Assembly (NCBI GenBank): GCA_003153435.1
Contig: PLYR01000119.1
Location: 20,542-84,541, forward strand
Length of the DNA: 64,000 nucleotides
Reading direction: 5' to 3'
Origin: Bacteroidota bacterium
GTDB lineage: Bacteria; Bacteroidota; Bacteroidia; Palsa-965
Shown one piece after another: positions 1 to 64,000 of this stretch (the stretch's first letter is position 1; every line of letters begins with the position of its first letter). Under the pieces are notes generated by a model, which saw only the letters and a program-made list of their open reading frames with translations, was not told the origin of the DNA and made no database searches. Both the position numbers and the translations under genes were made by a program.

Positions 1-401
1 AAAAAATCTGCAGTCTCTATTTCACAACTGATGACTTTCGCTTTCGAGCGTTTGGTAATATCATCGAGGTAATTGAGCAGCTTAAATTTTTCACTCGCAC
101 CGAGAACGAGATCCACACCGTCTATCCTCGAAATCTCCTCCGGTTTAAGCTGTGCATAACACCCCACAATCACCACATAGGCATCGGGTGAAACACGAAG
201 TGCATTCCTGACGATCTGTTTGCATTCTTTATCTGCATTTGCCGTTACAGAACAGGTATTGATGATATATACATCCGAAGGTTCGGTAAAATCTACCTTT
301 TCGTATCCATTTTCCATGAGGAGCCTTGCAATAGCGGAAGTCTCGGAGTAATTAAGCTTACAACCAAGCGTGTGAAAGGCGACTTTACGGGGGGCGTTCA
401 T
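1..401 (-). CDS. mtaB: tRNA t6A37 methylthiotransferase MtaB, N-terminal part (runs off the window edge)
   Basis: Manual translation from ATG at 401: MNAPRKVAFHTLGCKLNYSETS...YIINTCSVTANADKECKQIVR...VVIVGCYAQLKPEEI, the UPF0004 N-terminal domain. TLGCKLN..ET and GCYAQL fit MtaB better than MiaB or RimO. Absent from the ORF track because it is truncated. Confidence 0.88.
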   Translation of the reverse strand, partial: MNAPRKVAFHTLGCKLNYSETSAIARLLMENGYEKVDFTEPSDVYIINTCSVTANADKECKQIVRNALRVSPDAYVVIVGCYAQLKPEEISRIDGVDLVLGASEKFKLLNYLDDITKRSKAKVISCEIETADF

Positions 402-437
402 GCGGACGCGAAATTACGATTTCCATACGAATAAACG

Positions 438-445
438 TATCTTTG
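438..445 (+). promoter_or_regulatory. Bacteroidota sigma-A -7 element (TATCTTTG)
   Basis: Exact TAnnTTTG match 20 nt upstream of the ATG at 466. Confidence 0.6.
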
Positions 446-465
446 ATTCCCTATTAAACTGATGC

Positions 466-1815
466 ATGAAAAACGTTCATTCTCTGTTATTATTCTGTTT
501 ATTAATTGGTTTTAAACCTGCTTTCTGCCAGTTCCCGAATGTGATGATCGGAAATCAGAATGCTCCTGAGGAAGTATCTCTGATCATCAATCCCAAAAAC
601 CCCATGCAGATGGCAGCCGGGGCAAACCTTGATAATTACTATTTTTCGACCGACTGGGGTCAGCACTGGACCGGAAGGACGATCAAATCTGCAATAAATG
701 GGGTGTATGGTGATCCTGTGCTGACGGCGGATACCGCCGGTGCATTTTATTTTCTGCATTTAAGTAATCCACCGGCCGGAGCAGGAAGCTGGGTGGATCG
801 GATCGTGATTCAACGTTCAACAGACGGAGGTATAACCTATTCGGATGGAGCAGGCATTGGAAAAAACGGAACAAAGGTGCAGGATAAACCCTGGCCGGCA
901 ATTAATCCTTTTACAAACGAAGTTTATGTAACCTGGACTCAGTTTGATGAATACGGTACCCGGAATCCGGCTGATAGCAGCAATATCCTCTTCTCTAAAT
1001 CAAAAGACAATGCGGTCACGTGGAGTACCCCCAAACGAATTAACAGGCAGGCAGGCGACTGTATCGATTCGGATAGTACCGTGGAAGGTGCGGTACCCTG
1101 CATAGGTCCTAATGGTCAAATATATGTGGCATGGGCCGGACCACTAGGACTTACATTTAATAAGTCGACCGATGATGGAGACACCTGGATGCCGGCAGAA
1201 AAAGTAATTAATACGATTCCCGGAGGCTGGGATTATCCGGTGAAAGGAATGTTCCGTTGTAATGGAATGCCGGTAACTGCATGTGATCTCAGTAAAGGAT
1301 CTAACCGTGGAACGATCTATGTAAATTGGAGCGATCAGCGCAACGGCCTGAACGATGCGGACATCTGGCTTGTAAAGTCGACCGATGAAGGGCAGCACTG
1401 GACCGAACCGAAAAGAGTCAACTCGGATGCTCCCGGAAATCAGAACTATATGTCGTGGATGACTGTTGACCAGGTTAACGGAGACCTTTATGTGGTTTAT
1501 TATGACCGGAGGAATCACAAAGGCAACGATTCCACAGATGTGTATGTTTCGCGTTCCACCGACGGTGGAAATACCTTCAAAGATTACCGGATCAATGAAA
1601 AAAGTTTTTCACCAGATACCGCGGTCTTCTTCGGTGATTATATTGACATCAGCGCTGTTGGAGGAATTGTAAGGCCTATCTGGATGCAATATGACGGAAA
1701 AGGATTGAGTATATGGACCGCCCTCATAGAACCGGGTATGGTTGGAAGAAGAGAAACCTTTCTTCGGGATCAGCGGGAAGATACAATGGATGAGCCAGTA
1801 GAAGAAGTCAAATGA
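466..1815 (+). CDS. Secreted BNR/Asp-box (sialidase-fold) protein
   Basis: Signal peptide; six Asp-boxes (STDWGQHW, STDGGITY, SKDNAVTW, STDDGDTW, STDEGQHW, STDGGNTF); no T9SS CTD. Catalytic specificity cannot be determined. Confidence 0.8.
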   Translation: MKNVHSLLLFCLLIGFKPAFCQFPNVMIGNQNAPEEVSLIINPKNPMQMAAGANLDNYYFSTDWGQHWTGRTIKSAINGVYGDPVLTADTAGAFYFLHLSNPPAGAGSWVDRIVIQRSTDGGITYSDGAGIGKNGTKVQDKPWPAINPFTNEVYVTWTQFDEYGTRNPADSSNILFSKSKDNAVTWSTPKRINRQAGDCIDSDSTVEGAVPCIGPNGQIYVAWAGPLGLTFNKSTDDGDTWMPAEKVINTIPGGWDYPVKGMFRCNGMPVTACDLSKGSNRGTIYVNWSDQRNGLNDADIWLVKSTDEGQHWTEPKRVNSDAPGNQNYMSWMTVDQVNGDLYVVYYDRRNHKGNDSTDVYVSRSTDGGNTFKDYRINEKSFSPDTAVFFGDYIDISAVGGIVRPIWMQYDGKGLSIWTALIEPGMVGRRETFLRDQREDTMDEPVEEVK

Positions 1816-2396
1816 AGAAGCTGAGATTTTTTGCAATACTCCCTTTCTTATTTCTTGTGCTGAACAGTGCACAAGCCTGTAAATGCAAAGAACATCCTGT
1901 CCTCAATAAGGAGAACTGTGAGCTTTATCAAACCATACTGGAAGGGAAGGCCGATTCGATCACGATCTGTAAAGATGGTTACAGCACAGCCTGGTTTTCG
2001 GTCCTAAATCTGTTTAAAGGAGAAGCCTATGCTTCGGTTTCAGTTCGTTTCGACTGCAGCTCCGACTGCCAGATGAATATTATGAAAGGAGATACCTGGA
2101 TCATCTACGGACAGTATTACAAGTATGGGCAGCTCTGTACTGATTTTTGCAGCCGGACACGTAAGCTCATCAAAGAAGGTGATGACTTCTATACAGCATT
2201 AAACACCATGAGTTATCAGGACGAACTTACAAAACTCGAAACGATATTCGGAAAGCGGAAAATTAGTCAGAAACCCCAAAACGACAAGGCAGAACGAATA
2301 CTCCTGCAGCCTACGGCCTGGTGGAAGCTCTGGTTGCTGCTGATCTCTGTGGTGGTGATGTTCCTGATTAATTTTCTTGTAAAAAAAATGAAGTGA
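1812..2396 (+). CDS. TIMP/NTR-like exported protein with C-terminal membrane anchor
   Basis: Signal ends AQA, followed directly by C-K-C; later DC..DC...GDTWIIYG...LCTDFCSRT; C-terminal hydrophobic helix; ATGA overlap with the upstream gene. Confidence 0.65.
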   Translation: MKKLRFFAILPFLFLVLNSAQACKCKEHPVLNKENCELYQTILEGKADSITICKDGYSTAWFSVLNLFKGEAYASVSVRFDCSSDCQMNIMKGDTWIIYGQYYKYGQLCTDFCSRTRKLIKEGDDFYTALNTMSYQDELTKLETIFGKRKISQKPQNDKAERILLQPTAWWKLWLLLISVVVMFLINFLVKKMK

Positions 2397-2502
2397 AGGA
2401 TTAGTCTCCCACGCCGGATCTTTAACAACTGTTTAACAGGACCTGCGCGCTGGCCATGACGGAAAACGAAGCCGAGGTGCTTGTGTTCAAGCAATTTTTC
2501 AA

Positions 2503-3183
2503 ATGAAAACAGAGAAACCTATAATCTATTGCATCCCTGGTACTGGAGTCGATGGCCGGGTGTTTTCCTTGTTGGATTTCGGCGATTATGAGGTGAAATA
2601 TATTCATTGGGTGGTTCCTCATAAACGGGAAAGTATGAATGATTATGCTCTCCGCCTTGCCAAACAAATAGATGCTTCCAGGCCGATTGTTCTAATCGGC
2701 CTTTCCTTCGGCGGTATGTTATGTGCTACGCTGATGTCACATCTGGATCCCAAACTGGTCATCCTGATTTCATCCTGTAAAAGCAAGAAAGAACTTCCTC
2801 CCAAAATCCGGTTTCTCAAAGCCATTCCGTTTTACCGCTTATTCCCGGATGCCGCCTTTATCAAAGCCGCGGCTTTCTCCAGAAAGATCTTCGGTTTCCA
2901 TAATAAGGCAGATGCTGCGCTCTTTCTGGATATGCTCAAAACAGCACCACGGAATTTTTACTCCAGGGCTATCGATTGTATTGTGCATTGGGATGCTAAA
3001 GATTTTAAACCCGGGGTAGTGCATATTCACGGAACAAGAGACCGCGTACTGCCGCTTTCATTCGTCAAGGCAGATTATGTGATCGAGGGCGGTTCACACA
3101 ATATGCTTAATACACATCATGATGAGATCAGCAGGATTATAAGGAAGGAGCTGGAAGCGGTAGCCATGAATTTACATGATTAA
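2503..3183 (+). CDS. Alpha/beta hydrolase
   Basis: Nucleophile elbow GLSFGG, HGTRD acid motif, GGSH histidine. Confidence 0.88.
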   Translation: MKTEKPIIYCIPGTGVDGRVFSLLDFGDYEVKYIHWVVPHKRESMNDYALRLAKQIDASRPIVLIGLSFGGMLCATLMSHLDPKLVILISSCKSKKELPPKIRFLKAIPFYRLFPDAAFIKAAAFSRKIFGFHNKADAALFLDMLKTAPRNFYSRAIDCIVHWDAKDFKPGVVHIHGTRDRVLPLSFVKADYVIEGGSHNMLNTHHDEISRIIRKELEAVAMNLHD

Positions 3184-3277
3184 AGGATAGTTGATGTCGC
3201 AGCTATTTTGTTTTCCCCTATCTGATTAACGAAATATTATTCTTTTTTAATCCTCTTGTTTAGGTCTGTCTTTTTTC

Positions 3278-3285
3278 TATATTTG
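3278..3285 (+). promoter_or_regulatory. Bacteroidota -7 element (TATATTTG)
   Basis: Exact TAnnTTTG match upstream of the ATG at 3329. Confidence 0.55.
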
Positions 3286-3328
3286 ACTTAACAATCATTT
3301 CCGACAATCTCTCTTAAAAACATTACCT

Positions 3329-5968
3329 ATGACAAGAAGGCTACTCTTCCTCTGCATTTTCATTGCATCATACAGTATTCTTTCGGCTCAGCCCTGGGCG
3401 CGCGCTCCTTATCTGAAAAAGACCGCACCAGCAGAGGGATCGAAGATAGGGAATGAATCATCTATCCTGTTCAGCGACCTGCAAGCGGCCTTCAATGCTT
3501 ATTGGGCCACCCGGAGTCCTTCTAAAGGTAGCGGTTATAAGCCCTTTATGCGGTGGCTCAATGATCAGCAGACCCGCCTTATGCCCGATGGCTCTTATCC
3601 TTCCGCGGCTTTTATCCGAGACGAAATAAATCATTACCGGTCTTCACATCCCGGAAACAGTTTGCAGTCTGTAACATCCAACTGGACCAACATCAATATG
3701 TCGGATAATATCACAGCAGTAGCCGGAGTGAATTACACCGGATCAGGCCAGATCACCTGCATCGCAATGAACCCGGTTGATTCCAGCACCCTTGTCGCCA
3801 CTTCCTCTGCGGGAGGAATATGGAAGTCAGTGGACGGAGGAAATAACTGGAACCTGGCTTTCGCTGCTTATCCTGCCATGGGCTTCACCTCTATTGTCTA
3901 CGATCCGAATAATGCCAATACGCTTTATGCCGTAACCGGCGACTACCGCACAAGCGGATGGGGCTATGGTTTCACCTATGGTCTTATCCGTTCCACTGAC
4001 GGAGGCGCTACCTGGTCGGGCAGCCTTACTCCCATGTATGCTACTTATCAGAACCGGTATGTGATGTCACGTGTGCTGGTCAACCCTCTGCTTTCCCAAA
4101 CCCTGCTCATCTCCGGCGGTCTTGGAATTCATAAGTCAACCGACGGAGGCGCCACCTGGGTTGCTTCCTCCCCGGTGCTTAGCAACGTGCGCACTATACT
4201 ATATATGCCCGGCGATACTACGGTGGTGTATGCTTCCACGGACGTGGCTTTCTACAAATCCACCGACGGGGGTGTTACCTTTACCCAGGTAACCAATGGT
4301 TTTCCTGTCACCAATATAAGCAAAGCCAACCTGGCTGTTACTGCCAACGCTCCGAATAATGTCTATGCGCTCATTTCCGACTCTCTGAGCGACTTCAAAG
4401 GCTTCTACAAATCAATGGATATGGGAAGTACCTGGACAGAGCTCTATGATCACAGCACCAAGAATATCCTCTGCAATGATTCAGCGGGTGGAACTACCTA
4501 TAACCAGGGCTGGTGGTGCCTGAGTCTTACCGTTTCTCAAAACGACTCTAATGAGATTTATACGGGAGGCATCAATATCTGGCACTCGACCGACGGAGGC
4601 ATGACTTTCAATCCGTTTACGAGCTATTATCCCCTCGGCAATCTTATCTATACACATGCCGATGAACAATTCCTTTACAAGGTGCCGGGGCAGAACCTGC
4701 TGCTCGTAGGCAATGACGGTGGCTTTCATAAGATATACACTGGCTCTTCTCCTTATATACATACTCTCAACCATGGTCTGAATAATACGCTCATCTATAA
4801 GATCAATGACGATCCCAATGATCCCAATCACCTCTATGCCGGTTTGCAGGACAATGGAAGTTATATTTACAAAGCAGGAACATGGACCAACATCAACCAG
4901 TCTGATGCCATGACGGGATCATTCGATAACATGGTGCCGAACAAGATTTATATGTCAGGTAATAACGGAGAGTTCCGTCGCTCTGATGATGGGGGACTGA
5001 CCCGTACAAGTATCGCTCCGGGCGGTACTTCCTACTGGCAAACACCAATTGTTATTGAACCCAATGGGAATACGCTTTTATACGGCGAACAAACGGCCGT
5101 TAAGCTTTCACTCGACAGCGGCGGCACCTGGAATCCCATTTCTTCCAACCTCAATACTTCAGGGGTTGAAATCCATTACATCACCGCTGATACATCCGCT
5201 AATAATGTGTTTGTTGTAACAGTGCCTTCCGGCCAATGCTGTAACAATAAAGTATGGAAGACAACCGATCAGGGCAATACATGGACCGATGTAACCAGTG
5301 GTATCACCACCATTTGGTGGATACAAAATATTTATGTGGATCCGGTAGTTCCTACCCATGTATGGGCTACCAGCGGAGGATATGATGCAGGAAATAAAGT
5401 GTACGAGTCGAAAGACGGGGGTACAACATGGATCAATATTTCGGGCACACTTCCCAATATTCCTGTCAACTGTATAGCCCAGGACAAGAGCAGTCCTGTT
5501 CATGCCGTTTATATCGGCACTGACTGGGGAGTGTTTTACAGGGATACGACGATGAACGACTGGTCTGCTTTCAACACCAACCTGCCCAATGCACGCGTGA
5601 ATGACCTGAAGATAAATACCACTTCCGGTATGATACGAGCAGGTACGTGGGGACATGGCATGTGGGAGTCGCCCTTGAACGGGATCATTACTTCTGTCCC
5701 AGCCGTTGGCATCAAACAGTCTCTTTTGCGTGTTCAACCCAATCCGAACGATGGAAGTTTCATACTATCTCTTCAGGCTTTCGGTTCAGAGCAGGCGGAT
5801 ATTCAAATTGTAGATATGCTCGGTCGTACGGTATATGCTGAGAAGCTTATTTGCCCCGGTGGCAGTTGTATAAAGCCGGTAACTCTCAGCCAACTGGCGA
5901 AGGGCGTTTATGAATTGAGGGTAAGCGGAACGAATACGAGATTGTCCGAAAAGGTGGTGGTGAAGTAA
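3329..5968 (+). CDS. T9SS-secreted VPS10/BNR-repeat beta-propeller protein
   Basis: Signal peptide, many S-x-D-G-G-x-T-W boxes, GTWGHGMWES propeller end, type A CTD (VQPNPNDG...GVYELRV...KVVVK). Confidence 0.85.
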   Translation: MTRRLLFLCIFIASYSILSAQPWARAPYLKKTAPAEGSKIGNESSILFSDLQAAFNAYWATRSPSKGSGYKPFMRWLNDQQTRLMPDGSYPSAAFIRDEINHYRSSHPGNSLQSVTSNWTNINMSDNITAVAGVNYTGSGQITCIAMNPVDSSTLVATSSAGGIWKSVDGGNNWNLAFAAYPAMGFTSIVYDPNNANTLYAVTGDYRTSGWGYGFTYGLIRSTDGGATWSGSLTPMYATYQNRYVMSRVLVNPLLSQTLLISGGLGIHKSTDGGATWVASSPVLSNVRTILYMPGDTTVVYASTDVAFYKSTDGGVTFTQVTNGFPVTNISKANLAVTANAPNNVYALISDSLSDFKGFYKSMDMGSTWTELYDHSTKNILCNDSAGGTTYNQGWWCLSLTVSQNDSNEIYTGGINIWHSTDGGMTFNPFTSYYPLGNLIYTHADEQFLYKVPGQNLLLVGNDGGFHKIYTGSSPYIHTLNHGLNNTLIYKINDDPNDPNHLYAGLQDNGSYIYKAGTWTNINQSDAMTGSFDNMVPNKIYMSGNNGEFRRSDDGGLTRTSIAPGGTSYWQTPIVIEPNGNTLLYGEQTAVKLSLDSGGTWNPISSNLNTSGVEIHYITADTSANNVFVVTVPSGQCCNNKVWKTTDQGNTWTDVTSGITTIWWIQNIYVDPVVPTHVWATSGGYDAGNKVYESKDGGTTWINISGTLPNIPVNCIAQDKSSPVHAVYIGTDWGVFYRDTTMNDWSAFNTNLPNARVNDLKINTTSGMIRAGTWGHGMWESPLNGIITSVPAVGIKQSLLRVQPNPNDGSFILSLQAFGSEQADIQIVDMLGRTVYAEKLICPGGSCIKPVTLSQLAKGVYELRVSGTNTRLSEKVVVK

Positions 5969-6640
5969 CTACTTCCCCATTAAAACAAAGTTGATGATAT
6001 TAGCCCCCATGCGGAGGGCTTTCTGGCGGCTTTCATCGGGATCGTGGTGAACCTGTGGGTCTTCCCATCCGTCGCCTATGTCGGCTTCGTAATCGTAGAA
6101 GCAGACTAAACGTCCCTGGTAGATTATGCCGAAGCCTTGTGGGGGCTTTCCATCGTGTTCATGAATCTTCGGGACTCCTTTATCAAAATTGTATTTCTGG
6201 TGATAGATAGGGTGGGAGAAAGGGAGTTCCACGAAGTCCAACTCAGGAAAGACTTTCTTCATTTGAATTCGGACGAACTTGTCCATTCCATAGCTGTCGT
6301 TTATATTGAGGAATCCTCCCCCAATCAAATATTTACGCAGGTTATCTGCTTCTTGCTGGGAGAATACGATGTTTCCGTTTCCTGTAATATGCACCAAGGG
6401 ATAATTAAAGATATCAGGGCTTCCGGGTTCAACCACCGCTTCTTCTGGGTTGATCTTGGTGCCCAAGTTCTGATTGCAGAAGGCGATCAGGTTAGGAAGA
6501 GAAGTAGGGCTTACATACCAGTTTCCCCCTCCCTGGTATTTCATCCTCGCTATTTTATAAGTATAGTTCTGCTGTCCTTCCGCAAGGAAAGACAGCAAAA
6601 AGAATGAGATAGAGAATAGCAAAAATTTCAGCTTATTCAT
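5969..6640 (-). CDS. DUF4159 domain protein
   Basis: KIARMKYQGGGNWY, YLIGGGFL..NDSYG, HPIY, GDGWED...ALRMGANI are typical of the family. Confidence 0.85.
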   Translation of the reverse strand: MNKLKFLLFSISFFLLSFLAEGQQNYTYKIARMKYQGGGNWYVSPTSLPNLIAFCNQNLGTKINPEEAVVEPGSPDIFNYPLVHITGNGNIVFSQQEADNLRKYLIGGGFLNINDSYGMDKFVRIQMKKVFPELDFVELPFSHPIYHQKYNFDKGVPKIHEHDGKPPQGFGIIYQGRLVCFYDYEADIGDGWEDPQVHHDPDESRQKALRMGANIINFVLMGK

Positions 6641-7352
6641 TGATCAGATTAAAAGTATGACAAGCAGCCAGCGCAGCTGTTTCTGTTCGTAAGCGACTTT
6701 TACCGAGGCTTATTTCTATGAAGCCTTTTTCTTTTGCAAACTTAATCTCTTGTTTGGAGAAATCACCTTCTGGTCCTATAAGAATGAGGGCGTTTTTTCC
6801 TTTAGAGTATGAATTCTTCAGCAAAGCAGGGTGGAGCTCCGTCCGTTCACAATGCGCTATGAATTTTTCACCTTCAAAAGATGCTTGTGATTCAATGAAT
6901 TTGATGAGGGATTGGGCCTCCTGAATAACAGGTTCATAAGCTTTAAGGCTTTGCTTCATGGCCGAAACAGCTATTTTCTGCATGCGTTCGGTTTTTACAA
7001 CCACTCTCTCAGAGTGCTCACATTGAATAGGAGTGAAGGCATCAATCCCTATTTCAACGGCTTTTTCAAGAAACCATTCTGTACGCTCCATATTCTTGGT
7101 CGGGGCCATTGCGATATGAAGGAAGAATGTTCGTTTGTTAAATTCTTTTTTTACATCCGTAATATGAACGGTGCAACGTTTAGGGTGATCATCAGCCACC
7201 TCTGCCGTAAAGAGGTTCCCTTTTCCATCAATGAGTTCCACGATCTCTCCTTTCGTAATGCGGAGCACTCTTACCGCATGCTTGCTTTCCTCTTCCGAAA
7301 GAGTATAGATTTCACTACTGATATCAGGGGTATAGAACAGGTGCACGGGCAA
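6633..7352 (-). CDS. rsmE: 16S rRNA m3U1498 methyltransferase RsmE
   Basis: HAVRVLR, EKAVEIG, SPOUT motifs ILIGPEGDFS and LGKSRLRTETA. Confidence 0.96.
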   Translation of the reverse strand: MPVHLFYTPDISSEIYTLSEEESKHAVRVLRITKGEIVELIDGKGNLFTAEVADDHPKRCTVHITDVKKEFNKRTFFLHIAMAPTKNMERTEWFLEKAVEIGIDAFTPIQCEHSERVVVKTERMQKIAVSAMKQSLKAYEPVIQEAQSLIKFIESQASFEGEKFIAHCERTELHPALLKNSYSKGKNALILIGPEGDFSKQEIKFAKEKGFIEISLGKSRLRTETAALAACHTFNLINE

Positions 7353-7388
7353 ATCTACGAAAAGGAATGGTGAAGCCCTAATGAAAGC

Positions 7389-8549
7389 CTAGCGGACGAT
7401 TAACTTCCTGACTAATTGTTCCTCTCCGACATTTACGGAGACAAAATAAATCCCTGAAACGGTAAGATTGAGCTCTGCAGTCTCTTCCTGTCTCACATTC
7501 CTTTCGATGATGGTCTGCCCTAGGAGATTTTTCACACTCAGGATCTCCGCATCCGGAGGTAAAGAAACGGTGCTTGTTCCGGAGCAGGGATTTGGAAACA
7601 CAGTAAAGAATGAAGCATAATCAGTATGAAGGGAAGAAATACCGGTAGGAGAGTAGGGGATACAACGGTAGAAAACAGCAGTGTTTGACGAGAATGAATC
7701 TTTCACTGTCATCTGTGTAGCAGAAGCCGTAAAGTAATGGGAAGTATTTGCGTTCGAAGGATTAAACCCTGTAGCCGGTACGGTCAGATAATTGTTGTAA
7801 CGAAGCAAGGCATAATTCTGACCAGGTGTCAGCGAATCGGAAGTGATCCAGGCTTTCATCATGCGTGCGCTGGCTCCCTGTGTAACATTAGGTTCATCTA
7901 ATGAATCAAGTACCATATGCACCGGTTTTGTTTGTCTGGATGGATCTTTAATGCCGGTTACCGCCACTCCGTAGTTCACATTTTCCGGGATGCAGTAACT
8001 GTATATAGCTCCATTCCCATTCATGGAACGGGTGTCATAAAGTTTGGAGAATGCCCGTGTAAAGGAAGTAGTGTCAAAACAGCTATTGTAAGTAAGCTGG
8101 TCAGTTCCAGTATACGTATTCACATTCGCACCCGTAAAACCAATTGCCGGGATGATGTGATCATAGTCAGGATCACTCAACCCCTGAATATAAACGGTGA
8201 TGATCACAGGCTGTTTTTTCTGAAGGAATTGTTTAATCCACACCAGATAGTTTTGATACTGAGGGGATGCAACGGTAGGATCCCATTCACTATAATTCAA
8301 TGAAAAAGCACTCAGGGCGGCTGTATCATTTACGTTAATCAGCACTTCCCCTCCGGCCACTGTCCGGCATAGATCCTGGGAAATGTAATTTCCATAATAG
8401 AGTCCAGTCATCTGAATGGATGTTTCTCCGCAATAACCGTTTGCATTGGGCCATTGCAATCGGGGTTTAATGCTCAGAAGCGATGTTACCTGGGAGTAGG
8501 AGCAAATGGAGAATCCTGCAAAGAGGATTAAGAGTAAGTTTTTTTTCAT
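7389..8549 (-). CDS. T9SS-secreted protein with putative papain-like (C39-type) Cys-His domain
   Basis: Signal peptide; QWPNANGYCGETSIQ (candidate Cys nucleophile) and DYDHIIPAIG (His); type A CTD (VFPNPCSG...GIYFVSV...RKLIVR). Confidence 0.65.
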   Translation of the reverse strand: MKKNLLLILFAGFSICSYSQVTSLLSIKPRLQWPNANGYCGETSIQMTGLYYGNYISQDLCRTVAGGEVLINVNDTAALSAFSLNYSEWDPTVASPQYQNYLVWIKQFLQKKQPVIITVYIQGLSDPDYDHIIPAIGFTGANVNTYTGTDQLTYNSCFDTTSFTRAFSKLYDTRSMNGNGAIYSYCIPENVNYGVAVTGIKDPSRQTKPVHMVLDSLDEPNVTQGASARMMKAWITSDSLTPGQNYALLRYNNYLTVPATGFNPSNANTSHYFTASATQMTVKDSFSSNTAVFYRCIPYSPTGISSLHTDYASFFTVFPNPCSGTSTVSLPPDAEILSVKNLLGQTIIERNVRQEETAELNLTVSGIYFVSVNVGEEQLVRKLIVR

Positions 8550-8559
8550 GCGTTAAGCA

Positions 8560-10227
8560 ATGTACGAAAACTTTATTTACTTTACCCTCCTTAACACCAT
8601 GCCAGCAGTGATGATGAAAAGTAAATGGATGAGCGCCGAAAACGGAGTGTGCTTAATAATCATTGCTTATGCCCTCTTTTATACCCTCTTCAGTCTCTTC
8701 GGTTTTCATCTGGAGAGGATTCCAGGCGATTTAGCCGATTCACGCCTCAATAATTATCTGTTGGAGCATGGGTACCGTTTTATCAGGGGATTGGATGATT
8801 CATTCTGGAGTCCTCCTTTCAATTTTCCTGAAAAGAATATGCTGGCTTATTCCGATAATTTTATCGGACAGCTTCCTTTTTATTCAACATTTCGTTTTAT
8901 TGGATTAAACCGGGAGAGTACCTATCAGGGCTGGCTCATCTTAACTTATCTGCTTAACTTTTTTATCTGCGCCTGGGTATTATTCAGACTGGGAGCAAAC
9001 AAGCCTGCTGCATTTCTGGGGGCTTATCTTTTTGCTTTTAGTGCAGCCATACTGGATCAAAGCAACCATACACAACTCACTTCCCGGTATCCTGTTGCGC
9101 TTGCCTTCTATTTTCTGATCCGTTTGTTTCAGGAACCGCGCCACCTGTATCTGCTTTTCTTTCTGGGCTCCGTAGTGCTTCAGTTTCTGAATTCCATTTA
9201 CCTGGGCTTCCTGCTTTCGCTTTCTTTGTTTTTCTTCTCCATGGTTTACCTGATTCTTTATCGCAAGGAACTTTCTTTTGCTCCTCTTCTGAAAAAAAAG
9301 GAATTGCTTTTTGCAGGAGTTTATCTTGTTCTTTCCGGTTTGATTCTGCGATCATTCTTTGGACCCTATATGAGACATGCGCGTTCAGGTAATTTTACTC
9401 CGGCTAAACGAGATGTCTTCGAATCACTTCCGCGATGGACTTCCTATTATCCCACTTCTCCGAATATCCTTTCCTGGAAATTCCTCGCAGGAAGACCGGA
9501 TGGATTGGTGAACTGGTGGAACCATTGGATCTTTCCGGGCGGGATTGTGTATGCATGCATGCTGACCTTACTTGTTGTTCTTATATACAAGGTTTTTCGG
9601 AGAAACAAAGTCGCCTGGTCTTCCCACATCAAGCTGGCTGCCACTCTTTTCGGGGCCATGCTGCTTCTGATATTATTCACTTTTCGTTACCACAATTTCA
9701 GCCTTTATGAGTGTATTTATGTTATACCAGGATTTAATTCGATGAGAGACTTATGCAGGGTAGTCAATATTGAGTTTTTCCTTTACGCGGCTATCTCAGC
9801 CCTGATCTTTACCTGGATCGGAGAAAAGATCAGGAACGGTTTGTTTCGGGTGGGAGTGATGCTCTTGTTGTTTCTTGTGCTGATTTTTGACCAGCGCTTT
9901 GATATGAACAATGTGGGCACCTACCTCAAGTCGGATGCTATAGTGGCTTCCTCTAAATTTGCGGAGAAGGTAAAGAGGCATCCGGATTATAAAAAATATA
10001 CAGCCATTGCATATATTCCGGGAGAAATTGCACCTCAGCCTATCATTCATCTGGATGCCATGCTGGGATCCCAAGAACTGGGAATGAAGACGATAAACTC
10101 TTATACCGGAACCTGTTCTTCCTGGTATTGCGAGTTTGCAGGCAAGCACGATCTTACTAGTTTGAAAAGCTGGTTGGAACATGCCGGTCTGCCGATGGAC
10201 AGTACCCGAATTTTGCTCATTCGGTGA
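8560..10227 (+). CDS. Polytopic membrane protein, GT-C/YfhO-like glycosyltransferase candidate (true start probably 8599-8629)
   Basis: More than ten hydrophobic segments; acidic first-loop motif PGDLADSRLNNYLLEH; soluble C-terminal domain. The listed start is only 10 nt from the divergent gene, so a later ATG is more plausible. Confidence 0.6.
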   Translation: MYENFIYFTLLNTMPAVMMKSKWMSAENGVCLIIIAYALFYTLFSLFGFHLERIPGDLADSRLNNYLLEHGYRFIRGLDDSFWSPPFNFPEKNMLAYSDNFIGQLPFYSTFRFIGLNRESTYQGWLILTYLLNFFICAWVLFRLGANKPAAFLGAYLFAFSAAILDQSNHTQLTSRYPVALAFYFLIRLFQEPRHLYLLFFLGSVVLQFLNSIYLGFLLSLSLFFFSMVYLILYRKELSFAPLLKKKELLFAGVYLVLSGLILRSFFGPYMRHARSGNFTPAKRDVFESLPRWTSYYPTSPNILSWKFLAGRPDGLVNWWNHWIFPGGIVYACMLTLLVVLIYKVFRRNKVAWSSHIKLAATLFGAMLLLILFTFRYHNFSLYECIYVIPGFNSMRDLCRVVNIEFFLYAAISALIFTWIGEKIRNGLFRVGVMLLLFLVLIFDQRFDMNNVGTYLKSDAIVASSKFAEKVKRHPDYKKYTAIAYIPGEIAPQPIIHLDAMLGSQELGMKTINSYTGTCSSWYCEFAGKHDLTSLKSWLEHAGLPMDSTRILLIR

Positions 10228-10356
10228 TCAATTTAATTTCCACTGAAAATCAGTGAGATGTAAAAAGGTTACAAAAAAAGCTATCGATGCACCTAAAAAT
10301 CCACATTCATCGTCAAATAAATTTTGATCGTCGATAAACCGGTGTGTTAAGAATTG

Positions 10357-10364
10357 TATCTTTG
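10357..10364 (+). promoter_or_regulatory. Bacteroidota -7 element (TATCTTTG)
   Basis: Exact TAnnTTTG match 29 nt upstream of the ATG at 10394. Confidence 0.6.
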
Positions 10365-10393
10365 TCACTGAAAATTCCCTAAACTAAAAAATA

Positions 10394-13300
10394 ATGAAGA
10401 AAAACCTACTTACCCTCTGTATGGCTTTCATTTGCTGCATCGGACTTGCTTCGTCACGTCCTCCTGGCAATGTAAGCTTCAATGCATCCTCTACGAATGG
10501 ATGTGCACCCTTTCCTGTCACTTTTACCAATACAAGTTCCATTGGGAACTATTATAAATGGCAGTACAATGACGGTACTCCGATGGATACTACTGTAAAC
10601 ACAATGCATACCTTTAGCATCAGCGGAAATTTCAACGTAATGCTCTCGGCATTCGATACGATCGGTCATTCTATGACTTTCCTCGGATCCACTATGATGA
10701 ATATCAATGTAAACGGTCTTGGTCTGAATACCTCGGCTGATACACTCTGTCCTGGTGAGACACTTTCTGCCTCTACCTGGGGAGGGAATGGGAACAATTA
10801 CTCCTGGTCATTTGGTGACGGGACGACTTCCACTCAATCCTATAACGCTAATCATACTTATACCACCCCAGGTGTAGATACTCTGAAATTAAGTGTACAA
10901 AATGGATGTGGAGGAACTCAGCTTATTGTTAGGGTGGTGGTCGTCAAGATCAATGCCAATCCAAGTGCACATTTTAATACCTCTTTGGGAGGGAATAATA
11001 ATATGGTCTGTCCCAATGATATGGTCCAGTTTTACCCAAGAAATTCCAATGCATCCACTTATTCCTGGGACTTCGGTGATGGAAACAATTCCACTCAGAG
11101 TCAACCTTCACACACCTACAGCACCACCGGGAAATTTGCAGTGACACTGACATTGACCAGCACTTGTGGTACCTCCTCTATGTGGACGGATACCGTTAGA
11201 GTAAACGGAGGAATTCATTTTAGCAGCGGTTCAAATATCTCCTCCTCTGCCAACCAGCTTTGTCCGCATGACCAAATAAGTCTAAACTACTATGGCAATA
11301 CCCCAAATTCACTTACCTGGAAGTTCGGCACCACAGATTCAGTAACCGGTACTCAAAGTACTAGTTATTCATGGACTACTGCCGGAACCTACACCGTGAC
11401 CCTTCATCTTCATAACGGTTGTAATAATGACACTACCCTAAGCAAAGTGGTGATGGTTAAGACGAACCTTCCGTATAGTGGAAATGTGCAAACTCAAATC
11501 TATCCGAACCCTGCCTGCCCGAATGAATTTGTTTCTTTCAGAAGCAATCAGGCTAGCTCCTACGAATGGTATTTCGGGGATGCAGCACATGACTCCTCAA
11601 ATATGGCTATGCCGAACTTTGCCTATACTGCATTGGGAACCTATACTGTAAATCTCAAATTATATAACGGATGCGGAAGAGACACTATCGTCTCCAATAC
11701 ATTGACCATCGATAATACCTCTTTTCCTTTCCTGATGGCAGGTAATGGCAATAACAACAACTGGGGCTCGACCACCACTGCTACTTGCCCTGGTGATACT
11801 GCCCTGTTTTACGCAGCTGCACAGGGAACCATGAATTGGAATTTTGGAGACGGAACCACCGCAATTGGAGGTACCCCTTTCAATACCGGAAATGGTGTTG
11901 CCTATCTTATTAAACATGCTTTTACTACTCTGGGAACCTTCTGGGTTAAACTGAAAGTAACCAATACCTGTGGAAACAGTGCTGTGGATTCGCTTCAATA
12001 TACTGTTGGTAACAGTCAGCCGGTAGTTGGTTCCCTGAATATCCTAGGTGATAACCAAAACAACAATACCAATTCTGCAAATACTTGTCAGAAGATGCTC
12101 TTTATCGGTGGGGGAGGTTCTACCTATAAATGGTTCTTTGGAAATGGAGACTCCATTATTACCCATTCCACTTCTGCACCATACGGCTACCCCAAGGCGG
12201 GAAATTATACCATCACTCTTAAAGTGATTAACGGTTGTGGTAATACCGCCACTTACACCAAGCAGATTCAGATCTATGGAATTATGCCATCGTCTGTACC
12301 TACTAATCTGATGTGTAATATGGCCAACAATGGTATGATTGTGACCAACGCATCAGGTGGTTATCCTTCTTATAACTACTCCCTTGACGGAGGTACTTAT
12401 CAGTTATCGAATACATTCAGTAATCTGGCAGCCGGCACTTATACCGTATCTATCCGCGATTCACTGGGATGTATGGTTTCAACAGTAAGTACCATCTCCG
12501 AACCAACTGCTCTAGCAATCACACCCGGTTCTGTAAGTTCGACCTGCGGAAACTCCGACGGTACGGCTTCTGTTACGGTTAGCGGCGGAACCCCTGCTTA
12601 TACTTATTCATGGACAGGTGGAGGAACAACATCCTCTATTGTTGGTAAGCCTGCAGGATCATACGCGGTAAAGGTGACTGATATGAACGGTTGTGTGGAT
12701 AATACATCCATTGTGATCAATGATGTAGGCGGACCGGTGGTTACTTATACGGGTTCACTTCCATCGAATTGTATCAGCGTTTCTAGTTATGCACTGAGCG
12801 GTGGTTCACCTGCGGGAGGAACTTATTCCGGTTTAGGTGTTTCAGGGGGAGCTTTCTTTAACCCTGCAGCTGCCGGCGCCGGAACACATACAATTGTTTA
12901 TACCTATACAAGCGGAGGATGTACCAGTTCAGCCTCTAATATGATTACAGTAAATGCATTGCCGCACGTTACCGCAGGAAGTACACCTGCTAACGGGGAA
13001 GTATGTACAGGAGGTTCCGTGACACTTACAGGAGGAGGAGCTTCAACCTATTCCTGGTCCGGTGGTAAGACTGATGGTGTTGCATTTGTCCCAGGAGGAA
13101 GCCTTACTTATACCGTAACGGGTACTGATGCAAACAACTGTACCGCTACTGCAACAGTTGCAATTGTGGTGAATCCATACCCGGTTGTTACACTGAGCTT
13201 TACCGGTAGCGATACTATAGGCGATTGTGCTTCTAACTTTACACTCAATCAGGGTACTCCTGCAGGAGGAACCTATAGCGGACCAGGTGTTGTTGGTAAT

Positions 13301-13669
13301 ATCTTCCAACCTTCTTCCACAGGAGACGGAACATTTACCATTACCTACAGCTATACCAATGGTTCCGGATGTATGGCTTCAAACAGCGCCGCCATCCATG
13401 TTCTTCCTTGCCCACTGGTAGTTACCGAGCTCAGCAAAGTAAACATCAGGATTTACCCGAACCCAAGCAACGGTCTGATCAATGTAGAAACTGCAGATCA
13501 AAATGGAACGATTCAGGTATATAATGCTATGGGCCAAATTGTTTACGCAGAGAAGATTACCCGTACTTCTACTATCATCAATCTCCAGTCACAGCCAGCC
13601 GGAATGTATCTGGTGAAGCTTGAAGGATCTGAAGGTGTTGCGGTGCAGCGAATACTGATCAATAAATAA
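10394..13669 (+). CDS. T9SS-secreted PKD/SprB-repeat adhesin-like protein
   Basis: Seven PKD-like repeats (YxWxFGDG...HTY...G.Y.V.L), two SprB-like repeats (SGGTPAYTYSW), Ig-like units, type A CTD (IYPNPSNG...GMYLVKL). Confidence 0.85.
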   Translation: MKKNLLTLCMAFICCIGLASSRPPGNVSFNASSTNGCAPFPVTFTNTSSIGNYYKWQYNDGTPMDTTVNTMHTFSISGNFNVMLSAFDTIGHSMTFLGSTMMNINVNGLGLNTSADTLCPGETLSASTWGGNGNNYSWSFGDGTTSTQSYNANHTYTTPGVDTLKLSVQNGCGGTQLIVRVVVVKINANPSAHFNTSLGGNNNMVCPNDMVQFYPRNSNASTYSWDFGDGNNSTQSQPSHTYSTTGKFAVTLTLTSTCGTSSMWTDTVRVNGGIHFSSGSNISSSANQLCPHDQISLNYYGNTPNSLTWKFGTTDSVTGTQSTSYSWTTAGTYTVTLHLHNGCNNDTTLSKVVMVKTNLPYSGNVQTQIYPNPACPNEFVSFRSNQASSYEWYFGDAAHDSSNMAMPNFAYTALGTYTVNLKLYNGCGRDTIVSNTLTIDNTSFPFLMAGNGNNNNWGSTTTATCPGDTALFYAAAQGTMNWNFGDGTTAIGGTPFNTGNGVAYLIKHAFTTLGTFWVKLKVTNTCGNSAVDSLQYTVGNSQPVVGSLNILGDNQNNNTNSANTCQKMLFIGGGGSTYKWFFGNGDSIITHSTSAPYGYPKAGNYTITLKVINGCGNTATYTKQIQIYGIMPSSVPTNLMCNMANNGMIVTNASGGYPSYNYSLDGGTYQLSNTFSNLAAGTYTVSIRDSLGCMVSTVSTISEPTALAITPGSVSSTCGNSDGTASVTVSGGTPAYTYSWTGGGTTSSIVGKPAGSYAVKVTDMNGCVDNTSIVINDVGGPVVTYTGSLPSNCISVSSYALSGGSPAGGTYSGLGVSGGAFFNPAAAGAGTHTIVYTYTSGGCTSSASNMITVNALPHVTAGSTPANGEVCTGGSVTLTGGGASTYSWSGGKTDGVAFVPGGSLTYTVTGTDANNCTATATVAIVVNPYPVVTLSFTGSDTIGDCASNFTLNQGTPAGGTYSGPGVVGNIFQPSSTGDGTFTITYSYTNGSGCMASNSAAIHVLPCPLVVTELSKVNIRIYPNPSNGLINVETADQNGTIQVYNAMGQIVYAEKITRTSTIINLQSQPAGMYLVKLEGSEGVAVQRILINK

Positions 13670-13686
13670 GCATAAGCTTCCAATTT

Positions 13687-13720
13687 AAAAAGCCCTGAAC
13701 AATATTGTTCAGGGCTTTTT
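13687..13720. terminator. Bidirectional intrinsic terminator
   Basis: Perfect 34-bp palindrome AAAAAGCCCTGAACAATATTGTTCAGGGCTTTTT between convergent genes. Confidence 0.85.
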
Positions 13721-13775
13721 ATTTATCCCAAGTGGATGCTGAGACTTTGCTCTCCAGAGCAAGGACGTTAGAGGA

Positions 13776-15257
13776 TTATCGTATCGCAATCTTCTGAACA
13801 AATTGTTTGTCTTCTGTGGTGAGGGTTATAAGATAAATCCCGTTGATCAGCCTGGAAGGAAGAACATAAAGATTACTTTGTATAGCTCCGCTTTCAGAAA
13901 CAACTTGTCCGAGCATGTTTAGAACGCGTATAGATTTTACCTGAGCTGGATTAATATTTATAAGTGAAAGGCTATTGTTACCGGCATTATAGGATATGCT
14001 TCCAGTAGCCTCCTTTAGCACATCTATCACAGCCGCAATTCCTACACTTACAAGGAGCTTTGCAGCATCCAGTTCACATCCCCCGGTAACGGTTTCTGTA
14101 ACCTGGACCAGTCCCCCGCGAGTTGAAAAATTAACAGTAATCGAATGACTTCCCTGCCCGCTGACAATGGTGCATCCAGGTGGCACCGACCAGGAATAAG
14201 TAGATCCTGCTGTTGCAGGAACGGAATAGATCTGGTTTGTTGCACCGATGGTCACATTAATAGGCCCGGTAATTGTGTAAGGAAAGGTGCTGATGAGATT
14301 AAAAAAATCAGCAGCCCAATACGTGGAATGAAAGTTAACTTCCTTCACCGCATAAGTTCCTGTGGCACCTCCCTGACGGGGGCAGGCTCCTGTATCTACC
14401 GCGATGGCATGACCCATACCGGTAATCTTATAGAAATAAACTATAGGATTGGAGGAGCTGTCATTATAGATATTCAACTGAATATTAGTATTGCCCTGGA
14501 ATGAATTATTTACGGAATCAACAGTTTGATCCCCATGATCGAGGTTGGTCCATTGTTTTATGAGTTCAGTTGCATTATTGATATTGACGGTCGGGTCTAA
14601 CGTCCCATGAAAAATAGCCAGGTGTGGATAAGGGTTTGAATAACCCGGGTTCTGTGCTCTGACCAGAGCACCCCATTGTGCAGGAGTCATGGTAATGCCC
14701 GGATTCATGGCCGTGGATGCTGTAAAGATACTGGTGGAAGCCTTGTATGGAAGTCCCGACATGATGGCTCCGGCATGAATGATGTCGGGATAGGCAGCCA
14801 TCATCACGGAAGTCATTCCAGCCCCGGCAGAAATCCCGGTTGCATAAATGGCAGAAGGATCGATCGTGTAGTTGGTTTTCATATAGTCCACCATTTGTTT
14901 TATAGAAAGAGCCTCTCCGACGCCGCGGTTCACATCGGTGGTATCAAACCAGTTAAAGCAGAGACCGCTGTTATTTGCGGATACTTGTTCGGGATAGATT
15001 ACATAAAACTTATGCAAGTCGGCCAGCTTGTTCCATCCGGTTTGAGCAGCAAACTGAGCCGCTGTTTCCGTACATCCATGCATGGCAATGACCAGGGGTG
15101 CTGCACCGGTTATACCTGCCGGTACATATTTATACATGTTCAAAGCACCAGGATTGCTACCGAAGGTAGTCACCGGCACAATGGTTTGCGCCCGAAGGGT
15201 TAATGCGTTTAAGAGCAGTACCGCCAAGACGGTACAGATAGAGGAAGAGTGTTTCAT
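13776..15257 (-). CDS. Secreted PHB-depolymerase-family (LpqC-like) esterase with PKD-like domain and T9SS CTD
   Basis: GSNPGALNMYKYVP, oxyanion MHGC, CFNWF, lipase box GISAG, HGTLD acid, GMGH histidine; divergent type A CTD (NMLGQ...GIYLITL...QKIAIR). Confidence 0.85.
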   Translation of the reverse strand: MKHSSSICTVLAVLLLNALTLRAQTIVPVTTFGSNPGALNMYKYVPAGITGAAPLVIAMHGCTETAAQFAAQTGWNKLADLHKFYVIYPEQVSANNSGLCFNWFDTTDVNRGVGEALSIKQMVDYMKTNYTIDPSAIYATGISAGAGMTSVMMAAYPDIIHAGAIMSGLPYKASTSIFTASTAMNPGITMTPAQWGALVRAQNPGYSNPYPHLAIFHGTLDPTVNINNATELIKQWTNLDHGDQTVDSVNNSFQGNTNIQLNIYNDSSSNPIVYFYKITGMGHAIAVDTGACPRQGGATGTYAVKEVNFHSTYWAADFFNLISTFPYTITGPINVTIGATNQIYSVPATAGSTYSWSVPPGCTIVSGQGSHSITVNFSTRGGLVQVTETVTGGCELDAAKLLVSVGIAAVIDVLKEATGSISYNAGNNSLSLININPAQVKSIRVLNMLGQVVSESGAIQSNLYVLPSRLINGIYLITLTTEDKQFVQKIAIR

Positions 15258-15289
15258 GAAGGGTCTGAAATTAGGTTTCGAAAGGTAGC

Positions 15290-17209
15290 CTATTTTAAGG
15301 TCTCCCCAAGCCAGTTGTAGAATTCATACTGCCAGACCAAGGCATCCTGATCTTTCAGCACCCAGTGATTCTCGTTCGGAAAATAGAGCATCTTACTCTT
15401 GATGCCTTGCAGCTGAGCCGCCTGAAAAGCTCCAAGCCCTTGCTCAATAGGAACACGGTAGTCTTTTCCTCCCTGGATGATCAGGATCGGAGTGTCCCAT
15501 TTCTTCACAAAATTAACCGGATTGAATTCGTTGTATGACTTCTGAGCGGAGACATTGTCTTTATCCCAGTAAGGGCCACCCAGATCGGTATTCACAAACC
15601 ACATCTCTTCTGTGGTACCGTACATACTTCTCCAATCGAAGATCCCGTCGTGTGCAATGAAGGTCTTAAAACGTTTTTCATGGATTCCTGCCAGGAAGTA
15701 AACGGAATATCCTCCATAACTGGCTCCGACACATCCTCTCCGGTCTTTGTCGACATAAGGTTCTTTTGAAATTTCATCAATGGAGATGAGGTAATCTTTC
15801 ATGTTCTGTCCTCCGTAATCTCTGCTGATTTGTTCATTCCATTTCACTCCATGGCCCGGCATACCACGGCGGTTCGGGGCCACAACAATATAGCCTTTGG
15901 ATGCCATGAGCTGAAAATTCCAGCGATAAGAATAGAACTGGGTGAGTGGACTCTGAGGTCCGCCCTGGCAATAGAGTAGGGTAGGGTATTTCTTGGTGGC
16001 ATCAAAGCCCGGAGGGAGTATGACCCAAACGAGCATCTTTTGTCCGTCGGTTGCAGTGACAAACCGTTTCTCAACTTTAGGAAGAACAATTGATTTGTAG
16101 AGTTCGTCATTCACATGGGTGATCTGTTTTAGGACTCCGTTTGCAGGATCCAATGTGCAGATTTCAGGGGCATGATTCATGTCCGTTCTTTCCACGATCA
16201 GCTCATTTCCGGCTTGCCCAACCAGGTTGTGAATGTCATAATCTCCTTTAGTGATTTGCTTTACAACGGCTGTCTCCTTAACTGTCGCCGGATAATTAAC
16301 TTCCAGCAACTGAACAACCCCGTCTACTGCAGCAGTAAAATAGATTTTCTTCCCGTCGAGGCTCCATTTGTAATCGTTGACAGTGCCGTCCCAGTCTTTC
16401 GTGAGGTTGATTCGGGAAGATCCGTTCATGACAAAAATATCATTCTTATCGGCTTCGTATCCGTCGGTCTTCATGCTGAGCCATGCTAATGTTCCGGAAG
16501 GGGAAAAAGCAGGTTTCATATCATAACCTTCCATGCCGCTTGTGAGGTTGGTAGTTTTTTTACCCTCGATTTCATAAGAAAAAATGTCTGTATTGGTGCT
16601 GAGTGCATAGTCTTTCCCGTATTTCTTCTTGGTTACATAGAGAATCTCTTTTCCATTGGGGTTCCAGATAAAATCCTCGTCACCTCCGTAAGGTTTTTGC
16701 GGGCAATCATAAGGCTCATTCGGCATGAGGTCGAGACTGTCGGTTACCTTTTTACCACTGAGGGTATTCAGGAATACATGCCCGAATTCTCCGTCTTCCC
16801 AGGTATCCCAGTGCCGGTAGTTCAGATTATCATAGATCATGACATCCGATTTTTGCAGATTCGGATAATAATCTTTTCCATAGATTTTTTTTACTTTGAT
16901 ATCATTGCTGCTGATGCTGTGTTTGCCGTCCTTGGAGATACGATCATTGGGAACGAGATCTTCCACTGACTTGACTTCCACCGCTGAGCCTCCTGCAACC
17001 GGAACAGAGTAGAATTTTTTAGTGGACTTATCTTCCGCGATGTTGTAGGTCTTTACTGCATAGATCACTGATTTTCCGTCTTTGGAAATGCCCACCGAAC
17101 TAAGTTTCCCGACTTGCATAAGCATTTCAGGAGTCATCACCTGCTGGGCATGAGCAGTAAATAGAAAGGCTAGAAGAGCGGTGCCGGTTAGTACATTTTT
17201 CATCATCAT
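15290..17209 (-). CDS. S9 family serine peptidase (DPP5/acylaminoacyl-peptidase-like)
   Basis: Signal peptide, propeller region, QGGPQ, catalytic GASYGG / GGKDYRV / ENHWV. Confidence 0.93.
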   Translation of the reverse strand: MMMKNVLTGTALLAFLFTAHAQQVMTPEMLMQVGKLSSVGISKDGKSVIYAVKTYNIAEDKSTKKFYSVPVAGGSAVEVKSVEDLVPNDRISKDGKHSISSNDIKVKKIYGKDYYPNLQKSDVMIYDNLNYRHWDTWEDGEFGHVFLNTLSGKKVTDSLDLMPNEPYDCPQKPYGGDEDFIWNPNGKEILYVTKKKYGKDYALSTNTDIFSYEIEGKKTTNLTSGMEGYDMKPAFSPSGTLAWLSMKTDGYEADKNDIFVMNGSSRINLTKDWDGTVNDYKWSLDGKKIYFTAAVDGVVQLLEVNYPATVKETAVVKQITKGDYDIHNLVGQAGNELIVERTDMNHAPEICTLDPANGVLKQITHVNDELYKSIVLPKVEKRFVTATDGQKMLVWVILPPGFDATKKYPTLLYCQGGPQSPLTQFYSYRWNFQLMASKGYIVVAPNRRGMPGHGVKWNEQISRDYGGQNMKDYLISIDEISKEPYVDKDRRGCVGASYGGYSVYFLAGIHEKRFKTFIAHDGIFDWRSMYGTTEEMWFVNTDLGGPYWDKDNVSAQKSYNEFNPVNFVKKWDTPILIIQGGKDYRVPIEQGLGAFQAAQLQGIKSKMLYFPNENHWVLKDQDALVWQYEFYNWLGETLK

Positions 17210-17455
17210 GTTTTGTATTTCGTTCTGATTGATAAGCCCATACGGGCAGAAAGTCTTCTCTAACTATAAAAGCTTGACGAATTTAAGGGTTTTGTTGAAT
17301 ATGGAAAGGGAAATCTGGACAATGACGATTAATGCTGGTTTTCAGTCATTAAAGTGGATGGAATTGCCGTTGAAATGGCCTGGAATTATTCCTTTTTCTC
17401 CGGGAATGAGGGGTATTTTTCAGATGTAGGTCGTAATATGCTTTTGTACTCTAGT

Positions 17456-17696
17456 ACAAGAGTGTTGTTCTAGAGTACAAGAGTGTTGTTTTAAAGAACA
17501 AGAGTGTTGTTCTAGAGTAAAAGAGTGTTGTTTTAAAGAACAAGGGTGTTGTTCTAAAGAACAAGAGTGTTGTTTTAAAGAACAAGAGTGTTGTTTTAAA
17601 GGACAAGAGTGTTATTCTAAAGAACAAGGGTGTTGTTCTGAAGTACAAGAGTGTTGTTCTAAAGAACAAGGGTGTTGTTCTAGAATGCAAGAGTGT
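17456..17696. repeat. Tandem array of 21-bp units (11 full + 1 partial), consensus ACAAGAGTGTTGTTCTAAAGA
   Basis: Unit-by-unit parsing; units start at 17456 + 21n; no spacers; recurrent variation at unit positions 6, 15, 18, 21. Confidence 0.97.
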
Positions 17697-17925
17697 AATA
17701 CGATCGAACTAGAGAGAGACTTAGTTAGAGGAGTTTTGTATTATGGTAAAGCCCTTTTATGCTGATTTAAAGGTGATTAGGTAATTAGAAGAGTTTCTGA
17801 TTACCTATCCCGAGCCAACAGAGAACCAGTATATTCATCTTTATATTATTTTATGTTATTGAAAAAAAGAAACGTAGATTTACCGGAAGCACGAGAATCT
17901 TCCCTTCTTGTAAAACACATCAAAG

Positions 17926-18495
17926 ATGCCCTCAACATCTCGTTCTGCTCCCTCCACAACTGATCTCCCTTATACCAGTGATACCGGTTATTGGTTTTAC
18001 ATGCTACGAATTGCTTTCCTTACACTTCCAGTGATAGCCTGGTGGATGTATAGTCAAGGCAAGCTTGATCAGGAATGGGTGTATGTTGCTTTGGCTCTTT
18101 TCATCTTTGTTTCACTGATCCCTTCACAGTATGTTCTGACGCTGGATGAGACCTCTCTACAGGTCTTTAAACGAAATTTTTACGGGCCACTTTTCTCTAA
18201 GAGCACCTCATTCATTCCATCTGAAATAGAAGAAATCCATCTTTCGAAATGGGAACATTATCCTTATCCGAATTTCTATACTAGTGGAAGAAGGAGATAT
18301 ATTGCTTATCTGGATGTCATCACCCATGATCCGGTCACACAAGAGGTTGTCAGGACACGTTTCAATAATATTAAGTATTTAGGGAGTAAGCTCTCTATAG
18401 CAGATATTATTGAAGACCGAATGGCTCCAATTTCTTTCCCTCCTCTCATTCGCTCTGTCAGGGAAGTAAAACAGCTGCTGAATCTTCCGGAATGA
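17926..18495 (+). CDS. Hypothetical membrane protein
   Basis: 189-aa ORF with two N-terminal hydrophobic helices and a soluble domain; no strong competing ORF. Confidence 0.7.
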   Translation: MPSTSRSAPSTTDLPYTSDTGYWFYMLRIAFLTLPVIAWWMYSQGKLDQEWVYVALALFIFVSLIPSQYVLTLDETSLQVFKRNFYGPLFSKSTSFIPSEIEEIHLSKWEHYPYPNFYTSGRRRYIAYLDVITHDPVTQEVVRTRFNNIKYLGSKLSIADIIEDRMAPISFPPLIRSVREVKQLLNLPE

Positions 18496-18514
18496 GTTTA
18501 ATGGGCTAAGAGTG

Positions 18515-18551
18515 CCCCTCGACCCGATAGCTATCGGGTCCGCTCGGGGAC
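18515..18551. repeat. REP-like palindromic element with a perfect 20-bp core GACCCGATAGCTATCGGGTC
   Basis: Perfect palindrome at 18521-18540 within an imperfect outer CCCC...GGGG stem, between convergent genes. Confidence 0.75.
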
Positions 18552-18557
18552 CGCATT

Positions 18558-19631
18558 TTACCTGGAAATATTAAACTTGCGTGTGTTCCGTTGTCCTTTC
18601 CGGTCTTCAGTGAGCAGAAAGTACATACCACTACCAAGACTTTGAGTATTCAGGCGGGAAAGGTTATTGATTGGTTTTTCTGCCGTTAAGATGATCCGCC
18701 CGGACAGGTCTATAACAGTTATAGAAATAGCATCGAGGTTATTCATTTGTATATCGATATAATCATTTGCCGGATTCGGGTAAACATTCAACCCCGGAAC
18801 ATTGGTTAACTCAACAACTGCCTGTACAGTGGGAGTAGCCAATAGCCATTGTACACTTGATATTTTCATGTTATTGGGGTTCTGATCCATAGTAACTACC
18901 GGGTAACCTGCACTTGATGAGTTGCTCCACCAGGTATAGGAATCAACTGTATCGATGGTTGGAGTTAATCCAATCCAGACAGAAGGTGAAATTTTATGCA
19001 ACCATGTAGAATCGAAATCGAATTTATGCCGCTTTTCTCGAAGTGATTGGAAGGTCATCAGTGGAGTCTGGACACTGCCCCAGGCATCGATTGTTACCGT
19101 TGAGTTTGTGGTGTTCTTTATTTTGACGCTATCATATCCTGGCACCTGATTGTAAGCAGCCTTTCCAGCAATCACATAATTATCGGTATAATTCATGCCA
19201 TAGGAGGCAGGCCACTGAATAAGTTTCGAATTAGGGGCACTAAACTCGTTTAGCAAATGCTGTCCGGGGTCGGGAAGGTGAATAGCAGCACCAACAAGAA
19301 AAAGGCCGGCGGTATTGTTAATCAGGTACTCATACTGTTTTCCATTAACAACTATTCCCAGATCAGACGTTGCAAACGGTGCTGAATAGGGGGTCCATCC
19401 TGGAACTTCAAATACAAGACTATCCACCTTGTCGTTGTGTAGTGCACTGAAATTCCAAATCTGGTTAGTTCCGGAGGGTCCAGGGAAAATGGAGAATCCG
19501 GGCAAAGTATCATTTGCTTGCCTGATCAGATCGCCTATTGGGGCAATGTTTGTATGATCAACAGTTATCTGTGCGAATACACTTGCGCAAAGAAAAGAGC
19601 TAACGGCCACAAAGAGTAGTTTTGTTTTCAT
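18558..19631 (-). CDS. T9SS type A sorting domain protein of unknown function
   Basis: Signal peptide; beta-rich body (QIWNFSAL); CTD VYPNPANDYI...GMYFL...RKFNISR. Confidence 0.82.
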   Translation of the reverse strand: MKTKLLFVAVSSFLCASVFAQITVDHTNIAPIGDLIRQANDTLPGFSIFPGPSGTNQIWNFSALHNDKVDSLVFEVPGWTPYSAPFATSDLGIVVNGKQYEYLINNTAGLFLVGAAIHLPDPGQHLLNEFSAPNSKLIQWPASYGMNYTDNYVIAGKAAYNQVPGYDSVKIKNTTNSTVTIDAWGSVQTPLMTFQSLREKRHKFDFDSTWLHKISPSVWIGLTPTIDTVDSYTWWSNSSSAGYPVVTMDQNPNNMKISSVQWLLATPTVQAVVELTNVPGLNVYPNPANDYIDIQMNNLDAISITVIDLSGRIILTAEKPINNLSRLNTQSLGSGMYFLLTEDRKGQRNTRKFNISR

Positions 19632-19733
19632 CAGAAAGGTTTTAGATTTTGGAGTTCCTTAATAAATATACAAATAATTCGTTTACCTTATTATTCAATT
19701 TGAATTATCTTTCTCCTCGAAAGGCTCAGAGGA

Positions 19734-22700
19734 TTATATGTGAATTCCTATCACACAAATATCATCTGTCTGCTCCATCCTCCCCTGCCAATCATCCAGA
19801 AATTGACGGAGATGAGTCCTTTGGTCGGCCATGTTCTTGCCCTGCATGTGTATAATCGCTTCCTTGAATTTTCGCTTGGTGATTTTTTTATTTTCCCTGC
19901 CAAACTGATCGGCATAACCATCGGTAAAGAGATAGAGATTTTCACCAGGGGTAGCTTGTAAAAGATGACTGGTGAACGGTTTTGGATAAGGATAGTAACC
20001 GATAGGTTGTTTGTCTGCTTTTATTTCCATCAGCTCGGTTCCCCGGAGGAGATAGGCAGAGTTGTTGGCACCTGACCAGCAGATTTCTTTCGTACTCAGG
20101 TTCATTCGCATGAGTGAGATGTCCATTCCGTCGCGGCTGTCGCCATCGGCTCCGGTCTGAGCAAGTTCTTTGATGACTTTCTCCCGGAGTTGCTCCAGGA
20201 TTTCGGCAGGGGTGAGGAGCGTTTCAACGGCGTTGATTTCATTCAGGAAGGCAATACCCAGCATGCTCATGAAGGCCCCGGGAACCCCATGACCGGTGCA
20301 GTCGGCTGCGGCGAGATACCAGTGGTTTTGTTTTTCTATGCCCCAGTAAAAATCTCCGCTAACAATATCTTTGGGTTTGAATAAAATGAAGTGATCAGGA
20401 AGCTGCTTGGTATGATGGTTCTGCTCTTTGAGCAGAGCCTGCTGGATTTTTTTTGCATAGTTGATTGAATCAACAATTTCTTTTTGTTTTTCTTCAATGA
20501 GGTGTTTCTGCTGCTGGACCTCTTCTTTTTGTTTTTCAGCAAGGTCTTTTTGAGCAGCGATGACTCCACGCTGTTCTTCTGCAATGATTCGTCTGCTGTC
20601 TGCAATTTCTTTTTGCTCGTTCAGCTGGGAAGTGCGGACTTCCACCTTTCGCTCTAATACATCCCGTTCATGCTTCAGGGTCCGTTCTCTGAATTTGATA
20701 AATCCTCTGATGCCTGTAAAGCCGACTACCAGATACAGTGCGTAAGCCCACCAGGTTCGGTAAAGGGGAGGGAGGACTTTGAAACGAAAGATGACTGGTT
20801 CACTCCAGGTTCCATCAGGGCTTCTGGCCTTTACTTTGAAGATGTAGGTTCCGCCTCCCAGGTGGCTATAGGTTGCATAGCTTTGGTCAGTCACTGGACT
20901 CCAGTCGTTATCATAACCTTCCAGAAGATATTGATAACGGATAAGGAAATACCGGGCAGGTTCAATAGCCAAAAAATTAAAGCTTATCTGGTTATGACTA
21001 TGGGGAAGGACCAGGTTTGAGGGTAGGGGATAGTGTGCGGAGACCGCATCGAACTGTACATCACCGAAACGGAGCTTCATAGAATCTCTGCGGTGTTCGC
21101 TTAAAAGATCTCCGAATACGGCAGATTCCTCCAGGAGCCGGGCATGGATAAAGGAGCTGTCTGTTGCAGTGGTTTCCGGATGTGGAAGCAGATTATACCA
21201 ACCTATGTTTTCATTTTCAAGCTTGACACCTTCAATAAAAAGCCGGGGAGGCTGGCTTTTTTTCCGAATCCCTGAATAGTCGAACCGAACTAGCCTGTCG
21301 CCGGTCCCAGCCCAAAGGATATCGCGACTGTCGCAGAACAGGGTGCTGATATCTTTCACCGGATATCCTGTTTTCTGATTGTATTGCTCAAAGGTGGGGA
21401 GGAAGTTGTTGCTCAGCAGTGTATTGGTCTTTCCATTGGCTGAAGGAAGGTTGTGAAGCTTGCTACAAGCTTCATCTTCTTCTTTTATTTTTGGGCGGAA
21501 TCCCTGAAATTTGCAGAAGCCGAGTGTGGTGCCAAACCAGAGTGTGCCTTCTTTATCCTGTTGGATACTCCAGATACTATTATTAGCAAGGCCATCGGAG
21601 GTGGTATAGGTGACAAAGGTTTTCCAGTCGTACCGGCTCACCCCACCACCATCGGTTCCGAACCAGATGTTTCCGTAGAGATCTTCCTGCATGCTCAGGA
21701 TGCTGTTCCCTGCAAGCCCGTTTGATTCTTTGAAGATTTTAAAATTACCGGATCCGCTCTGGCCCTGAGGAGTAAAGCAAACGGCGCCTCCCCCGTCTGT
21801 TCCAAACCAGATATTTCCTTTTTTATCTTCGAGCATGCTGTAAACAGTATTATTGCTGAGTCCGCCTTCCTGGGTATAATTGATAAAATGCGCCTTGGAT
21901 CCATTCTTTTCGGGAGTCAGGCAGCTGACCCCATGTCCTTCTGTTCCGAACCAGATATTTTCATTTTTATCCTGTAGCATGCAGAGGACAGTATTTCCAG
22001 CAAGTCCTTCTTTAACCGAATAGTTAAGAAAGCCTTTTTTCCCTTTTTCTGAAACGGTGGTATAGCAGCTGGCACCACCACCGGCAGTACCGAACCAAAG
22101 ATTTCCTTTTTTATCTTCCTGGATACTCCATACAATGTTGTTGGCAAGGCCTTGATCTGTGGTGAAATTGCGGAAATACCTTTTATTCGATTTGCCTTCC
22201 TCTGAGAATTTATAACAGCTCACTCCTCCGCCCTGAGTTGCAAACCAGTAGTTTCCTTCACGATCTTCCCGGATACAGTAGATGCTATTGTTGGAAAGAC
22301 CCTGTTCGGTCGTGAAATTTTCAAAAGCTTTCCCATCATACCGGTTGATGCCACCGCCCTGGGTCCCGAACCAGAGGCTTCCTCCAAGATCCTCCGAAAT
22401 ACAGAGTACACTATTGTTTGCCAGACCTTCGGAAGTGGAATAGTTCACAAAACAATTGCCGGAGGTGTTGAGCGGGCCTTCAGCAAAACGACTTACTCCG
22501 CCTCCGTCTGTTCCAAGCCAGAGGTTTCCATTCAGATCGAGATGCATGCAATAGACAATGTTATTGGCAAGACCCTCACGGGTTGTATAGGTAAAATACG
22601 CATTCTCTCCTTTGGTGGCTTTGGGGTTATACCGGGTCACGCCAGCACCGTCTGTTCCGAACCAGATATTCCCTGCCTGGTCTTCCTGGATGCTGATAAT

Positions 22701-23567
22701 TCTATTATTACCTAATCCGCTTTTAGTGGTGAGTGTTACAAAAGTTTTAGGCGCCCCTTTAAGGATAGAAGGAAGATAATAGCTAACACCCCCGCCTTCC
22801 GTACCGAACCAGAGCCTGCCGGTCTTATCTTTATACACGGTGTGTACGACATCAAAAGGCAGCCCGTCTTTGTGTGTGAAGTTTTCGAATTTTGCGGGAG
22901 TTTCGGGATTATAGCAGCTAACCCCTCCCTGGGTACCGAACCAGACTTTTCCCTGGTCATCCACATCAATCCCCCATACACTATTATTAATCAGACCTTC
23001 TGAAGTGGTATAGTTGGTGAAGGATCGTCCGTCAAAACGACTTACTCCGCCTCCTGCAGTACCAAACCATACATCCCCCCGCAGATCTTCCGCTATACAG
23101 AGCACACTATTATTAGCGAGGCCTTCCCGAACGGTATAATTCTGGAATGATTTTCCGTCAAAGCGGCTGACTCCTCCTCCCTGAGTACCAAACCAGAGGT
23201 TTCCATACCGGTCTCTGCATGATCCCCGCACGGAGCTGAGCGCAAGACCCTGTTCGGTATTATAATTGGGCATATTTACAGCAAATCCTGCCGGCTTTTC
23301 AGGTGGGAGAGGTAATGATATAATCTTCGGATGAATTGCAGGAGTAATGACTGGGTTTGCAGGTATAGACTGAGGTTGCGCTATAGTTGCTGAAACGGGT
23401 GGTTTTGTATGGGGGCGTTGAGTGCAGGCTGTAATAAAAAAGAAACCAATGACTAAGGAGGACCAGAGGGCCTGTTTAACAGGTGAGGAAAAAGGGAACA
23501 AACCTCGAACCATATAATGCCTTACTGGATGTAAATAAGTTTGAGTTTGAGTCTGATATGCAAACAT
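19734..23567 (-). CDS. Membrane sensor: two-component-regulator propeller repeats + Y_Y_Y + TM + SpoIIE/PP2C phosphatase
   Basis: 14 W(F/L/A)(G/A)T blades; YQYLLEGYDNDWS...YSHLGGGTYIFKV (Y_Y_Y); TM helix WWAYALYLVVG; coiled coil; VSGDFYW, AADCTGHGVPG, LFTDGYADQFG, DDICVIG. Confidence 0.9.
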   Translation of the reverse strand: MFAYQTQTQTYLHPVRHYMVRGLFPFSSPVKQALWSSLVIGFFFITACTQRPHTKPPVSATIAQPQSIPANPVITPAIHPKIISLPLPPEKPAGFAVNMPNYNTEQGLALSSVRGSCRDRYGNLWFGTQGGGVSRFDGKSFQNYTVREGLANNSVLCIAEDLRGDVWFGTAGGGVSRFDGRSFTNYTTSEGLINNSVWGIDVDDQGKVWFGTQGGVSCYNPETPAKFENFTHKDGLPFDVVHTVYKDKTGRLWFGTEGGGVSYYLPSILKGAPKTFVTLTTKSGLGNNRIISIQEDQAGNIWFGTDGAGVTRYNPKATKGENAYFTYTTREGLANNIVYCMHLDLNGNLWLGTDGGGVSRFAEGPLNTSGNCFVNYSTSEGLANNSVLCISEDLGGSLWFGTQGGGINRYDGKAFENFTTEQGLSNNSIYCIREDREGNYWFATQGGGVSCYKFSEEGKSNKRYFRNFTTDQGLANNIVWSIQEDKKGNLWFGTAGGGASCYTTVSEKGKKGFLNYSVKEGLAGNTVLCMLQDKNENIWFGTEGHGVSCLTPEKNGSKAHFINYTQEGGLSNNTVYSMLEDKKGNIWFGTDGGGAVCFTPQGQSGSGNFKIFKESNGLAGNSILSMQEDLYGNIWFGTDGGGVSRYDWKTFVTYTTSDGLANNSIWSIQQDKEGTLWFGTTLGFCKFQGFRPKIKEEDEACSKLHNLPSANGKTNTLLSNNFLPTFEQYNQKTGYPVKDISTLFCDSRDILWAGTGDRLVRFDYSGIRKKSQPPRLFIEGVKLENENIGWYNLLPHPETTATDSSFIHARLLEESAVFGDLLSEHRRDSMKLRFGDVQFDAVSAHYPLPSNLVLPHSHNQISFNFLAIEPARYFLIRYQYLLEGYDNDWSPVTDQSYATYSHLGGGTYIFKVKARSPDGTWSEPVIFRFKVLPPLYRTWWAYALYLVVGFTGIRGFIKFRERTLKHERDVLERKVEVRTSQLNEQKEIADSRRIIAEEQRGVIAAQKDLAEKQKEEVQQQKHLIEEKQKEIVDSINYAKKIQQALLKEQNHHTKQLPDHFILFKPKDIVSGDFYWGIEKQNHWYLAAADCTGHGVPGAFMSMLGIAFLNEINAVETLLTPAEILEQLREKVIKELAQTGADGDSRDGMDISLMRMNLSTKEICWSGANNSAYLLRGTELMEIKADKQPIGYYPYPKPFTSHLLQATPGENLYLFTDGYADQFGRENKKITKRKFKEAIIHMQGKNMADQRTHLRQFLDDWQGRMEQTDDICVIGIHI

Positions 23568-23686
23568 AGAATAAATATCGTGATGTGCGAATGAATCTCT
23601 TTTTTTTACTTGTTTGCAAATATGGATTTGTTCTCATTTGATATAAAATTTATATCTTTAAAAAAATCCCTACAGCTCTTTTATTT

Positions 23687-25402
23687 ATGATGATGAAACA
23701 TCCAATCGCAACAACTGCAAAAGCAATTGCACTCTACTGCTTTTTTCAGATTCTCGCATCCCCGATGTCGTCACAGACCGGACAGGAAGACGGTTATATC
23801 GAGTTTCAGATTGTGGCCACCAAACAAAGTGATCAGAAGTCGCTGGAAGGAGCCGGTATCCTGGTTTATAAGGGAGAGGAGCAGATACAGAACCTGGTTA
23901 CCAGTGGCAAAGGGAAAGCTAGTTTTCAGTTGAAATACGGTTCATCGTATAAGATTGTCTTGTCTAAACCAGGCTTTATCACCACCTTCTTTACCATAAA
24001 CGGGGAGGTACCTGTGAAGATGCTGGATGTGAGGGCCAATTTTCAACAAGCGGTTGTATTTGTGGACAAGTCTGAAAGGACCATCGACACCTTGAAATTT
24101 CATCACCCTTTCACTAAATATGCCTATGATGCAAAAGAAAAAAGGATTAAGGAAGATGATGCATATCTGAAAGAATTCGGTTCTGGTATTTTCAAAGATG
24201 ATGAAATTGAGCGAATAGCCAAAGCTAAGCAGGAAGCCAAGGAAAGGCTGGCCAGGGAAAAAAGAGAAGCAGAAGAGAAACGCATCAGCGATCTGAAAGC
24301 TGAATTTCGCAAAAGGCTTCATCTGGCAGGCAAACTGTTGGCAGCGGATGCCAGTCACAAGCCGGTCACTCAAACAAAGGTTTCTTTAGTCAATGCTTCC
24401 GGTAAGGTGCTTGAAACGGTAACCACCAATGCGCTTGGTAGTTTTGCTTTTACCACCCTACCTCCCGATCAGAATTTTACGGTCCAAATAGAAGATCTGG
24501 ATCCTAAACTGGCGGCGATAGGCAAAATTGAACTCACCACAAAGGACGGAAAAGAGCTTATGTCTTCCACCCCGGATGCGAAGGGAAAATTTGCATTTAA
24601 AGTGCAGGCGACCGATAAAAAAACGATTGAAGAATTGCATGTAGATGATGCCACACTGAGAACAGATATCCGCGGAATGATGCTTAAAAGCGATAAAGGA
24701 GCGGTACCTTACGTGGGTTTAAAAATCAATCTCACTGATGAAAGTGGAAAGGTACTTCAGACCTGTGCCACGAACGAAAAAGGTGCTTTTTTGTTTAAAA
24801 ACCTGCCCGCGGCTGCATCCTACCGTTTTTCTGTGGATGAGAATGAACCCCAGCTTATGGGTGGGCAAAAACTATATGTTGCTAATTCGAAAGGGAAAGT
24901 CCTGACAGAGGTGAGTAACCCCCGGACCGGGTGGTTTTACTTTGAAGTGATCTCTGCAGAAAAGAACGGGCTTACCGAAATTTATGAAGATGACCCGTGG
25001 CTGAGTGTTGTAGATCCGGAAAGGATTCAGGCCTCCGGAGGTGGAAGTATGGTGATCAAAGAAAAAGTATTTTTTAAATCGAACGATGCTGTGCTTCTTG
25101 AGGACGCGAAACATACCCTCGATGAAGTTATTTACGTGATGCAAAATCTGCAGGACATAAATATAGAACTGAGCTCACATACCGACTCTAAAGGATCGGA
25201 TGAATATAATATGAAGCTTTCAGAGAAACGGGCCAAATCAGCTGTTGATTATATTGTAGCACACGGGATAGACAAAAGCCGCATCACCGGGAAAGGATAT
25301 GGAGAATCCCAGCTCCTCAATAAATGTAAAAATGGGGTGGAGTGTACTGAAGAAGAACATGCCCAGAACCGGAGACTGGAATTCCGGGTTATTCATAAAT
25401 AA
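23687..25402 (+). CDS. OmpA-family peptidoglycan-binding protein with N-terminal beta-sandwich (carboxypeptidase-regulatory-like) domains
   Basis: C-terminal IELSSHTDSKGSDEYNMKLSEKRAKS...GYGE...NRRLEF; repeated TTNALGSFAF / TNEKGAFLF sandwiches; central coiled coil. Confidence 0.88.
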   Translation: MMMKHPIATTAKAIALYCFFQILASPMSSQTGQEDGYIEFQIVATKQSDQKSLEGAGILVYKGEEQIQNLVTSGKGKASFQLKYGSSYKIVLSKPGFITTFFTINGEVPVKMLDVRANFQQAVVFVDKSERTIDTLKFHHPFTKYAYDAKEKRIKEDDAYLKEFGSGIFKDDEIERIAKAKQEAKERLAREKREAEEKRISDLKAEFRKRLHLAGKLLAADASHKPVTQTKVSLVNASGKVLETVTTNALGSFAFTTLPPDQNFTVQIEDLDPKLAAIGKIELTTKDGKELMSSTPDAKGKFAFKVQATDKKTIEELHVDDATLRTDIRGMMLKSDKGAVPYVGLKINLTDESGKVLQTCATNEKGAFLFKNLPAAASYRFSVDENEPQLMGGQKLYVANSKGKVLTEVSNPRTGWFYFEVISAEKNGLTEIYEDDPWLSVVDPERIQASGGGSMVIKEKVFFKSNDAVLLEDAKHTLDEVIYVMQNLQDINIELSSHTDSKGSDEYNMKLSEKRAKSAVDYIVAHGIDKSRITGKGYGESQLLNKCKNGVECTEEEHAQNRRLEFRVIHK

Positions 25403-25602
25403 TCCAATCTGATGGGTTTCTAAGCTTCAGAGAACCCCTTGTTTGAAAGGTTCTACCGCCAGGTGGTAACCGTTCACCGTAGAATCTACTGCTTCTGCCG
25501 CTTCCATATTAAATCTTTGTACATCGGGCTTGCTGTATTGTAAATCTTTTTTAGATTTGTATGGTATATTGAACATGCAATAAAATAACTATAAAACTAT
25601 TA

Positions 25603-25674
25603 GGGACTTAGGTCCCATATCGCTGCCCCGTAAGACAGCTCCTAATCCCCGCCCCGTAAGGCGGGGATTTTTTT
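25603..25674. other. Three-hairpin intergenic element; last hairpin is a + strand intrinsic terminator
   Basis: GGGAC-TTAG-GTCCC; GCTGCC-CCGTAA-GACAGC; AATCCCCGCC-CCGTAA-GGCGGGGATT followed by a T run. Confidence 0.6.
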
Positions 25675-25716
25675 ATTTCATTGCACAAACATTAAATCAA
25701 GGTTAAGGGGGGTATT

Positions 25717-26202
25717 TTACAGATTTAATGCTCTTTTATAAAGTTTTAGTCCCGTTTCCTTGCTGATCACCTCAGCTAATCCATCACCCTCCTTGCTGAA
25801 TGGCCAGACAAACAAAGAATCAATGTCATGCTCTTTTTGTATGGATGCAATCGCTTCCAGGGTAAGCCCTTTGGCAATTCCTTTTCCCCGATACTCCGGA
25901 AGCACCATGGCGGAACAGAGGTAGATGCTCTGAAACCTGGAATGGGGAGGAGTAAGGTCGAGCAGTTGCTGTTCGGAAATACTTTTCTCAAGGAACTGAT
26001 TCATCAGTTTGGTGGTTGTCGGGATCAGCAAGATCCAAACCGCGGGCCCATTCCGATCCTTATATTCTGAAACGGTTGCCGGATGTAAGTGCTTGAGTTG
26101 TTCGATCACGTGTTCATCCACATCCAGCTGCTCCGGATCGTTATGAGCATCGAAGATCTCGCCTGCGAGATCAATCATCCTTTCAAAATTATTTTTTGCC
26201 AT
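25717..26202 (-). CDS. GNAT-like acetyltransferase
   Basis: Motif A YLCSAMVLPEYRGKGIAKGL; C-terminal WPFSKEG. ATG at 26202 preferred over the GTG at 26208. Confidence 0.75.
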   Translation of the reverse strand: MAKNNFERMIDLAGEIFDAHNDPEQLDVDEHVIEQLKHLHPATVSEYKDRNGPAVWILLIPTTTKLMNQFLEKSISEQQLLDLTPPHSRFQSIYLCSAMVLPEYRGKGIAKGLTLEAIASIQKEHDIDSLFVWPFSKEGDGLAEVISKETGLKLYKRALNL

Positions 26203-26295
26203 GTGCAAAACTCGTAAAAAGACTGCTCCCTTCGGTTGTTTTGCAAAGAGAATACCTTTTCTTATATTTACTCATCCCCATAAAACAGAATACTT

Positions 26296-29200
26296 ATGAA
26301 AAAAACACTACTTCTAGCAATCACTCTCTGTGTTTTCTCCATGGCCGGCGCTCAAGATTGGAGAAAGATGATGGCGGATCCTCATGTGAACTTTTATGCC
26401 ACTCAAAAGGCATTTAATAAATATTACTCAAAAAGGCTGAAGGAGCTTAAGCGGGAGCAGAAAGCCGATGCTGAAAATGGAAAGAAAGGGGAGGAACGAG
26501 AGATTCCCGGGTATGAACTCTACAAACGGTGGGAATATTTCATGGCGCCGCGTGTTTATCCAAGCGGGGATGTGACTCGCGCTTCCAAGGCCTGGGAGGA
26601 ATACCAGAAATACCTGAAAACGAATGCAGCATCCAGAGGAATTTCCAATCAGACTTCCCTTTCTACAGCCTGGCAACCGGTTGGTCCTTTCGGTGATCCG
26701 ACCGGTGGTAATGCAGGAAGGGTAAATGTGGTACGCTTCGACCCCTCAAATCTAAATGGTTTATGGGTAGTAACACCCGACGGAGGATTGTGGAACAGTG
26801 CTAATGGAGGAAACAACTGGACTACCAGTACCGATACCATGGCTGTGATAGGATGTTCAGATATTGTTTTTGACCCCATCACTCCGACTACCATGTACCT
26901 GGCAACAGGCGACGGTGATGCAGGAGATTCATGGAGTATTGGAGTGATGAAGTCTACCGATGGTGGACACAGCTGGAATACTACAGGCCTTTCTCATATT
27001 GCTGCAGATGGTTTCAGGATGTACCGGATGGTCATCAATCCCAAAAATCACAACGAATTACTTGCAGCCACCAACGTAGGAATATTCAGAAGCCTTGATG
27101 CAGCTGCTACCTGGAATTGTGTAACAGGGAGCGGAACCACATTTACAGACATAACTTATAAACCTGGAGATACCACTACTATTTACAGTGTAAGTTTAAA
27201 TTTTATGCTCTCTACCGATGGAGGGGCAACCTGGAACACGATCACTACTGGCTTGCCATCCTCCACCGCAGTCGACCGCCTTTCTATTGCAGTAACTCCT
27301 GCGAATCCTTCCCTGGTCTATGTAGTAGGAAGTGATGCCAACACGAGTGGTTTTTACGGCTTTTATATGAGTAGTGATAATGGAAATACTTTTGTTCAAA
27401 AATCCTCCTCTCCTAATCTGCTGGGTTATTCAAGCACAGGAAATGATTCCGGAGGTCAGGGATGGTACACCTTATCCATTGCTGTTTCACCAACCAATGC
27501 AAACGAGGTAGTGGTTGGAGGAGTAAATATCTGGAGAACCATGGATGGAGGTGCTACATGGAGTATTTTCGGTCACTGGACTGGAGCTGGCTCTCCCTAT
27601 GTTCATGCGGATGTACATGACCTTATTTACAAAAATGCTACGACCATCTATGCCGCTACAGATGGTGGTCTATTCCAGACTCCGAACAGCGGAACAAGCT
27701 GGGGCCCTGTCAACGGAAATATGAATATTGCTGAAATCTATAAAATGGGTTTGAGCAAGACGACCTACAAGCTTGATATTACCGGTCACCAAGATAATGG
27801 AACCAATATTTACTCTGGTGGTTGGACGGCTACCATGGGCGGAGATGGCATGTCCTGTTTTATTGATTGGAGTAACGATCAGGTTATGTATGGAGAACAA
27901 TACAATGGATCCCTCAATGGGACCACCGATGGGGGATTGACCTGGAATACAATTACCACGGGTCTTACCGGAAACGGAACCTGGAATACACCCTGGCATC
28001 AGGATCCACTGACACCGAACACAATTTATTGCGGGTATCAGCAGATGTTCAAATCATCCAATAAAGGTGTGAGCTGGACTCAAATAGGTACACAGCCAGG
28101 AACTTCCCAAATATCAGAATTTGCAGTTGCCCCTTCCAATCCCCAGATCATTTATGCCATTCAGGGAAATACGGTTGTTAAAACGAGCAACGGAGGTACT
28201 ACCTGGACAGATATTACCGGGACTCTTCCTGTTTCGGGTAACTGGCTTGCAACAGTAACTGTGAAAGACATTAACCCCAATAGAGTTTGGGTGACTTTCG
28301 CCGGTTACTCTGCGGGAGACCAGATTTATGGTTCAACCGATGGAGGCGCAACCTGGACTTCCTTTTCAACAGGGCTTCCAAATCTTCCAGTCAATTGCCT
28401 CGTGTATTGGAATGGGACCAAGGAAGGGATGTATGCCGGATGTGATGTTGGTGTTTATTACCGGGACAGCACCTTGAGTAGTTGGATTCCTTATTCAATC
28501 AGCCTTCCAAATGTAGGGATTCATGATCTGGCTATATTTTATCCTTTAGGTAAACTGAGGGCAGCAACCTATGGAAGAGGGGTTTGGGAAACAGACCTGT
28601 ATAATAATGGCAGCCTGGCTCCACTGGCAAATTTTTCAGTCAATAACTCCTGGATTTGTGCAGGAGGAACGGCTGTATTCTCCGACCAGTCGACCTTTGC
28701 TCCAACCACCTGGTCATGGACCTTCCAAGGTGGAAACCCAGGTACATCCACTTTACAGAATCCTTCCGTCGTATATGCCACGCCAGGAACTTATTCTGTT
28801 ATTCTCCAGTGCAGCAATGCTAACGGAAGCAATACCATGACCAAGACTGTTTACATAAACGTTACCGGAGTCATTGCTCTGCCACTCTCCGAAGGATTTC
28901 AGGGAGGCACTTTCCCGCCTTTGAACTGGCAGAATTACGATGCAAGCTCTGACCATTTGATCTGGCAGCCTAATTCATCCGTAGGCAGAAACAGTTCATC
29001 GTGTATGTATTATGATAATTATAACTACAATGCCACCGGATCGAGAGATGAAATGCGGACTCCAAAATACGATATGACCGCATTCAATCATGCCATACTT
29101 TCTTTTGATGTTGCCTACGCCCAATATGACAACACGTTTTCAGACAGCCTCTCGGTGCTGGTCTCTAACGATTGTGGGACGAGCTATTCACAGGTATACC

Positions 29201-29922
29201 TGAAAGGCGGAAGCAGCCTCGCAACGGCCCCGAATAATAATAGTACTCAGTTTGTACCCAGTGCCTCTCAATGGAGAAGGGATACGATTGATATCTCTAC
29301 TTACGCCGGGCAGGCGAATGTGATGGTTTCCTTTCAGAACCGGGGACATAACGGGCAACCCATCTTTATTGATAATGTGAACATCACCGGAGGAAACTCC
29401 AATAATGTGCCTTCTGCTCAGTTTGCCGCACCTTCGAGCAATTTATGCAGTGGAAATAATATTCAGTTCGCAGATCAGAGCAGTAATGTTCCGACTCAAT
29501 GGAGCTGGACGTTTCCCGGTGGATCACCAGCTGTTTCAAATGCCCAAAACCCAATCGTTTCTTATGCGGCAGCCGGCTCCTATACGGTGACGCTTATTGC
29601 TTCGAATGCTGCCGGAAACAGTACTCCTTCTTCTCAGATTATTACTATAAGCCCTTGCGTAGGAATTCAAACCTATGCTTCGGTGGATCCCGAATTTAGG
29701 GTCTACCCGAATCCATTCAACTCCAGTGTCAAAGTGCAGTTCGGTAGCAGAAGCGATGACCGGAGTTTGAAGATTTATGACATGATCGGTAAACAGATCT
29801 TCTCTAGCAAGGTCAGTGGAGATAGCACTGAACTGAATCTCGAGTCGCTCGCACCCGGAATGTATATGGTTCAGGTGATCACCGGTTCAAACTCTTCTGT
29901 CAGGAAGATCGTGAAGCAATAG
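26296..29922 (+). CDS. T9SS-secreted VPS10/BNR propeller + PKD + cleaved-adhesin-like + PKD protein
   Basis: Asp-box repeats, ATYGRGVWET propeller end, two PKD domains (WSWTFQGGNP / WSWTFPGGSP), jelly-roll segment (EGFQGGTFPP...WRRDTIDIS...IFIDNVNI), type A CTD. Confidence 0.87.
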   Translation: MKKTLLLAITLCVFSMAGAQDWRKMMADPHVNFYATQKAFNKYYSKRLKELKREQKADAENGKKGEEREIPGYELYKRWEYFMAPRVYPSGDVTRASKAWEEYQKYLKTNAASRGISNQTSLSTAWQPVGPFGDPTGGNAGRVNVVRFDPSNLNGLWVVTPDGGLWNSANGGNNWTTSTDTMAVIGCSDIVFDPITPTTMYLATGDGDAGDSWSIGVMKSTDGGHSWNTTGLSHIAADGFRMYRMVINPKNHNELLAATNVGIFRSLDAAATWNCVTGSGTTFTDITYKPGDTTTIYSVSLNFMLSTDGGATWNTITTGLPSSTAVDRLSIAVTPANPSLVYVVGSDANTSGFYGFYMSSDNGNTFVQKSSSPNLLGYSSTGNDSGGQGWYTLSIAVSPTNANEVVVGGVNIWRTMDGGATWSIFGHWTGAGSPYVHADVHDLIYKNATTIYAATDGGLFQTPNSGTSWGPVNGNMNIAEIYKMGLSKTTYKLDITGHQDNGTNIYSGGWTATMGGDGMSCFIDWSNDQVMYGEQYNGSLNGTTDGGLTWNTITTGLTGNGTWNTPWHQDPLTPNTIYCGYQQMFKSSNKGVSWTQIGTQPGTSQISEFAVAPSNPQIIYAIQGNTVVKTSNGGTTWTDITGTLPVSGNWLATVTVKDINPNRVWVTFAGYSAGDQIYGSTDGGATWTSFSTGLPNLPVNCLVYWNGTKEGMYAGCDVGVYYRDSTLSSWIPYSISLPNVGIHDLAIFYPLGKLRAATYGRGVWETDLYNNGSLAPLANFSVNNSWICAGGTAVFSDQSTFAPTTWSWTFQGGNPGTSTLQNPSVVYATPGTYSVILQCSNANGSNTMTKTVYINVTGVIALPLSEGFQGGTFPPLNWQNYDASSDHLIWQPNSSVGRNSSSCMYYDNYNYNATGSRDEMRTPKYDMTAFNHAILSFDVAYAQYDNTFSDSLSVLVSNDCGTSYSQVYLKGGSSLATAPNNNSTQFVPSASQWRRDTIDISTYAGQANVMVSFQNRGHNGQPIFIDNVNITGGNSNNVPSAQFAAPSSNLCSGNNIQFADQSSNVPTQWSWTFPGGSPAVSNAQNPIVSYAAAGSYTVTLIASNAAGNSTPSSQIITISPCVGIQTYASVDPEFRVYPNPFNSSVKVQFGSRSDDRSLKIYDMIGKQIFSSKVSGDSTELNLESLAPGMYMVQVITGSNSSVRKIVKQ

Positions 29923-29934
29923 GTGACATCAGGT

Positions 29935-30543
29935 ATGCATAAATTCAGGGAATACCGGATGCTGATGTTCTTCCTGTTTATCCTGGGTTCTTCATGTCGC
30001 ACCTACCCACTGGCAACTCCATTATCGTTTGCATCCTTTCATTGCAGCCCTGTTTTTATTATCCCTGCTTGTGATTACCGCAATCCGATTGAACGAGTGT
30101 ATTTAAAAGAATATGCACAAGGGATGAACTCAATACTGGAGGTGACCGTGGTTTTTAAGGACGAGGACCAGCCATTCTTCTTTTTTGATGCGGTATATGA
30201 TCTCTATAGAAGGTTTCGGTTTCATCGGAAGAAAGACATTGAAACATTTTATATCCATACAGGAGACGCCTACAAAAGAGTGGAAAGTATTGATTTCGGT
30301 GATGCATATAGCAGAGGCCAACACTTTCACAAAGGTTTTGTGACTCATTATCATGAGGTGGTGAGCAGAGATAAAATGGAGATGAAGGGAGAAAGACCTG
30401 TTATTTATATCAATACCTGGAACCATCTTTTTTCAGAAAAAGACACCAATCCCTCTCTTAACAAAACTTTTTACACAGAGTATGCAATTTTTGACGGAAA
30501 CAGGGCTTCGGCTGAGCCCCATTCCTGCTTCAAAAGCCGATAA
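29935..30543 (+). CDS. Hypothetical protein, probable lipoprotein
   Basis: Hydrophobic stretch ending in LGSSC (lipobox-like); directly downstream of the T9SS gene on the same strand; start uncertain (29923/29935/29959). Confidence 0.6.
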   Translation: MHKFREYRMLMFFLFILGSSCRTYPLATPLSFASFHCSPVFIIPACDYRNPIERVYLKEYAQGMNSILEVTVVFKDEDQPFFFFDAVYDLYRRFRFHRKKDIETFYIHTGDAYKRVESIDFGDAYSRGQHFHKGFVTHYHEVVSRDKMEMKGERPVIYINTWNHLFSEKDTNPSLNKTFYTEYAIFDGNRASAEPHSCFKSR

Positions 30544-30641
30544 TGAAAGACGATTCGGGCATTACAAAATTGGATTTCGATATGTTGAGAGAATAGACTA
30601 TCTTAGTCAAAGCTAATTCCAACTCATTCTAAAAGAACAAT

Positions 30642-33600
30642 ATGCAAGTCCCGTATAAACGATCAGTGCTGTTTGTAGCAGGACTCTTGTTCCTCATGCT
30701 CGCAAGTTCCCAACTTCGAGCTCAAACCACCGTACCTTTTAATTTTACAGGATCAGCTCAATCGTTTACAGTCCCGAATTGCGTCAATTCGCTTCATGTG
30801 AAAGCGTGGGGTGGAGGCGGAAGCGGGGGTGGAACAGATACTTATAATGGTGCAGGTGGTGGTGGCGGTGGATTTATTCAATGTGATATTCCTGTAGCTC
30901 CAGGTCAGGTATTGACCATCATTGTTGGAGGTGGAGGAGGAGCAGGAGTTGGTTGTGTTACCGGATCGGGTGGCGGACCTGCAGGCTGGGGTAATGGAAT
31001 CATAGACGGAGCCGCAGGAGGAAATTCCGGTGGTTCTGGGTGCTCAGGTGGCGGTGGTGGTGGTGGTGGTGGTACTGGAATATATAACGGTGCTACTCCT
31101 TTAGTAGTTGCAGGCGGGGCAGGTGGTGGAAGTGGTGGTGGACAGTTTAGCAGTGGTGCGATTGGCGGCGGAGGAGGACAAAATGGAAATTCAGTTGCAG
31201 GTTCATGTACCACTCCGGGATTGGCAGGAGCAAGCGGCAATGGGCTGGGTACTGCCGGCGCTACAAAAGGATTTTTTGCAGATGGTGGTGGTGGCGGCGG
31301 TGGTGGGGGTGGAAATAACGGAGGTACAGGAGGTGGAATAGCAGGTGGTTGTGATTGCGGTGCATGCGGCGGCGGCGGCGGTATCAGCTGGACCTCAGGA
31401 ACCGGAGTAACGATCACCAATGGAAATAACGGTACTCCCGGAAATAGTGCAGACCCTGATCTGCCAGCAGGAGATGCTATCGGTGGAGCAGGATCAACGA
31501 GCGGAGGAAACGGATTTTTAGAAGTCACTTACCTCGGCGGAATTCCTCCAACCGCATCCATCTCCGGATTCACGAATCCAACCTGCTTTGGAGGAACAAA
31601 TGGCAGTGCTACTGTAGCAATCGCAGGGGGAACGGCCCCACTTACCTATTCATGGAATCCGGGTGCTCAGGCAACGGTTACTGCTACAGCACTTGCTTCC
31701 GGCAATTATACAGCTACTGTTACGGACGCTACCGGCTGTAACGCAACCGCAGTTGCAACACTCGTAGATCCGGCACAGATGGTGACGGCGGTTTCCGGTG
31801 TAGCTACTTCTTGTAATGCACTTTGTAATGGTCAGCTTATCTGTATCCCATCCGGAGGCAGCACGCCGTATACCTATTCCTGGTCAGGCGGATGTGCTGC
31901 TGCAAGTTGTACAAATGTTTGTGCAGGGACATATTCAATAACCGTTACCGATGCTCAGGGATGTACAAAACTGGATAGCGCTACCGTTACTCAGCCAGCA
32001 CCAATGGCCGTTGCCATGAGTTCACATGCAGGCTATTGCGGAAAAGCAGATGGGACAGCAAGTGTCGTAGTCACAGGAGGCACCGGTGCAGCCACTTATA
32101 CATGGACGCCTGCAGGTGCAGGATCGGGGACGGCTACCTATTCGAATGTTATACCCGGAACTTATACGGTTCTCGCTCATGATACAAAAGGATGTGCCGA
32201 TAGCGGAATGGTTACCGTTGCAAATATCCCGGGAGTTTCTGCAAGTATCACAGGTAATACTTCTGTCAGCTGTTTCGGTGGTGCAGATGGTACAGCAACA
32301 GCACTTGCGACAGCAGGGACGCCGGTATATACATTTAGTTGGTTACCTGCTCCCGGAACAGGGCAGGGGACTGCGAATGCAGGTGGACTGAGTGCAGGTA
32401 CTTACACCTGTGGTATTGCAGACAGTGCAGGGTGTCTGAGTGCTGCAACCGTTATTATCACCCAACCCGTTGTTCTTACAGTGACACCTATGCCTGCAGT
32501 TTCTCTTTGTCTGGGTGGATGCACTCCCCTTACTGCTACTGGTGCAGGAGGGACAGGAGCATATACATATGCATGGGTGAATAATGGAACCTTGGCAACT
32601 TCTCCTGTTTGCCCGGTTGCGAATGCAATCTATACGGTTGTTTGTACAGATGCTAATAATTGTCATTCCACTCCCCAGACGGTAAATGTTACGGTTAACT
32701 CTTCCCTGGAAGTGGTTACTGCTGCAGGAACTTCCGTATGCCCTGGCAATTCTGCCACCTTAAGTGCAACCGGCACCGGAGGAAGCGGGGTCTTTGCTTA
32801 TTCCTGGCAACCGGCAGCCGGCTTGAGTTCTACCTCTGTTTTTAATCCAGTAGCAACACCTGCTGCTACCACTACCTATACTGTAATTGTTACGGATAAC
32901 TGTGGTACACCTTCCGATTCGGCTTTGGTTACAATCACCGTTTTCCCGGCTCCTGTTATTACAGTTACGGCGAACGACAGTACCGGTTGTTCTCCACTCT
33001 GCGTAACTTTTAACGAAACGCTTACACCGGTTTGCAGTACAGCAACATGGACCTATGGTGACGGAAGCTCTTTTTCAGGTTGTGCGGCACATACCCATTG
33101 CTATACCACTCCTGGAATGTATAATGTTGGTGTTAATGCAACAGATACTCATGGCTGTCCGCTGAATTTTACAAAGAACAACTGGATCAATGTGTATCGT
33201 CACCCCAAAGCCCTTTTCTCTGCTTCTCCTCAGCCCACAACGATCCTGAGCCCGGAAATCTATTTTTCAAATCAGACTATCGATACAACCTGTCTCTGGC
33301 TCTGGCATTTCGGGGACCCCGGAAATGACAGTTCTATTTTGTTCAGTCCTCAGTTTACCTATAAGGATACTGGGTGTTACCCTGTATCCCTCATAGCCGT
33401 GAATACTTTGGGTTGTACCGATACGAGTCGTAAGACTGTTTGTGTATTACAGGAATTCAGTTTTTTTGCCCCCAATTCATTTACTCCAAATGGTGATGGT
33501 AAGAACGATGTATGGATGCCACAAGGTCAGGGGATAGATCCTAATAATTATGCATTGTCTATCTACGACCGATGGGGAAACCTGGTCTTCTCAACTTATG

Positions 33601-33746
33601 CATGGGGAACAGGGTGGGATGGAAGCGTGAACAATAAAGGAGCCGGCAATGGAGCTCAGATTGATGAATATGTCTGGAAAGTAGATCTTAAGGACTTCTC
33701 CAAACAACACCATACCTATAAAGGGATAGTCAGTATTATTCGTTAA
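30642..33746 (+). CDS. Glycine-rich domain + SprB repeats + PKD + T9SS type B (gliding-motility-associated) CTD
   Basis: AWGGGGSGG...GGGGNG Gly-rich domain, repeated GGTAPLTYSW SprB units, WHFGD PKD, FFAPNSFTPNGDGKNDVW...IYDRWGNLVF...YKGIVSIIR. Confidence 0.88.
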   Translation: MQVPYKRSVLFVAGLLFLMLASSQLRAQTTVPFNFTGSAQSFTVPNCVNSLHVKAWGGGGSGGGTDTYNGAGGGGGGFIQCDIPVAPGQVLTIIVGGGGGAGVGCVTGSGGGPAGWGNGIIDGAAGGNSGGSGCSGGGGGGGGGTGIYNGATPLVVAGGAGGGSGGGQFSSGAIGGGGGQNGNSVAGSCTTPGLAGASGNGLGTAGATKGFFADGGGGGGGGGGNNGGTGGGIAGGCDCGACGGGGGISWTSGTGVTITNGNNGTPGNSADPDLPAGDAIGGAGSTSGGNGFLEVTYLGGIPPTASISGFTNPTCFGGTNGSATVAIAGGTAPLTYSWNPGAQATVTATALASGNYTATVTDATGCNATAVATLVDPAQMVTAVSGVATSCNALCNGQLICIPSGGSTPYTYSWSGGCAAASCTNVCAGTYSITVTDAQGCTKLDSATVTQPAPMAVAMSSHAGYCGKADGTASVVVTGGTGAATYTWTPAGAGSGTATYSNVIPGTYTVLAHDTKGCADSGMVTVANIPGVSASITGNTSVSCFGGADGTATALATAGTPVYTFSWLPAPGTGQGTANAGGLSAGTYTCGIADSAGCLSAATVIITQPVVLTVTPMPAVSLCLGGCTPLTATGAGGTGAYTYAWVNNGTLATSPVCPVANAIYTVVCTDANNCHSTPQTVNVTVNSSLEVVTAAGTSVCPGNSATLSATGTGGSGVFAYSWQPAAGLSSTSVFNPVATPAATTTYTVIVTDNCGTPSDSALVTITVFPAPVITVTANDSTGCSPLCVTFNETLTPVCSTATWTYGDGSSFSGCAAHTHCYTTPGMYNVGVNATDTHGCPLNFTKNNWINVYRHPKALFSASPQPTTILSPEIYFSNQTIDTTCLWLWHFGDPGNDSSILFSPQFTYKDTGCYPVSLIAVNTLGCTDTSRKTVCVLQEFSFFAPNSFTPNGDGKNDVWMPQGQGIDPNNYALSIYDRWGNLVFSTYAWGTGWDGSVNNKGAGNGAQIDEYVWKVDLKDFSKQHHTYKGIVSIIR

Positions 33747-34530
33747 GCCTGATCATTTTTTCAGATCTTCCAGGGGTCTTTGTATATTCTTTCAACGGAA
33801 GCGAGGGCTTTAATCCAAACATATCTGTATATACCTTGTGGAAATGGGAAGAATCAGCAAAGCCGCTGATATACGATGCCTGTGTAATGCTATTTCCATT
33901 CTGATAGGCTTCAACTGCCGTTTTTAAGCGGGTCCACAATACATACTTCCTGAATGAAATTCCTGTTTCTTCCTTGAAAAGATGACTGAGCCTGCTCGGG
34001 GAACGTGAAAGCTCTATTGATAATTCCTTAAATAAAAATTTGTTCTTCGTAATGTTTTGTTTGACATGTCGGGTCATATGCACTACCTGTGCATTCATCG
34101 GGTGTTTGTCGTAATCCGGGAAGAGAAAGTCCAGCATTTCCTTTACCAGTTTGAAAAGGTTGGCTCCGTTATTGTTTACAGCAGTGTTTTTTGCCTCTAG
34201 TATTTGCGTAATGAAGGGAGCAATCCGCTTCAGGGAGATAGGGACAAAGAACTCCTTCCGGGTTCTGTAATGATTGGTCACTGCCCTGATCAGGGGAAGG
34301 TCTGCATCCACCATGAGGGTTATCTTTTCTCCTTTTTCAGGATCAATCGTGATTCTGTGCTGTTGGTCTGGCAGAATAATGCAGGCTTGTACTTCCACTG
34401 GTTTCTGGTCACCCATATAGAGTTGGAGAGGAGAACCTGAACCGATCGAAATTTCAAGGGCATGATGACTGTGTGGAGCCGGGTTTAAGGTTCCGAAGAA
34501 GATACAGATGTCATCTTTATAAAAAAGCAT
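33736..34530 (-). CDS. AraC family transcriptional regulator
   Basis: PHSHHALEI cupin-like N-terminus; SRLSHLFKEETG...ITQASYISGFADSSHFHKVY double HTH. Confidence 0.92.
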   Translation of the reverse strand: MLFYKDDICIFFGTLNPAPHSHHALEISIGSGSPLQLYMGDQKPVEVQACIILPDQQHRITIDPEKGEKITLMVDADLPLIRAVTNHYRTRKEFFVPISLKRIAPFITQILEAKNTAVNNNGANLFKLVKEMLDFLFPDYDKHPMNAQVVHMTRHVKQNITKNKFLFKELSIELSRSPSRLSHLFKEETGISFRKYVLWTRLKTAVEAYQNGNSITQASYISGFADSSHFHKVYTDMFGLKPSLPLKEYTKTPGRSEKMIRLNE

Positions 34531-34581
34531 GCCCTAATTGGTTAATGGCAGCTAAGTTATGTTTTTTGTTTCAGGGTATAA

Positions 34582-34615
34582 AAAAGCCTTGAAACAAGTA
34601 TGTTTCAAGGCTTTT
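34582..34615. terminator. Intrinsic terminator (- strand esterase transcript)
   Basis: AAAAGCCTTGAAACA-AGTA-TGTTTCAAGGCTTTT perfect stem. Confidence 0.8.
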
Positions 34616-34634
34616 AAGGGGTTGAAAGAAAGAG

Positions 34635-35936
34635 TTAGTTAAAGATCAGCTTTTGTCCAGAGTATTGACCATGCTCGTTGCTTACTCTCAGAAAATAGAT
34701 ACCCGGAGCAATACCGTCTTTCTTCAGGGTGAAAGTAGCTTCAGATGCTTTTGCTGAAGAAATGACTTTCCCGTTCAGGTCAAAGAGTTGCACGAGATGA
34801 GATGAATTGTTATTTGTGAATACCAATGTAACCTCGCTGCTGGAAGGATTAGGGAAAACCTGTTGTAGTTCGCTTACCGAGCTAAAGCTTTCGATGCCTG
34901 TGTTGCAGGGAGAATTCCAAGTATAAAGTGTTGCGTTTTGGACTGCTGCATCCGCTGGCTGAAGCGGAGCGTTCGTGCAGCCCAATGAATTGATAAGATA
35001 ATCGCGGACGAAGTTGACTGTTGTATCCATATAAGCTAGCTGCGAAGCGCTGCTTCCTGCATATGGAACGTGAGGCGCTCCGTACCAGCTGTAGAATGTA
35101 TTCGTGACTCCGATGGTCTGAGCCTGTTTGAATATTACACGGCTTCCATCCAGATACATCAGGGGGATACCGGGATTAACCATTCCTCTGTTGTAAGTAA
35201 CCACCGCATCAGCAGTTCCATGCATCATGCAGACAGGAGGATCACCGGCTTCCATCCAGTCATATTTAGCCAGAGCTCCACAAAGACTGATCACCCCTTT
35301 TACTTTCATTGAATATCCCTGGTTACCGCTGAGTCCGTCGAGTCCACCCATTGCAGCCAGGTTTGCATTGCTGATATATTCCTGGATCTGGCAAGGACGT
35401 TTAAGATAAACGGAATGCATCACCGTAAGCGCACCTGCAGAACTTCCTCCGATGAAAATATTATTCGTGTCGATTTTATATACGTTTGCTCCGGACTTTT
35501 TGTCCTTGTAAAAGAAACGAACCGCTGCTTTCAAATCCTGTACTCCGCGGATAACGGCAAGAATAGCATTGGAAGAATCGATCGAATTCATTCCGACCCG
35601 GTAGTTGATTGAAGCACAAACAAAACCCTTCTTTGCAAAGTGTTGTGAAAGGCTTAATACATCAGCATCGGTGCTGGATCCCCCAAGGAAACTTCCTCCA
35701 TGTACCCAGATTATAAGAGGGCGCGCCAGAGCTGTATCTCCGGTTCCCTGATATACATCTAATGTCAGACTCGTAGGTGTTCCAAGGTAATTCGTATTAT
35801 TTCCGTAAACAATTGCGGAAGTTACTCCGCTCGTGTAAACATCGCTGGAATAACGACCACCGTTACAGGCGTTCTGTGCATTCACCACTCCGCAAAATGC
35901 AAGTGCGCTCAATGCTGCTAGGTATATTTTCTTCAT
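34635..35936 (-). CDS. T9SS-secreted carboxylesterase (alpha/beta hydrolase)
   Basis: HGGSF oxyanion, GSSAG nucleophile, HGTAD, HVPY; type A CTD (VFPNPSS...GIYFLRV...QKLIFN). Confidence 0.88.
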   Translation of the reverse strand: MKKIYLAALSALAFCGVVNAQNACNGGRYSSDVYTSGVTSAIVYGNNTNYLGTPTSLTLDVYQGTGDTALARPLIIWVHGGSFLGGSSTDADVLSLSQHFAKKGFVCASINYRVGMNSIDSSNAILAVIRGVQDLKAAVRFFYKDKKSGANVYKIDTNNIFIGGSSAGALTVMHSVYLKRPCQIQEYISNANLAAMGGLDGLSGNQGYSMKVKGVISLCGALAKYDWMEAGDPPVCMMHGTADAVVTYNRGMVNPGIPLMYLDGSRVIFKQAQTIGVTNTFYSWYGAPHVPYAGSSASQLAYMDTTVNFVRDYLINSLGCTNAPLQPADAAVQNATLYTWNSPCNTGIESFSSVSELQQVFPNPSSSEVTLVFTNNNSSHLVQLFDLNGKVISSAKASEATFTLKKDGIAPGIYFLRVSNEHGQYSGQKLIFN

Positions 35937-35989
35937 GATTATTGGTTTGATTGGTTAATATTCAGTTTATACTTCACTAAAAGTCTTCG

Positions 35990-37339
35990 CTATGGGAAAA
36001 TAACTCCTCTGTATTTGGTAACATCGACCTGAGGAATCGTTGATCCGTAAGTTGAATTGATCGCTTTGATAAATTCATTTGCAAGCAATGCCTGTCCGAT
36101 AGGATTCAGGTGCACACCATCAAGAGAAAAAGCACCGCCGGTAACAAAACTGGTATTCAGTGTGACACCGTTATAGATGATGCCTTTCTGGGTCGTTTTC
36201 ATGAAAGCATTCACATCTACAAATGCAAGCCCTTTGGATTGAGCAGCGGAACGGATAGTCGAGTTAAAAGCATCGGTAGCACTTTTGATGCCTGCTACTT
36301 CGGTGGCAGTAAGAATATATTTATCCGGAATTCCTCCGTGATAAGAGCCCATTCCATGGCACTTGATAGAATCCAGGGGTACATCCAGCAACATATAATC
36401 GTTGGGTGTCATCAATCGAATTCCATAAGGTGCAGAGAGATCTGAAATAACAAAAGGGTTGTTTCCTACATGAAAATACAGACCTCGTAAATTATAAACG
36501 GCATTCATCAGACTTGCATTTCCGGAGTCAAGAGCTAAACCGTTGTAAGGTATGGTGGTAAAAAAGGGCAGGGAAGTAACATCCGGGATATTCCCTACAA
36601 CTCCCTTTGCACCATTCGCTGTAAGGCTGTTGACGATAGAATAGTAAGTAGCGTCAAATCCGATACCTACGGGTCCTGCTGAAGGAGTGATCATATCAGA
36701 AGCTCCTCCTGCCAGTGCATAAGCCAGGACATCATTATTGCCCAGAAAAAGCGAGAAAAAAGTAGGATTCTGAGCTGTTGCATCCGTCACCATCGAAGAA
36801 GTAGCAGGGTTTGCAGTCATACGGTAAAAGAAAGGGTTGTAATTACCAGGCCCCAGCAATGGGTTTCCATATCCTTGAAAAACAGCAGTAATAACTTTTG
36901 CTCCGGGCACTCCCATGTTATTGAAGGGTCCAGAAGATGCCACAGAGTTAGAAAAGATACTCAGGTCACCGGATGTTGAAACCGGTACTGGCGAAAGGGA
37001 AGTTACACCCAGGCAGTCTGTCGAGTAGCCTAGCTTGAAGGGGGCGTTACCGGTAGATCCAACTCCCACTGAACCTGCAGGAACGAGAGGCTGATTGAAA
37101 TTCCCGCCTCCTACTAACTTGAATTGTCCTGATAGAAGATTTACAAATGAATTCTGCTGTCCTGAATAATAAAGTGCTCCATCGGCATAGCCGGAAGTGA
37201 TTGAATTTCCCAAAGCCACAAAGTAGCTCGGGTTCATGCTTCCTGCACTTGGTTTAGGAATATCGATACTGGGTTTACAGGACCCAATAACTCCAATAAC
37301 AATGGCACCAAGAATGATTTTGAGAATATTTTTTTTCAT
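35990..37339 (-). CDS. SGNH/GDSL hydrolase lipoprotein
   Basis: Lipobox VIGSC; ALGNSITSG block I, NMGVPG, LGNND block III, DGVH block V. Confidence 0.9.
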
Positions 37340-37363
37340 TGAATTAGCAGCGGTTAAAGATTA

Positions 37364-38596
37364 TTAAAACTGGTAAATGACAGAAAGCCCAATAGCTGAA
37401 ATATAGGTCTTATAAGTTCCGTTCAGTTGAAGGGCTATGTTATTGTCGGTACGCGTTAGATTTTCAAAAGTATAAGAGGCATCCAGGATTAGGTTCTTCA
37501 TCGGTCTGTAACCGAGTCCGCAGGCCAGATTAACTTTATTTGCATCGGGTACTTCAGGGGTAACGTATCCGTCCTTTATTGGAGTCAGGGAAAGGGCGGC
37601 ACCGGCACGTACGGTGAATTGATCATTCAGTTTGTATTGAGCTCCAAGACGAAATGCAAATGTGTTCTGATAATCCCTCGGAAGTTTGGTGTCCTGCAAG
37701 GTTGCTGTTGTGGTTTTATAGGTGAAAGCTAAGGTGTCGAGGCATTTCCATCCGATGAAGTTAGCGTCGAATGCGAGTGCCAATTTGGAATTAACCAAGT
37801 ATCCAAAACCAAGGGTTGCAACCTGTGGTAAGGGTAGGGAGGAAGTAAAGGGACCAGAAGGGAAATTGCTGGCTACAGAGGCAGGAACGGTAAAGGTGGC
37901 AGTACCGTTGCTTACCGACATATTCACCTGGGAACGGTAGGTAAGACCAACAGAAAGCTTATCCGTTGGTTTGTAATAAATTCCGGCATTGAAACCATAT
38001 CCATTTGCCGAACCTTTCAAATCGGCAGATCCGTAGTTGCCGTTGACTCCAAGAAGCGGGAGATCCTGCTTCAACTCCACATTCCCAGTAGCATACACAA
38101 ACCCGGCGCCGATCCCCAGTTTTTCACAGACCTTGTAGCTAACCGTTGGTTGAATAAAGATAGATTGGAGACTGAGATAGGTAAGGGCAAAACGGCCGGT
38201 CCACCCATTCTCCCAGCTGGCGATACTCCCAAAAGGAGTATAAACCCCAAGACCGAACTTGAAATTTTTGAGTTTGCTGGTGCTGTCTTTTACGCCCCAA
38301 ACGACATAACCTGTAAACGGAGTTGCAACCGGGGAATTGGTATGGTTGAGGGTGTGGCTGTCGGCATCCAGAAAGGTCCCGTTTGCGATTGTGGCTGTTA
38401 CCCCAACAGTAGCACTGTTCTCTTTCAGAAAGGAAACACCGCCTGGATTAAAAAAGACGGCGGCAGCATCCTGAATGAGTCCGGTACCTGCACCGGCCAT
38501 GCCTTGTTGTTTTTGTCCCTGAAGATTTACCTGAAATCCTTGAGCGTGAATAAAGTGAGGTAAGAAAATAATCAAACCTATGTATAGTCTCTTCAT
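37364..38596 (-). CDS. fadL: OmpP1/FadL long-chain fatty acid transporter
   Basis: GFQVNLQG...GMAGAG...DAAAVFFNPGG N-terminal hatch, alternating barrel strands, terminal YQF. ATG at 38596 (MKRLYIG) gives a normal signal peptide. Confidence 0.9.
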   Translation of the reverse strand: MKRLYIGLIIFLPHFIHAQGFQVNLQGQKQQGMAGAGTGLIQDAAAVFFNPGGVSFLKENSATVGVTATIANGTFLDADSHTLNHTNSPVATPFTGYVVWGVKDSTSKLKNFKFGLGVYTPFGSIASWENGWTGRFALTYLSLQSIFIQPTVSYKVCEKLGIGAGFVYATGNVELKQDLPLLGVNGNYGSADLKGSANGYGFNAGIYYKPTDKLSVGLTYRSQVNMSVSNGTATFTVPASVASNFPSGPFTSSLPLPQVATLGFGYLVNSKLALAFDANFIGWKCLDTLAFTYKTTTATLQDTKLPRDYQNTFAFRLGAQYKLNDQFTVRAGAALSLTPIKDGYVTPEVPDANKVNLACGLGYRPMKNLILDASYTFENLTRTDNNIALQLNGTYKTYISAIGLSVIYQF

Positions 38597-38738
38597 CAAT
38601 GAATTATATTGTTGTTGTTTGGTCTCGTAATGAACTGAATATGTCAATAATTACAATAATGCTATGGGAAGGTAAAGAAACAAAGATCACCTCTTTTTAT
38701 GAATGCAACTTGTATGTTTCTGCTGCTAACTGCAGGAT

Positions 38739-38746
38739 CGCAAAGT
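38739..38746 (-). promoter_or_regulatory. Bacteroidota -7 element (TAACTTTG) for the fadL operon
   Basis: Exact TAnnTTTG match on the minus strand upstream of fadL. Confidence 0.5.
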
Positions 38747-38823
38747 TAACCCATTTTTTTTCTAATTCTTCAGGACGTGGAAGGACTATTAGTGTATTTT
38801 TATACCATAAATACTTTTAAAAA

Positions 38824-39366
38824 ATGAAAAAACTGCTTATTCTTCTTTCTTTTACCGGATTATCAGTCCTGTTGCCATTAAGTGGGCATGCCCAGGTAGG
38901 TAAAATGTTTCCTTCGCTTACCGGTGAAACTCTGGATGGAACTCCGATTACGATGCCTGATAAAGCCAAAGGAAAATACACACTCATAGGAATGGCTCAT
39001 TCTTCAGATGCGGAGCAAGACCTTCAAACCTGGATGGATCCTATATATCAGAAATATATCGCAAAGACCGGCCTGCTTGATGCGGCCGAAGATGTGAATG
39101 TGTATTTTATACCTATGTTCAGCGGAAGCAGTATGCCTTTCTACGATAAGAGCAAAAAACAGATGAAAGAGACTACTCAGAAGGACCTGCAGTCACATGT
39201 CATCTTTTATAAAGGAGAGATTACCACTTACAAAACAGTGCTTTCCATTGAGAAAAAGGATACCCCCTATATATTTCTTCTGGATGCAACCGGAAAAATT
39301 GTCTATACGACGAGTGGAAACTGGACGGAAGCAAAGATGGACGAGATTGACGAAAAAATTCAATAA
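38824..39366 (+). CDS. Exported hypothetical protein, thioredoxin-like fold without CxxC
   Basis: Signal peptide; FPSLTGETLDG...P...KGKYTLI and PYIFLLDATGKIVY match redoxin-fold termini; no Cys in the mature chain. Confidence 0.7.
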   Translation: MKKLLILLSFTGLSVLLPLSGHAQVGKMFPSLTGETLDGTPITMPDKAKGKYTLIGMAHSSDAEQDLQTWMDPIYQKYIAKTGLLDAAEDVNVYFIPMFSGSSMPFYDKSKKQMKETTQKDLQSHVIFYKGEITTYKTVLSIEKKDTPYIFLLDATGKIVYTTSGNWTEAKMDEIDEKIQ

Positions 39367-39405
39367 CACTCTTGCAGGGATTAAATCAGAGATATTAAAA
39401 ACAAT

Positions 39406-39442
39406 AAAAACGCCTTCCTGTTCATTACAGGAAGGCGTTTTT
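39406..39442. terminator. Bidirectional intrinsic terminator
   Basis: AAAAACGCCTTCCTGT-TCATT-ACAGGAAGGCGTTTTT between convergent genes. Confidence 0.85.
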
Positions 39443-39459
39443 TATTTATATAGTGATAC

Positions 39460-39630
39460 CTAGGCGATAACCTTGGCATTCGGATATTTTGTCATCCATA
39501 AGGCAACAGCTGCTTTACTTCTTACAATAATCATCGTGCGGTAATCAAGCTGGAGTTTTATCTGTTCCCCTAATTGTTTTACAATTCCCTTGGCTTCTTT
39601 TTTCGCTTCTTTTTTTATTTCCTTTTTCAT
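39460..39630 (-). CDS. Small hypothetical protein (56 aa)
   Basis: MKKEIKKEAKKEAKGIVKQLGEQIKLQLDYRTMIIVRSKAAVALWMTKYPNAKVIA; A-rich context before the ATG at 39630; ends just before a terminator. Confidence 0.6.
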   Translation of the reverse strand: MKKEIKKEAKKEAKGIVKQLGEQIKLQLDYRTMIIVRSKAAVALWMTKYPNAKVIA

Positions 39631-39778
39631 AAATATGGTTAGTTTAAGTGTTAAGTCCTGATTAGTGTTTCTTTCTATTATTGTAAACGCAACAAGCGTT
39701 CCAATATTTGAATCTTTGGACTTACTTAACATATTTTAACAAGAAAAGAAAGCAGGAAGGATTGTAAGTGACTGGCTA

Positions 39779-41017
39779 TCAGATTAAATTCGAATTATTT
39801 GGTCTGGAGTAGACCATTTGCATGACATAGATATTGCGCATACTGAAAGCCGCTTCACAGTAGGAAAAGTAATAATTCCATTTACGAATGAACTCATCAT
39901 CAAACCCCAGCTTTTTAACCTCTTCCAAGCGCTTGTTAAATCGTTGCTGCCAGATGCCCAGGGTTTTGGAGTAGTGAAGGCCAATATCCTTGAGATTAAC
40001 AAGGCTCAGGTCGCTGGTGTTATTGATTGCTTTGTTGATAGCTGCTACAGATGGAAGTAAGGTGCCAGGGAAGATGTGTTTTTGGATCCAATCCACTCCT
40101 TTTCGAAGGCTGTCATAGCGGGAATCAGGACAGGTAATTACCTGCAGAGCAAGAACACCTCCCTTATTTAATAATTCATGACATCGTTTGAAGAAGAGTT
40201 CCAGAAAGTCATGTCCAACAGCTTCGAGCATCTCAATGGATACAATCTTGTCAAAACTTCCTTCAATAAGTCTATAATCAGCAAGTTCTATGCTTACCCG
40301 GTCAGAAAGTCCAGCTTCAGCAACCCTTTCTTTCGCAAGCTTATACTGTTCTTCAGAGATGGTAATACTCGTTACTCTGCACCCGTATGTTTGAGCCATA
40401 AAAATGGCATTCCCACCCCAGCCGCTTCCAATTTCAAGCACATGATCTGAAGATTGAAGATTTAGGCGGGAAGCTAATCGCTCATATTTGGCAAGCTGTG
40501 CTTCCTCTAGACTCATATTGTCCTTGTTGAAATAAGCCGACGAATAGGTCATGGTCGGGTCAAGAAAGAGTGCGAAAAAATCGTTATGAAGATCGTAATG
40601 CTCGGAGATGTTCTTGCGTGAACCACTCAGACTGTTTGACCTATTGCGGTGATAGATTCGGTTGAAAAAACGAAGTAGGTTGAGTGCAAAAGTCCTGGAC
40701 CGGCTACCGGAGACAGAAGGAGCTTGATCGATATTAAGGAGAAACCATCGGATGACCTCCGTTATATTAGTGGTTTCCCAGAGACCATCAGTATAAGCCT
40801 CTCCGAAACCAATATCACCATAAAGGAAGGCCCTTCTAAAAAAATCAGGGTCCTTTATGGTTATGTCCGCTCTGATATTTCCTTCTCCGTTTCCAAGGGT
40901 GAGCTTTTGCCCTCCTGGAAGGATGAGGTCCAGTGAACCCAGAGGCATTTTCTGAAGAGCACCAAGAATGGCACGTTCATAAAATCCCGGACGATAATTT
41001 AAAGCTAATGAATTCAT
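39779..41017 (-). CDS. cfa: Cyclopropane-fatty-acyl-phospholipid synthase family SAM methyltransferase (long form, UfaM-like)
   Basis: GDIGFGEAY, NISEHYDLHNDFFALFLDPTMTYSSA, LEIGSGWG, SIEMLEAVG, WNYYFSYCEAAF. Confidence 0.93.
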   Translation of the reverse strand: MNSLALNYRPGFYERAILGALQKMPLGSLDLILPGGQKLTLGNGEGNIRADITIKDPDFFRRAFLYGDIGFGEAYTDGLWETTNITEVIRWFLLNIDQAPSVSGSRSRTFALNLLRFFNRIYHRNRSNSLSGSRKNISEHYDLHNDFFALFLDPTMTYSSAYFNKDNMSLEEAQLAKYERLASRLNLQSSDHVLEIGSGWGGNAIFMAQTYGCRVTSITISEEQYKLAKERVAEAGLSDRVSIELADYRLIEGSFDKIVSIEMLEAVGHDFLELFFKRCHELLNKGGVLALQVITCPDSRYDSLRKGVDWIQKHIFPGTLLPSVAAINKAINNTSDLSLVNLKDIGLHYSKTLGIWQQRFNKRLEEVKKLGFDDEFIRKWNYYFSYCEAAFSMRNIYVMQMVYSRPNNSNLI

Positions 41018-41061
41018 TAAAATGATCTTAATCTGCTAAGTTATAAAAATTGAAGGAAATA

Positions 41062-42111
41062 TTATTGAAAATCAGGATCAGCAAAGCGCCTGTCGTATAA
41101 AAAGGCTTTGTCTGTCAGAGTAAGTAGGAATGCGACGAGCTCATCCTTTTCCCTTTCTGTGAGAGTCCCGATTTTTTGAAGAGAACGGTCGGCTCCAACA
41201 TCAAAATTTTCAGGGTTGGAATAGTGATTGACAACATCCCTCAGTTTTTGAAAGCGGCCATCATGCATATAGGGATAGGTCATTTCTATATTCCTCAATC
41301 CGGGAACCTGGAATCTGTACTTGTCCTCTTCGATTCCTGTAATTTTGGCTCTACCTTCATCTTTCAATGAAGGGTCGGGTTTCAACCCATTATTACGGTA
41401 TGAATTATCGGTGAACAATGGCTCCTTATGGCAATTCTCGCACTTACTTCTGAAAATCTTCAACCCGTTCATTTCTGCCACAGAAAAGGTGTCCTTGCCT
41501 TCCTGGAATCGGTCATACCTGGATCCACCAGAGATCATGAGTCCGGTAAACTGGGCAATGGATTGAAGAAGACGTTTTGAGTCAATGATTGTATCATGAA
41601 ATGCATTTTGAAAGAGCACAACATATTTCTTGTCATGCTTCAGCTTTGAAATTACATTTTCAAGAGTCTCATCCATTTCGATGGGGTTGGTAATCGGACT
41701 TAGAGGCTGTAGTTCAATGTTATTGACACCTCCATCCCACATATAAGCATCTTTCCAGATAAGATTCTGAAGAGCGGGAACATTCCGGGTCCCAATTTTT
41801 GCATAGATACCGTGGCTAAGGGAATGATCTATATGGGCAAAGGCAGCTATTCGCTGATGGCAACTCCCGCAACTTACAGAGTTATCTTTGGAGAGGATCT
41901 TGTCATAAAAAAGGGTTCTTCCGAGGGTGAAGATCTCCGGGGTCAACCGATTTGTCTTAAAGTTATAGACAGGACGAGGGAACCCAGCAGGGACTTTCAG
42001 CTTCACATCTTCTGCTGAGATCCTGAAATATGGATTATCATCCATAAAACCTGAGGAGATTACAATTATCCCAGTCAAGAACAATAACCCGGTGACAATC
42101 TTAGTTTTCAC
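41062..42111 (-). CDS. mbnH: MbnH/MauG-family diheme cytochrome c peroxidase
   Basis: Two heme motifs (SCGSCH, CENCH), LGRTLFYD, FQVPGLRNI...PYMHDGRF; overlaps an upstream MbnP-family gene. Confidence 0.88.
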   Translation of the reverse strand: MKTKIVTGLLFLTGIIVISSGFMDDNPYFRISAEDVKLKVPAGFPRPVYNFKTNRLTPEIFTLGRTLFYDKILSKDNSVSCGSCHQRIAAFAHIDHSLSHGIYAKIGTRNVPALQNLIWKDAYMWDGGVNNIELQPLSPITNPIEMDETLENVISKLKHDKKYVVLFQNAFHDTIIDSKRLLQSIAQFTGLMISGGSRYDRFQEGKDTFSVAEMNGLKIFRSKCENCHKEPLFTDNSYRNNGLKPDPSLKDEGRAKITGIEEDKYRFQVPGLRNIEMTYPYMHDGRFQKLRDVVNHYSNPENFDVGADRSLQKIGTLTEREKDELVAFLLTLTDKAFLYDRRFADPDFQ

Positions 42112-42868
42112 GGTGGATGTTTAGGAGGCTGAACATATCCTGATAGTTATTGGCAATGGTCGTTGAATTGTGAAAATCGGTAACAGAGGAAAGTTTTGAG
42201 AAGTCTATAGACACGGGATTCTTTAATATTTCCAGTATGTCCGCCTTTAGCTCTATGGATTTGTTTCCAGGCTCACTGCCAATGAAAAGCTTTCCAGGGA
42301 AAGCAATTTTTATTTTACGGATACAATTATACGGGCTCTTGTATCCTCCGATGTGATATTCAAGCATATTGCCCGAAGAAGCAGAAGAAGGTGATTTACC
42401 TTCCAGCTTTAAAAAAACGTATCCGCTGTTCCAGGCCCAGAACATGGCATTTACAGGATCCAGAGCCCCTGATTGTGCTCCGTTGCAATTGTGAAGACTA
42501 TCAACCCCTAGGATAAACTCCATGGAAGAATAGGAATCTTCGGGAACGGGAGATAGGGTGATCTTTTTGGTTTTCTCATCGCGATCATCGATCAGAAAAG
42601 AAGAGTTGACCTCGAAATCCCCTCCTTTTTCTCTGATTAGATGAATATTGCTGATATAATATTTAAGCTTTGTGATCCTGAAGGATTGGCCCAGGTCATT
42701 TTTGTAAACTGCAGAATCGAGCATTAAAGCATCCATTCCGGCAAAATGGCGGAATTGAATGGTGACCTTATGTTGCTCAGTGCCCGGATAGTGATTTCTT
42801 AAAGTAAATGAAAGCACCAGTATGCTAATCCCGAGCCAGAAGCTTAATTTCAGAATGTTATTCAGCAA
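42101..42868 (-). CDS. mbnP: MbnP-family protein
   Basis: LKYYISNI, FILGVDS..N, and the hallmark WxW segment MFWAWNSGYVFLKLEG followed by YHIGG. Confidence 0.88.
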   Translation of the reverse strand: MLNNILKLSFWLGISILVLSFTLRNHYPGTEQHKVTIQFRHFAGMDALMLDSAVYKNDLGQSFRITKLKYYISNIHLIREKGGDFEVNSSFLIDDRDEKTKKITLSPVPEDSYSSMEFILGVDSLHNCNGAQSGALDPVNAMFWAWNSGYVFLKLEGKSPSSASSGNMLEYHIGGYKSPYNCIRKIKIAFPGKLFIGSEPGNKSIELKADILEILKNPVSIDFSKLSSVTDFHNSTTIANNYQDMFSLLNIHREN

Positions 42869-42879
42869 GCGGCCATTCT

Positions 42880-44172
42880 TTAATTCTGTTTGATTATTTT
42901 GCAGGTAGATCTTTGTTGATCAGCTTCAAGTACTAATAAGTATATTCCGTCCGGCAAACCGGTCAGATCAAGTGTATATGCCAGGCTCGGTTGCAGGAAA
43001 TCAATACTTTGAACCTGTTTCCCGTCAGAATCAAAGAGCTTGGCATTCACATTGTTTTTACTGGTTTTGTCCATATAAATGAAGACATAATTCTGAGCAG
43101 GGTTCGGTATCGCCTGAAACCGGATTTTATCATTACTCATCTCGTTGATCCCGGCGGAAGGAGTGTATACCGTTGTAGATTCCGTTATGGTTACATGACT
43201 CCCTCCGGGCCCTGTATTGCCAGACTGTACTGTTCCATAATATGTGGGTCCTATGACAAATGGGTAAGCTGGATTGCCTGTTGCATCGAGGGTTACGAAA
43301 TAGGCATAGGTACCGGAGGGATATTCAGGTGTAACGCAGAAACGACCATTGTGATCATCCAGATCTCCGGACCCTGCTGTGTAAATATAATCCTCACACA
43401 TATTTCCGAGGGGATAAGTGGAGTTCACCGGAGGCCCTCCGGTTCTTGTTGTTGGTGTGGAAGGTGTGGACGCTGCGGTTGATGCATTAGCTCCGGTCAA
43501 AACAAGGCCCGTGTCAGCAGCTAATACATAACTGCTCACCATCCGCTTAATTGCTCCGGTGCCATTTGTATTGGTATACGCATATGCCCCGTAAACGGGG
43601 AATCCATCAAATGCATAACCAATGATCGGGGAATGAACAGTAGTTAAAGTTGAGTTGTAGAGGCAACTTGGGTTTACATGATTATGATAAGCTCCATTCG
43701 GAGCAGGGTGGCCCAGACAATTATCAAAACTTACACCTTCATATACGAGGGCATTACGGTTAAAGCCGGTTGTAGTAGCTCCATTCGTGAATGCAGATCC
43801 GCTCCAGTACTGTCCGTCTTTAGGGTTAAAAATAGCCACTCCATTACTCCAGAGACCAGTATTACCAAGGGAGGTATAGATAGGCGCACCTGAATTCTGG
43901 ACCGGAGCACGGGTAAATTTGCAAACGAAGTTTTGATTGGTAGGTACGTTGGGGTTTGAAACCCAAGGGCCGATACTATAGCCAGGGATACAAGATGCAC
44001 TTACATAGACCTGGGTTGCAGAGTACTGTACAGTCTGTACATTAGAAGGTAAATTATTGTAGCCTGTCGCTCCGGTTGTGTTGATCACCCAGGAATTGAT
44101 TTCAGGTGTAATCTGTGCCTCCGAACAGGTAGCCAGGAGGAATAATAATGCGAAGGATAAAATGTTTTTCAT
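42880..44172 (-). CDS. YHYH-domain protein with T9SS type A CTD
   Basis: GHPAPNGAYHNH, HSPIIGYAFDGFPVYG, DLDDHNGRFCVTPEYPSGTYAYFVT; CTD (IPNPAQ...GIYLLVL...KIIKQN). Confidence 0.87.
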   Translation of the reverse strand: MKNILSFALLFLLATCSEAQITPEINSWVINTTGATGYNNLPSNVQTVQYSATQVYVSASCIPGYSIGPWVSNPNVPTNQNFVCKFTRAPVQNSGAPIYTSLGNTGLWSNGVAIFNPKDGQYWSGSAFTNGATTTGFNRNALVYEGVSFDNCLGHPAPNGAYHNHVNPSCLYNSTLTTVHSPIIGYAFDGFPVYGAYAYTNTNGTGAIKRMVSSYVLAADTGLVLTGANASTAASTPSTPTTRTGGPPVNSTYPLGNMCEDYIYTAGSGDLDDHNGRFCVTPEYPSGTYAYFVTLDATGNPAYPFVIGPTYYGTVQSGNTGPGGSHVTITESTTVYTPSAGINEMSNDKIRFQAIPNPAQNYVFIYMDKTSKNNVNAKLFDSDGKQVQSIDFLQPSLAYTLDLTGLPDGIYLLVLEADQQRSTCKIIKQN

Positions 44173-44212
44173 AATTTGAATGATTAAAGATGAAATTCTT
44201 TTGCAAATATCA

Positions 44213-45013
44213 TTATTTCCTTGTTTCGTAAGAATTAAAGACTTCCCGCTGAAGTTCAGGCTGTTCTCCCTTCTTCCTGTAGGGGATCTTTTTCATCCAT
44301 AGCTTCATAGCATTCCAGTGGATTAGGACTATGACTTTGATAGTGATCATGGGTATTGAAAAAAAATAACGAAGCATGTTTGCATCTGTCAGCATATCTC
44401 TTTTTCCAGTCAGAGTGCTTATGAATATTTTTCGATCGTCCTTAAGATCATCTATTTTAATAAAGAGTTTTTCGCCGGGCAGTGGAAGATTAAAATCGAA
44501 GTTGGTATCATGGTCAAAGAAAGGAGAAACATAAAAATACTTGGTAGTATTAAAATGAAAAGCTCCTGCAGCGAACGTTTCCTTTCCTAAAAAGTAGGGT
44601 TTCATCTCTCGGAAAGTATTACTTATTTCTACAACAGCACAGAGTGCCTCACCTTGCTTGTCGTAACAAAAATAAAAAGAAACGGGGTTGAAGTTGTAGC
44701 CTAGTGTGTTCAGGTTGGTCAGGAGCATAATCTTTCCGGGTTCTTCCAGGACTTCATTTTCCTTCAGATACGCAATCAGATGTTCCCTGATATTTTTATT
44801 CGAATCAGGCTTTTCCCTTGGAAGTTGAATATGCTCACTATCTTTAAAATTGAAGATATTGAATTTGTTGCGGCTCAGAAAACGAAAACGGGAGGAAAGC
44901 TCATCAATTTCGTCGAGATCAAGATAAAATAAATAAATATTGTAATGAAAGCTATGCTTCTTTGGCTCCAGCCTGTGGTGCATGACATGGGCTTTGTATA
45001 GACAGCTATTCAT
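44213..45013 (-). CDS. DUF1365 protein (UfaO-like)
   Basis: VMHHRLEPKKHSFHY, GYNFNPVSFYFC, EISNTFRE, FYVSPF, IHWNAMKLWMK. ATG at 45013 overlaps the upstream stop by 8 nt. Confidence 0.92.
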   Translation of the reverse strand: MNSCLYKAHVMHHRLEPKKHSFHYNIYLFYLDLDEIDELSSRFRFLSRNKFNIFNFKDSEHIQLPREKPDSNKNIREHLIAYLKENEVLEEPGKIMLLTNLNTLGYNFNPVSFYFCYDKQGEALCAVVEISNTFREMKPYFLGKETFAAGAFHFNTTKYFYVSPFFDHDTNFDFNLPLPGEKLFIKIDDLKDDRKIFISTLTGKRDMLTDANMLRYFFSIPMITIKVIVLIHWNAMKLWMKKIPYRKKGEQPELQREVFNSYETRK

Positions 45014-46256
45014 GAAGGAGTGTTTGGCAGAGTTCAACAGCAGATGAATATGCATCTTCGTGAAAACCGTATTTGAAATAACTTCCACAAAAATAAAGCG
45101 GTCCATTTTGATTTAATGAAGGCAATTCTTTCTGGGCTTTCAAGGCACTTATATCAAAGAGGGGGTGTTCATATCGGATACGGCTAATAACCTTCTCTTC
45201 TTTTACAGAACCCGGATCACCGATAGAAACAAAATAGTTTTTTTTCTTTGAAACACCCTGGAGGCTGTTCATCCAGTATACAGTGCTGGGGTTCGGTTTC
45301 CCTTCGTGCATCTGAATTCGATAATTCCAACTCGACCAAGTCTTACGGGTTGCCGGCATAAGTGATTCATCGGTATGCACGGTTGCTATATTCTCATTGT
45401 AGTGGAAAGGTTGGAGTAGCATTTGTTCCTTTGGAGACGGATTTTTTATGATCCCCAGGGCTTGATCGGCATGACAGGCAAAAATCACTTTATCATAGGT
45501 GTCTTCAGTCTGGCCAGAAGTACAAACGACGGCCTTGTCATTTTCAAGCCTTACCTCCTTAACTTCAGAGTTGGTTTTGATTCTATCCCGGAAAGGTTGA
45601 ATCAGAATTTCTCTGTAGGATTGGCTGCCATTCTCCAGGGTGTACCACTGGTGCTGTGTGTCCAGGCCCAGGAAACCATGATTTTTGAAGAAACGGATCA
45701 AGCTTATAACCGGAAAGTCAAGCATCTTGTCCATAGGGGTAGACCAAACGGCAGAGCTCATTGGAATTAAATATTTCCAAAGCATATCTTCTCCAAAGCC
45801 GAATGCCTGAATATAGTCCTTCAATGAATATTCAGCATAGTCAGGGTCATCCAGGATACGGATACTTGTTTTGTTAAAGCGGTTAATTTCCATCAGCATT
45901 TTTATATAAGAAGGCTTGAACAGATTCTTTCGCTGAGCAAATAATCCATCCAGCCCTGACCCGCAGAATTCTAATCCACTAGGAAGATGCTGTACACTGA
46001 AAGACATTTCGGTTTTCTTAACTGGAGCTTTTATTTCTTCAAATAGTTTGCAGAGATTAGGGTAAGTTTCATAATTAAAGACCATGAAACCGGTATCGAA
46101 ATAAACCGGTGTCCCTTCTTCATCTATAGTTATGGTATTGGTGTGACCACCTACATAATTGTTTTGTTCGAAAAGGGTTATGTCATAATGCTTGTGCAGA
46201 AGGTGGGCACAACCCATTCCGGCTATTCCTGTACCGATGATTGCTAGTTTTTGCAA
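45006..46256 (-). CDS. FAD-dependent oxidoreductase (UfaD-like, amine-oxidase fold)
   Basis: IIGTGIAG dinucleotide fold, VGGHTNT, DTGFMVFN..TYPNL, WSSWNY, YEHP, GFHED. Confidence 0.92.
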   Translation of the reverse strand: MQKLAIIGTGIAGMGCAHLLHKHYDITLFEQNNYVGGHTNTITIDEEGTPVYFDTGFMVFNYETYPNLCKLFEEIKAPVKKTEMSFSVQHLPSGLEFCGSGLDGLFAQRKNLFKPSYIKMLMEINRFNKTSIRILDDPDYAEYSLKDYIQAFGFGEDMLWKYLIPMSSAVWSTPMDKMLDFPVISLIRFFKNHGFLGLDTQHQWYTLENGSQSYREILIQPFRDRIKTNSEVKEVRLENDKAVVCTSGQTEDTYDKVIFACHADQALGIIKNPSPKEQMLLQPFHYNENIATVHTDESLMPATRKTWSSWNYRIQMHEGKPNPSTVYWMNSLQGVSKKKNYFVSIGDPGSVKEEKVISRIRYEHPLFDISALKAQKELPSLNQNGPLYFCGSYFKYGFHEDAYSSAVELCQTLLHE

Positions 46257-46259
46257 GGC

Positions 46260-47294
46260 TCAGGTATGATGTTTTGTAAACAGATAATGACTTACCATCC
46301 ATTCGTTCCCGTTTTTATAACCCCACAATTCTGCGCAGGCCAGATAGAATATTCTCCAGTAAACCCACCATTTAAGGGCATTCTTTTTCCCGTATGTGTT
46401 TTCGAAAAGATGCATGATCTCCTTCCGGTGGGCATCCATATTCCTCAGCCATGCTTCGGAAGTCTTACTGTAATGCATTCCGTTTAACATCCAGTGTAAC
46501 TGAAGTGAGACATCCTTGTTGAAGAAAAGTAAGAGTTTATTGCTGGGCATGATTCCTCCGCTGAAAAAGTGCTTACTCATCCAGTCAGATTCATCCTTGA
46601 CCTCAAATTTATATGCAAGTTTATGATGAGTAAAAATGTGCACAAACAGTTTTGCCTCAGGCTTCATCCAGCCAGCAATCTTATGAAGCAGGAGTTCATA
46701 ATTCCGCATGTGCTCAAACATTTCCACTGAAATAATCCTATCGAAGGTTTGTTCCGTCTGAAAGGTATTCATGTCAGCAGTGACTACTGTGAGATTGCGG
46801 ATATTACGCAATGCAGCCTGTTTATCAATATAAATCTTCTGGGATTTGGAATTGGATATTACCATAAACCTACTCTCAGGAAACCGGGAGGACATAAACA
46901 AGGATAGAGATCCCCATCCGCAACCTAGTTCCATAACATCCTGACCTGGCTTGAGCTCGGCCCGTTCACAGGTTAGCTCGAGCATGTCTTGTTCTGAAGT
47001 ATCTAAGTCTGTTACCCCTTCTTTCCAATATCCACTTGAGTATTTGAGGTGTTTGCCAAGGCAATATTCGTAAAATTCTGCCGGGACCTCATAATGCTGT
47101 TCATTAGCTGCTGTTGTGTCAACTGCAATGGGAGATTTCTTTAAATCCTCAATAAGCTTCATCAACGCCTGAAGGTTTGCCTCGGGGTTGCCTTTGTCTT
47201 CGTCCCTGAGCCTTTTGGCGAGCAGGCCACGGATCCCTTTTCTAATTAAAAAATCAGGAACCAAATCTTTTTCCAGAAGCCTGTCGTACCACAT
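46260..47294 (-). CDS. Second cfa-like SAM methyltransferase (short form)
   Basis: ANEQHYEVPAEFY...LKYSSGYW, ELGCGWGSL, SVEMFEHMRNY, WRIFYLACAELW. Confidence 0.9.
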   Translation of the reverse strand: MWYDRLLEKDLVPDFLIRKGIRGLLAKRLRDEDKGNPEANLQALMKLIEDLKKSPIAVDTTAANEQHYEVPAEFYEYCLGKHLKYSSGYWKEGVTDLDTSEQDMLELTCERAELKPGQDVMELGCGWGSLSLFMSSRFPESRFMVISNSKSQKIYIDKQAALRNIRNLTVVTADMNTFQTEQTFDRIISVEMFEHMRNYELLLHKIAGWMKPEAKLFVHIFTHHKLAYKFEVKDESDWMSKHFFSGGIMPSNKLLLFFNKDVSLQLHWMLNGMHYSKTSEAWLRNMDAHRKEIMHLFENTYGKKNALKWWVYWRIFYLACAELWGYKNGNEWMVSHYLFTKHHT

Positions 47295-47315
47295 ATAGAT
47301 TATACTTGGGAAGAT

Positions 47316-48110
47316 TTAAGCTTTTTTAAACCAGGGCACAAAAGCAGAAGTAGTCCGTTGATATTCCCTGTACAAATCACCCCTTGAGCGGATGCTTTGT
47401 TCTTCTGTCATTGGTATACCTGTTACTTTCAGAATCAGAAAAAGAATGGTCAGAGGGCAAACTATGGATATCCAACCCCATGGAGAAGAGCACGCAAAGA
47501 GGAAGTAAGAAACCCAGATCATCCATTCAAAAAAGTAGTTCGGATGGCGGGAATACTTCCATAATCCCTGGTCACACACTTTTCCTTTGGATGATGGAAG
47601 TTTTTTAAACCGTTTAAGCTGAGCATCAGCGCTAGCTTCTCCAAGCAGGGAGATGGCCCATAAGCCAGCACCCAGGTATTCAAGGAGGCTGAGTTCTGGT
47701 TTTGGATTCACACTGATAAGAAAGAAAGGAATGGCTAGAAATACATTTGAAAAAGCTTGCATCTGGAAGAAGCCAAAGAACTTCGCATTGGCATTCGGAG
47801 CCCATTCAAGGCGGAGCTGCTTATAACGTCCCTCTTCTTCCTTCAGGTGTGATCCAACACGGATTAGAAGGTATATTCCGAGTCTCATTCCCCAAAGCAC
47901 TATCATTGTAAGGAGTATTTCTCTCCGCAGGCTAAAACCATCTCCAAAGCTAAACACGATGAGCCCGATCACAGGAAAGTTAAAAGACCAGAAAATGTCA
48001 ACTACTCCTGCATTTTTAATGCGTGTAGCCCATGCCCATACGATAAACATAATCAGACTGCATGCTGCCAGGCTGAGTAGAATTATTTTGAGCAAGAGGG
48101 AAGAGTTCAT
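47316..48110 (-). CDS. DUF1295 membrane protein (steroid 5-alpha-reductase-like)
   Basis: NAGVVDIFWS, WGMRLG, EEGRY, ADAQL..FK, GLWKYSRHPNYFFEW, TGIP..E. Confidence 0.92.
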   Translation of the reverse strand: MNSSLLLKIILLSLAACSLIMFIVWAWATRIKNAGVVDIFWSFNFPVIGLIVFSFGDGFSLRREILLTMIVLWGMRLGIYLLIRVGSHLKEEEGRYKQLRLEWAPNANAKFFGFFQMQAFSNVFLAIPFFLISVNPKPELSLLEYLGAGLWAISLLGEASADAQLKRFKKLPSSKGKVCDQGLWKYSRHPNYFFEWMIWVSYFLFACSSPWGWISIVCPLTILFLILKVTGIPMTEEQSIRSRGDLYREYQRTTSAFVPWFKKA

Positions 48111-48144
48111 GCGAAATTGGATTGACTTGAGCGTTCCGTAAATA

Positions 48145-48876
48145 CTAGACGACTTTACGGAGCTTTATGATACCAAGATAATGCATCCCTTTGATAAAAG
48201 GATAACTTGGGTCAAATTCAAATCTTTTTTTTGCAAAGTTCGGGGAATTGGGGCTTTTATGGTGGTTATTCTGAAACAGTTCTCCCAGCATAAGAAAATC
48301 GAATGGAAGGGTATTCTTGCTGTGATCTGCATTGTTGTAGTTGGTATAGCCGTATTTGTGTCCGCACCAGTTCACAATAGCACCATGTACCGGACTCATA
48401 AACCAATGAATAGGGAGTAGAAGGAACATCCACCAATGGGTTGCAAAATGAATGTAAAAGAGGGTATAACCCACTGCAAATGCTATTCTTGTAATCCAGG
48501 AATCACTTATTTTATCGAGCAGAGGCCAGGCCGGATATCTGTCAATGAATTGTGCCTCGGGTTCAACTCGGAACTTAGTATATTGAACATAGATGTCCTT
48601 TGTCTTCACCATCATACCCCATACATCTTTGAAAAACCAGGGAGAATGCGGGTCTTTTTCAGTGTCACTGAAGGCATGGTGCATACGATGCATAATGGCA
48701 TAGGCCCTGGGATTTAGGAATGATGTGCCCTGCGTAAAGAAAGTAAGAAAATAAAAGGTCTTTTCCCAGTTTTTGCTCATTGAAAACATTTTATGGGAAG
48801 CGTATCGGTGAAGAAAAAAAGTTTGAAAAAATAAGGAGATGAACCAGTGACAAAGAAAGAATATGAGGATCGGCAT
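48145..48876 (-). CDS. Membrane fatty acid (acyl-CoA/acyl-lipid) desaturase
   Basis: Three His boxes: HRYASH, HRMHH, QNNHH. Confidence 0.9.
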   Translation of the reverse strand: MPILIFFLCHWFISLFFQTFFLHRYASHKMFSMSKNWEKTFYFLTFFTQGTSFLNPRAYAIMHRMHHAFSDTEKDPHSPWFFKDVWGMMVKTKDIYVQYTKFRVEPEAQFIDRYPAWPLLDKISDSWITRIAFAVGYTLFYIHFATHWWMFLLLPIHWFMSPVHGAIVNWCGHKYGYTNYNNADHSKNTLPFDFLMLGELFQNNHHKSPNSPNFAKKRFEFDPSYPFIKGMHYLGIIKLRKVV

Positions 48877-49010
48877 TTGTGTTTTTACTTAATTTAGATG
48901 AATTGATTGAAAACCCTATAAAGCAATTTTCAATTTGCAAAGTTGCTCATTTTTTGGGGTCTTTACAACTCAATCAAATTCCCTAACTTTACGTCTATTA
49001 AGAACAAACT

Positions 49011-49898
49011 ATGGAACAATTCGACTTAAGTAAGCTAAAGGGCCGACCCGCATTTCCTTTTGAAACGATAGCCGTGGCAATCAGTTTTTCCCCACGCCTG
49101 GAAGCCTTATTGAGTGAGTCAAAGAGAATTTCAGATAAATTACAAGCGAATCTCCTGCTTATCCATGTTGGAGAAAAAACACCTGAAAAAGAAACCCGTC
49201 TTGATAAACTGATCTCTAAGCTCGGTATTGATGAAAACAAATGCCGGATCAACTGGATGGACGGAGAACCTGTTGATACTATCCTGAAACTTTGCAAGTT
49301 AAATGTAGTTGACTTACTTATCCTGGGAGCTCTTAGCAAGGAAAAGCTGCTCAAATTTTATCTGGGTTCGATTGCACGAAAAATCAGCCGGAAAGCCAAA
49401 TGCTCGGTGCTCCTTCTTACTAATCCAACGGAAGAAGCAAGCAGGATCAAACGATTCATGGTTTGTGCGGAAGAGAACCCAAAGACCATCCATACTGTTA
49501 ATACAGCCCTGTATCTGGCAAAAAAATTCAATGTTGGTGAGATCAGTATTGTCAAAGAAGCTCATGTTCCTGGTTTGGCTATGACTATGGCTGAAGATAG
49601 TACGGCTCCTGAAGCAAATCGGATGAGAAGGAATCTAGCTGAAGCAGATGAACAGGAACTCCATTCAGTTGCTGAAAAATGTGATAAAGATGGTATAACC
49701 ATTATTGAGAAAGTCATCAAAGGTAAACCGGGGTATACTGTAAGTAAATATGCAAGAGAAAAAAAGGCAGATCTTCTAATTCTAAATTCTCCCGATACCC
49801 AGCTTGGGTTATTCGACCGCATTTTTACCCACGATATGGAATACATTCTTGCTGACCTGCCGTGTAATTTGCTTATTGTACACTCCCGTCCCCATTAA
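49011..49898 (+). CDS. Tandem universal stress protein (USP)
   Basis: Two USP domains: IAVAISFS...VDLLILGA...LGSIARKISRKAKCSVLLL and ADLLILNS...DLPCNLLIV. Confidence 0.88.
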   Translation: MEQFDLSKLKGRPAFPFETIAVAISFSPRLEALLSESKRISDKLQANLLLIHVGEKTPEKETRLDKLISKLGIDENKCRINWMDGEPVDTILKLCKLNVVDLLILGALSKEKLLKFYLGSIARKISRKAKCSVLLLTNPTEEASRIKRFMVCAEENPKTIHTVNTALYLAKKFNVGEISIVKEAHVPGLAMTMAEDSTAPEANRMRRNLAEADEQELHSVAEKCDKDGITIIEKVIKGKPGYTVSKYAREKKADLLILNSPDTQLGLFDRIFTHDMEYILADLPCNLLIVHSRPH

Positions 49899-49899
49899 T

Positions 49900-51132
49900 A
49901 TGACCAGACTCACGCATCATGAACTGATTGTATTCTTGCTTGCCATTAGTACGATGCTGATCTTTTCCCGCGTTGCCGGTGAACTGGGAAAGAAGCTTCG
50001 GTTACCAGTTGTGATGGGGGAGCTGCTGGTAGGAATTATGCTCGGGCCTACTATTCTTGGGCAGTTTTTTCCTGATCTTTTCACCTACCTCTTTCCCAGA
50101 ACGGGAAATGTAACCTTTGCGTTCGACGGATTATTTAGCTTAAGTGTGGTTATGCTCCTCTTTGTTGCCGGAATGGAAGTGCAGCTTCCTCTGGTTCTCA
50201 AGCAGGGTAAGGTGGCTATTTATACGAGTGTATCCAGTATGGTCATCCCATTCTTTACTGGATTTGCCGTAGCTTGGTATTTCCCATCTCTTTTCGGGCA
50301 GACTCCTAATACTCCAACCCATCTTCTTTTCTCACTGTTTCTTGGAACTGCCTTATCAATTTCTGCTCTTCCTGTGATCGCGAGAATTCTGATGGATATG
50401 AATCTCTTTAAAACAAACATAGGAATGATCATTATAGCCTCTGCCATGGTAAACGACCTCTTTGGCTGGCTCCTTTTTTCTTTTATTCTAAGTCTAAGTC
50501 TTCATCATGGGGAAACAATGGGGTTGGGATATACCATCCTATATATCCTAGGATTTGGGGTATTTATGCTTACGATTGGTAAGCGTATAATCGACAAGGC
50601 CCTGCCATGGATTCAGACCAAGCTTTCCTGGCCAGGAGGAGTTCTTTCAATCTCTCTCGGTGTTTGCCTGGCTTGTGCAGCATTCACAGAATCGATTAAC
50701 ATCCATGCGATCCTTGGTGCATTCATAGCCGGAATAGCAATAGGTGATTCTGTTCAGCTGCATGAAAAAGCACGGGAGATAATTCACCAGTTCGTGACCA
50801 ACTTTTTTGCTCCTCTCTTTTTTGTATCCATAGGACTCAAGGTGAATTTTATTCAGAATTTTGATATTGTGATTGTTTCTATTGTGATGGTTCTGGCATT
50901 TATTGGAAAAGTTACAGGGGCAAGTCTTGGAGCATATTGGGGTGGATTGAAAAAAAGAGAGGCACTGGTAGTAGGTTTCGGGATGAATGCCCGTGGGGCC
51001 ATGGAGATCATTCTAGGGACACTAGCACTCAATGCCGGGCTTATTTCAGCCCCGGTATTTGTAGCCCTTATCATTATGGCTTTGGTAACCAGCCTTAGCA
51101 GTGCCCCACTGATGAGGAAGTTTCTGGATTAA
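49900..51132 (+). CDS. Cation:proton antiporter (Na+/H+ exchanger, CPA2-like)
   Basis: PVVMGELLVGIMLGP, LFVAGME, SISALPVIARIL, VNDLFGW, ARGAMEII. ATG at 49900 lies 1 nt after the USP stop. Confidence 0.9.
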   Translation: MTRLTHHELIVFLLAISTMLIFSRVAGELGKKLRLPVVMGELLVGIMLGPTILGQFFPDLFTYLFPRTGNVTFAFDGLFSLSVVMLLFVAGMEVQLPLVLKQGKVAIYTSVSSMVIPFFTGFAVAWYFPSLFGQTPNTPTHLLFSLFLGTALSISALPVIARILMDMNLFKTNIGMIIIASAMVNDLFGWLLFSFILSLSLHHGETMGLGYTILYILGFGVFMLTIGKRIIDKALPWIQTKLSWPGGVLSISLGVCLACAAFTESINIHAILGAFIAGIAIGDSVQLHEKAREIIHQFVTNFFAPLFFVSIGLKVNFIQNFDIVIVSIVMVLAFIGKVTGASLGAYWGGLKKREALVVGFGMNARGAMEIILGTLALNAGLISAPVFVALIIMALVTSLSSAPLMRKFLD

Positions 51133-54100
51133 ACTTTCACAACCCTTAACTCATCTGTATAAACAAGATATTTCTCTACATTAGTTTCTCCCATCTCTCT
51201 CAGGAGATCTGCATATTGTTCCACCTGCTCATGATGTTTTCCTGACTCTTTCCCGGTTTTATAATCCAGGATAACGGTTCTGCCGGGGAGATAAACGATT
51301 CTATCCGGGCGGAAAGAGGTGTTGTTCTTAAGCAGGATTTCGGCCTCATTTCTAACCTTGACCCCATCCTCGAAAAACACAGAGAGCTCCGGATGAGTGA
51401 GCAGTGGGATCAGCAATTCCCTGATCGCATTCTTTTCTGCCGTATCGACTAGTCCCTCCGAATGAATTCCAATCAGAGCTGGCTCCAAATCATGAATGGT
51501 ATGGATCCTAGCGAGTATTTCATGGATCAGTAATCCTGTATCCTGTTTCTTCTTCTGAGATTCACTCCATACCTCCCTTGCTGCAGACCTGATCCTTATT
51601 TTTTCAGTCCAGCCGGCCGAAATAAAGGAGTTTAATGTATTACTTTGTTTAATCGGTTGATGATGAGTCTTCTGCCTTTCTGAACCAGATCCGGTCACGA
51701 ATCTTCCTTCAGCATTGGCTATCATTCCTGCATATTTCACATGATAAGCAATCATAGATGAAAGGCTTGACCAGGGATCGCTCTTCTCCCTGTTCTTCCC
51801 GGCAATAATATAGAGCCGGTCTTCGGCTCTGGTTGTTGCTACATAAAGGAGGTTGACGTTATCTAGGCGAGAGCGATAAAGCTCCTCTTCGTATAGGTAC
51901 GAGAAACGAGTTTCTTCCAGAGATTGTTGATTGGAGATAATTCCGGTTGGTAATTCAGGAATATCATCTTCCTCCAGATCCACCCAGAAGCGGTCTCTTC
52001 CCGGTTTTAAAGGACTATTTCCGAGCGGGAGGATCACAACGGGATATTCGAGTCCTTTGGAACGGTGAATAGTCAGAATATTAACAGCATCCATGCCATC
52101 GGGAACAATCGCCGAAGCTTTGTCCCTCCGTTCTTCCCAGTGACTGATCCAGGCAGCGAGGCTATTATCGCCGGAGTTACTGAAACTGAGGATCTCATCC
52201 AGAAAAAATATAAGGTAAGGATCAGGTGTTTTACGAAGACCGAAAATGCGGGGGAGTTCTTCTGCCAACTGGTATAAGGGTAGTTTTAATAACTGAGTTG
52301 GTTTGTAATCATAACCATTTTCTGACATCCATGTCCTAAATTGTCTGGCATTGCAGGCTGAAGGAAGATCAATCTCAAGCTGGGAAGTATGATATTGTCC
52401 TGATAGGAATTGAAGTATCTCTGCTCTTGCAATATCATCATCCGGGTTATAAAGGCTTCTCATGCATGCAGAAAGAAAATTTACTACCCGGGAATTACGG
52501 AGAAGCAGACAGTCGTTAGAAAGAACCGGAATGCCAGAATTTATGAGGGCATTCGCTAGTACATTTCCTTCTTTATTAGTCCGGCAAAGAATAGCTATAT
52601 CTCCGTATGCATATCCAGAAGCAAGTACTTCATTTATGATGGCCCGGATCCTGGCTTCCTGAATGGAGTCTTCACGATCTTCCTCCTTAAACTCGATACT
52701 GATGAGTCCTCCTGTATTTTCCGGATTGCCTTCCTGTTCCAGTTTGTCGTAAATCCGTTTGTATTCATTGGGCAGGGATTCAGCCAAAGCTCTATAGAGT
52801 CCATTATTAAAAGAGATGATCTCCATCTTGCTTCGGTAATTACTTCCTAAAAATTCCGGTTTATAATGTCTTTGAAGTGATGCAGCCCTTTCGGCGATAA
52901 TGCGATTTTCATCAAAGCCGGCAATTTGAGGAAGGTTTGCAAACTGAGCTACATCCCCACCTCTCCATCTATATATTGCCTGTTTTCCATCACCAACCAC
53001 CATTGTGAAATGCTCCTCCGAAAGTGCATTGTCAATTAATGGGAGCAGGTTTTGCCATTGAAGGATACTTGTATCCTGAAATTCATCGATCAGGTAATTG
53101 TTATACCGTTCTCCGAGTCTTTCATAGATAAAGGGAACTGGTTCCTGAAAGACTATCTCTGCGATCAGCTTGTTGAATTCTGAAATATGAAGAATGGAGT
53201 TTTCCTTTTTATAATTCTCTAGTATTTTTTCAATCTCATTCAATACAGCCAGTGAATAAATATGGTTGCGAAGGAGTATGTAGAGCCTGTATTTCGGTAA
53301 TTCCTCTCTTAGTAGCTCCTGTATAGAATTATAGATTTCGCTCAACCTGGATTTGATACTTTCTAGAGCAACTGTGTCCGACATGGAGGCGTCTTTATTC
53401 AGCCACTTGTCTTCTTCAAAGGCCTTTTTCACGTAGGAGTTAGGAGAGAAGTCATCTTTTTTACCTCCAACCAGGTTCTCAAAATATTTGCGTACTCCTT
53501 TGTCTTTTTGAAAGAATACTGCATGTTCCAGATGTTTCGATTGGATAAGTATCAGCGCTTCTAAAGCAAGATTCAGTACTTTTTTCTCGAATACTCCGAT
53601 GCTCTTTTTTATTTTACGGCTTATGTTAAGGAAATCGGGGATACTCAATCCTTTGATCTTGCCAATATGTTTTGCTCCGTCCTCCTTCATGAGTTCTGAA
53701 GAAAGTTTGTTCAGATCATCTTCAATACTCCAATTTTTTTCCTCTTCCACTTTTTGTTCGCTAAACTCCAGTAGGATATTTGTAAGATCCTCATCTTCCC
53801 CGATCCGTGAAATCAAAATTCCAACAGCCTGACTTAAAAGTTTACTCGCATCCAGCTCAATTTCAAAATGCACAGGCAGTTTGAGGTCAAAAGCAAAGCT
53901 TCGAACAATTTTGTGCACAAAACTATCAATGGTACCAATTGCGAAATCGGAGTAATTGTGAACAATTGCTTTGAGCACCGACCCGGCTCGTTCCCTCAAT
54001 ACGTCTGGGCTGAAACCTGTTTCTCTGATCAATGCTGAAAGCAGGGTAGAAGCTCCAGAGGAGATTTTTGTATGATCATCCATACTAAGCTCCTTTAATG

Positions 54101-54278
54101 CACGAATGATGCGATCCTTCATTTCGGCAGCGGCCTTATTCGTGAACGTGATGGCGAGGATTCGCCGAAAGGCTTTGGGAGGATCCTGAGTATCAGTCAA
54201 GGCAATCTTCAGGTATTCTTTTACGAGCGTAAAAGTTTTCCCTGATCCTGCAGAAGAACGATAGACGGAGAAACTCAT
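51129..54278 (-). CDS. addA: UvrD-type helicase fused to PD-(D/E)XK nuclease (AddA-like)
   Basis: SAGSGKT, AITFTNKAAAEMKDRI, IDEFQDTS, VGDGKQAIYRWRG, TIHRSKGLE, LYVATTRA, RPDRI...ILDYKTG. Confidence 0.85.
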   Translation of the reverse strand: MSFSVYRSSAGSGKTFTLVKEYLKIALTDTQDPPKAFRRILAITFTNKAAAEMKDRIIRALKELSMDDHTKISSGASTLLSALIRETGFSPDVLRERAGSVLKAIVHNYSDFAIGTIDSFVHKIVRSFAFDLKLPVHFEIELDASKLLSQAVGILISRIGEDEDLTNILLEFSEQKVEEEKNWSIEDDLNKLSSELMKEDGAKHIGKIKGLSIPDFLNISRKIKKSIGVFEKKVLNLALEALILIQSKHLEHAVFFQKDKGVRKYFENLVGGKKDDFSPNSYVKKAFEEDKWLNKDASMSDTVALESIKSRLSEIYNSIQELLREELPKYRLYILLRNHIYSLAVLNEIEKILENYKKENSILHISEFNKLIAEIVFQEPVPFIYERLGERYNNYLIDEFQDTSILQWQNLLPLIDNALSEEHFTMVVGDGKQAIYRWRGGDVAQFANLPQIAGFDENRIIAERAASLQRHYKPEFLGSNYRSKMEIISFNNGLYRALAESLPNEYKRIYDKLEQEGNPENTGGLISIEFKEEDREDSIQEARIRAIINEVLASGYAYGDIAILCRTNKEGNVLANALINSGIPVLSNDCLLLRNSRVVNFLSACMRSLYNPDDDIARAEILQFLSGQYHTSQLEIDLPSACNARQFRTWMSENGYDYKPTQLLKLPLYQLAEELPRIFGLRKTPDPYLIFFLDEILSFSNSGDNSLAAWISHWEERRDKASAIVPDGMDAVNILTIHRSKGLEYPVVILPLGNSPLKPGRDRFWVDLEEDDIPELPTGIISNQQSLEETRFSYLYEEELYRSRLDNVNLLYVATTRAEDRLYIIAGKNREKSDPWSSLSSMIAYHVKYAGMIANAEGRFVTGSGSERQKTHHQPIKQSNTLNSFISAGWTEKIRIRSAAREVWSESQKKKQDTGLLIHEILARIHTIHDLEPALIGIHSEGLVDTAEKNAIRELLIPLLTHPELSVFFEDGVKVRNEAEILLKNNTSFRPDRIVYLPGRTVILDYKTGKESGKHHEQVEQYADLLREMGETNVEKYLVYTDELRVVKV

Positions 54279-54283
54279 GATGG

Positions 54284-54313
54284 CAAACTTAGAAACAATA
54301 TGCCTTATATTTG
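54284..54313. promoter_or_regulatory. Back-to-back -7 elements (TAAGTTTG on -, TATATTTG on +)
   Basis: Exact TAnnTTTG matches at 54284-54291 (-) and 54306-54313 (+) in a 42-nt divergent gap; the + box supports the ATG at 54321. Confidence 0.6.
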
Positions 54314-54320
54314 TACCCTT

Positions 54321-54743
54321 ATGACAAAATTTCCGCTTTCACTTAAATTACGGATCGACTGGAGCGAAATGGACCTCTATGGCCACGTAAATAATGTTAC
54401 CTATTTCAAATACATTCAGGCTGCAAGGGTTAACTACTGGGAGGCTCTGGGATTAAGCCGAATGTTTGATGAGGAACAAAAAGGGCCTATACTAGCAAGC
54501 TCAGGAATTGATTTTCGCAAACCTTTGCACTATCCGGGAAACGTAATTGTGCATTCCGGCATTGATAGCATTGGCAATTCCAGCTTTTCCATCCTTCATA
54601 AATTACTCAATGAGAAAAATGAAGTTTGTGCCGAAGGCAAGCATGTAGTAGTACTTTATGATTTTAAGAACAATCAGAAAATGATGGTGTCGAACGATAT
54701 GCGGAAATTAATTGAGGAAATGGAAAGCAAGGGCAACTTCTAA
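54321..54743 (+). CDS. Acyl-CoA thioesterase (hot-dog fold, 4HBT family)
   Basis: RIDWSEMDLYGHVNNVTYFKYIQAARV; FRKPLHYP. Confidence 0.9.
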   Translation: MTKFPLSLKLRIDWSEMDLYGHVNNVTYFKYIQAARVNYWEALGLSRMFDEEQKGPILASSGIDFRKPLHYPGNVIVHSGIDSIGNSSFSILHKLLNEKNEVCAEGKHVVVLYDFKNNQKMMVSNDMRKLIEEMESKGNF

Positions 54744-57259
54744 AATTTCAGAGCCAGCTTTATACTCAGAACCCGACCAGTTAAGTAATTCGGGACTGCA
54801 TACTGCCTGTTAGTCACATCTTTAATCCAGAGATAGGAAATTGTATTTTCTGTGTCCAAGAGATTTAATACATCAAGTCCCACCAGAGCAGATTTGATAT
54901 AGTGTAAAGGATTACTGACCCGTAATGGCTTGGATTCTTTTATTAGCTGGTAGGAGAAGCCGATATCAACCCTCCTGTAAGGTGGCATCCTCAAGGTGTC
55001 CGCATATTTGGCGGCATCAGGAGGACCATAAGGGAGGGAGGTGCCGAAGAGCAGGCTCAAGTGCACTTTTGCATCCGGGAAACGTGGGATCTCATCCTGA
55101 AAAAACAAACTAAAAGTCATGATCTGATCTGTCGGCAGGGGTATATACCCAGGAGTATGCTTTACACTATCCACCGCTTTATTGTTAAAAGTATAACCAG
55201 GAATGATCTTCTGGCCATCGCTATTGTAATATGTAAAATAGTCGATGCCTGAGATTTTTTCTCTGGCTTGGAGGAATCCTATATTCAACCATGATTCTGT
55301 TCCTTTTATGAATTCCCCGTTCAGCTTAAAATCAAGTCCTGTAGCATATCCTTTTCCATTGTTATTAGCCAGATATTGAATGTGAACATCATCGATATTG
55401 TATGGGTTCAGACTGTTGAGATCTTTGTAATAAGCTTCAATTGCTGCCTTGAAAGGCCGGTTCCACATTTTAAACTGCTGGTCATAGCTGAGTACATAAT
55501 GTATACTCTGTTGCGCCTTTACATCAGTATGCATCGTGCCACCCAGATCTATCAACTCACGAAAGAAAGGAGGTTGGTAGTAATACCCTGCGGAGGCCCT
55601 GAATATTATATCTTTTTTCCAATGAGGCTTCCATGCAAGAGTCCCGCGTGGACTAAAAACCGTTTGCCCATCCCCCGACCAGTAATTTGCCCGAACTCCG
55701 ATCGTCGCTGAAATTAATGAGGAATCACTTAGTCGGACATGTGAGGTGTTCTGAAGGTATCCGGAAACACGATTGGAGGTCAAGCTATTCTTTGACTTGA
55801 CAGTATCCAGGAGCTGGTAGGAGGTGGTGGGGTTATAAGGAAGGGTATAACCGGCCGAATCGATCATTTTCCATTCGCTGATGTTATCGGTTACTATTTC
55901 CACCTGGTATTTAGCTCCCCAGCTCAGGTTAATGAGATGATTTTTAGAGAGCCAGCCTTTGTGTTCAATATTTCCTACCGTTGCGTTCAGATAGTCCCTG
56001 GTGTGGTTCAGAAAGGTTCCAACTCCCCGGTTAGCTATTGCCTGACCAAAATTTGCCTTTCCAAAATCAGTCTGGAGATCGCTTATATAATATTGTCCTT
56101 GTATATCCTGAGTCTCGCTTTCATTCGAACGGAAAACAGAAGCAATGAATTTGAGTTTGAGTTTCTCTTCATTGTCCACGATTCTTCTTTTTGTAAGCGT
56201 CAATGCTCCAAAATCAGTCTGATAGGTGCTTATATCCTGTCCATCAAAAAATACATTGAGTTGTTTGGCCTGATTAAGTGTTCCGAATTCTGTTTGTCGG
56301 TCCTGCGGTACTTCCAGAAATTGATTCTGAGCAAGATTACCGAGTAGTCCTAACTGCCAGGTTTCATTCAGGTCATAAGTCATAAATAGCTGTGCATCGC
56401 CGAATCGGGGTTTGTAATCCCCTTTTGTGTCCAGAGATTGAAGCAGGTAAGTGTTCGATTTATAACGGAGTCCGATCATGTAAGTAAACCTCAGGTCCTT
56501 CGAGATCCCTTCTACTTCTGCACTTCCTCCTAATAAGCTTCCTGATACTAAGGCTTGGGTTTCATGTGGACGACGATATTGTACGTCAAGCACGGAAGAC
56601 ATCTTATCGCCATACTTCGCTTCCCAACCTCCTGTTGAGAACAATACCGAGGATACCATATCGGGATTTACAAAACTTAAGCCCTCGCTCTGCCCGGAAC
56701 GGGAAAGAAAGGGACGGTATACTTCAATATCATTAACATAAACGAGGTTTTCGTCAAAACTACCTCCACGTACAGAATACTGAGAGCTGAGTTCATTATT
56801 GCTTACCGCTCCGGCAAATTTGAGTGTGGCATTGAAGTCGCCACTAGCACTTGGAAGATTGGAAAAAATCAGAGGGGAGATATGCTGCATTTCAAGGCTC
56901 CGGTCAGCCTGGTGAATGATTTCGACAGAGACCTTGTGGAGTTCCAAAGGAACATTTATTTCTCTTCTCTCCCCGGGTTTCAGGTGGACAAGGATTTCTT
57001 TTTTTAGGAATCCTTTGACCAGATTAGAAAATATAAGGGTAACATCTTTTTCGGCAGGGATGGTAATTTCGAATTTTCCATCCTTATCACTGAGGATGGG
57101 TTCATGCGTGGACCCTATAAAAGTAATCATTGCGCCTTCCTGCAAGACTCCGTTCGCATCCGTAACCTGCCCGAATACGTGAGCAATGTTCTGTGTCTTT
57201 CCGGAGAAAGAATAAAGAAGCAAGGAGAAAAGCAGTATGAAAGACCGTTTAAGAATCAT
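54740..57259 (-). CDS. TonB-dependent-receptor-like outer membrane protein with N-terminal carboxypeptidase-regulatory-like domain
   Basis: GQVTDANG...SDKDGKFEI, plug NNELSSQYSVRGGSFDENLVYVNDIE, FSTGGWEAKYGDK, terminal LKF. Confidence 0.85.
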   Translation of the reverse strand: MILKRSFILLFSLLLYSFSGKTQNIAHVFGQVTDANGVLQEGAMITFIGSTHEPILSDKDGKFEITIPAEKDVTLIFSNLVKGFLKKEILVHLKPGERREINVPLELHKVSVEIIHQADRSLEMQHISPLIFSNLPSASGDFNATLKFAGAVSNNELSSQYSVRGGSFDENLVYVNDIEVYRPFLSRSGQSEGLSFVNPDMVSSVLFSTGGWEAKYGDKMSSVLDVQYRRPHETQALVSGSLLGGSAEVEGISKDLRFTYMIGLRYKSNTYLLQSLDTKGDYKPRFGDAQLFMTYDLNETWQLGLLGNLAQNQFLEVPQDRQTEFGTLNQAKQLNVFFDGQDISTYQTDFGALTLTKRRIVDNEEKLKLKFIASVFRSNESETQDIQGQYYISDLQTDFGKANFGQAIANRGVGTFLNHTRDYLNATVGNIEHKGWLSKNHLINLSWGAKYQVEIVTDNISEWKMIDSAGYTLPYNPTTSYQLLDTVKSKNSLTSNRVSGYLQNTSHVRLSDSSLISATIGVRANYWSGDGQTVFSPRGTLAWKPHWKKDIIFRASAGYYYQPPFFRELIDLGGTMHTDVKAQQSIHYVLSYDQQFKMWNRPFKAAIEAYYKDLNSLNPYNIDDVHIQYLANNNGKGYATGLDFKLNGEFIKGTESWLNIGFLQAREKISGIDYFTYYNSDGQKIIPGYTFNNKAVDSVKHTPGYIPLPTDQIMTFSLFFQDEIPRFPDAKVHLSLLFGTSLPYGPPDAAKYADTLRMPPYRRVDIGFSYQLIKESKPLRVSNPLHYIKSALVGLDVLNLLDTENTISYLWIKDVTNRQYAVPNYLTGRVLSIKLALKF

Positions 57260-57290
57260 GGAGGAAACAATCAGAAGGGTCTCTTCATTT

Positions 57291-58022
57291 TTATTGTTTA
57301 TCTAAACCAGGATCCGTGGTAGCCGGAGTCGATGGTTTGTTTTTAAAATCACCCCGTTTCCAGGCTTCTACAAATTTGTACCAGGCAATTGGATTAAGCA
57401 GATTATTCGGAGGAAGTTGGCCTGCATAATATAAGCGGCTATACTGTTGTTGCAAGGATGTTTTGTAGTTCATATATCCGTCATTCGGCATTGCAGCCGC
57501 TCGTGCTGCCATCTGGGAGGCATCGAGGTTGCGTCTGGCCCGGTCCAGATCATTATCTGGCACAGGGGTTTCGACAAAAGCCTTTTTGAACTGCTCCTTG
57601 CTGGGCCAGGGGTAGATAGTTACTACTCCAAGCATCAAGGTGTCTTTTCTCATCATTTGGATGAGAGAATATTTTGTAGAATGAAGTGTATCTGGGATGG
57701 TGAATGTGTGTGTTTTGTACCCCAAGGCAGTAAACTCGATAGTGTCTCCAATTTGTGCAACAAAAGAAAAATAGCCAAAGAAATCACTCATCGTACCATG
57801 ATAGGTGTTCTTCGCAAAAATGCTTGTATTGGAAATAGGTCTCAGACTGTCATTTTCAACAACCACTCCCGAAAATTGTATTAGGGGACGATCGATGTTT
57901 TTTGATTTCTCAGTCTGTTTAGCCTTGGTATTGCTTTGGGATTTAGTCTGGGTTTGTGCAGAGGCTTTCAAACCAATAATCAAGGTTAGGGCAACTAAAA
58001 GGGTGTACTTTCTAAAAGTCAT
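57291..58022 (-). CDS. Carboxypeptidase-like regulatory domain protein
   Basis: Signal peptide; QFSGVVV...GTMSDFFGYFSF...DTIEFTALGY; C-terminal NLLNPIAW. TATCTTTG box at 58039-58046 upstream. Confidence 0.75.
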   Translation of the reverse strand: MTFRKYTLLVALTLIIGLKASAQTQTKSQSNTKAKQTEKSKNIDRPLIQFSGVVVENDSLRPISNTSIFAKNTYHGTMSDFFGYFSFVAQIGDTIEFTALGYKTHTFTIPDTLHSTKYSLIQMMRKDTLMLGVVTIYPWPSKEQFKKAFVETPVPDNDLDRARRNLDASQMAARAAAMPNDGYMNYKTSLQQQYSRLYYAGQLPPNNLLNPIAWYKFVEAWKRGDFKNKPSTPATTDPGLDKQ

Positions 58023-58209
58023 GTATGCATGGTTTTGTCAAAGATACGAAAATCCATTTTCGGGGTTAGACGATTCCTGACAAGGCTGGCTTTAAAACTG
58101 CCAAATGGCCAGATTATTGTGCTGCAGCTGTTTTTTTTCTCACTTTTTTTTGAAAGATGGTCTAAACCTTAGTCCCAATACCGCGTCATAAGCTTAAATC
58201 GCTTTTGTT

Positions 58210-59631
58210 ATGGGTTCTATATCGAATCAAAGGAAAATCCAGCACCTCTTCTCAAGGGCTGCTTTTGGCATATCACCTCAAGAACTTGAAAAACGAAAGA
58301 AGCAATCTCCAGTTGAGGCAGTGGAGGAACTTTTCAGGGAGTCAGAACGCTTTACAGACTTACAGGCTGTTTCGTTGGAGCAGATGGAAGCCATGAGCCC
58401 TCACGACAAGAAAAATCTGAATGAAGAAGAAAGAAAGAAATCTCGTGAATTACGCAGGAAATCGATTCAAGACCTGAATCTTACTTGGCTTGAAAAACTT
58501 TGGAAGGACCCTGCCCGTTTACGGGAAAGGATGACCTTTTTCTGGCATGGACATTTTGCCTGTCGCCTCGAAGCCCCCTTAGCGCTGCAGGACTTGAATA
58601 ATATTCACCGTAGGGATGCCCTTGGAAGTTTTCGGGAAATGCTGATGGATGTATCAAAGTCTGCAGCAATGCTTCAGTTTTTGAATAATCAGCAGAATAA
58701 AAAAATGCACCCGAATGAAAACTTCGCCCGGGAAGTTATGGAACTTTTTACTCTTGGCAGAGGCAATTATACTGAACAAGACATAAAAGAAGGAGCTAGG
58801 GCCTTTACAGGATGGAGTTTTGAAATGTCTTCCGGACAATTTGTCTTCAAAACAAACCAGCATGATGATGCAGAGAAAAGCTTCCTTGGGAAAACTGGAA
58901 ATTTCAAAGGAGAAGACATCCTTGAAATTCTCCTTGAGCAAAAAGAAACAGCCCTTTATGTCAGCCGTAAATTATATAGGTTCTTTGTGAATGACAGAGA
59001 AGATCAGGGACAGATAAAAGAGCTTGCCGATGTCTTTTACAATTCAGGCTATAGGATTGATACGGTGATGAAGCATATGTTTTCTTCTGACTGGTTCTAC
59101 AGTCAGGAAAATATTGGTGCAAAGATCAAATCTCCAGTTGATCTCCTTGTGGGTTTGAACCGTTTGATTCCTATCACCTATGATAATAAAGACGGACTAT
59201 TGCTTTTTCAGCGCTCATTGGGACAGGCCTTGTTTTATCCTCCCAACGTTAGTGGCTGGGCTGGAGGCAAAAGCTGGATTGATAGCTCTTCCCTCATGTT
59301 TCGGCTTAAAACTCCTTCACTTTTAGTGAATGAGGGACATATAGATATCATACCTAAAGATGATCTTCTGGATGGAAAACCAGCGACAATGAATGACTCT
59401 ATGAAAAAGGAAGAGCTGGCAGGGAAAAAGAAAAAATTCAATCCTAAAGCCGACTGGAAAGAGTTTCTTGCTGGCTTTGCGGAAGGCGCTTCGAAGGAGG
59501 AAATAATAGAGATGATGTTGGTTGCTAAGCCTTCAGCAGCATTATTAAAGTCCCTGGTAGAATTCAAACAAGATAATCATCGTGAGTTTATTATGGAGCT
59601 CTTATCAACTCCTGAATATCAAATGGCTTAA
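58210..59631 (+). CDS. DUF1800 protein
   Basis: HLFSRAAFG, LRERMTFFWHGHFA, AMLQFLNN, PNENFAREVMELFTLG, ARAFTGW, LFYPPNVSGW. Confidence 0.93.
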   Translation: MGSISNQRKIQHLFSRAAFGISPQELEKRKKQSPVEAVEELFRESERFTDLQAVSLEQMEAMSPHDKKNLNEEERKKSRELRRKSIQDLNLTWLEKLWKDPARLRERMTFFWHGHFACRLEAPLALQDLNNIHRRDALGSFREMLMDVSKSAAMLQFLNNQQNKKMHPNENFAREVMELFTLGRGNYTEQDIKEGARAFTGWSFEMSSGQFVFKTNQHDDAEKSFLGKTGNFKGEDILEILLEQKETALYVSRKLYRFFVNDREDQGQIKELADVFYNSGYRIDTVMKHMFSSDWFYSQENIGAKIKSPVDLLVGLNRLIPITYDNKDGLLLFQRSLGQALFYPPNVSGWAGGKSWIDSSSLMFRLKTPSLLVNEGHIDIIPKDDLLDGKPATMNDSMKKEELAGKKKKFNPKADWKEFLAGFAEGASKEEIIEMMLVAKPSAALLKSLVEFKQDNHREFIMELLSTPEYQMA

Positions 59632-59640
59632 CTATATCTT

Positions 59641-60840
59641 ATGGACAGGCGTAATTTTATTAAGACTTCCTCCTTGGCTTCGGCAGCCCTTTTTGTCCCT
59701 TCTTTTCTCAAGGCTTTTGAGAAACGCTCTTTCCTGGATAAACAAGGAAACAAGGTACTGGTCATTATCCAGCTCTCTGGAGGTAATGACGGACTAAATG
59801 CGCTTGTGCCTTTTGAAAACGATATCTATTACAATAAACGTAAAACGCTGTCTGTTCCCAAATCGGATATTATTCGGCTGAATGATCATCAGGGTATGAA
59901 CCCTGCTATGAAGGCCTTACAGGAGGTATACGAACAGGGTTGGATGGGAGTGATTAATAGTGTAGGCTATCCAAATCCCGATCGTTCTCATTTCCGATCC
60001 ATGGATATTTGGCAAAGTGCGAGCCGCTCTGATGAGTTCCTTAATACTGGATGGGTAGGTCGTTATTTGGATTCTTCCTGTCAGGGTTGTGGAAAGCCTT
60101 ATAATGCTATCGAAGTCGATGACACATTATCTCTTGCAATGAAGGGGATGACTAAAAAAGGAATCGCGGTAAAAGATCCAGTCAAGCTTTACAACGCAAC
60201 CCGGGAGCCTTTTTTCAAAGAGATGACAGACGCATTAAAACCTGAAATGCTCAACGAAGAAAACCTTGGATATTTGTATAAAACGATGATTGAGACCTAT
60301 TCCAGTGCAGATTATATCCATACTACCAACAAAACTGTTGATACAAAAGGCGAATATCCGAATTCTGCATTTGCGAAACAATTGAAAATGATCTCTAAGT
60401 TTATCCAGAACGGCCTTGAAACCAAAGTATATTACGTATCCCTCACTGGCTTCGATACTCATGTAGGACAGAAAGGCACACAAGAAAGGCTTCTTAAAGA
60501 TTGGTCAGAAGGAGTTGTGGCTTTTTTGAAGGATCTGAAAAGCGGTGGGCGGCTAGATGACACTATGGTGATGACTTTCTCCGAATTCGGCAGGAGGGTA
60601 GAACAGAATGCGAGCAATGGAACAGATCATGGTACTGCTAATAATTTGTACTTATTCGGAGGAAAGTTAAAACAAAAAGGAATTCTGAATGAGGCCCCCG
60701 ACCTCTCCGATTTGGATGAGGGGGATCTTAAATACAAAGTTGATTTCCGGAGTGTTTATGCAACACTGCTGAATAAGTGGCTGGAATCAGATGCGAAAGG
60801 AATTATTGGCAGCGAACAACCAGAGATGAATTTCATTTAA
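59641..60840 (+). CDS. DUF1501 protein with Tat signal
   Basis: MDRRNFIK Tat motif, QLSGGNDGLN, PDRSHFRSMDIW, GFDTH, FSEFGRR, GTDHG, DFRSVYAT. Confidence 0.93.
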   Translation: MDRRNFIKTSSLASAALFVPSFLKAFEKRSFLDKQGNKVLVIIQLSGGNDGLNALVPFENDIYYNKRKTLSVPKSDIIRLNDHQGMNPAMKALQEVYEQGWMGVINSVGYPNPDRSHFRSMDIWQSASRSDEFLNTGWVGRYLDSSCQGCGKPYNAIEVDDTLSLAMKGMTKKGIAVKDPVKLYNATREPFFKEMTDALKPEMLNEENLGYLYKTMIETYSSADYIHTTNKTVDTKGEYPNSAFAKQLKMISKFIQNGLETKVYYVSLTGFDTHVGQKGTQERLLKDWSEGVVAFLKDLKSGGRLDDTMVMTFSEFGRRVEQNASNGTDHGTANNLYLFGGKLKQKGILNEAPDLSDLDEGDLKYKVDFRSVYATLLNKWLESDAKGIIGSEQPEMNFI

Positions 60841-60842
60841 AC

Positions 60843-62549
60843 TCAATGCGTAGTTATAGTTAAGTTAAGAAGGGAAATGTTCCCGCATGCGTCCATCGTA
60901 GAAACCATTACAGAATGCTTTCCAGCGACAATATCTGTATCTCCCATTGGGATGAATAGCAGATTTTGTTTAGGTTCAAATTCCATCAGGACCCACTTAT
61001 CATCTATATGTGCAGAGTAGGAGAGGAGTCCGCTTAAATTGTCTGTCACCGTGAACTTGAGATTTGCTCCTTTTGCAAGATTCATTATACCAGCTGTGTT
61101 TTTTCCATAAACGGCTAATGCCGGTGGTGTTTTGTCGGCCATAATATAGTATGTGCCGAATTCATTGGTTGTAGCCGTTATCCACTGGCCCTCCCACTTT
61201 ATTTTTCCAGAAAGGGGATGTTGCCCATTTTTTCCTGATCTCACCAATAGCAATTTTTCTGTAGGCTCTTTAATTCCAGCCTTCATCTTGATACTTAGCT
61301 TGAAACTTTTCTGGAGCGGGACAAATTCATTCATTACTGAATAACCGCCATCAAGCATTGCAGGAGGCAAATCTTTTGTCTTTTGAGTTTCGAATATATA
61401 ATCCTCATAAAGCGCTTTTCCCGGAATATTTACTCTTATATTTTCATTTTCAAAAAATAAGGAATCTTGACATCGGTGCTTGGCAGCAACGGCAATCGGA
61501 ACTTGTAATGGCTTAGTACCTTTGATTACCAATTCGGACCGGGCGGTATTTCCCTTGAAGTCTTTGACTATAAAAACGATCTTATGATGAATTCCATCAT
61601 CAGGAATTCGGATCTTGCCACTATCTGGCAGGAAACTATAAATCGGACAATGATTGTTAGTTAAAAGAAAGCATCGTTGAAAATGCCCTCCCCCTTTTTT
61701 TATTTCCGAAAAATCTTCATGAGCATTTACATATCGGCTATCATCAAAGCTGAAGGACTTCATTTCAAAAAAGAATTCACGCTGGTTATCCCAGAGTATT
61801 TCTACTGAATAGACCATGTTCTCTCCACTCGTGTTTTGTTTATCGAAGGTTTCTATCCCGAACCCTATTGTGCCACCGGCTGATAAGGTTATGGCTTTAG
61901 AGGATGAGATCTTTATTTTGTCATGTTTCCCATTAATCTGCGCATCATTGGAGAGTGGATAAATAATCAGCTCTTTAATTTTAGGCTTAACGGTGTCCGG
62001 CACCTCCAGTCCAAAAAGAAGAGGATTGATAGGAAATTCAGTTTTCGCATCCCTGATTTCAAAATGCACATGAGGGCCTCCGGAATTCCCAGTATTTCCA
62101 GAAAAAGCGACAATCTCTCCTTGTTTAACAATTAATTCATTTTCTTTTGGGAAAAGCTCCACTTCGAAACTCTCATTTTTATACTGTGCATCCTTCACAT
62201 ACTTGGCAATAGCCCCATTAAATCTGCTGAGATGTCCATAAACAGTTACATAACCATTTGGATGGGTGATATAGATAACCTTGCCGTAACCTACCGGGGA
62301 AACTTTGATTCTGGAAACATAACCATCCGCAGAAGCGTGGACTTTCAAACCCTCCTTCCCGGTGCGCAAATCCAGCCCTGCATGAAAATGGTTAGGACGC
62401 ATTTCCCCGAAATTTCCAGCCAATGAAATCGGAATATCCAGTGGACAGCGGAAATAGTTCTGTGGGTAGATTTGAGAAAACAGGGCAAAATTCAGGAGGA
62501 TAGATAAGAAAGTCAGGCAATTCTTCATAAATAATGGTTTGTTGCCCAT
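60843..62549 (-). CDS. M23 family metallopeptidase
   Basis: NFGEMRPNHFHAGLD (HxxxD), YGHL, SGNTG.SGGPHVHFEIR (HxH); start may be 62528. Confidence 0.92.
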   Translation of the reverse strand: MGNKPLFMKNCLTFLSILLNFALFSQIYPQNYFRCPLDIPISLAGNFGEMRPNHFHAGLDLRTGKEGLKVHASADGYVSRIKVSPVGYGKVIYITHPNGYVTVYGHLSRFNGAIAKYVKDAQYKNESFEVELFPKENELIVKQGEIVAFSGNTGNSGGPHVHFEIRDAKTEFPINPLLFGLEVPDTVKPKIKELIIYPLSNDAQINGKHDKIKISSSKAITLSAGGTIGFGIETFDKQNTSGENMVYSVEILWDNQREFFFEMKSFSFDDSRYVNAHEDFSEIKKGGGHFQRCFLLTNNHCPIYSFLPDSGKIRIPDDGIHHKIVFIVKDFKGNTARSELVIKGTKPLQVPIAVAAKHRCQDSLFFENENIRVNIPGKALYEDYIFETQKTKDLPPAMLDGGYSVMNEFVPLQKSFKLSIKMKAGIKEPTEKLLLVRSGKNGQHPLSGKIKWEGQWITATTNEFGTYYIMADKTPPALAVYGKNTAGIMNLAKGANLKFTVTDNLSGLLSYSAHIDDKWVLMEFEPKQNLLFIPMGDTDIVAGKHSVMVSTMDACGNISLLNLTITTH

Positions 62550-62748
62550 TCTTTCTGTCTCAGGGGGCTGTCAAATGTAGGATTTTGACAGACAAGTGAC
62601 ATGTCATTGGCTCATCCGTCATTTCCAGGATATTAACCGAGGCGCAATGAAAGATTGTTATAAAGCCCGGATTGTTAAAATCTTTTCAGGTTTCTCTTTC
62701 CAAATCGCACTTTCCACCTCTATTTTTGCTTCTATCAATTTGGTTAAA

Positions 62749-63054
62749 ATGCAAGAAATGAATGAATTACATGAAATAGTCTCGAACTTAGAGAGTAAAG
62801 CTCAAAAATTAATACATTTGCATACCAAGGCGTGTGAAGACAATAAAAGTCTCAGACAGACCAATACAGGCCTTTTGGAACAAATTCAACAAAAGGAGCT
62901 GGAATTCAAAGAACTGGAAGAAAAATACCAGGCATTAAAATTGGCTAAATCCTTATTGGAAGGCCAGGAATCAGAAAAGACTACAGATATTAAGTTAAAA
63001 ATAAATGAGCTCGTACGGGAAATCGATAAAAGCATAGCTCTCCTGAATAAATAG
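62749..63054 (+). CDS. ZapB-like coiled-coil protein
   Basis: Heptad-rich chain ending KINELVREIDKSIALLNK directly before zapA; TATTTTTG box at 62721-62728 supports this start over the GTG at 62596. Confidence 0.72.
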   Translation: MQEMNELHEIVSNLESKAQKLIHLHTKACEDNKSLRQTNTGLLEQIQQKELEFKELEEKYQALKLAKSLLEGQESEKTTDIKLKINELVREIDKSIALLNK

Positions 63055-63351
63055 ATGATCGACAACAATATTCAAGTCAATATCGGAGGACGGATTTACA
63101 CGCCAACTGTAAAGAAGGACGAGGTAGACCGTGTAGTCAAGGCGGCAGGACTTATCAATGATCGCATGAATGTTTTTGAAAAAACCTATGCAGTAAAAGA
63201 TAAGCAAGATTTGTTGGCTATGTGTTGCCTTCAATTCGCAACCCAATACCTTGAAACCGATAATCTTAACTTGTTGCACGCTGACGGAGTTTCTGAAAAA
63301 ATCACTGCTCTGGAAAAAGTCATTTCGGATCATCTGAATAAGGAAAAGTAA
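63055..63351 (+). CDS. zapA: Cell division protein ZapA
   Basis: IQVNIGGRIY...V.KAAGLINDRM...DKQDLLAMCCLQFA; position between a coiled-coil gene and rny. Confidence 0.88.
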   Translation: MIDNNIQVNIGGRIYTPTVKKDEVDRVVKAAGLINDRMNVFEKTYAVKDKQDLLAMCCLQFATQYLETDNLNLLHADGVSEKITALEKVISDHLNKEK

Positions 63352-63464
63352 GCTTTTTAATTAGGCCCATAGCCTTTTGATATTCCCGTATACTTCCGCC
63401 GGCTCTGAGCTGGAATGGAATCTATACGGGATTTTTAGTTTAACCTTTAATACTCGACCCAATT

Positions 63465-64000
63465 ATGGATAATACGACAATAATTATCATTACAGCAATG
63501 GCCCTGGTAGGTATTGGCATTGGCATTCTGATTGCTTCAACCGTTCTCCGTAAAGCTGTTGAAAAGAAGGCGATGCTGAAACTGCAGGAAGCTGAAGTAA
63601 AAGCGGAAGCCATGAAAAACGAAAAAATGCTCCAGGCGAAGGAGAAATTCCTCCAACTTAAGACTGAACATGAAAAAACAATTTCCGAAAAAAACCAGAT
63701 GATGGTTGCTGCGGAAAACCGGATCAAGCAAAAAGAACAGAGTTTCTCTCAAAAACAAGAGCAGATCACCCGAAAAGATGCAGAGCTTGATGCTGTCCGT
63801 CAAAATATGACGCACCAGCTTGAGCTTTTGGAAAAAAAGAAAGAAGAGCTTGAAAAATCTCACAGGAAGCAGGTCGATCAACTTGAAAAAATATCCGGCC
63901 TCAGTGCTGAAGATGCAAAGGCTCAGTTAGTTGAATCCTTGAAGGCTGAAGCAAAGACAGAAGCGATGGTCCTTATTAAAGATGTGGTTGATGAAGCAAA
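63465..64000 (+). CDS. rny: Ribonuclease Y, N-terminal part (runs off the window edge)
   Basis: Manual translation: N-terminal TM (IIIITAMALVGIGIGILIA), coiled coil KNEKMLQAKEKFLQLKTEHE, LEKISGLSAEDAKAQLVESLKAEAK. Confidence 0.93.
   Translation, partial: MDNTTIIIITAMALVGIGIGILIASTVLRKAVEKKAMLKLQEAEVKAEAMKNEKMLQAKEKFLQLKTEHEKTISEKNQMMVAAENRIKQKEQSFSQKQEQITRKDAELDAVRQNMTHQLELLEKKKEELEKSHRKQVDQLEKISGLSAEDAKAQLVESLKAEAKTEAMVLIKDVVDEA

Follow-up and report, generated by a model that had tools for sequence, protein, structure and literature searches.

The nine genes at positions 48876 to 39779 of the 64,000-nucleotide stretch analysed here (the window) are very probably a six-gene lipid cluster into which an independent YHYH-MbnP-MbnH triplet was inserted in one narrow lineage. 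The closest lipid clusters lack the triplet at the corresponding junction, and the triplet occurs elsewhere in unrelated contexts.

Gene content and boundaries of the unit

All nine open reading frames lie on the minus strand. ORF coordinates and Pfam searches bore out the order and the nine domains proposed by a first-pass annotation of the sequence: g1 (48145-48876), FA_desaturase (55.7 bits); g2 (47316-48110), DUF1295 (225 bits); g3 (46260-47294), CMAS, 344 aa (125 bits); g4 (45006-46256), Amino_oxidase / NAD_binding_8; g5 (44213-45013), DUF1365 (245 bits); g6 (42880-44172), YHYH (158 bits) with Por_Secre_tail; g7 (42101-42868), MbnP (165 bits); g8 (41062-42111), CCP_MauG (162 bits); and g9 (39779-41017), CMAS, 412 aa (296 bits). 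From g1 to g9 the spacers measure 34, 21, 3, -8, 40, 11, -11 and 44 nt, which agrees with the two overlaps, and with gaps of at most about 45 nt, described previously. Internal terminator-like hairpins numbered 10, against 8.7 expected in shuffled sequences, and none was convincing within the nine-gene unit; the earlier statement that no internal terminator is present therefore held. The spacers on either side of the triplet are only 40 and 44 nt long and devoid of a terminator. Transcription, or read-through, from the lipid genes therefore probably extends across the triplet into the downstream methyltransferase, and co-transcription of all nine genes is likely. The sole strong terminator-like site in 39300-49100 is a bidirectional hairpin at 39406-39442 (16-bp stem with 7 GC pairs, T-runs on both strands), which is predicted to end the unit. 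It sits beyond a conserved 56-aa ORF (39460-39630, minus strand) located downstream of g9. This ORF gave no Pfam match, keeps its position in loci L017 (78%) and L018 (56%), and is possibly the final gene of the unit. An assembly artefact as the source of the nine-gene order was ruled out by its colinearity in L019 and L020, which come from other samples.

The intergenic segment at 48877-49010, between the divergent Usp gene (plus strand) and g1 (minus strand), probably holds the main promoter of the cluster; it is 87% identical in L019. The window, L019 and L017 share a conserved block in this segment, TTGTAAAGAC-N13-GAGCA(A/C)CTTTG, and we take its layout to resemble that of Bacteroidetes -33/-7 promoters. 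The palindrome TTTGCAAA is present twice, once 5' of g1 and once between g5 and g6.

The lipid genes

The methylated furan fatty acid pathway has been described in R. palustris (RPA2571-2570-2569, ufaD-ufaO-ufaM) and in R. sphaeroides (RSP1091-1087 and UfaM, RSP2144) (Lemke et al. 2020, PMC7380195). The g4 product is an FAD-dependent amine-oxidase / phytoene-desaturase-like oxidoreductase (Amino_oxidase 75 bits, and NAD_binding_8). UfaD has been described in the same terms (PMC7380195), and g4 is a putative UfaD-like enzyme. In the surveyed loci, that of Psychromonas included, its homologue always lies immediately 5' of the DUF1365 gene. UfaO is a DUF1365 protein (PMC7380195); g5, which overlaps g4 by 8 nt and whose DUF1365 match spans 234 of the 235 positions of the profile, would likewise be UfaO-like. 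The g5 start was set at the ATG at 45013, because homologues are 254-276 aa long. The g9 product is a CFA-synthase-type methyltransferase (PDB matches to the CFA synthases 5Z9O and 6BQC, E about 1e-54) and corresponds by position to UfaM of R. palustris (RPA2569) and to RSP1089 of R. sphaeroides. The link to the furan-fatty-acid pathway, drawn earlier from the FAD oxidoreductase, the DUF1365 protein and the CFA-like methylase, is supported by the published pathway (PMC7380195).

The first gene, g1, encodes a short membrane fatty-acid desaturase of 243 aa with the His boxes HRYASH, HRMHH and QNNHH. It matches Pfam FA_desaturase with an E value of 7.9e-15, and the NCBIfam DesA family with 108 bits, under the cut-off of 400. 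A g1 homologue heads the cluster in L008, L010, L012, L017, L018 and L019 (59-98% identity). The g2 product is a DUF1295 membrane protein with a steroid 5-alpha-reductase / ICMT-like fold (Steroid_dh match of 41 bits, and a Pfam match to ERG4_ERG24), and its homologue is found immediately 5' of the g3 homologue in seven related loci. In Chlamydomonas, singlet oxygen induces a DUF1295 gene along with CFA2 and DUF1365 genes (PMC4067076). Within the CMAS family, the SAM methyltransferase encoded by g3 falls in the CNMT / LIME branch: in the PDB it best matches coclaurine and pavine N-methyltransferases (E 4.9e-82 over the full length), compared with only E 2e-27 for E. coli CFA synthase, and it is 24.6% identical to g9. 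We propose that g3 is a FufM-like second methylase, an assignment that is transitive, via LIME1.

These six genes form a widespread cluster, conserved across the surveyed Bacteroidota loci. This ancestral lipid module would comprise a desaturase, a DUF1295 protein, a CNMT/FufM-like methyltransferase, a UfaD-like FAD desaturase, a UfaO-like DUF1365 protein and a UfaM/CFA-like methyltransferase. By homology to R. palustris ufaD-ufaO-ufaM, its activity would most likely begin with methylation of a monoenoic phospholipid acyl chain. A second double bond would next be added to the methylated chain, and O2 would then be used in furan ring closure; a second methyl group may come from the extra methyltransferase. 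We infer a furan product on this basis.

The YHYH-MbnP-MbnH triplet

The g6 protein is secreted: it begins with a signal peptide and ends in a T9SS sorting domain (Por_Secre_tail, 44 bits). Residues invariant in 44 homologues include H155, Y162, H163, H165, H180, D150, D189, D270 and D272; the structure model of the YHYH domain was unreliable (pLDDT 47). The g7 protein belongs to the MbnP family and carries the WxW motif W144-A-W146; all 43 homologues keep M142, W144, W146 and H172. Its structure model (pLDDT 82) was searched with Foldseek, and the only matches with E < 0.001 were six chains of 7L6G (MbnP), the best with E 3.9e-9, probability 1.0 and TM about 0.5. The gene overlaps by 11 nt with g8, which encodes a dihaem MauG-type / MbnH-like enzyme with the haem motifs CGSCH(81) and CENCH(224). 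The g8 start was set at the GTG at 42111, because it retains the signal peptide required by a c-type cytochrome. The best NCBIfam match of g8 is TIGR04039 (MbnH family), with 203 bits, under the cut-off of 363; the score for TIGR04052, the MbnP counterpart, is also under its curated cut-off. At the axial-ligand position g8 has a tyrosine (Y297); MbnH 6E1C likewise has Tyr at the aligned position, where canonical peroxidases have Met. Together with the WxW motif and the match to 7L6G, this residue supports the identification of g7 and g8 as MbnP and MbnH made in the first-pass annotation.

In the complete triplets surveyed, the YHYH protein is the constant third partner of MbnP/MbnH; we found no description of a T9SS-secreted YHYH protein in this role in the searchable literature. 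The triplet would be a self-contained envelope module whose location varies by genome. Its MauG-type dihaem enzyme would use peroxide to oxidise a Trp of the MbnP WxW motif to kynurenine, which would create a copper site, and the two proteins would be paired with a T9SS-secreted YHYH protein bearing a conserved histidine cluster.

Insertion of the triplet into the lipid cluster

We compared the window with a small set of loci, 11 with the lipid genes and about 15 with YHYH. All six lipid genes are present in the closest lipid clusters, L017 and L018 (63-89% identity to the window), which also have both flanks in common with it, one consisting of UvrD, a Na/H exchanger and Usp, the other of the 56-aa ORF and an ATP10-like gene. 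In both, the long CFA-type methyltransferase gene comes immediately after DUF1365, with a spacer of 116 or 630 nt; the segment at 41018-44212 (minus strand), consisting of the triplet and its 40- and 44-nt junction spacers, is missing. The same direct succession was found in the other lipid loci in which the junction was covered (L008-L011, L013, L015 and L016), except in L012, where an unknown gene lies between. None of nine other lipid clusters of Bacteroidota (GTDB lipid loci) contained the triplet. Conversely, complete contiguous triplets were found in eight unrelated contexts (L002, L004, L006, L007, L022, L024, L031 and L032), none with lipid genes nearby. The closest outgroup triplet is that of L006 (81/54/72% identity). 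The metagenome sample that yielded L006 also yielded the uninterrupted lipid locus L017, and the two loci have equal GC (44.6%). In the nearest relatives the two modules are separate.

The earlier annotation had proposed a coupled envelope-protection system, for which the absence of the triplet from nine lipid clusters, the absence of lipid genes around eight triplets and the empty junction of L017 and L018 provide no comparative backing. Its fallback, in which the three genes broke up the lipid cluster as a later insertion, fits both that empty junction and the free-standing triplets. Among the loci compared, DUF1365, MbnP and YHYH co-localised outside the window only in L019/L020, which represent a sister organism and are colinear at 90.3% DNA identity. 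Restriction to a single genome, which the earlier annotation had listed as counting against its reading, is nearly the case: the arrangement is confined to two sister organisms of about 90% DNA identity. All nine genes are under purifying selection between them (dN/dS about 0.025-0.106, dS 0.33-0.59). As the nine-gene order is restricted to this pair and dS is similar throughout, the triplet was very probably inserted shortly before the two diverged, landing in the ufaO|ufaM spacer of the lipid module in their common ancestor.

No other junction of the lipid cluster varies as much as this spacer, which ranges from 1 to 760 nt across loci and holds a REP-like insert in L018 and the unknown gene in L012. 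No flanking direct repeats, mobile-element scar or target duplication were found at 41018-44212, and the GC3 of the triplet (0.41-0.46) falls inside the window background (0.44 +/- 0.04). The spacers of the nine-gene order are 88-93% conserved at a dS of about 0.4, and survival of the order over this distance is compatible with selection for linkage. Related lipid clusters have recruited redox or stress genes, namely AhpC (L010), a CMD-family gene (L008) and a MerR-B12/CarH-like regulator (L012), suggesting that insertion of the triplet could have been adaptive rather than neutral.

Alternative explanations

One alternative, the main reading of the earlier annotation, is that the triplet was recruited because a physiological link exists between the modules, envelope copper/peroxide handling cooperating with antioxidant lipids under one stress-responsive promoter for nine genes. 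The tight packing without internal terminator, the order kept in the sister organism under purifying selection and the redox genes drawn by other lipid clusters are all in its favour, as are the palindrome common to the g1 upstream region and the g5|g6 spacer, and the use of H2O2 by MauG-type enzymes beside the O2 requirement of UfaO and UfaD. However, co-location is missing in 9/9 other lipid clusters and 8/8 other complete triplets, the nearest relatives keep the modules separate, and a dS of about 0.4 is possibly too brief for the order to break up. Moreover, we know of no biochemical step that would link MbnP, MbnH or YHYH to acyl-chain modification, which counts against such a system; we consider it very unlikely. 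Two modules joined by one insertion remain our preferred reading.

The function of each module may also differ from that proposed. The triplet might not be a copper system, g8 being a periplasmic peroxide-scavenging cytochrome c peroxidase, YHYH a secreted Zn-dependent hydrolase and MbnP an accessory. The best PDB sequence matches of g8 are indeed canonical peroxidases (3O5C, 8.7e-38, against 1.2e-31 for MbnH 6E1C), both NCBIfam scores are under cut-off, YHYH occurs without MbnP or MbnH in L025-L028, and Iyer et al. predicted the YHYH domain to be a His3-Asp Zn hydrolase (PMC7824862). Against this, Y297 replaces the peroxidase Met, the g8 alignment reaches the C-terminal tail only with MbnH, g7 and g8 overlap and always co-occur, the g7 residues M142, W144, W146 and H172 are invariant, its fold match is specific to 7L6G, and the triplet of L007 is immediately preceded by a Metal_resist gene and an ECF sigma pair. 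A non-copper role is therefore unlikely, and we infer copper binding. The doubt is greater for the lipid product, and it is quite possible, though not what we expect, that the cluster makes cyclopropane, mid-chain methyl-branched or methyl-alkenyl acyl chains instead of furan fatty acids. DUF1295, with its steroid-reductase / ERG4-like fold, may reduce a methylene intermediate from a CMAS methyltransferase, just as in sterols ERG4 reduces the methylene installed by the ERG6 methyltransferase; g2 does match Steroid_dh and ERG4_ERG24. We are not aware that furan fatty acids have been reported from the families of Bacteroidota in question. The strong match of g9 to true CFA synthases points the same way, as does the fact that R. 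sphaeroides makes furan fatty acids without its positional equivalent RSP1089, adjoining ufaO (PMC7380195). On the other hand, conservation of the triad extends to Psychromonas. To our knowledge DUF1365 has no other function, which also counts against a non-furan product.

Comparison with known systems

The lipid module shares with R. palustris and R. sphaeroides an FAD amine-oxidase-type desaturase, a DUF1365 protein and a CMAS-type methylase. Relatives of the window keep the contiguous ufaD-ufaO-ufaM order of R. palustris, and the second divergent methylase has a parallel there, FufM and UfaM being 26% identical (PMC7380195), much as g3 and g9 are. The likeness of g3 and g9 to FufM, UfaM and RSP1089 is one of family and position, and the product in Bacteroidota is a predicted one. 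In contrast to both proteobacterial systems, the Bacteroidota cluster has its own membrane desaturase and DUF1295 gene and no ECF sigma / ChrR pair nearby, and in the window three unrelated genes split the ufaO|ufaM junction that is intact in R. palustris. The g3 protein aligns over its full length with plant coclaurine N-methyltransferase, and LIME1 (AtFUFM1) is 38% identical to bacterial FufM (PMC10940516); unlike these plant enzymes, g3 is bacterial and set within a lipid cluster.

For the triplet, the reference is MbnP/MbnH of Methylosinus trichosporium OB3b (TIGR04052/TIGR04039, GenProp0940; PDB 7L6G, 6E1C), a pair known far outside methanobactin operons (PMC3621798). Adjacent, overlapping genes, a WxW motif with invariant Met and His, the 7L6G fold and a dihaem enzyme with Tyr in place of the peroxidase Met are common to both. 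The window differs in its low identity to 7L6G (13-17%), in its NCBIfam scores, in having no methanobactin gene or TonB-dependent transporter nearby, and in the constant YHYH partner. MopE/MCA2590 and CorA/CorB of methanotrophs also place a surface or secreted metal-binding protein beside a MauG-like dihaem enzyme (PMC3621798, PMC11951088), the protein being a copper protein with kynurenine. The window too encodes a secreted protein adjoining such an enzyme, but the folds differ, MbnP is additionally present, and the secreted protein is a T9SS-exported YHYH protein rather than an established copper protein. With the YHYH domain PF14240 (PMC7824862), g6 shares the conserved His and Asp residues (H155, H163, H165, H180 and four Asp, all invariant); in contrast to the phage-tail-associated hydrolases predicted by Iyer et al. 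2021, it is a T9SS cargo tied to MbnP/MbnH.

Organisation of the nine-gene unit

ORF calling placed nine minus-strand ORFs between 48876 and 39779, and the Pfam search confirmed for each of them the domain named in the first-pass annotation. In gene order these are FA_desaturase (g1), DUF1295 (g2), CMAS (g3, 344 aa), Amino_oxidase / NAD_binding_8 (g4, an FAD oxidoreductase), DUF1365 (g5), YHYH with a Por_Secre_tail (g6), MbnP (g7), CCP_MauG (g8, MbnH-like) and a second, longer CMAS (g9, 412 aa). We refer to g6-g7-g8 as the triplet and to g1-g5 and g9 as the lipid genes. With the best-supported starts, the intergenic spacers from g1 to g9 measured 34, 21, 3, -8, 40, 11, -11 and 44 nt, negative values being overlaps. 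The start of g5 was set at the ATG at 45013 because its homologues measure 254-276 aa, and that of g8 at the GTG at 42111 because this start retains the signal peptide that a c-type cytochrome requires. Hairpins resembling terminators occurred within the unit at chance level (10, for 8.7 expected), in agreement with the earlier observation that no internal terminator was found. The sole strong terminator of the region, a bidirectional hairpin with a 16-bp stem that reads on both strands, lies at 39406-39442. It follows a minus-strand ORF of 56 aa (39460-39630) situated 148 nt past g9. A Pfam search with this ORF gave no match; its position is kept in L017 (78% identity) and L018 (56%), the closest syntenic lipid loci devoid of the triplet, and the ORF is a possible tenth member of the unit.

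The window, a stretch of a 287-kb metagenome scaffold from a Bacteroidota organism (ENA ERZ28653421, WOOD18-1 scaffold_95), has a GC content of 44% and contains at least nine genes for T9SS cargo proteins. Past the terminator, a minus-strand set reminiscent of lipid uptake (34635-38647) encodes a FadL/Toluene_X outer-membrane transporter, a GDSL-like lipase and a COesterase/BD-FAE esterase with a T9SS tail, and is followed by an AraC regulator; L017 and L018 do not retain this set. Further on, a 1034-aa glycine-rich protein with SprB, PKD and CHU_C domains and long poly-Gly tracts is encoded at 30642-33746. These tracts give rise to a spurious proline-rich antisense ORF at 30905-31528. No RNA gene was detected in the window by Rfam or tRNA scans.

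The triplet probably entered a pre-existing lipid cluster

We compared the unit with loci recovered by a scan of genome contigs (9 loci) and a scan of metagenomes (12 loci), a modest census, and a presence/absence matrix was drawn up for all 32 loci. None of the nine lipid loci from GTDB genomes (among them Mucilaginibacter, Bacteroidia and Chitinophagales MAGs, and Psychromonas) carried the triplet. Where the junction was covered in these loci, the DUF1365 gene was directly followed by the long CMAS gene, with the exception of L012, which has an unknown 231-aa gene. The most informative relatives were L017 and L018, which carry the complete set of six lipid genes, ordered as in the window, with DUF1365 proteins 73% and 71% identical to g5, respectively. 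Their flanks are also those of the window, with a UvrD helicase, a Na/H exchanger and Usp on one side and the 56-aa ORF and an ATP10-like gene on the other. At the position of the 3.2 kb triplet, these two loci have a spacer of 116 nt or 630 nt. Across loci, the spacer between DUF1365 and the CFA-like gene ranged from 1 to 760 nt, making it the most variable junction of the cluster. The 630-nt spacer of L018 (9792-10423) contains several GC-rich REP-like hairpins and a 68-aa ORF, and a toxin-antitoxin-like Gp49/HTH pair interrupts the Usp-desaturase junction of the same locus (4267-4756); both L018 junctions appear to be insertion hot spots.

The triplet was also found on its own. The relatives of g6 in L006 (81% identity), L007 (74%), L004 (66%) and L002 (59%) all stood in a contiguous YHYH-MbnP-MbnH arrangement; no lipid genes were found near these four triplets, whose neighbourhoods are wholly unrelated. 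Further unrelated contexts (L022, L024, L031 and L032) bring the total to eight complete triplets, all without lipid genes. Every MbnP gene in the surveyed loci lies directly 3' of a YHYH gene, the pair being cut by the contig end in L021 and L023. The triplets of L007 and L032 have flanking genes in common; an ECF sigma factor, a 96-aa ORF and a Metal_resist protein (PF13801), immediately upstream of YHYH in L007 (6592-7940), are absent from L032. These upstream genes could constitute a dedicated metal-stress regulator.

The first-pass annotation had interpreted the unit as an integrated lipid-copper system, and had raised as a fallback that the triplet was a later insertion that split the lipid cluster. 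The neighbourhood search for DUF1365, MbnP and YHYH together recovered no independent lineage. The combination was confined to the window and to L019 and L020, which come from two other metagenome samples and represent one sister organism; it occurred in none of the 11 other lipid loci and in none of the approximately 15 other YHYH loci. The integrated system is thus not supported, since the other lipid loci lack the triplet and the triplets found elsewhere lack lipid genes. The fallback gained ground from the spacer that L017 and L018 carry at the junction. The arrangement is not unique to this genome, as L019 and L020 share it, but its distribution is shallow. In L019 and L020 the nine-gene order is colinear with that of the window at 90.3% DNA identity, and all nine genes are intact, with dN/dS values of 0.025 to 0.106 and a dS of 0.33-0.59, similar across the unit. 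All nine genes are under purifying selection. The shared intact order indicates that the triplet was in place before the two organisms diverged. Parsimony over the outgroup lipid loci (L017, L018, L008-L011 and L013) favours an insertion in the window lineage over repeated loss.

Taken together, these comparisons strongly support a later insertion of the triplet into the lipid cluster, which we regard as much the likeliest history. L017 and L006, the latter being the closest outgroup triplet, come from the same JGI sample (3300064047) and have an identical GC content of 44.6%. This agreement hints at a relocation: in that relative the lipid cluster and the triplet probably form distinct loci of one genome. 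No direct or inverted repeats flanked the inserted segment, and no mobile-element genes were found. Recent foreign acquisition was rejected because the triplet displayed no anomaly in GC or GC3; relocation or long residence is preferred. Intergenic DNA of the window had no obvious similarity by eye to that of L017, L018 or L006 at such divergence. Both modules are of known kinds, and their juxtaposition is a lineage-specific accident, co-opted or not.

The YHYH-MbnP-MbnH triplet

The identities proposed earlier for g7 and g8 held for the WxW motif, the 7L6G fold, the two haem motifs and the tyrosine at Y297; the residue comparison of both proteins with MbnP and MbnH was based on one review and on PDB alignments. 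The g7 protein scored 164.9 bits on PF20243, above the gathering cut-off of 27, and 52.3 bits on TIGR04052 (MbnP_like_WxW), below the curated cut-off of 140. Searches of PDB sequences with g7 or its family profile gave no meaningful match, 7L6G being recovered by the fold search alone. In that search, performed with a model of pLDDT 81.9, six 7L6G chains were the sole matches with E <0.001 (best 3.9e-9, probability 1.0, TM 0.44-0.52). W144-A-W146, M142 and H172 of g7 were invariant across 43 homologues. In Methylosinus MbnP, a tryptophan of the WxW motif is converted to kynurenine in a His/Met/Kyn copper site (PMC11951088). This motif is matched by W144-A-W146 of g7, with M142 and H172 as candidate ligands. 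On the basis of sequence and model, g7 is assigned to the MbnP family, with a predicted kynurenine/copper site.

The g8 protein contains the haem motifs CGSCH at 81 and CENCH at 224 and matched PF03150 (CCP_MauG) with 161.6 bits. It scored 203.3 bits on TIGR04039 (MbnH), under the curated cut-off of 362.85, yet this was its best NCBIfam model, and it aligned end to end with MbnH 6E1C. As the NCBIfam scores of both proteins fall under the curated cut-offs, g7 and g8 are divergent members of their families. Y297 of g8 aligned to a methionine in 3O5C and 4AAL and to a tyrosine in MbnH 6E1C. The Met or Tyr at this position is presumably the axial (distal) ligand of the electron-transfer haem in bCcP and MauG, and we take a tyrosine there to be a MauG-type signature. 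The genes g7 and g8 overlap by 11 nt, and the pair is adjacent in all eight other complete triplets. The MbnP/MbnH pair is known widely outside methanobactin operons (PMC3621798).

The third component, g6, is a T9SS cargo protein with an N-terminal signal peptide and a type A C-terminal sorting domain, the latter matching Por_Secre_tail (44.4 bits) and TIGR04183 (41.3 bits, cut-off 23). An alignment of homologues revealed invariant H155, Y162, H163, H165 and H180 in its YHYH domain, together with several Asp and Cys residues. An AlphaFold model built from a 44-sequence alignment was confident for the T9SS C-terminal domain alone (mean pLDDT 47 for the YHYH domain), and PDB sequences gave no meaningful match to g6. 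The sole functional proposal that we found in the literature is that the YHYH domain is a predicted His3-Asp Zn-dependent hydrolase (PMC7824862). We read g6 as a putative surface metal-binding or metal-dependent partner. The triplet as a whole is best read as a putative envelope copper-handling module, in which MbnH would mature MbnP and the YHYH protein would act as a partner. A literature search returned no paper connecting YHYH to MbnP or MbnH, and we found none describing the association of the three.

Other YHYH genes were observed in different surroundings. In L004 (11215-16627), the triplet is immediately followed by two more YHYH-T9SS paralogues, of 966 and 421 aa, and by another CCP_MauG gene that lacks an MbnP partner, a hint that YHYH proteins may form pairs with MauG-type enzymes independently of MbnP. 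L025-L028 encode lone YHYH-T9SS proteins (58-60% identity) with no MbnP or MbnH match in the locus, so the link of YHYH to MbnP is not universal among YHYH genes; a 124-aa ORF comes after the lone gene in L027 and L028.

Transcription of the unit

The spacers at the two junctions of the triplet (40 and 44 nt) are free of terminators, so that a transcript started in the conserved, probable promoter region upstream of g1 most likely extends across the nine genes. It would perhaps include the 56-aa ORF and stop at the 39406-39442 hairpin. An internal promoter may also exist inside the unit. A sigma-70 scan gave fewer matches than shuffled sequences, the sigma-70 model being uninformative for Bacteroidota. 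The Bacteroidetes -7 consensus TAnnTTTG occurred 4 times in 9.85 kb for 3.9 expected, all four copies being intragenic, and the g5-g6 spacer contains GATATTTG, one mismatch from this consensus, which is not significant. An 8-bp palindrome, TTTGCAAA, was found 9 times in the window for 2.6 expected, a count reached by 0 of 100 shuffles. Four copies belong to the nine-gene unit (48934, 48230, 44200 and 43918); one of these precedes g1 and another lies in the g5-g6 spacer. The five others (23613, 26240, 6733, 35632 and 52936) include two in intergenic, promoter-like positions. The palindrome could be a promoter or operator element.

Co-expression of the triplet with the lipid genes would then be a by-product of the site where the triplet landed, and the comparative data give no sign that the lipid enzymes depend on the triplet or the triplet on them. 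A more elaborate reading holds that the insertion created a new regulatory link, by placing a copper/peroxide envelope module under the photo-oxidative-stress promoter of antioxidant lipid synthesis, and, separately, that the triplet is an undescribed three-component system in which the MauG-type enzyme has the T9SS-secreted YHYH protein as a further client or partner, one that might carry its own protein-derived cofactor or a surface copper site. Taken jointly, these two proposals seem to us improbable. As a combined system the unit is of little consequence: the insertion is recent and lineage-restricted, and a functional link between copper and lipids has no comparative support.

A conserved Ufa-like lipid cluster

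Synthesis of the monomethyl furan fatty acid 9M5-FuFA in Rhodopseudomonas palustris requires three contiguous genes, RPA2571-2570-2569 (ufaD-ufaO-ufaM), which also suffice for it. UfaD resembles phytoene desaturases and uses FAD, UfaO belongs to the DUF1365 proteins and uses O2, and a second methyl group is added by the divergent methylase FufM, 26% identical to UfaM (PMC7380195). In R. sphaeroides, furan fatty acids do not require the CFA-like RSP1089 beside ufaO, and the UfaM gene lies at another locus (PMC7380195). The g5 protein matched PF07103 with 244.7 bits over 234 of the 235 profile positions, as expected of a UfaO homologue. Directly upstream of it, as ufaD is of ufaO, lies g4, which has matches to Amino_oxidase and NAD_binding_8 and shares 8 nt with g5; this pairing was kept in 11 of 11 lipid loci. 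The g9 protein is a CMAS protein placed as UfaM is in R. palustris; it matched genuine CFA synthases at about E 1e-54 in the PDB search, and a description as CFA synthase fits equally well.

The short CMAS protein g3 (46260-47294) had been described as cfa-like. The short CMAS domain was confirmed; the protein is, however, not a typical CFA synthase and by its sequence matches falls in the CNMT/LIME branch. Its best PDB matches were plant coclaurine, pavine and tetrahydroprotoberberine N-methyltransferases, the top one (coclaurine NMT) being full length with an E value of 4.9e-82, whereas E. coli CFA synthase reached merely 2e-27. We take the Arabidopsis protein LIME1 (AT4G33110) to lie in the same plant branch as the coclaurine-type N-methyltransferases. 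LIME1 is 38% identical to FufM (PMC10940516). On the strength of this published identity and of the plant N-methyltransferase matches we propose, indirectly and by transitivity, that g3 is FufM-like. The DUF1295 gene g2 directly precedes g3 in seven related loci, and in Chlamydomonas singlet oxygen induces DUF1295, DUF1365 and CFA2 genes alike (PMC4067076). The g1 desaturase has three His boxes and is the best-conserved protein of the lipid cluster.

Accessory genes were noted in several related clusters (L012 5610-6557; L010 3856-4494 and 7577-8689; L008 2835-4010 and 8761-9312). L012 encodes a MerR and B12-binding regulator of the light-sensing CarH/LitR-like type, L010 has AhpC and DUF1475 genes and L008 has a gene of the CMD family. 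In L008 and L010 a BD-FAE alpha/beta hydrolase gene separates the short methyltransferase gene from that of the FAD enzyme; L011 shows a gap of corresponding size at this place. Since stress and light genes lie in or beside related clusters, a role in photo-oxidative stress fits. With regard to ECF sigma-E/ChrR control, no sigma or anti-sigma gene was found within 10 kb of the cluster; such regulators could be encoded elsewhere in the genome.

The locus provides a natural experiment, in which a self-contained module has been captured by a stress operon at the junction where the operon varies most. Better leads come from the two parts considered separately. The YHYH domain has been termed enigmatic; its constant genomic partner here is the MbnP/MbnH kynurenine-copper system, which offers a starting point for its function. 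The lipid cluster gives DUF1295 a defined genetic context and is present in culturable soil Bacteroidota such as Mucilaginibacter as six genes, i.e. the ufaD-ufaO-ufaM triad with the desaturase, DUF1295 and the CNMT/FufM-like methylase. This Ufa-like cluster, conserved in Bacteroidota, is predicted to endow carriers such as Mucilaginibacter with acyl chains that bear a furan ring with one or two methyl groups, or with methylated chains of a related kind. The genes g4-g5-g9 of the window belong to the same families as ufaD-ufaO-ufaM of R. palustris, and the order of the R. palustris genes is the same in every relative in which the junction is covered, Psychromonas included.
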